Of a stretch of 32,000 nucleotides of DNA, positions 1 through 32,000 are shown in pieces. The stretch's first letter is position 1; every line of letters begins with the position of its first letter. The notes beneath the pieces are model-generated. The model did no database searches. It was not told the origin of the DNA and saw only the letters and a program-made list of their open reading frames with translations. Origin of the DNA: Paramicrosporidium saccamoebae KSL3 (Eukaryota; Fungi; Cryptomycota); assembly GCA_002794465.1 (NCBI GenBank), contig MTSL01000050.1, positions 3,164 to 35,163 on the forward strand, written 5' to 3'. The position numbers were made by a program, and so were the translations under genes.

Positions 1-3000
1 GGCGTTCATCTAGCAATGCTACTGACAATTGATGAACATCGCGTCCACAGGCAGAGGCCGCAAGCATTGTTTGACCGACGCAAATTTTGCTATCAATGAT
101 AAAGGCTTTGGTCAACTCGTTAACTCTCTGAGATTCCGAACCACTTTGTTTTGCCAGGCTATCTGTAAGTGTATTCTTTTGTTCAAGGATATCTCTTTTG
201 CGGCATAGTGCCAAGTAGGAATTTTTCATTTTCAAAAGCGCACTTGAAAATGAACGCCCGTTTTCAATCGCTCCATGAGTGATCTTGCTAAATTTTGCTA
301 AGTCTGTCTGTCGTTGTGCGTGCACCTGAAGAAGTACTCTGCAAATCCGATTTGCCCGAATACACATGACCTGCACGCCCTCTCTGGCATGAGTAACTCC
401 CAGATGGAATCTTTTAATAAATGCGACCAGATCAAAGACTTGACACCACAATTTTCGAGCTCTGTCAATTAAAATTCTTACAGTGGGCAAAAAATTTGTC
501 ACTCGATCGGAAACACAAACTAAGCGACTGCCAGTTGTTTTTCTGTTAGCTTCAATCAAACTCTGTAGAGCCTGAGTCTTTGCAAAGATCATTCCAATAA
601 TTTTGGAGACCTTGGTCATTTTTAAAGAAGTAACCTTGATAGATTGAACATTTTCAGCATTCCGAGCATTTAGGCCTTTCATCATTTCTCTACTTTTGCC
701 AACAAATTCTCGGATGCTTGTGTGATTCAGATACAGCCGGTTAACAGACATTTTAAGCGCCGTCCGATCCTTTGAGCACCTGCATTCTATGGAGGTTCTT
801 GTTTTGGACTGAATGAGCGATTGACTAGCCAGTGATTCGTTTTCTTTCTTCAGGTCTACGACCCGTCCTGAGATGTCTGAGAGAAGGACGCTCAATTTTT
901 TAAACCTGCCAGATATTAATTCAATGTGGCTTCGTAGATGTGATTCTCGGATCTTATCTTTATGCGATTGTTTCAAGTCCGTAGCAATTTTAATCCATGA
1001 TCGGTGGAACAGCACAACCCTCTCTTCGCACTGCTTGGAATTATGATGAAGCTTATCCACAAATTCCGACAAACTGTGGTGTCGACTTTTTAGTGTAGAT
1101 AAAAGCAACTTGAATGACTCGATACAGTGAGAAGAATTTCTATGCATTTGGGATAGCTCTTGAATAAGTCTCAACTGAGAATCAATCCTTGTAGCGGCCG
1201 TTTGTGTCTCATTGGATTTTAGTATAACGAGATTCCGGAGAGAATTTACCAAGGTAATTGCTTGGACGGACTGGTTTTTACAGGCCGTGACGATCACACG
1301 CGATCTAGCTAGATCAACGCTTTGTGAAGAGTTATTTTTGGTTAGACACTCATTTTTTTGCCGTAGTACATCTATCACAGAACGATAACTAGATATCAGC
1401 TCGGTGGCTTCCCGGATGCACACAGCGATATTCTTGCAGGTCGCCCGATGGCGGGACTCGCGTGCAATTACTCTATCCCCACGTCCTTCCAATTGATCCT
1501 TGCATCTTATGATTGCAGCCAGCTGATCTTTGAGTTGGTGCATTCCAGATCTGGCGGTCTGAATAAAATTAAAAGTCAGTAAGCGTCTTAGCTTGTCAGC
1601 GGCGAGCAAGTTCTCGATAGTAGTATTCTTGCTCTGCAGACTTGCAGAAAGTTGCGGTAATTTTATCAACACGTTCGAGGCCATCCTCCATCGTTTTTCA
1701 GCCGCGTCATTCTGTGCATGGTGCTCTTCTGATAACTTTTGTAAATGGCCTACGCTCGACAGTAGTCCTTTAATGACTTTTTGTGATTTTTCATCCTTAG
1801 ATCGACTCAGAGATTTTAACGCAACTAGTTTTTCAAGGTCATATTGGAGACGCTTCACAGAGCCATCTAGCAATTCCTTCCACTTAATAGAGTTTCTGGA
1901 TTCAGTTGAAGATGATATAACATCACGACGATCTGCATACTCAAGATCTCGGATCCTGGCCTCCTCGAGTGCTCTGAGTCGGCAAGTTTTTTCATCCATC
2001 TGCTTCGAATGCGCCTTGTATACCATTTTCATCGTTTGAACTAATTCTGAACACTTTAAAAGCTGCTGATACAGCATGAAATAGTTCCTTTGTGAGCGGA
2101 ACTTGCGATTTTTGCAAAATTCCTGCAGGGTCCTATATTTGTCGACCATTCCAGCCGTCGTTTGCATGAGCCGCCTTTCCCGGATAGAAATATTTGAGAC
2201 AAACAAAACATACTTGTTTCGAGACTCGAGGGCCGCAAATTGAAAGTAATCCCGCTGCTTTGTCATAGAAGCAAGACTTTTCTCCATGCGGTCTCTGTCG
2301 TAAATTGCATCGTCCAGTTCGAGTTGCAGATCGTCAATCCAATCACATGTCCGCTGATCGTCCTCTGTGTTTGATCCCGGATATTTGATTTCCTTCTGCT
2401 TTTGCAAATCAGTAAAGTCTTTGCAACATTTTGAAATCTTTTCCGCCAGAATACTTTGTCGATCACGCATCGGCGCCAGTGTCCTTAGACTGTTCGTGAT
2501 ATACGCCATTTGTCGGGCAACAAGGCTTTGAGTTTTCAGGTTGATTCGAGTTCTCGAGTTTGTTAAGCCTACTATCTTGGTCTGTGTATCTTTTAGAGAT
2601 TGTATGGCAGAAACGATGCCAGTGAGGAACTCGCGCTGACGTTGAATGCATTCTGTAGCGATTCTACTCGTAAAGTCGTCTTGAGGAGTAGTGGATTGGC
2701 TTTGGGCGGGATTCTGTGACCCACTTGCAATTTCAGGCATTTCCCTATCAGCTCTAACATAGCTGCTCCTTTCGCTTGTAGAATGCCGATATTTTCCAAG
2801 CAGGCTTCTCTGTTTGCAGAGAGACTCTCTAGACCTTTCCAATTTAGTCACCATCTGCTCGAGAAGAGCATCTCGTTGATGTAAACCTAGAGCGCAATCT
2901 TTTTGTTTAGAGTTTATGGATACCATCTCTCCCTCGAGATTTTGCACTTTCATCATGGCTTCGTCCAGTCTCTCGATAAGTTGTTGCTTTTCTTGCCGTA

Positions 3001-3523
3001 TCATTTCGTCTTTTCTGTCACCCAGTTTGTGTAGTTCCTGAATTTGCCGAGTTGCCTTCTCCAGCTCGATGTCAAGTAGCTCTTTGGAATGAAGAGACTG
3101 TTCAGCAATAATTGTATTTGCCCTCCGTTCTTGATTTATTTCTTGATGAACACTATGCATATCTTCAATGCATTTTCGGGACTTCAATAGTTGAGTTAGT
3201 AGTCTCCGATTTACAGCATCCAGACTTGAGTATTTTTCGCGATATACGGCACTTTCTGACTGATTCTCGCGAAGCTTTTGGTTGAGGTCGCCAATACGTT
3301 TCAGGTAGATGCGGCACTTTTCCAGCTCCAAAGTTAGGGTTTTGTTCATTTTGATGACCTCTGGGTAACACAAGGGCCCCTCGGCGCCGCTTGAGGGAGG
3401 ATTCCAATGTTGCTGGATTGATTGCCGGCCCTGTGGACAGTTGACAATCTTCAATACAGCCTCCTCGACGCTTTGGTCACCTGTGACGTTTATGCGATCC
3501 AAAAAGTCGGCAAATTTGAGCAT
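1..3523 (-). CDS. Large orphan coiled-coil protein, at least 1174 codons, 3'-partial (continues past position 1), no intron needed
   Basis: I translated the minus strand by hand. One frame is stop-free from ATG at 3523 (MLKFADFLDRINVTG...) to the window edge. It has E/Q/K/L/R-rich helical segments (RIGDLNQKLRENQSE; RQEKQQLIERLDEAMMKVQNLE; WIDDLQLELDDAIYDRDRMEK). It is missing from the ORF track, presumably because no stop lies in the window. I recognise no family. Confidence 0.85.
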   Translation of the reverse strand, partial: MLKFADFLDRINVTGDQSVEEAVLKIVNCPQGRQSIQQHWNPPSSGAEGPLCYPEVIKMNKTLTLELEKCRIYLKRIGDLNQKLRENQSESAVYREKYSSLDAVNRRLLTQLLKSRKCIEDMHSVHQEINQERRANTIIAEQSLHSKELLDIELEKATRQIQELHKLGDRKDEMIRQEKQQLIERLDEAMMKVQNLEGEMVSINSKQKDCALGLHQRDALLEQMVTKLERSRESLCKQRSLLGKYRHSTSERSSYVRADREMPEIASGSQNPAQSQSTTPQDDFTSRIATECIQRQREFLTGIVSAIQSLKDTQTKIVGLTNSRTRINLKTQSLVARQMAYITNSLRTLAPMRDRQSILAEKISKCCKDFTDLQKQKEIKYPGSNTEDDQRTCDWIDDLQLELDDAIYDRDRMEKSLASMTKQRDYFQFAALESRNKYVLFVSNISIRERRLMQTTAGMVDKYRTLQEFCKNRKFRSQRNYFMLYQQLLKCSELVQTMKMVYKAHSKQMDEKTCRLRALEEARIRDLEYADRRDVISSSTESRNSIKWKELLDGSVKRLQYDLEKLVALKSLSRSKDEKSQKVIKGLLSSVGHLQKLSEEHHAQNDAAEKRWRMASNVLIKLPQLSASLQSKNTTIENLLAADKLRRLLTFNFIQTARSGMHQLKDQLAAIIRCKDQLEGRGDRVIARESRHRATCKNIAVCIREATELISSYRSVIDVLRQKNECLTKNNSSQSVDLARSRVIVTACKNQSVQAITLVNSLRNLVILKSNETQTAATRIDSQLRLIQELSQMHRNSSHCIESFKLLLSTLKSRHHSLSEFVDKLHHNSKQCEERVVLFHRSWIKIATDLKQSHKDKIRESHLRSHIELISGRFKKLSVLLSDISGRVVDLKKENESLASQSLIQSKTRTSIECRCSKDRTALKMSVNRLYLNHTSIREFVGKSREMMKGLNARNAENVQSIKVTSLKMTKVSKIIGMIFAKTQALQSLIEANRKTTGSRLVCVSDRVTNFLPTVRILIDRARKLWCQVFDLVAFIKRFHLGVTHAREGVQVMCIRANRICRVLLQVHAQRQTDLAKFSKITHGAIENGRSFSSALLKMKNSYLALCRKRDILEQKNTLTDSLAKQSGSESQRVNELTKAFIIDSKICVGQTMLAASACGRDVHQLSVALLDER

Positions 3524-3764
3524 TTGTTGCTTACTTGCCTCCCCTATGGCTAAATACCTGTTACACGAGGTGTTTATATGTATACGACTTTTGATTGGAT
3601 AATCTCATGAAATGTTTCTGCATGACCTAAACCAATCAGGCTGAATGGCAAGCTAAAATTCTCGTTTTGCAAGGCTTTGCCAAGTATGTAGCCGTATTAC
3701 ACTCTGAACATTTGTATGTGCCAAAGCGGCAAGGTTATGATGGTTATGGAGAGAGTATGAATGA

Positions 3765-4219
3765 TTAAAATTTAAGAGTATTTGGTTTTGAAGACGCTGA
3801 ACTTTCGTCACTCCAAAGATGACCACAAGACGAGTTGCAGCATACAAAATACAGCGTCATTGGCGTGTCTCTTCGTCTGTCATGAGATTGAAAGAACACG
3901 GCCTCCCCGAAACTGCATTGAGGACAGGGCCGTCGCGTCGTCCTCGGTAGAGTCGGATCTGCAGACAAGCCACTTACAGCATGTGTTCTTTCTCTATACA
4001 ATTATTTTGTCACAAATGGCAAGAGGTACAGAGGCTGCGAGATAATGTTGTTGCGATATACACAGTGTTGACCAGCCTCCTCTTGATGATCACAGTTTCG
4101 GCATGCAAACAATAAAACGCGACTTGCGCGGTCTTCCTTTGGATATAACATGTTGTTACTGAGGGTTACTGGAAAACTTAAAGAAAGTACCATTCAGGAC
4201 AGAACCTAATAGTAGACAT
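3765..4219 (-). CDS. RPB9: RNA polymerase II subunit RPB9 (128 aa, 3 exons)
   Basis: Exons 4219-4191, 4158-4030 and 3993-3765; introns of 32 and 36 nt. The spliced product reads [20 protein letters not shown]...ACRNCDH...DPTLPRT...CPQC...AVFFQS...[14 protein letters not shown], with both zinc ribbons. Confidence 0.97.
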
Positions 4220-6969
<2,750 letters not shown>

Positions 6970-7083
6970 ATAAATGGCATTCAGCCAATAATATCTGATC
7001 GGCTGTCTATCCTTTTCTGGAAGGATTGGATTGGTCTCTGCCCAACAGCCCAGGTTGAAAGCAGAGGAATGGTCCATTCTCAG

Positions 7084-9557
<2,474 letters not shown>

Positions 9558-9640
9558 GAATCGGAATGACCAAAAATAATAGGCCAAGATATTTGTTGAC
9601 AATAGTAAAAATGGGCTAAGTGTAAGAGAGTGTATATAGG

Positions 9641-9847
9641 TGCGACGTAGAAGACTAATTAGCATGTCCTGTGGAAATAGTTCCCTAGTCTGGAGAAGAC
9701 GTATCTGTGCCAGAATGGATCGCTTTTCTGGGTATTTGAGGACAATAAGATGTGTATCCATACTGTTACGGGATTAGCAGTAAACAAGCCCCTTTCCCAT
9801 TTCTTCTCGCCTGACAAAGTCCGTGGTATTATCCTCACTACGCGACA
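9641..9847 (+). repeat. Dispersed intergenic repeat, copy 1 (207 bp, TG...CA ends, flanked by TAGG on both sides)
   Basis: About 85% identical by hand alignment to 12329-12530. It shares blocks with 16985-17101 on the opposite strand. TAGG occurs at 9637-9640 and 9848-9851. Confidence 0.9.
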
Positions 9848-10140
9848 TAGGAATCAAGGACCCCAACAAAGGGTCTACTACTAGACAGTATGCACTTATA
9901 ATTGACAGCCTCAATACATATCTCATAATCCTGGTAGGTATCTCACAATCCATCCAAACAACCATGTTATACTACAATCCAGATAACTATGCTATCCCAT
10001 AAGTTCTAACAAGGACATTTTCTCCGCTTATCAACAAAGTCTCCATTACAAGCTTCACGAGGAATTTCAATAAAAGGTATCGGCCTTAATTTTTGCAGGC
10101 TTTTATTGCAAGGGCACCATTCGGGCCTGACCATTAGCGG

Positions 10141-12225
10141 ATGCAACTAGCATTGCTCTGCATAGGCCTATGCATTTGGGCCATTGCCCTGTACACTCAC
10201 CTAAGACGAGAGCAGAGTAATCCTCTAAAGTCATTTATCGGGTGGCTGCGGGAAGATGCGAGTCTTGGTCACTATGCCGAATTCAATTCCAAATTGACAC
10301 CCGGAAAGACCACGGATCATCTCTTTTGGTTTGTGCAGGTTTCTGATATCCATGTCAACCATTTTGGACACGGATTTGGTTCGGAGCATTTGGAATACTT
10401 TCTCCGAGAGACGCTCCCTATTATATCGCCCCTTTTTGTCGTCGCTACAGGAGATTTGACTGACGCAAAGGATAGTCCTGGTTTGGGTTCAAAGCAGCAT
10501 AGGGTGGAATGGGAGACGTATCAAAAATTGCTTCAACGTTCAGGCGTCTATGACCGTCCCAACTTTTGGTTTGACATTCGCGGAAATCACGACTGCTTCG
10601 ACGTGCCAGGATGGTCCAGCGCCCAGAACCTATTCTCTCACTATTCGAAAATGAAATCCTCAAGTTATAGTCATATTTTCAAATTGCCGTTCGGCAAGTA
10701 TGGTCTTATCGCAGTGGACGGATGTCCCGAATATGGACCGTCTCGCCCGTTCAATTTTTTTGGAGCTCTTACGACAAACAAAATGGATGTCCTCGAGCAA
10801 CAACTGAATGAAATGAAGGCCGAAGACGTCAGACATACCTTTGTCATTAGCCATTATCCTATCGTAACCATGCAGTTTCAGAAAACGACTTCCGGGAGAT
10901 CATTCGCTGAACTGAGTTCTCAAGTAACAGCGTATTTGTCTGGTCACCTTCATCGGATCGTCGCTGGTCTAGGGCGTGAGATTTATGCGCGTCAAGGCAG
11001 CGGGTTTTTGGACTTGGAAGTGAATGACTTGAAAGACCATCGCATAATACGGATCGCTGCTGTAGACCATGATGTTTTTTCTTTTATTGATGTGGAGGTT
11101 GATGCGACGCCAATGATTTTAATCACCAATCCACCCAGCTCAAAGTTCCTAGTCCCCAGACACGAAGATGTAAGGACTGCACACAGATCGACGCACTTTC
11201 GTGCCTTGATATTTAGCAAAGACAAGATTGTCTCAAACTGGATGTCGGTTGACGATGGCCCACAAGTTCCACTTTTAAGAGTCTCTCCTGAGGCTCCTCT
11301 CTATGTTGCCGAGTGGGATCCATCTCAAATCGGTCCCGGAAGTCACAAAGTTACTGTTTTTGCAAAGAACTCTAGAGGCCAAACGCAAACAGTGACTCAG
11401 CCATTTTCTTTAGATGGCACAGAAACTCGAATTGGCAGCTTTGGTGAGTGGTTGTGCTTGTTAAACTTTGAAGGATTGGTAAAAGGACTTTACTGGTCCT
11501 CTTATATGGCGCTCCTTTTTGGGTTTTTGGTTGTGCCCTATTTATGGACCACTTACAAGATTAAACGCGGCACTTGGTCTTCTTGGAAACATTCCTCAAT
11601 CAAAAGCGTCCGGGATACTCGTACATCTCTGGCTTCCATGCATTGCTTTGGGTTCCTGTCGAGATGGCCCATGTGGGCCCTGTCAAGCCTGTGGCTTCGC
11701 CTATGCATGTCTTCACAGGACGTCTGGACATTTTGGCCCTTCTTGCTTTATACTTTGTATGCTCCGATTGGACCATTGGTAGTGGCCTGTTTGGGTTCCA
11801 CAGATCTCAAGTCATCTTTATTCTTTCCATGGGGGATTTGGTTATCCGATTTCGGCTGGACAAGACTACTGGATACTTGGACATATTCTGCCTTTTCCAT
11901 GGCTTTCCAAGTCGTGCCCTCGTATATTCTTGCGAGTCTTTTGTGGACCGGACCCGAGTTGTACTGGCAATGCCATAGAATACCTTCATCATCTGATCAT
12001 CTACATCCTATTGCTATCCGCCCCTACCACTGCAGAGCTTGGTTCCGTGTCCTGGGAGTTCTTTGGTGGGTACTCTGTGCCTTTAAATGCGGAACCTTGG
12101 TCAGGACTTATGGCTGGATGGCTCTAATGTTTGGATTTGGGTTTTCTTGGCATCTTATTTTCGTCACCGTTAGCATGATTTTTGCCCTCCGATCATCTCG
12201 CATGAAATTTAAAAAATACACATAA
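10141..12225 (+). CDS. TMEM62-like calcineurin-type metallophosphoesterase with C-terminal membrane domain (694 aa, intronless)
   Basis: N-terminal hydrophobic segment, then motifs SDIH, TGDLTD, RGNHD, SHYP and SGHLH, then several Trp/Phe/Leu-rich transmembrane stretches. This architecture matches the TMEM62 family. Confidence 0.82.
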   Translation: MQLALLCIGLCIWAIALYTHLRREQSNPLKSFIGWLREDASLGHYAEFNSKLTPGKTTDHLFWFVQVSDIHVNHFGHGFGSEHLEYFLRETLPIISPLFVVATGDLTDAKDSPGLGSKQHRVEWETYQKLLQRSGVYDRPNFWFDIRGNHDCFDVPGWSSAQNLFSHYSKMKSSSYSHIFKLPFGKYGLIAVDGCPEYGPSRPFNFFGALTTNKMDVLEQQLNEMKAEDVRHTFVISHYPIVTMQFQKTTSGRSFAELSSQVTAYLSGHLHRIVAGLGREIYARQGSGFLDLEVNDLKDHRIIRIAAVDHDVFSFIDVEVDATPMILITNPPSSKFLVPRHEDVRTAHRSTHFRALIFSKDKIVSNWMSVDDGPQVPLLRVSPEAPLYVAEWDPSQIGPGSHKVTVFAKNSRGQTQTVTQPFSLDGTETRIGSFGEWLCLLNFEGLVKGLYWSSYMALLFGFLVVPYLWTTYKIKRGTWSSWKHSSIKSVRDTRTSLASMHCFGFLSRWPMWALSSLWLRLCMSSQDVWTFWPFLLYTLYAPIGPLVVACLGSTDLKSSLFFPWGIWLSDFGWTRLLDTWTYSAFSMAFQVVPSYILASLLWTGPELYWQCHRIPSSSDHLHPIAIRPYHCRAWFRVLGVLWWVLCAFKCGTLVRTYGWMALMFGFGFSWHLIFVTVSMIFALRSSRMKFKKYT

Positions 12226-12328
12226 ATATATGAGCGAGTTGGAGAGTAGGCGACTCGAGAGCTTTGATTTGTTATATACCCACAGAAAGCAAAGTTTTTA
12301 ATAAAGGCCCTGTTAAGCAGCGTCCTCT

Positions 12329-12530
12329 TATGACGTAGAAGGCTGATTAGCATGTCTTTTGGAAATGGTTCCCTAGTTTGGAGAAGACCTAGTTGTGTGC
12401 TAGAGTGGAGCGCTTTACTGGGTATTTGAGGACAGTGAGATGTGTATCCATCCTATTATAGAATTAACAGTAAACAAACCCCCCTTTCCCGCTTGACAAA
12501 GTCTGTGGTATTACCCCCCACCACGCGACA
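12329..12530 (+). repeat. Dispersed intergenic repeat, copy 2 (about 202 bp)
   Basis: Colinear with 9641-9847. Shared blocks include GACGTAGAAG, ATTAGCATGTC, GTTCCCTAGT, TGGAGAAGAC, CTGGGTATTTGAGGACA, AGATGTGTATCCAT, CAGTAAACAA, TGACAAAGTC and ACGCGACA. Confidence 0.9.
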
Positions 12531-12652
12531 CAGAGGATGGTGACCTATAAATGCACCTTTAATGAGACCGATTCGTTCATCAATAGACTCTTTATTTTTG
12601 GTCCGTTGTATGCTAACTCTCACATAAGTATGATTTATTACATCGAACTAAT

Positions 12653-13720
12653 TCATTCACTGCGTGGAATCGTTTCATTCTTAACTGGAAGATCCATTGT
12701 GTTCTGTAGATGCCATACCTGTGGACTTCCCCCCACTGAAAATTCTAAATCCTCTGTCGTGATCGAGTCCCAGAATTTGTAGACCATCATGACGGAGAGC
12801 AATATGAACATTGATCCGAGAAACATTCCATCAACATAGTGCACTGCAAAGCGACAGATGTGATTCGAAAATGCGAAAATGCAGGTTATTCCCATTCCAA
12901 AGAACATGAGTCCGAAGAAAATGTCACCAATCGGCCAGCGATCATGAAGAGTGTTAAGGACGAGAAAGATTTGAAGGATGACGTACAGCGCCAAGCAGGC
13001 CCCATTGAAGATGAACATGAGAATGTACAAGATCAGAGGGTTGTTGGGGTTCATTCCAGCTACTCCAAGGAAGGTTGCAATGGCAATAAAATACGCACCG
13101 CCTGCAAACAACAGCGACGCCATCCTAAAACTCTGCAAAATGAGTTACCATGACGCAATTCCATACCCAGACGCTGGCTTTTGTTCCGTCTTCGGCCCAT
13201 TGAAATCCAACGAATCCGTTCAACAGCAGGATTGAGAACGAGGCGGTAACAGCTGCTACATGTCCGGCTGCAAAGAACTAGAATAATTACATGTGGCCAC
13301 ATAAAGATGCACCTACCTTATAGAAGCCTACGGATATGGGGATAATATTTGTTGCCAATAAAAGTTCGAGCGTTACGGAAGCAGCATACAGATAGAAAAA
13401 TATGACCATCTCTTTGCGACCTACGCATATCAATTACAGTGTGCCTCCATACCCACTGCAGTATACTTGCTTTTGATGTGCATAATCATAATCAAGGTCA
13501 TCAGGAGGGCACAGACATCAACTGCCAACACGGCTAGGACTATTTAGCATTTGGACCAAAGGCAAATACATGGTTGGAATAGCAGAAAGTTTCTAATGCC
13601 GATATTTCGAGAATAACATTGAGGGTCGCCTAGGCCCAATGCTGGGCAGACTGTAAGAGAGGCTCGGTTGCAAATCCAAGCAAAGTCTCCAAAGCGGAAG
13701 CTGGGCGGGCTAGCAGCCAT
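12653..13720 (-). CDS. CHS7: Chitin synthase export chaperone Chs7 (about 308 aa, 5 exons)
   Basis: Introns 13569-13534 (or an alternative acceptor at 13540), 13452-13421, 13316-13278 and 13166-13133. The spliced product has FGDF..IC...PQCYSRNI, HIKSKYTAVGRKEM, LLLNGFVGFQWAEDGT, LHDRWPIGD, HYVDGMF and VYKFWDSITTEDLEFSVG, which are Chs7 family signatures. Confidence 0.93.
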
Positions 13721-14217
13721 GACAACTTGCAATTAGTGCTACAGATGGTGTAAACACTACACAAGTTGAGCCGCAGATTAGCTACAACCGACAGCCAATC
13801 ACAAACTGCCCGAGTCATATATGTTGCGTGGGTGGGGTAAGACGGCATACTTTGTTAAGGGGGGAGAGAGAGAGTTCGTTTATCATCGGTTAGAATATAC
13901 TTTTATAGTTTCCCTAGTCCTATTATCAGTGATACGTGAAGAGTCAATCCACCACATCACGCAAGTATAGCACACATAGCGTAACACTTCCCAAGCGGCA
14001 GTTTAATGACGTGTACCAAGCACACTTGTTGATTTTTTTTACAAAAGGATGGTCAGTCAGGGAATAGTAGTGTTTTCATTAGAATATGCTCTGTGCATAG
14101 CTTCTAAAGTAGCAAATATATTCTTGCATCATACTGACAAGAACCCCCGGTGCATTCGGTTGTTTTATAGGGTCGGATTAGAAAAAATTTCATGGGATTC
14201 TAAACATTCTATAACTA

Positions 14218-15292
14218 TCACTCTATACCGCTACCTGGCTTCTTCATACTAGACTCTTTCATATATTCGTATCCAATAAAGGCTACCGAGGATACCGGTA
14301 CCCTTATTAGCAGTCGCGGCTTTAATCCTTTGTACAAGCCGGCAATCCCTTCCTTGACAAAGACCTCTCTCAGTAATTTCCAGTAGCCGCTCGACAAGGC
14401 CCGCTTATCGGTTCTTTCATTGACTTCCAACAGTTGAAGTCGCGTTTTGGCGACCTCCAGCGGATTCACTGCCACATAGCCGGCCGCTCCAGCAAATCCT
14501 CCGCTAACAAGGTGGGCCATAATCTTCAGACTGCCACCTTGATGATAACTTCCGGCATCTGAGACGTGGAATCCAGCCCACCGGTAGGCTTTAAAGATCA
14601 CTGACTTGCATGCCTCGTAGCTGGCCCACCAAACGGCCGATCCGGGCCCGTAAACCAATATGTAGGGTCCAAATCCACGGTAGAATCCCTTAACGCCCTC
14701 GGTCTGATAAATATGGCTGCAGATTCGGGATCCAGATGAGTTTATAGCCGAGTGGTGAGAGCTCATGGCCGATTGCACTTGAAGACGCTGAGTAACGATA
14801 TCAGTAGGCAGATAGGTTAGAGCTGCAGTGGCCTCAGACACGACTCCAGCGGTTGCATTTGACATGAATCCTACCAGTCAGATGGCTCCACCTACAAATA
14901 CCTAGGAAAGATGCCAGCCTAGGAGACGAATCTTTGGGTATTAACTTTCGAAGTTGCTCGTTTGTATATTCGTAGGAGGAATAGTATAGAAACTGACCTG
15001 GGAAGTGACCAATTGCATTGACACTGAATCCGCGGAAGAGACCTGTGGGTGTCAGAATTTATGCACGCTGCCTACCTCGGACTCCTTCACGTCGGAAAAT
15101 GTCCATAAGTAGTCGCCGCACACGAACCCGCCCTTGGTCCAATTTGTCAGCCTGTAGCCTCGTGGCTAGGAGGTCGGATGGATATAGAAGGAGGTCTACT
15201 GCGAGGACGTACATGGTGCTGTTTATCAAAAACGAAGAGCTATCCAAATCGCTCCATGTGAGGGAGTGCTTAGGATAGTGTTCATTCTCCAT
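14218..15292 (-). CDS. Mitochondrial carrier (SLC25 family, SLC25A44-like; about 336 aa, 3 exons)
   Basis: Introns 15075-15043 and 14901-14871. Three carrier repeats (YPSDLLATRLQ, LPTDIVTQRLQ, NPLEVAKTRLQ), each followed by EG..GL/FY(R/K)G. The subfamily assignment is tentative. Confidence 0.88.
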
Positions 15293-15454
15293 GCTCCCGG
15301 TGAACCGAAGAATCCCTGGGATGCGCCTGCGTCAACTTGGGTTGCTACACTTGTTGTTTAATAAATGTTCATCTTTCTGATCTTACACCTCATTTCGCGA
15401 ATAGGTTTGGGATGAATTACTGCACGAATCCCCGGCGGTGGTAGAAAACTTGCA

Positions 15455-16933
15455 ATGTGGTTGACCGGCCATTTCCGCAACAGGACTCCGCAACTCTTCA
15501 GGAGTACTCTTCTGGTAAAGAATCCAAGCTCGTTTTAATATGAAGGGCTTTTCGCAGCGTTGTGCGCTGTCGATTCATGAGCATCAGTCCATGGGACTCC
15601 TCGCAAAGTACGGGATTCCTGTCCCACGAGGCCAACTGGCAAAGACACCTGAAGAAGCCTATAAAATAGCCGAATCTTTTGGTACACCGTCGTGGCTGGT
15701 ACGTAATGATTAGAAGCTAATGATCTGGTGGTTAAGGCTCAGGTTCTTGCGGGTGGACGAGGAAAAGGAACCTTTGACAGCGGAGTTGTCGGCGGAGTGC
15801 AGATTGCCTCGAGTCCTGAAGAGGTGCGAGACTATGCTCAAGGGATGCTGGGTCGACGTTTAATAACCAAGCAGACTGGTGCTGCAGGAAGGCCATGCAA
15901 TTCAGTACCTCTCAACTTGCGAGCCATAGTCTATAGATTTTTATTGTCGAGAGGCTGTACTCGAGAAAAGACTTTTATTTGGCCATCCTTCTCGACCGTC
16001 ACTCAAACGTAATGGATGAGAGCTTGGTAGCAATAGTTTAGGGACTCACACTGATGGGAAGTCGACGCGGCGGAGTTGACATTGAGGCGGTTGCTGCAGA
16101 AGAGCCGTCAGCGATTATAACCACTCCGATTCCCCAAGGAGGTGCGCTCCACTGCACCCACTAATATATTTGTAGAGGTTGACAAGAATAGTCTCAAACA
16201 ATTCTTGGACAAGATGGGAATAAACCCCAAAAACACTGATGCAACCGTGGAAATAATCCAAAAGATGCTTCGTCTATTCCGCGAGAAAGATGCCACTCTT
16301 CTTGAGATTAATCCATTTGTTGAGACCTCAACCGGAAACATGGTCTGTTTGGACGCAAAAATCAGTTTTGACGACAATGCTGATTTTCGCCAGCCCGATC
16401 TCTTCTCCATGAGAGACCCGACCCAGGAAGATGCTCGCGAAGTACGTGCTGCCGAGCACAAGCTGAACTATATTGGGCTGGATGGCCACATTGGGTGCTT
16501 AGTTAATGGTGCTGGGTTGGCAATGGCGACTATGGACATTATCAAGTTGCATGGTGGAGAGCCCGCAAATTTCTTGGATGTTGGTGGAAGTGCCACAGCC
16601 GATCAGGTGGAGCAGGCCATTAGAATTCTGGGAGAAGATAGTACCGTAAAGGCTGTCCTTGTCAATATTTTTGGAGGCATTATGCGCTGCGACATTATCG
16701 CCGAGGGGATTCTGAACGCCGTCAAGTCTGATAAACTGAGGGTTCCGTTGGTTGTGCGATTGCTGGGGACCAATATGCAAGAAGCCAAAGAAGCGATTGC
16801 AAAGAGCAAACTTGAAGTTTTTGCCTGCGATGATCTTGACGAGGCTGCCAAGAAGGCCGTTTCTCTAGCGAAAATTGTGGAGCTTGCCGATTCGGCCAAC
16901 GTCAAAATCGTGATTGGAGATGCTAAGCAATAA
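15455..16933 (+). CDS. LSC2: Succinyl-CoA ligase beta subunit, mitochondrial (about 438 aa, 6 exons)
   Basis: Introns 15515-15545, 15682-15713, 15905-15936, 16009-16041 and 16142-16175. Exon 1 encodes an Arg-rich presequence-like peptide ([20 protein letters not shown]). Motifs [38 protein letters not shown] and [10 protein letters not shown] are present. Confidence 0.95.
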
Positions 16934-16984
16934 TGAGAGAGTAGGCGATTCAGGGATTCCAATAAAGGGACTATGTGCGAGTAT

Positions 16985-17101
16985 TGTCGCGTAGTGGGGA
17001 TAAATAGTATGATACACATCTCCCTGCCCTCAATACTCAGCAGAGCGATCCACTCTAGCACACAAATACCCAACTAATCAACCCTCTGCCTCTACGTCAT
17101 A
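16985..17101 (-). repeat. Dispersed intergenic repeat, copy 3 (117 bp, inverted orientation, internally deleted)
   Basis: The reverse complement reads TATGACGTAGA...TGATTAG...TGTGTGCTAGAGTGGATCGCT...CTGAGTATTGAGGGCAGGGAGATGTGTATCATACT...TTATCCCCACTACGCGACA. Both ends match copies 1 and 2, and two internal blocks are missing. Confidence 0.85.
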
Positions 17102-17283
17102 CAGGAACCGAGACCATGGTATGGAGCTAAAACCCTTAGTAAAAAAACCAAGTCTGTGTCACGGACCAGACCCTTTAATAAACATGAGGTTCCCAATCTA
17201 TAGCGTCATGCATTTATTGATGCCAGGGTGGAACGTTCGAGAAGAGAGGCCTGGTGCTATTGCAACACTCACTTCTCTACAAA

Positions 17284-18964
17284 ATGTCTTCTGTACAACT
17301 GCTGAACCCAAATGCGGACGTGGCTCGTAGAAACTTGGCATTACAGGTCAACATGAATGCGGCCTTGGGTCTGCAGAATGTCGTCAAGACCAATCTTGGG
17401 CCTCGAGGAACATTGAAAATGTACTATTTGCTGGTGTGGAATTTACCATTAGGCTTGTCAGCGGCTCTGGAGACATTAAGCTCACCAAAGACGGAAAAGT
17501 ACTGCTGCATGAGATGGTATCAACTTTGGGTTCAAACTAATTCCTCAGAGTATCATCCATCCCACTGCTGCCTTGATTGCCCGCTCAGCGACAGCCCAGG
17601 ACGATATTACTGGCGATGGCACCACAAGTAACGTCATCTTAATTGGCGAACTCTTGAAGCAGTCCGAAAAGTATGTATCAGACGGCCTTCACCCTCGTGT
17701 GATTACTGAGGGCTTCGAGCTGGCCAAGAAGGAGGCGCTCAAGTTTTTGGATGAATTCCGTATTGTCAAAGCAAACGGCATTGACAGAGAAACGCTGATA
17801 TCTGTCTCTCGTACTTCCTTGCGCACCAAGGTCCCTGTAGCCGTTGCGGATAATTTAACCGAGGCTATTGTCGAGGCTGTTTTTACTGTGAAAAAGGACA
17901 ATTTGCCCATCGATTTACATATGGTTGAAGTTATGAAGATGCAGCACCAGTCTGCCATGGATACCCGCTTGATTAAGGGACTTGTCCTTGATCACGGCGG
18001 CCGTCACCCCGACATGCCTAAACGCCTCGAAAACTGTTATATTTTGAACCTGAACGTGTCTCTGGAGTATGAAAAAACTGAGATTAACTCTGGGTTTTAT
18101 TATTCCTCTGCAGAGCAGCGCGATCGCCTTGTTCAGAGCGAGAGAAGTCACACTGACGCCAAAGTTCGACGTATTATCGAGCTGAAGAAGCTTGTATGTG
18201 ATGGAACCAACAAGTCCTTTGTGGTTGTCAATCAAAAGGGAATCGATCCCTTGTCACTGGACATGCTGGCTAAGCAAGGTATTATGGCCTTGCGGCGAGC
18301 GAAACGACGCAACGGCGAACGCCTGCAGCTCATATCTGGGGGAATAGTCCAGAACTCTGTTGAAGATTTGTCCCTGGATATTCTCGGATATGCTGGACTT
18401 GTCTACGAGCAGTCGATTGGAGAGGATAAGTATACTTTTATTGAGCAAGTTGCCAAGCCCCAATCTGCCACGATTCTCGTCAAGGGACCCAATCAGCACA
18501 CCATTATCCAGATTAATGATGCCATTCGTGATGGCCTGCGGGCTGTTAAAAATGCAATTGAAGACAACAGCGTTGTTCCAGGTGCTGGTGCGTTTCAAAT
18601 CGCTCTTCACGCTCGTCTCATGAAGTTCAAGGAGAGTGTCAGCGGACGTGCCAAGCTTGGTGTGCAAGCATTTGCTGATGCTCAACTTGTTATTCCCAAG
18701 GCGCTTGCCCAGAATGCTGGACTTGATCAACAGGATTGTCTGCTTCTCCTGCAAGAAGAATTCCAGAAAGGCCGCATTGTTGGTCTTAATCTGACCACAG
18801 GAGGTGTCCTTGACCCGCGTGCAGAGGGCATTTGGGACAACTATCGTGTTTTGAGACATTTGTTAAATGCATGCACCGTAATTGCCAGCAATTTGCTTCT
18901 CGTGGATGAAATTATGCGTGCTGGCCGTTCCAGTCTCAAAACTAACCCTGAAGGGGAGCCCTAA
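17284..18964 (+). CDS. CCT6: Chaperonin CCT/TRiC subunit zeta (about 538 aa, 3 exons)
   Basis: Introns 17421-17452 and 17517-17548. The product has [69 protein letters not shown] and VVPGAGAF. Confidence 0.96.
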
Positions 18965-19086
18965 GGTTTGGTCACATGAGCAGCGTGATATAATGATGAA
19001 CGCAGTATATTTACAGAAACATAAATTTTCACTTGATCTACAAACCAGAACTATAACGAGTAGATGGTGGAGTGGACACTAATGAT

Positions 19087-19620
19087 TCATGTGTAGTCGG
19101 CTGTTGATTCTGGGCCGTGCACAGAAGTCTCATTAGGGGTGGCCGGTCTCCAGAGCCGCTCTTTATCAAGACTGTGGCTGGCGTCAGTGTAGAAGACGAC
19201 AGGCTTCATCCATCTTATCGACAATTTTTGTCCTGGCGGTGGTCTATCCACGCCACGCGCTCGATTCCTAGCTGCCTGTCTCCGATTCTGGAACCAGACT
19301 TGGATTGTCCGCGATGTGAGTGTCAGCTGCCTGGCGAGTCGTTCCCTCATATCACGAGTTGGGAAGTGGACGCCACTGTCAAAGAGGCTTTGCAGGGCGC
19401 AGGTCTGTTCGGGAGAGATGCGCTTCCTCGGAACCTTGGTCCGTGGCATTAGATAGGGCGAGACTGAGGGCGAGGTGGAGCCGGAGAGTGAGCATAGCGA
19501 GGCAACTGAGCTAATGGATGCTAGCCGTTCTTGGCGGGGTTCAGGGTCCAACGTCCGTTTGGTAGAGGGCGAGTCGAGGACATTGACGGCATCAATTAGA
19601 CAGGACAGATTATCAAACAT
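19087..19620 (-). CDS. Homeodomain transcription factor (Yox1/Yhp1-like; about 177 aa)
   Basis: RKRISPEQTCALQSLFDSGVHFPTRDMRERLARQLTLTSRTIQVWFQNRRQAAR contains the helix-3 WFQNRR signature. The first ATG is at 19620; the ORF-track start at 19623 is GTG. Confidence 0.88.
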   Translation of the reverse strand: MFDNLSCLIDAVNVLDSPSTKRTLDPEPRQERLASISSVASLCSLSGSTSPSVSPYLMPRTKVPRKRISPEQTCALQSLFDSGVHFPTRDMRERLARQLTLTSRTIQVWFQNRRQAARNRARGVDRPPPGQKLSIRWMKPVVFYTDASHSLDKERLWRPATPNETSVHGPESTADYT

Positions 19621-19779
19621 CACTTGTTGCAGTGGATTCGCGACAAAGATGAGACGTGCTCAACCACCCTACAAGTGATCTCGCAATCTACGCGCCGCAA
19701 TTAAAATAGCTATTGAACAACATTGCCGATTTTGGCTAGATGCATTCTTCCTCTTTAGGGAATGAGTAGTATTAAATCA

Positions 19780-22496
19780 TTATTGAAAAATATCTTGGTT
19801 TCCTGGTGCACCGCTCCGGGCAGTCAGTCGCCGAAGATCCTTTAGCAGGTTTCCGATTAGCAAATAATCCTCCTTGTCTTTGGTCGTAAGTGGCTGCAAG
19901 AGTTCGAATGAGGGCGAGGCGGCTGCGGAGAGGTGACGAATATCAACTTCTTTCTGCATAGAATCCGCCGATGAATGCCGTTCAATTGACAATAGGAGAA
20001 TTAGTAACACAGCCTCAATTGTCGTTAAATGGACTTTGGATGCAGACCTTTTGATCATTGCAATTGATCCATCCAGAATCGCAATTAGGAGACTTAATGA
20101 TATCATGGTTGACCGATTCCCACCATCCGTGGATTCATTGTTAAAGTTCAAAATTTGCACAGTCTGATCAGCAGAGATGCAAGTGGCCATCAAACGAACA
20201 CAAGTATTGATGATAGAGCTCACAGACTCGCACCATTCTCTTTCGGCAGAACTGCTTATTGTCCTCGTGAGCAAATGTGACAAAATAGACAGGCGCGCCA
20301 GACGAGTTTGAGGGGACGCAGTTTGTGCAAACAGCTGAGAGATTAGAGAAACAAGTTCAAGATGCTCGTCGCTAGATGGGAACTGCAACTTGAATCGTAT
20401 CAAGCTCTCAAACACTATTGATCGATTTGAGACGAGAGCTGAGACTGAATTGAAAATTACCCCCGTAGAGTCGGTGGCGAGGATGAGGAGCAGACGCGCC
20501 AACGGAAGGAGCACCAAATGCCAGCGATGCTCTGCAAGGGCCGCATTAGGGGATGTAAATTCCTGGGAATCGACAGTTCGATGCCAGTCCAAAACACGAA
20601 GGCCTACGATCGTGTCAATGAGGCCCGCTTCAAGCAAGCGTTCGCCTCCCAAAGGTTCAGAAGCGAGCTTTTGCAAAAGCGCAAATCGACTGCGCCATAG
20701 GAACAAGGAATTAAGAGTTTGACAGCTAGGATTGATGACGGAAATCATCGTATTGTCGTCGATGCGGACAGAAGCAACAAGATTCTTAATGTAGCCGATA
20801 CGAACAAGACGATCAATCGGCGATACATCAGGAATGAGACAAATCATGTCACGTAAAAAGGTAGTGGCCATTGTCTTCCAACCATCAGCGTCTACAGCGG
20901 GGACTACAGAATCCACGGCAGCAATTTCAATTAACCGAACATGCTCCTTGCTGAGAAGGCTCTTTAGAGAGGACAAGCCTGACGCGTCCTGGGACATGAG
21001 ATGCGATGCCTCGCAAATAACGGAATACAAGTAGCCCCGACAGGGGAGATTGGAGTCAGGACGGAGAATGCCCCTAATCGCACCCGCGGCCAGAGCTGAC
21101 ACTTCATCTCCCGATAGAATGGGTAATTCAGCAGAATCAACTCGACGGAAGAAGCCGCTGGCAATGGCCACGGACAGTGCGGCGCAATTTTCCAGAATAA
21201 CATGATCTGCGCTCTGATTTGCTTGCAACCTGCCAATAACGGGGACAATTGAAGTAACAAGGTGAGACTGAATGGAAAGGATGGCCTGGCGATCATAGGG
21301 AATACGATCAAGGGATGCAAGAACGAGCTGGGAAATCTTGGCATTGGCGCGGACCAAAGATCCAGCGGCAGAAACAATCTGATCGTGAACGACAGAAGGC
21401 AGCGCTGACAAGTACTCTGAAGTCAGTACCGACTCTACAGAAGACATCATCACTGCCACAAGCGACTGGCCGGCATCCAATGGAGCTTCAGCGGACTCTT
21501 TCTCGCCAATGGTTCCGCGGGCCAAGACCGTGGAGAGTTTTCGTGCATAGCTCCATGCACCTTCGGCCATTGACGTGTGCAAGTCGAGCATGGCGCCTTT
21601 GAGTAGAGCGGCTTTCTGCTGCATCTCCAAGATGGTATATCCAATATCGGTGAGATCTACTGGCTCACGAGCAACAAACACAAGTTGCTTTCTGAAAAAG
21701 TCTTCTTGATCACGGAGGTAATTTGCAGTGGCCCTACTAGTACGTGGATTTGACAGAAGCGCCACCAGCAGCTCATAGCATTTCAGGCCAAAACTCGGGT
21801 GATCCAGCGCAACGATTGGAGTTGAAGGATGTCCCAGTCCAAAGGCCAAAAGTTCAAGGACAAGATGAAGACAGCTAAATTGGACGCCCTCATGCGAGGA
21901 GGGATGCAATATGGTTGCCGCACACGTTGTCAAGGAAGGATTAAATCCCAAAAGATAATGTGCCAAGTTGTAGCCAGGTTTGGACACGTTTCGAATCAGA
22001 AAATCAACAATCTGCAAACGAACCAAATTGGAGAGACCAAAAGAGGCAATAAAGCCCTCTTCATCATGGGCACGTTCATGCCAGCCCCGCCCATCCCCAG
22101 AAATAAGCGAAACTTGTTCCGTTTCCTCCCGTTCAAGGCGTCGTACAAATGCTTCCATTATGGACGGCAGCTCACCTGCTGCTTCCAATATAGAGTACAA
22201 CTTGTGGGTCGAATGGGGTGTTGCAGCTGCAAAGACGGGCGAATCTGCCATGTCTGCGATTGCGTGAAGCGCGGCAACGCTTACTTCTAGGTTCTCGGGA
22301 TAGTCCACAAGACGGAAAATTTGGACGACTAAATCCCGGCGACTTCTTTGCAAAGGGTCGCTCCCCGTGGCTCCGTACAGGTCGAACGGTCCAAGAATTG
22401 AAAATATTCTACGCATGAATTATATGGTGCTAGTAGACATTACGTGTTCCAAAAATTGGTTCTCACATCCTCACTCATACTCTTTGTCAATGCCAT
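19780..22496 (-). CDS. NUP192: Nucleoporin Nup192/Nup205-like protein matching only the C-terminal half (about 893 aa, 2 exons)
   Basis: A 35-nt intron (22443-22409, GTAATG...TAG) joins MALTKSMSEDVRTNFWNT to IFSILGPFD in frame. YNLAHYLLGF...SCLHLVLELL...HPSFGLKCYELLVALLSNPRTSRATANYLRDQEDFFRKQL matches, from memory, the conserved mid-region of Nup205/Nup192. Confidence 0.78.
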
Positions 22497-22582
22497 TTCC
22501 CAGAGGCGACGACCTAGTCTGGGATTTCAAGCCGGGGCCCGCCAGGAGTGCCGTCTCCAGCAGTAGCACTAGCGCTTGCGCC
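22497..22582. promoter_or_regulatory. Probable bidirectional promoter region between the Nup192-like gene and RPB8
   Basis: An 86-bp, GC-rich spacer lies between divergent ATGs. This depends on the predicted Nup192-like start at 22496. Confidence 0.45.
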
Positions 22583-23047
22583 ATGACAGATTTTTTGCTG
22601 GACGACGTTTTTGAGATAACAGCAGTGGACCCTGATGGGAAAAAGTTTGACCGCGTCTCCCGGATCCAGGCCAAAAGTGACAACTATGACATGTCCCTCC
22701 TGCTTGACGTTAATGTCGAGCTTTACGCTCTCCAGAAAGCCCAGAAATTTACCCTCGTCCTTACCAAGAGTATAGCGTTGGATGCATCGGTGGGCGCTGA
22801 TGCTGCTTGGCGTTCAGATGCTGGCCCAACTTTGGCTGACAAGTACGAGTATGTAATGTATGGACGGGTTTTCAAGTTTGAGGACATTTCAACTGCTCGA
22901 ATGTAAGAGAATATTTCTTGGCTTAACCTCTCTAGGGCTGTTTATGTGTCGTTTGGCGGCCTGTTGATGCGCCTGGAAGCTGACCCGCGACACTTTTTGG
23001 AAATTACCATAGGCTCCAATATTTACTTGCTCATGCGCAAGGTTTAG
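22583..23047 (+). CDS. RPB8: RNA polymerase I/II/III shared subunit RPB8 (143 aa, 2 exons)
   Basis: Intron 22903-22935. The product reads MTDFLLDDVFEITAVDPDGKKFDRVSRI...LLLDVNVELY...LADKYEYVMYGRVFKF...VYVSFGGLLMRL. Confidence 0.96.
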
Positions 23048-23101
23048 AAACCCGTGTTCTTTAAATTAAATAAACAATTGTCCGTATCCAGCTGGGGAGT
23101 G

Positions 23102-25182
23102 ATGAGCAATGGTAGTGATGTTGTTGTGCTATTACCACATCTTAAAGCCTTAGCTGGCAACGGCAAGAGCCGTGGCCCTACCAAAGGAAAAACGGGCTAC
23201 ACATTCGATGAGCGTATGCTCTACCACCGTGATCCAGAGGACGACCACCCCGAACAGCCTGCAAGAATTGAGGGGATTCTGCAGCTATTCCAAGAACTCG
23301 GTCTGCTTGAAAGATGTATTCATATTGCCGCCGGTAAACTGCCAACCGAGGCGCTTCAAGCCGTACATTCCCAAGAGCTGTTGACGTTCATCGACCAACT
23401 TCCTGGTACACCTGTCGCGCAATGCTTACTCTAGGTACCAATATAGAGACTCTAGTTGAGGTTGTGAAAGAGATGGACTCGGTTTACCTATGTCCAGAAA
23501 GCGAGATTGCAGCAAAGGCGGCTGTCACATGCACAACTAAGATTGCCCGCGACATTGCTATGGGGAAGATTGGCAATGGTTTTGCATTGGTGAGACCTCC
23601 TGGACACCATGCGGAGCCTGACAAGGTACTCTTTCTTGTGGAGATGTAATTTTTAGGCAATGGGATTTTGTATTTTTAACAATGTTGCTGTGGCTGCAAA
23701 AGAGCTCCAGCGGCTTGGATTGGCGCGGAAGATTATAATATTGGATTGGGACATTCATTACGGCAACGGAACCCAAAAGATTTTCGCCTCTGATCCTGAT
23801 GTTCTTTTCATCTCGATTCATCGGTATGACGATGGGAAATTCTACCCAAGTGACGTTGAGGGAAGTCCAACATATGTTGGCGAGGCTTCTGCTTTGGGAT
23901 CCTCGGTAAATATTGGCTGGAATGGTCCTGGGGTTACGGATGCGGATTATGCGGCAGCATTTTCGCGAATCGTGATGCCAATCGCCGCGGAATTTAGACC
24001 CGACTTTGTCTTTGTCTCTGCTGGCTTTGATGCTGCCCAGGACGATCCTATCGGAGAATGTCTTGTAACTCCTAATGGATTTGCCCAGATGACGCATCAA
24101 CTGATGAGCCTTGCGGCTGGTAAAGTGCTACTTGTGCTTGAAGGAGGATATAATGTGCCTGTAATTTCTAACTGTGCCGTATCCTGTCTCAAGACTCTCT
24201 TGGGGGATCCTATTCCATATGTAAATACACAATCAAAAGCCACAGTCCCTTCAGAACAAGCCTCCAAGGCCATCTCTGCCACCATTAAAGCACAATCAGC
24301 ATACTGGAAATCACTCTATCCCAAGCATCATCAACTACGGGACGATTTTGGCGGAATAACCACACTACAACGTATGTCTGTCAACAGAGTGTTTACTTTG
24401 TAGGGGTAACTGATGTATATTGGGGACATTTATGCCTCCGAAAGTTTAACATGATTTCATTACCCATTGCCGATCCCGACTTGCGGAATTTTTTCAAGGA
24501 GCGCGTGTTCATGACCGATAATGTTCTCGAGAGGCCAGCGGGGATTCTGGTGTTTGCCCATGAGAGGTATTGAATCCTTGCTTTTTTGATTGTACATAGT
24601 GGAACTGTGTACAACAGCGCCTCGGAATCAAATATTGCCAACCTTCAGAACTCTATGTTGCATCAACCGTTCCAAGGATATATCAAAGAGGCTTTAAGGG
24701 ACAATTGGGCTGTCATTGATTTGCATTATCCAGCTAAAGAATGGACGCTGAAACAAACACAGACCGGATCTCCAAAAGACTTGACGCTTCTGAACGAGTT
24801 GATGTTGTATATATGGGACCATTTCCTTGTACTTTCAGAGTCTCCAGACATATTTTTCGTATCTTCGGGTCTTCCGTCTTATGCCGTATGCCACCTACTC
24901 GATCAAAGGGCGGTACAACACAGAGTCAAAGGAGTTGTGGTCATTTCTCCAACGCTATATCTGCCTGTAGCATCTTCGGACCGTTCCGAATGGTATGGGA
25001 GCAACTCTCTTGTTATTGTACCAACAAAGCGTCCCGAAGGAACACCGATCGCCACTAATCCGTCATTTGGGCGCTGTGTTTCGGCTGGCAGTGAGGATCC
25101 TGCAGAGATTGCCACCATCGTGGCGCAGAGTCAAAATAGAGTCTTTTCATTCATCGAAGAGCGGACGCGAGGAGCCTGTTAA
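23102..25182 (+). CDS. HDA1: Class II histone deacetylase Hda1/Clr3 with C-terminal Arb2-like domain (about 651 aa, 5 exons)
   Basis: Introns 23406-23434, 23626-23656, 24372-24403 and 24567-24599. Motifs HPEQPARI, RPPGHHA, MGFCIFNN, DWDIH, SAGFDA and LEGGY are present. The C-terminal domain (WAVID...IWD) is consistent with Arb2. Confidence 0.92.
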
Positions 25183-25689
25183 ATAGTATTCGTCTGTGAC
25201 TGGTGATCCCGGTAGCTATCCCACGATCCGATGTATTTAAAGGTGATAGTCTATAATGGTGCCTTTAATAAAGAAATATTCTCGTCCACCGGCTTGGCAT
25301 TGTAATACTCCAAGTGGATCTATTGCGCAGTGAGAAGAACCCTAAAGCACGGCTAAAGTGCCAATCTTTCTGCTTCTCTCCTCTGACTCGTCTTTTAATG
25401 CCTAGTCCACTACGTATGACCCAGCTAATCGTTTCGCTACCTTACAACTCCACTTACAATGCTTATCAAAGACTGCGCATCCCCTGGATTAATACCAACT
25501 CTGACTTCTTATTTATTAACAGTTTTGTTTAGGAGCGCGTAAGACGCGTCTAAGTTCGCAGAAATTCTTCAAAGCCGACATTGTGGGATGATGCATATAC
25601 AGACTAGAGGTTTCAGTGCCCACTTCCAACCTCACAGATACGACTATTTAAAAGTCCAAACAACTTTATATAAACGCAGATACGACTTT

Positions 25690-25944
25690 TTAGAAGCAAA
25701 TACAGCTCTTTTTCGCCTTTTGTTTTGAAGCAAAAGGACTTTGACCGGCGTGTGCAACAAACAGCAATGGGTCCTTTTCCGCGTTCATGTAATCAACAAG
25801 CCTACAGTTAATAATATGTTGGTTGTACGATTTGCATGCTTCTGACACGGGGATTCGATCGATATTGGCCATGCGCTCCATGACCGCATTGAGATCTTCA
25901 AGACGTTGCAGGTTCTCCTGCATGATGCTGACATTACCCACCAT
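25690..25944 (-). CDS. Heterotrimeric G-protein gamma subunit (75 aa spliced, 84 aa unspliced)
   Basis: LQRLEDLN...RIPVSEACKS-LVDYMNAEKDPLL fits the GGL pattern once a 27-nt GTAC...TAG intron (25828-25802) is removed. The C-terminus is a CaaX motif (CICF). Confidence 0.88.
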   Translation of the reverse strand: MVGNVSIMQENLQRLEDLNAVMERMANIDRIPVSEACKSYNQHIINCRLVDYMNAEKDPLLFVAHAGQSPFASKQKAKKSCICF

Positions 25945-26306
25945 TGTGTGCTCTCGTCGGCACCGAGCTGTTTATGAGGAGACTGGTGCTATTGGCCAGT
26001 TTCTGAATCCGGTCCCAAATTAAGCCAATCATAGCAGCACTACTAATAACAAATGGCGCTTGGTAATTTTTTGCCCCGTACACACGCAATCCCGGCCGCT
26101 CTATAAACATAGTAATGCGACATGCATCTCGGCTCGATTTGGAGCAGATTTAGAACCGGGTAGCAATGCAATAGCACAACCTCCAAGGGATAGGAAATAA
26201 ATCTGTTGCCAGGAGACGACAAGGGGTAAGCGCCGAGACGCTTGTAGTGTCCTGTCCCTTTGTCAGTGTCTGCTGTTTCTATCGTTTGCATAGCACACAC
26301 ATATCC

Positions 26307-28030
26307 ATGACAGAACACGCCGACGTTACTGCAGAGCTTTTGGGTCTTGTCACTGGTCGTCGTCGACAGGCCAGTGGCAAATCTCGTGTGAGTGAGCTCT
26401 TGTAGGATAGTTAGCTGTGTATCTTATGGTGTAGTTCGTCGTCCAGCGAAAGCGAAGAAGACTCGAACGTTGTGCACGTCGAGGACAGGTCGCGTAGCAC
26501 GCCTCATGACAAACGACAAGAGAGTGATTCAGACGTTTTCTCGGATGGCTTCGGCCCAGACCTTATGGGTGACGACGAGGACCAAAGAAAGTAGCAGAGC
26601 AGTGGCAATATTTCTCACTATTTAGACTGGCTGCAATGGCCGAAGTGGAAAGAGAGGCAGTGTTGTATGAGCGTGCTCAAGCGCGTCTTGCCAAGGTCGA
26701 GCGTCGAGAGTTAGAAAAAAAGATGAGACAGCTTGAAAGTGGAGTAAATAGACCCGCACGTGGACCCTCTGCTACAATGGAAAAGAAGAGAAAAACCTTG
26801 GACGAGCTGCGTGCTCGTCGGGAAAAACGAAAGAGACGCGGAAGTGACTCGGATTATTATGACTCTGAGGAGGAAGGCGAATTAAAGGACAAAAGACGTC
26901 AAGCCGTGTCTGCCTCGGAGGACGAAGATAATTATCACAGCTCTCGTCAACGAAGTCCGTCTAAGAAGCCCTCTACTGAGCTTGTCGATCTTGACACTGC
27001 CAATGGGCTGCTATTAAGACGCAATACTATCAGCAAGTGGATTTTCCATCCCCAGTTTGATGATCTATGCCGAGGATGTCTGCTTCGGTTATCCATTGGT
27101 TTCAAAGGCGAGGAGCAGATATATAGACTCGTGGAAATTCGGAAAATCGTAAAATATCACAGAAACTACAAGATTAACGACGTTGTGACCAACAAGGCAG
27201 CAGTTGTCAAGTACGGGAGGAGCGAAAAGACGTTTCGGATGGATGTAGTGTCCAACTCTGACTTTATCCAGTACGAATTTGATCGCTGGGTCGAAACTAT
27301 GAAAGAAGAGCATCAACCCATCATCACAAGGAAGACTGCAGTGTCGCGCATCGCCCATTGGAAAGATCTCGAGTCCAAGCCGGTTTCCGACGAGATTGTG
27401 TCGGCAATGGTCGCTTCAAAGCGAGAACTCGGATCAGCTCCTCGTAACTTAATTTCAGAAAGAACAATGCTCAGACACCTTCGCGAAGAGGCCCTTAACA
27501 GCGGAAATTCAGCCGAGGTGGAGCGGATTGACGACGAGCTTGTCCAGTTGGATAAAGAGTTTGCCTCTCAATCAGCGCGCTCTGCCGCAGATACTCGCCT
27601 CGATGCGCTGGCCGAGCTGAACAAACGAAATCGGCGGCTTAATGTTGCCAATGCACGCGAGGCTGAGCGCAAAAACTACAAGAGATCTGAAGCTGATAGC
27701 CGACATGATCCTTTTAGCAGACGCAAATGCCAACCGACTAATTTTAATGTCCTTTTTGATAATGCGGAATCTGCCAAAGAACAATCGGGAGAAGAGTTGG
27801 ATAATGAAAGTCAAGTGTCCCTGCTGGAAAATCAAATGTCGATTCTGGAAGATAGGATCGTGTCGCCGTTACCGGAGATTCAGTCACCATTACCCGAGAT
27901 TCAGTCGCCATCGTTGTCGAATTCGTCGGCGATACCAACTAAAGAAGATGTGGCGTCAGAGGAGAAAATTCCTGCGGGGCCGATTGATCTATTTGCAGCT
28001 CACAATGTTGACATAGAAATCGACATTTAG
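26307..28030 (+). CDS. RTF1: Paf1 complex subunit Rtf1, Plus-3 domain (about 551 aa, 3 exons)
   Basis: Introns 26402-26434 and 26591-26625. The product has FSDGFGPDLMGDDEDQRKLAAMAEVEREAVLYER, a Plus-3 region (LLLRRNTISKWIFHPQFDDLCRGCLLRLSIG...YRLVEI...SNSDF...EFDRW) and the C-terminal DPFSRRKCQP. The start exon is less certain. Confidence 0.9.
27863..27910 (+). repeat. 21-bp coding tandem repeat (SPLPEIQ x2 plus SP)
   Basis: TCGCCGTTACCGGAGATTCAG followed by TCACCATTACCCGAGATTCAG and then TCGCCA. Confidence 0.9.
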
Positions 28031-28239
28031 TCAATAGTTATTATCTTTTTTGACCATTTCGTGTCGCATCCGGCTCACCACCTGATGGAAACGGGTAAAT
28101 GTATATCGACACAATAGACGCAATAAACCATTATACTGTATCAAACCATTTCAACTGAGACTGCAGGCCTTTGGCTTGTCGAAGCCCGGGCGGCTGCCAA
28201 GTTCCCCAACCCCTGGTCGGCTCGCCCTCGTAAACTTCC

Positions 28240-28878
28240 ATGGTTCAAGGTACCCTTCACCCCTTTATCCATCCATCTAATACATGTATAGTCGACGTTC
28301 AGCCGGAAGAATCTGCTGTCAAGCTCTTCGGCAAGTGGTCCTACGAGACCGTCAAGTGCCAAGATATCTCCCTCAAGGATTATATTGAGCTCGGCCGTAA
28401 GGTGTACATTCCCCACACCGCTGGACGTTATGCCGCCAAGCGTTTCCGCAAGGCAAAGTGCCCCATTGTTGAGCGCATGACCAACTCTCTCATGATGCAC
28501 GGCCGTAACAACGGAAAGAAGCTTCTGGCCACCCGCATCATGAAGCAGGCCATGGAAATCATCAACCTGCTTACCGATGCGAACCCCATTCAGGTTGTCG
28601 TTGACGCCATTGTCAACACTGGCCCTCGTGAGGATTCCACCCGTATTGGAAGTGCTGGTGCTGCCCGTCGTCAGGCGGTGGATGTGTCCCCCCTTCGCCG
28701 TGTGAATCTTTCCATTGCCCTGCTCACCACTGGTGCTCGCGAATCCGCCTTCCGCAACACCAAGAGTATTGCCGAGTGCTTGGCCGATGAGGTCATCAAT
28801 GCTGCCAAAGGTTCTTCCAACAGCTATGCTATCCGCAAGAAGGACGAGTTGGAGCGTGTTGCCAAGTCTAACCGTTAA
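28240..28878 (+). CDS. RPS5: 40S ribosomal protein S5/uS7 (198 aa spliced, 2 exons)
   Basis: A 42-nt intron at 28250-28291 (GTACCC...CTAAT...TAG). The product has [39 protein letters not shown] and [13 protein letters not shown]. Codon bias is strongly toward C-ending codons. Confidence 0.98.
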
Positions 28879-29215
28879 TACGCCTGCGCCGCTCCTAAAT
28901 AGCTCTAAGAATACATTCATGTTACAGTATTACGGCGTATTGATAGTGGTGTTAGATTAGAGTGCAGTAGAGTGGGGTGGTTGTGTGATAAAGCCAGCTG
29001 GAAACGACCACCACTGGTACCTTCAATATGAAAAGTTTCATGGTCTGCAGGGATCGACATGCGCGCACTTTGGTTGTGTTATATTATTCCAAAGACTATT
29101 AATACACAGATTGACAGTCGACAAGTTTATTCTCACCCAAAACAAATATGGGTGATTTTCGGTGCTAATTTCGGCTACGGAACAAGGCGTATAGCCCCTT
29201 GCAAGACGTGCAGTA

Positions 29216-29460
29216 ATGGTAAAGGCTACGAAGGGCCTTTTAGTAAACTGGTATTACTTCATCTATTTTCGATTCACTGCTATAGTGACGCGTCGGTTCG
29301 AGAGATATTGTTGAAATTGGACCAAAGCATGCACTTTATTATAGAAGACCTGGACTCGAATCACCTGTTTATTGAAGCCTCCCAGCTAGACAAGGTAAAG
29401 GCTGAATTAGAGAGGAAGCTAGCTGAAAACGTCTATCTTCCACCAGACACGGTAAAATAG
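29216..29460 (+). CDS. TFB5: TFIIH subunit Tfb5/p8 (69 aa, 2 exons)
   Basis: Intron 29251-29285. Spliced product: MVKATKGLLVNCDASVREILLKLDQSMHFIIEDLDSNHLFIEASQLDKVKAELERKLAENVY. Confidence 0.93.
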
Positions 29461-29518
29461 ACGTAATAGACATCTTGTACAGTTGCTATAACACATTTCC
29501 CATCCCAGGGCTATACTA

Positions 29519-29954
29519 ATGGGGCACGGACGTAAGCTCCAACGCGGATACGTCGAAGATGCAACACCCGAGCTAACAGCCGACCAGTGCATCGGCAAAG
29601 TCACCGAGCTACGCGGCAAAGGTATCGTCGCAGTCTTGATACCCAGCACTACGGCGTTACAGCCCTCCTTGGCCTACCTACCACCTCGCTTTCGCGGCGT
29701 TCTTTTTTTACGGCGTGGTAGTGGCGGTCTATGCTGCTTATCCTTTAGGCTCATATCTGGTTTTATCACCCATCGAGACTGCAGATTCCGAGCAAAAAGT
29801 ACAATGGACCATAGAGACGCTGCTACGACCAGACGACGTCAAGCAGTTAAGAAAGGACGGCGAGTGGCCGGTTATTTTTGATCCGCCTGTAGATAGTGCT
29901 GTGGCAGAGGATGACGAGAGTAGTGACTCTTGCGAGTCTGATGTAGACAATTAA
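29519..29954 (+). CDS. eIF1AD-like S1/OB-fold RNA-binding protein (134 aa, 2 exons)
   Basis: Intron 29718-29748 joins LPPRFRGVLFLRRG to SYLVL...KQLRKDGEWP plus an acidic tail. This is the pattern of the eIF1AD family. Confidence 0.82.
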
Positions 29955-29979
29955 TAGAAACCCATTTAATTAACCCACG

Positions 29980-32000
29980 ATGAGCATACACAGTCGTGAA
30001 TCAGCGAGCAAATCTCTCCTTGACAATGGCAATGACTCGGAAGATTGTCCTGATAACGACTTTAATTTATTTGACGCACATGAGGAAGGGAAACTGTTGC
30101 ATCAACCACATGCCACGCGTCCCGCTGGTTTCTTACTGGAACAGAGTGAGGAATATCCGATATGTGAATCGGCACCACCAGTTCCACGACGACCCCTAAC
30201 ATCTCTGGAGAGGAGGCCCTCATGGATCACTCAACATGATGTGCTTCCGATGGCAGAGATGGAGAGGCGGAATGTCGTGGAGAGGCAGAGGCTTCGGGAT
30301 GAAGTTGGGATCGATGCTACAAGCACATCCGAGTCTGTCCGACCCTTCCATCCATGGTCTTTTATCTCGCGCCTAGTCACCTTTCCTATTCCCGATATTG
30401 TCCTCACGACCCCATTCTTTGGAAATCTTGATCAGCCCTCAGATCGACAGGTCTGGCGAGAAAAGACTGCCTTTGTTCTCACTCTATTCTCATTGTGCCT
30501 CTGTGTTGTCCTAGGCGGGTACTATATTGGCTTTGTTGCGTGTGTGCCTCCACTGCGAATATCATACGCCCATTCCTCTTTACGGCACGCAATTCTAGTT
30601 AATGGCCGAGCATATAGAGGTACCGCAAACAAGGCCGACTTTGATCTCATTGGCGAGATTGCAAATTCTGAATTTCCTTCTGATATAAGCCGCTGTCCGC
30701 GTGGAGTCCCCAAGACTGCATATTGTGGCGGAAGATTTAATCGGCAATGTCGTAACCTGAAATTCTTGCACAACTACTATATTGGGACGGTGGCATTTCC
30801 TTGGGAAGCTGTCTCCAACAGTTCAAGCCTTATTGTGTATGGAGGAGCCATACTCGATATGGAATCTTACCTGCACCGCGATAAAGGGTTCATGGGAGAT
30901 GATGTCAATTCTTTTATTAGGTCTCATATCGGGAGGGATGTTTCTCGTTCTGTACAGATAAATGAACACATGGCGAGGAACATTGATTGCTTGACGGCAC
31001 TGTACCAAGTTGGCGTCGTGGACATGGTATCACTACCGTGCGCACTCTCTTATATTATTCTGAGCGGATTGCTGATGATTGCAGGATCCCTCACTGCATT
31101 CAAATTCTTTGCCGCTTTCCACTACTACATCACATTTCCTGCCCCAAGTTTGCTGAAGAACGAAAGATATATGCTTGTCCATCTCTCTTGTCAAGCAGCA
31201 AGTTCCGCACAGATTAGGAATAGTCTAGACTCGCTGACCCAGACGGACTATCCAGATTCAAAAATGGTAGCAGTCATTGTGGTCGGTGGAGAGAACCACA
31301 GTCTTGTATCACAATTTCAGAATTGGCTAGGCGTGTGTGATCTTCAAAGAAATCTTGCCGAAACAGATCTATATGCCTCTATGAGGGGGAATTGTCAAAA
31401 AACTGTCGTGTACCATGGCCGCTATAAGACTCGGGGACACTTTCTATCATCAATATTGATTGTAACAAGAGGTGGTTTCAAAGACGAATCCCTCAATCTT
31501 GGTTCATTAGACATGCTTCTCGGCATGCTTTCATCCTTAAGCCTTGGTGAAAAAATTTGCGACTTTGAATATTCAATATGTCGAGCCTTCAAGCAGCTCA
31601 CTGGCCAATCTATCGAATGCTGTGAGTATCTTTTGACTCTGGATGCCAGAGCTCAAGTCACTGTCGATAGTTTGCGCAATCTTGCAAATGCTCTCAATTC
31701 TCGTCCCGAGATTATGGCTGCTTGTGGAGGGGCCACATTGGTCAATTCCAGCTCTTCCCTTGTTGGTAGGTTCCAGAACTACGAGTATTTCAGGAAGCAG
31801 AGTTACACATTTATGTACGAATCTGCCTTTGGACGGTCGATAAACCTGTCTTTAAATTTTGCACTTTACAAACTACGCAAAGAAGAGGAGCTAATCCTCA
31901 TTCATCCTGCTGTTATCGGATCTCGTAATGAAGGCTTGGCTGATCCGATAACGGCGCTTTTACAACAATTTCCCACAATGAAGACCATCCATGTTCCCGG
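29980..32000 (+). CDS. Class IV (Chs3-like) chitin synthase homologue with degenerate catalytic motifs, 3'-partial
   Basis: Hand translation gives 673 stop-free codons from ATG 29980 to the edge (absent from the ORF track). Class IV landmarks: WSFISRLVTFPIPD, VWREK plus TM, LIVYGGAILD, IRSHIGRD, CLTALYQVGVVD, LDSLTQTDYPDS, EIMAACG, FQNYEY, YESAFG and FPTMKTIHVP. Confidence 0.88.
   Translation, partial: MSIHSRESASKSLLDNGNDSEDCPDNDFNLFDAHEEGKLLHQPHATRPAGFLLEQSEEYPICESAPPVPRRPLTSLERRPSWITQHDVLPMAEMERRNVVERQRLRDEVGIDATSTSESVRPFHPWSFISRLVTFPIPDIVLTTPFFGNLDQPSDRQVWREKTAFVLTLFSLCLCVVLGGYYIGFVACVPPLRISYAHSSLRHAILVNGRAYRGTANKADFDLIGEIANSEFPSDISRCPRGVPKTAYCGGRFNRQCRNLKFLHNYYIGTVAFPWEAVSNSSSLIVYGGAILDMESYLHRDKGFMGDDVNSFIRSHIGRDVSRSVQINEHMARNIDCLTALYQVGVVDMVSLPCALSYIILSGLLMIAGSLTAFKFFAAFHYYITFPAPSLLKNERYMLVHLSCQAASSAQIRNSLDSLTQTDYPDSKMVAVIVVGGENHSLVSQFQNWLGVCDLQRNLAETDLYASMRGNCQKTVVYHGRYKTRGHFLSSILIVTRGGFKDESLNLGSLDMLLGMLSSLSLGEKICDFEYSICRAFKQLTGQSIECCEYLLTLDARAQVTVDSLRNLANALNSRPEIMAACGGATLVNSSSSLVGRFQNYEYFRKQSYTFMYESAFGRSINLSLNFALYKLRKEEELILIHPAVIGSRNEGLADPITALLQQFPTMKTIHVP

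Follow-up and report, generated by a model that had tools for sequence, protein, structure and literature searches.

A probable pseudo-enzyme with likely class IV chitin synthase ancestry in Paramicrosporidium saccamoebae

At the end of a stretch of 32,000 nucleotides analysed here as a whole (the window) lies a chitin synthase (CHS)-like gene with an intact reading frame and none of the catalytic motifs of its family. The encoded membrane protein descends from a division-2 synthase, most likely of class IV, and its sequence indicates that it is probably a pseudo-enzyme, catalytically dead yet kept by selection. Homology combined with loss of the catalytic residues is found in the protein itself, and purifying selection is found across species, in the orthologue pair P0003/P0152 rather than within P. 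saccamoebae. A first-pass annotation of the DNA had proposed a maintained pseudo-enzyme in place of a decaying pseudogene, and this proposal is supported by the loss of motifs, by intact syntenic ORFs in three further lineages and by a dN/dS of 0.31.

Gene model, family and predicted fold

The source contig, MTSL01000050.1 of assembly GCA_002794465.1 (labelled L001 here), belongs to Paramicrosporidium saccamoebae, a parasite of amoebae (PMC5701793; PMC6690862). The CHS-like ORF runs on the plus strand from an ATG at 29980 to the last window position, 32000, as 673 codons with zero stops, exactly as the first-pass annotation had counted. An in-frame stop at 29971–29973 makes 29980 the earliest possible start. 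On L001 the ORF continues uninterrupted to 834 codons and terminates 484 nt past the window end (stop codon at L001 13424–13426), and the disabling downstream lesions that would have spoken for a decaying pseudogene are absent from this remainder. A wrong frame or an assembly artefact was excluded, as both Pfam domains lie in one frame and five other assemblies agree. The deposited gene model, P0001, wrongly joins three genes: Tfb5 (29059–29460, plus strand; Pfam Tfb5, 8e-16), an EIF1AD-like gene with an eIF-1a domain (29519–29950, plus strand; 45% identity, 1e-31, to a separate eIF-1a gene of contig L002) and the CHS-like ORF, outside which both neighbours lie. Tfb5 is a gene of its own in relatives, and a Pfam search with the mis-spliced EIF1AD portion of P0001 gave no match. 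The Chs7 gene (chitin synthase export chaperone) that had been noticed in the window is indeed there, its 3′ exon lying at 12653–13138 on the minus strand (Pfam PF12271, 5.2e-43, profile positions 151–286). Proximity to Chs7 was dropped as a sign of functional linkage because 17 kb and about nine genes, unrelated ones, separate the exon from the CHS-like ORF.

Two Pfam domains place the ORF among division-2 synthases. PF03142 (Chitin_synth_2) scores 92.3 bits in the window part and 118.5 bits in the full ORF, and PF22997 (CHS4), between the first two transmembrane (TM) helices, scores 47.6–47.9 bits (47.9 in the full ORF), each against a cut-off of 27; canonical division-2 enzymes reach 725–933 bits with PF03142, 6–8 times the score of the CHS-like protein. 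PF22997 is missing or below threshold in the myosin-bearing class V/VII matches, and the ORF, bounded upstream by its in-frame stop, is without a myosin motor and without a DEK_C domain. In a neighbour-joining (NJ) tree six degenerate sequences were monophyletic and fell among the non-myosin set on a very long branch, the distance of the CHS-like protein to any canonical member being about 2 substitutions per site versus 0.93 among canonical members. Because CHS4 is above threshold, myosin and DEK domains are lacking and distances to the non-myosin set are slightly smaller, the ORF most likely represents a class IV-derived (Chs3-type) division-2 homologue. The class IV label of the first-pass annotation thus stands as probable on domain content, although the NJ distances are near-equal (2.17 to class IV-type and 2.25 to class V/VII enzymes).

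The membrane scaffold appears to be kept in the order N-terminal cytosolic tail, TM1, b5-like CHS4 domain, TM2, GT-A domain and C-terminal TM bundle, with all mapped parts on the plus strand. The N-terminal region (aa 1–164; 29980–30471) is weakly conserved by alignment A1 and regional identity; it includes a RPSWITQHDV...ERQRLRDE stretch that is also present in the orthologue P0004 and ends with WREK (30454–30465) immediately ahead of predicted TM helix 1 (aa 165–183; 30472–30528; hydropathy scan and AF2 helix). The predicted extracellular or luminal domain (aa 184–348; 30529–31023), supported by PF22997, AF2, Foldseek and dN/dS, contains the Pfam CHS4 match as its C-terminal half (30790–31017; 2e-12) and carries 5 Cys and the sequon N280-S-S. 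Its AF2 pLDDT is 88.7, and Foldseek matches it to cytochrome b5 (TMt 0.65–0.71), which points to a b5-like fold. Predicted TM helix 2 (aa 349–377; 31024–31110; hydropathy scan and AF2 model) leads into a degenerate GT2 (GT-A) domain (from aa 393; 31156–32000; Pfam, conserved columns, AF2 and Foldseek), the Pfam stretch of which covers aa 393–637 in the window part and 393–802 in the full ORF; here the scaffold is retained and the catalytic motifs are gone. AF2 was run on the fused model P0001, whose residues 1–230 and 1065–1103 are irrelevant. The prediction was confident across the CHS part, with Foldseek matches to the processive GT2 enzymes hyaluronan, chitin and cellulose synthase, and since the underlying alignment consists mostly of canonical enzymes this confident fold is not independent evidence. 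A PDB sequence search with the window protein gave a chance gelsolin match only; with a genuine Chs3 orthologue it gave class I structures alone (1e-15), and there is no solved class IV structure (PDB sequence search; PMC12653383).

Loss of catalytic motifs across the lineage

The CHS-like protein was aligned with canonical division-2 synthases (A1) and with 70 canonical sequences (A3), at 22–27% identity, a level at which individual residues may be misaligned. The uridine-binding motif TCYSE is replaced by SCQAA (31186–31200), and the UDP-binding (A/S)DG by VVGG (31279–31290), with ADG aligned to VGG and its Asp lost. GNRGKRDSQ has become SLNLGSLD. The metal-binding DxD motif, VDADT in canonical enzymes, reads LDARA (DARA, 31642–31653), which leaves neither the second Asp nor the Thr; CGETQ reads CGGAT, and the acceptor/channel-entrance motif CLPGC reads NLSLN (NLSL, 31843–31854). 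The coordinates in the first-pass annotation, those of SCQAA, DARA and GLADP (31933–31947), are exact, and each of its substitutions was confirmed in both alignments. The structural landmarks it listed, WREK among them, are likewise in place: LDSLTQTDYP (31225–31254), QNYEY (31774–31788), ESAFG (31819–31833) and FPTMKTIHVP (31969–31998). Its reading of GLADP as a GEDR motif with the Asp kept holds for the loss of the motif but not for the Asp, which does not align with the catalytic one. Instead, the canonical HxKNLLLLGEDRxL falls in a gap of about 15 residues beside GLADP (A1; A3 column table); the CHS-like protein is that much shorter here, and the ED catalytic-base loop has been deleted, not mutated. 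The Asp of EDR is the catalytic base (PMC12653383).

Beyond the window, on L001, the motifs that the first-pass annotation had singled out for checking in the rest of the gene, QRRRW and WG, are both lost: Q(R/Q)RRW has become HCHEM (LHCHEM), and DDFSWG has become LRLDNV, with SWG absent. Motif regular expressions, including Q[RQ]RRW, found zero matches in the whole CHS-like protein. The motifs that mark an active chitin synthase (EC 2.4.1.16), namely UDP-binding, DxD, EDR, QRRRW, (S)WG and CLPGC, are thus all missing. Across the 160 columns that are conserved at 90% or more in the 70 canonical enzymes, the CHS-like protein keeps 59 and canonical members keep 129–160 (median 157), a loss far beyond chance. 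A protein so altered would be unable to bind UDP-GlcNAc and metal or to catalyse glycosyl transfer, and would not polymerise chitin.

The same condition is found in relatives. An exhaustive HMMER search of 1.84e9 representatives identified only three other fully degenerate ones, P0002, P0003 and P0004, while a word-indexed protein search recovered nothing beyond the window's own model, P0001, whether queried with the window protein or with the four orthologues aligned. Positional orthologues occur in three further uncultured lineages, which with P. saccamoebae makes at least four Paramicrosporidium-lineage genomes, and the four lineages have a common gene order: Tfb5, (EIF1AD), CHS-like, FDF/YjeF_N, DnaJ-TPR, Fpg, Myb, OGG/ICMT, dynamin. 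The CHS-like gene is an old single-locus orthologue of the Paramicrosporidium lineage. P0004 keeps a partial nucleotide-binding set (PCDEE, FDG, GHRGRQDS), and it is missing the entire ecto-domain in frame with its ORF intact, a state in which three independent assemblies concur; the ecto-domain therefore cannot be indispensable in every lineage.

We considered whether the protein might remain an active glycosyltransferase that relies on non-canonical residues; a divergent synthase that needs a different substrate or metal would be an example. The predicted GT-A and TM scaffold is compatible with such an enzyme, as are the nucleotide-binding set of P0004 and the fact that some constraint persists on the GT2 remnant (dN/dS 0.30, from the pair described below), and catalytic residues sometimes migrate, according to pseudoenzyme reviews (PMC10211241). 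However, all four lineages have jointly lost DxD, the base loop with ED, QxxRW and SWG, and in the window protein the ED loop is physically deleted. The DxD position reads LDARA in the CHS-like protein and INVGT, TQGGT and TQGGT in the orthologues; replacement by different residues in each lineage is what relaxed constraint would leave behind, and does not resemble a newly conserved site. Common to all lineages are 17 canonical columns (Cys, Gly, Pro, Trp, Arg, Lys, Leu and Ala), which fall outside the catalytic motifs. Retained activity is accordingly very improbable in our estimation.

Selection, shifted constraint and candidate roles

Since dS is saturated between P. saccamoebae and its relatives, dN/dS was taken from the closest pair in a sister lineage, P0003/P0152 (contigs L005/L008). 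The gene-wide value is 0.31, with a bootstrap interval (0.23–0.43) below 1, the outcome that the first-pass annotation had named as separating a maintained gene from a decaying one; neighbour genes give 0.15–0.18. Orthologue amino-acid identity is 28–30% versus 45–66% for the flanking genes. The CHS-like gene therefore evolves 2–3 times faster than its neighbours, yet under purifying selection. Neutral drift of a former chitin synthase gene whose frame has stayed open by luck would accommodate the rapid evolution, the loss of every catalytic motif and of 15 residues at the ED loop, the disappearance of the ecto-domain in the P0004 lineage and the dN/dS of 0.74–0.98 in one very close pair, a noisy value from two sequences that are 98% identical with few differences. 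Neutrality also predicts hundreds of stops and frameshifts where ORFs of 700–876 codons are in fact intact in six sequences from the four lineages, at saturated synonymous sites, and there is no stop in the 834 codons of the P. saccamoebae gene. With synteny conserved, the invariant ecto-domain residues all kept and dN/dS bounded well away from 1, decay is a reading to which we give almost no credence.

The selection is unevenly distributed along the protein. For P0003/P0152, dN/dS is 0.09 in the ecto-domain, 0.30 in the GT2 remnant and 0.58 in the N-terminal region. Identity of the CHS-like protein to P0002/P0003 is 39–41% in the ecto-domain versus 18–24% in GT2, and the C-terminal TM bundle shows 17–23% identity. 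Of the canonical invariant columns, the ecto-domain keeps 7 of 7, whereas in the GT2 core 38 of 125 conserved columns remain. The regional identity profile is thus inverted relative to canonical enzymes, with the ecto-domain above the GT2 core, and the strongest constraint is on the extracellular b5-like domain, not on the old active site. This pattern in the ecto-domain had not been foreseen by the first-pass annotation.

A retained pseudo-enzyme of this layout would be expected to reach the plasma membrane or nascent spore wall by the secretory pathway of class IV enzymes, and to act there by means of its membrane scaffold and b5-like ecto-domain. Most likely it would support the active chitin synthase(s) or wall assembly, as a partner or organiser without catalysis of its own; alternatively, it may serve as a receptor that binds a ligand or the wall. 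One form of partnership is a heterodimer in which the CHS-like protein is the non-catalytic half, joined to an intact class IV synthase with shared Chs7-dependent ER export. We regard this form as possible but somewhat doubtful. Solved chitin synthases are dimers, a Chs7 gene is present, the membrane scaffold is predicted to be kept, and three CHS-domain genes are reported in the P. saccamoebae genome paper, which also generated RNA-seq for this organism (PMC5701793). That three-gene count is, however, the only source for an active partner. The canonical query P0005 gave 120 fungal class IV enzymes, none from the P. saccamoebae genome, and the closest canonical matches, traced by cluster and contig, came from chytrids, Blastocladiella and SRA samples with no relation to it, with no P. 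saccamoebae paralogue among them. Moreover, Chs3 dimerises through its N-terminal region, and the corresponding region here is under the weakest constraint; conservation is also weak in the C-terminal TM bundle, and the distant location of Chs7 is uninformative.

The distribution of constraint also suggests, tentatively, that the protein acts mainly through the extracellular b5-like domain as a receptor or anchor that faces the wall, a ligand or the host, and that the dead GT2/TM part provides only a chassis for membrane insertion and trafficking. This agrees with the ecto-domain being the most conserved and most constrained region and with its confidently predicted b5-like fold, conserved cysteines and glycosylation sequon; we know of no chitin synthase for which a ligand of this domain has been described. 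The extracellular domain of ScChs3 has been described as placed for molecular interactions (PMC12653383). The receptor reading accords less well with P0004, which is wholly without the domain and still has an intact ORF, and with the constraint that persists on the GT2 remnant. A speculative and rather unlikely elaboration is that a dead synthase has become the chassis of a surface receptor or organiser, with the b5-like ecto-domain as its working part; this protein, kept for a very long time in the Paramicrosporidium lineage, would direct the timing or place of spore-wall formation or sense the environment of the host nucleus.

Significance and comparison with known systems

The number of CHS genes in a genome serves as a guide to cell-wall biology and evolution in Rozellomycota, Microsporidia and early fungi. 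The P. saccamoebae genome paper makes no mention of motif loss in any of its three CHS-domain genes (PMC5701793), and if the CHS-like locus is among them, functional capacity has been overstated. A catalytically dead member would also amount to a natural experiment, in which class IV catalysis is separated from the roles of the b5-like ecto-domain and the membrane scaffold. To our knowledge no role has been assigned to the extracellular b5-like domain of class IV synthases, and a receptor or organiser function, if true, would be the first functional handle on this enigmatic domain. The shifted-constraint signature is clear and can be searched for in other proteins.

In comparison with class IV synthases (S. 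cerevisiae Chs3 and the Eremothecium orthologue P0227), the CHS-like protein has PF03142 and PF22997 in identical order and the same predicted topology, keeps the invariant ecto-domain Cys, Trp, Asp and Gly, and like them is without myosin or DEK domains. It differs in having lost all catalytic and translocation motifs, in the deletion of the ED loop and in a far shorter N-terminal tail (164 aa). ScChs3 forms dimers, requires Chs7 and carries an extracellular N-terminal domain (PMC12653383); the N-terminal tail that mediates its dimerisation is poorly conserved in the CHS-like protein. Among solved processive GT2 enzymes (Chlorella virus and Xenopus hyaluronan synthase, CaChs2, ScChs1, PsChs1, BcsA and plant CesA), the predicted GT-A domain and TM channel superpose with Foldseek E values of 1e-14 to 1e-6 and TM scores of 0.5–0.57 normalised to hyaluronan synthase, but identity is 10–13% and the D, DxD, ED and QxxRW elements of these enzymes are missing.

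The first-pass annotation knew of no described case of such a protein. S. pombe Chs2p contradicts this: as summarised in a later paper, it is a CHS-like protein without synthase activity that acts in the integrity of the septum and the actomyosin ring (Martin-Garcia et al. 2003, 2006, cited in PMC3419747). By that summary it is a membrane-bound CHS homologue retained for structural or organising work instead of catalysis, and offers a precedent for the kind of protein proposed here. As a synthase homologue of division 1 (Chitin_synth_1 type), Chs2p is not known to carry an extracellular b5-like domain. If the two proteins do come from different divisions, the losses of activity in Chs2p and in the CHS-like protein would be independent. 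Processive GT2 pseudo-enzymes, so far represented by Chs2p, would thereby be extended to division 2. The likeness between the two is functional, that of inactive homologues, and not one of family membership, the CHS-like protein matching division 2.

Motif loss and class assignment

Paramicrosporidium saccamoebae is a member of the Rozellomycota and an intranuclear parasite of amoebae. Its genome (GCA_002794465.1) was reported by Quandt et al. 2017 (PMC5701793), and the assembly is also listed in PMC6690862; the window is identical at every base to part of its contig MTSL01000050.1. The chitin-synthase-like (CHS-like) frame starts at ATG 29980 (+), the first possible start given an in-frame stop at 29971–29973, and remains open for 673 codons to the window end; the full frame comprises 834 uninterrupted codons and stops 484 nt further on. 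Chitin_synth_2 and the CHS4 domain both match the protein above threshold, the former at 92–118 bits as compared with 725–933 bits for real division-2 enzymes.

We compared the protein, in alignments A1 and A3, with canonical division-2 synthases recovered by an exhaustive HMMER search and a second search. At about 25% identity single residues may be misplaced, and in these alignments TCYSE is replaced by SCQAA, ADG by VGG, GNRGKRDSQ by SLNLGSLD, VDADT by LDARA, CGETQ by CGGAT and CLPGC by NLSLN. The motif coordinates of the first-pass annotation were all exact on re-checking. Beyond the window, where it had placed a check of QRRRW and WG, both are lost (QRRRW reads HCHEM, and DDFSWG reads LRLDNV). 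Relative to canonical enzymes, the protein lacks about 15 residues around GEDR, and the segment HxKNLLLLGEDRxL falls in a gap, so that the Asp of GLADP, earlier taken to be kept, aligns upstream of the catalytic Asp. A 2025 review (PMC12653383) gives QxxEY, EDRxL and QRRRW as signature motifs of fungal chitin synthases; within EDR, it assigns donor-sugar binding to the Glu and the general-base function to the Asp. Independent of alignment placement, none of the motif strings looked for occurs anywhere in the protein. Of the columns that reach 90% conservation or more across 70 canonical enzymes, 160 in all, the protein keeps 59, compared with 129–160 in the canonical enzymes themselves. By every sequence criterion the protein is catalytically dead, and on these grounds it cannot be a chitin synthase.

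Its membership of division 2 is certain, whereas class IV, also proposed in the first-pass annotation, is probable, the branch being too long for a decisive neighbour-joining tree. Class IV is favored by the CHS4 score (above threshold in this protein and in a Chs3 orthologue, below it or absent in myosin-bearing class V/VII), by the absence of a myosin or DEK domain from the protein, and by slightly smaller distances to the non-myosin set.

Orthologues, selection and gene models

The best three matches in the exhaustive HMMER search (1.84 billion representatives) were P0002, P0003 and P0004, proteins of uncultured relatives with 29–32% identity (E 1e-41 to 5e-57) that are themselves fully motif-dead; later matches, truncated or partial ones aside, were all canonical enzymes. 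Their contigs, from JGI metagenomes and SRA assemblies, share with the window the order Tfb5, EIF1AD-like, CHS-like, FDF/YjeF_N (opposite strand), DnaJ-TPR, Fpg, Myb, OGG/ICMT, dynamin, with Plus-3, HDAC-Arb2, Rpb8 and Nup192 upstream. On the basis of this order, the three are positional orthologues from no fewer than three additional Paramicrosporidium-like lineages. All orthologue ORFs are single and uninterrupted (700–876 codons). Synonymous sites between lineages are saturated, and a 2.5-kb frame that is nonetheless open in four lineages rules out neutral drift.

The sole pair close enough for dN/dS estimates, P0003 and P0152 (90% identical), belongs to a sister lineage rather than to P. 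saccamoebae; the whole CHS-like gene gave 0.31 (bootstrap 95% 0.23–0.43), compared with 0.18 (0.11–0.28) for the neighboring FDF gene and 0.15 (0.08–0.26) for DnaJ-TPR. In that sister lineage, the gene is under purifying selection about 2-fold more relaxed than on its neighbors, and this relaxation fits the between-lineage identities (28–30% for the CHS-like gene versus 45–66% for flanking genes). We rejected a decaying pseudogene on the strength of the intact syntenic frames in four lineages, the saturated synonymous sites and the ratio of 0.31, in agreement with the earlier suggestion that the gene is maintained.

In P0004 (10001–12103 on contigs L002, L003 and L004), the entire extracellular CHS4/b5-like domain is gone and TM1 runs almost directly into TM2. 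This protein, identical in three independent assemblies, retains more nucleotide-binding motifs than the other orthologues (PCDEE, FDG and GHRGRQDS). The sequencing run SRR28640814 contains two distinct Paramicrosporidium-like genomes (contigs L005 and L007) with identical gene order, whose CHS-like proteins are 44% and neighbors 56–76% identical; the lineage appears to comprise considerable uncultured diversity.

The deposited model P0001 (1103 aa; window 29059–32000, 10001–13603 on L001, the window's contig) merges Tfb5, the EIF1AD-like gene and the CHS-like ORF, which are separate genes in relatives, and carries a spliced C-terminal extension overlapping the next, opposite-strand gene. Further fusion-like models lie on L001 at 3432–6124 (window 22490–25182), 14752–18438, 21149–22860 and from 22947 onward. 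They join Rpb8 with HDAC-Arb2, zf-CCHC/TPR/DnaJ with a homeodomain protein, OGG with ICMT/PEMT and dynamin with Peptidase_C12, all of which stand separate on relatives' contigs; the annotation may merge genes systematically in this compact genome. The EIF1AD-like gene (window 29519–29950) shifts frame after '...FLRRG' relative to its L002 orthologue, which could reflect a short intron, a frameshift or an assembly error, and P0001 splices out a stretch of it that is coding in the relative. Elsewhere in the window, a 1201-codon frame at 2–3604 (−) runs off the window start and encodes a long, Gln/Glu/Lys/Leu/Arg/Ser-rich product, coiled-coil-like in appearance, and a DEAH-box helicase (DEAD, Helicase_C, HA2, OB_NTP_bind) occupies three ORFs at 4275–6969 (+), presumably intron-split.

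The extracellular domain and a proposed role

Hydropathy places TM1 at aa 165–183, TM2 at about aa 349–377 and three further helices at aa 714–794; the ecto-domain between TM1 and TM2 contains 5 cysteines and one N-x-S sequon. The AlphaFold model of ScChs3 has a glycosylated extracellular N-terminal domain placed for molecular interactions, and class IV still lacks a solved structure (PMC12653383); our PDB search likewise found no class IV chitin synthase structure. An AlphaFold2 model from a 76-sequence alignment, with P0001 as first row, had pLDDT values of mostly 85–97 over the CHS-like part and aligns structurally with hyaluronan, chitin and cellulose synthases, which, as canonical enzymes dominate the alignment, shows only scaffold compatibility with the family fold. 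Modelled alone, the ecto-domain gave pLDDT 88.7 and pTM 0.83, and the C-terminal 85 residues of this predicted model match cytochrome b5 (TM 0.65–0.71, normalised to target). Across the ecto-domains of 20 division-2 synthases (alignment A4), canonical ones included, the haem-ligand motif HPGG is replaced (FLG/FMG). A second, more N-terminal I-x-G-x-x-Y element resembles the b5-fold start, and the domain could accordingly consist of two b5-like units in a degenerate tandem arrangement.

In two test pairs of canonical enzymes, the second half of GT2 is most conserved (62–80% identity) and the extracellular domain is among the least conserved parts (22–27%). The degenerate clade inverts this pattern: the window protein and P0002/P0003 are 39–41% identical in the ecto-domain and 18–24% in GT2, and the corresponding values for P0003 versus P0002 are 60% and 42–44%. 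Within the P0003/P0152 pair, dN/dS was lowest in the ecto-domain at 0.09 (0.03–0.26), rose to 0.30 in the GT2 remnant and reached 0.43–0.58 at the two termini. The ecto-domain keeps 7/7 columns at ≥90% canonical conservation and 15/19 at the 70% level, versus 38/125 and 58/200 in the GT2 core. Selection on the protein is focused on the ecto-domain. Motif remnants vary by lineage (DARA, NVGT or QGGT for DxD; HCHEM, RCQLT, QTQEY or QAREY for QRRRW), a pattern of released constraint and not of a new conserved active site. Canonical columns retained in all four lineages (Cys, Gly, Pro, Trp, Arg, Lys, Leu, Ala) lie outside the catalytic motifs.

We suggest that the protein would reach the surface as a class IV synthase does and work there as a non-catalytic organiser, either as a partner of active synthase(s) or by binding through its ecto-domain, to which we give about equal weight. 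The in-frame loss of the ecto-domain in P0004, confirmed in three assemblies, speaks against a role exclusive to that domain. A simple Chs3-style dimer partner is disfavored by the N-terminal tail, on which constraint is weakest. The gene for the export chaperone Chs7, cited in the first-pass annotation, is indeed in the window (12653–13138 (−), extending upstream to about 13700 and apparently intron-split; the 3′ exon, the only one scored, matches at 5e-43). With 17 kb and unrelated genes between it and the CHS-like frame, it lends no support either way.

Known inactive chitin synthases

Full-text literature on chitin synthase and pseudoenzyme together yielded nothing relevant, and we found no description in the literature of a dead division-2 or class IV synthase, or of one from Rozellomycota. 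An extract of the genome paper (PMC5701793) lists three chitin-synthase-domain proteins, PSACC_00558, PSACC_00865 and PSACC_01336, and makes no mention there of motif loss in them. The first-pass annotation knew of no described case, a view that gives way to a precedent in fission yeast: according to an extract of PMC3419747, citing Martin-Garcia et al. 2003, 2006, S. pombe Chs2p is chitin-synthase-like without that activity and links the contractile ring to the membrane. An inactive chitin-synthase homologue, as proposed for the window protein, is thus already known.
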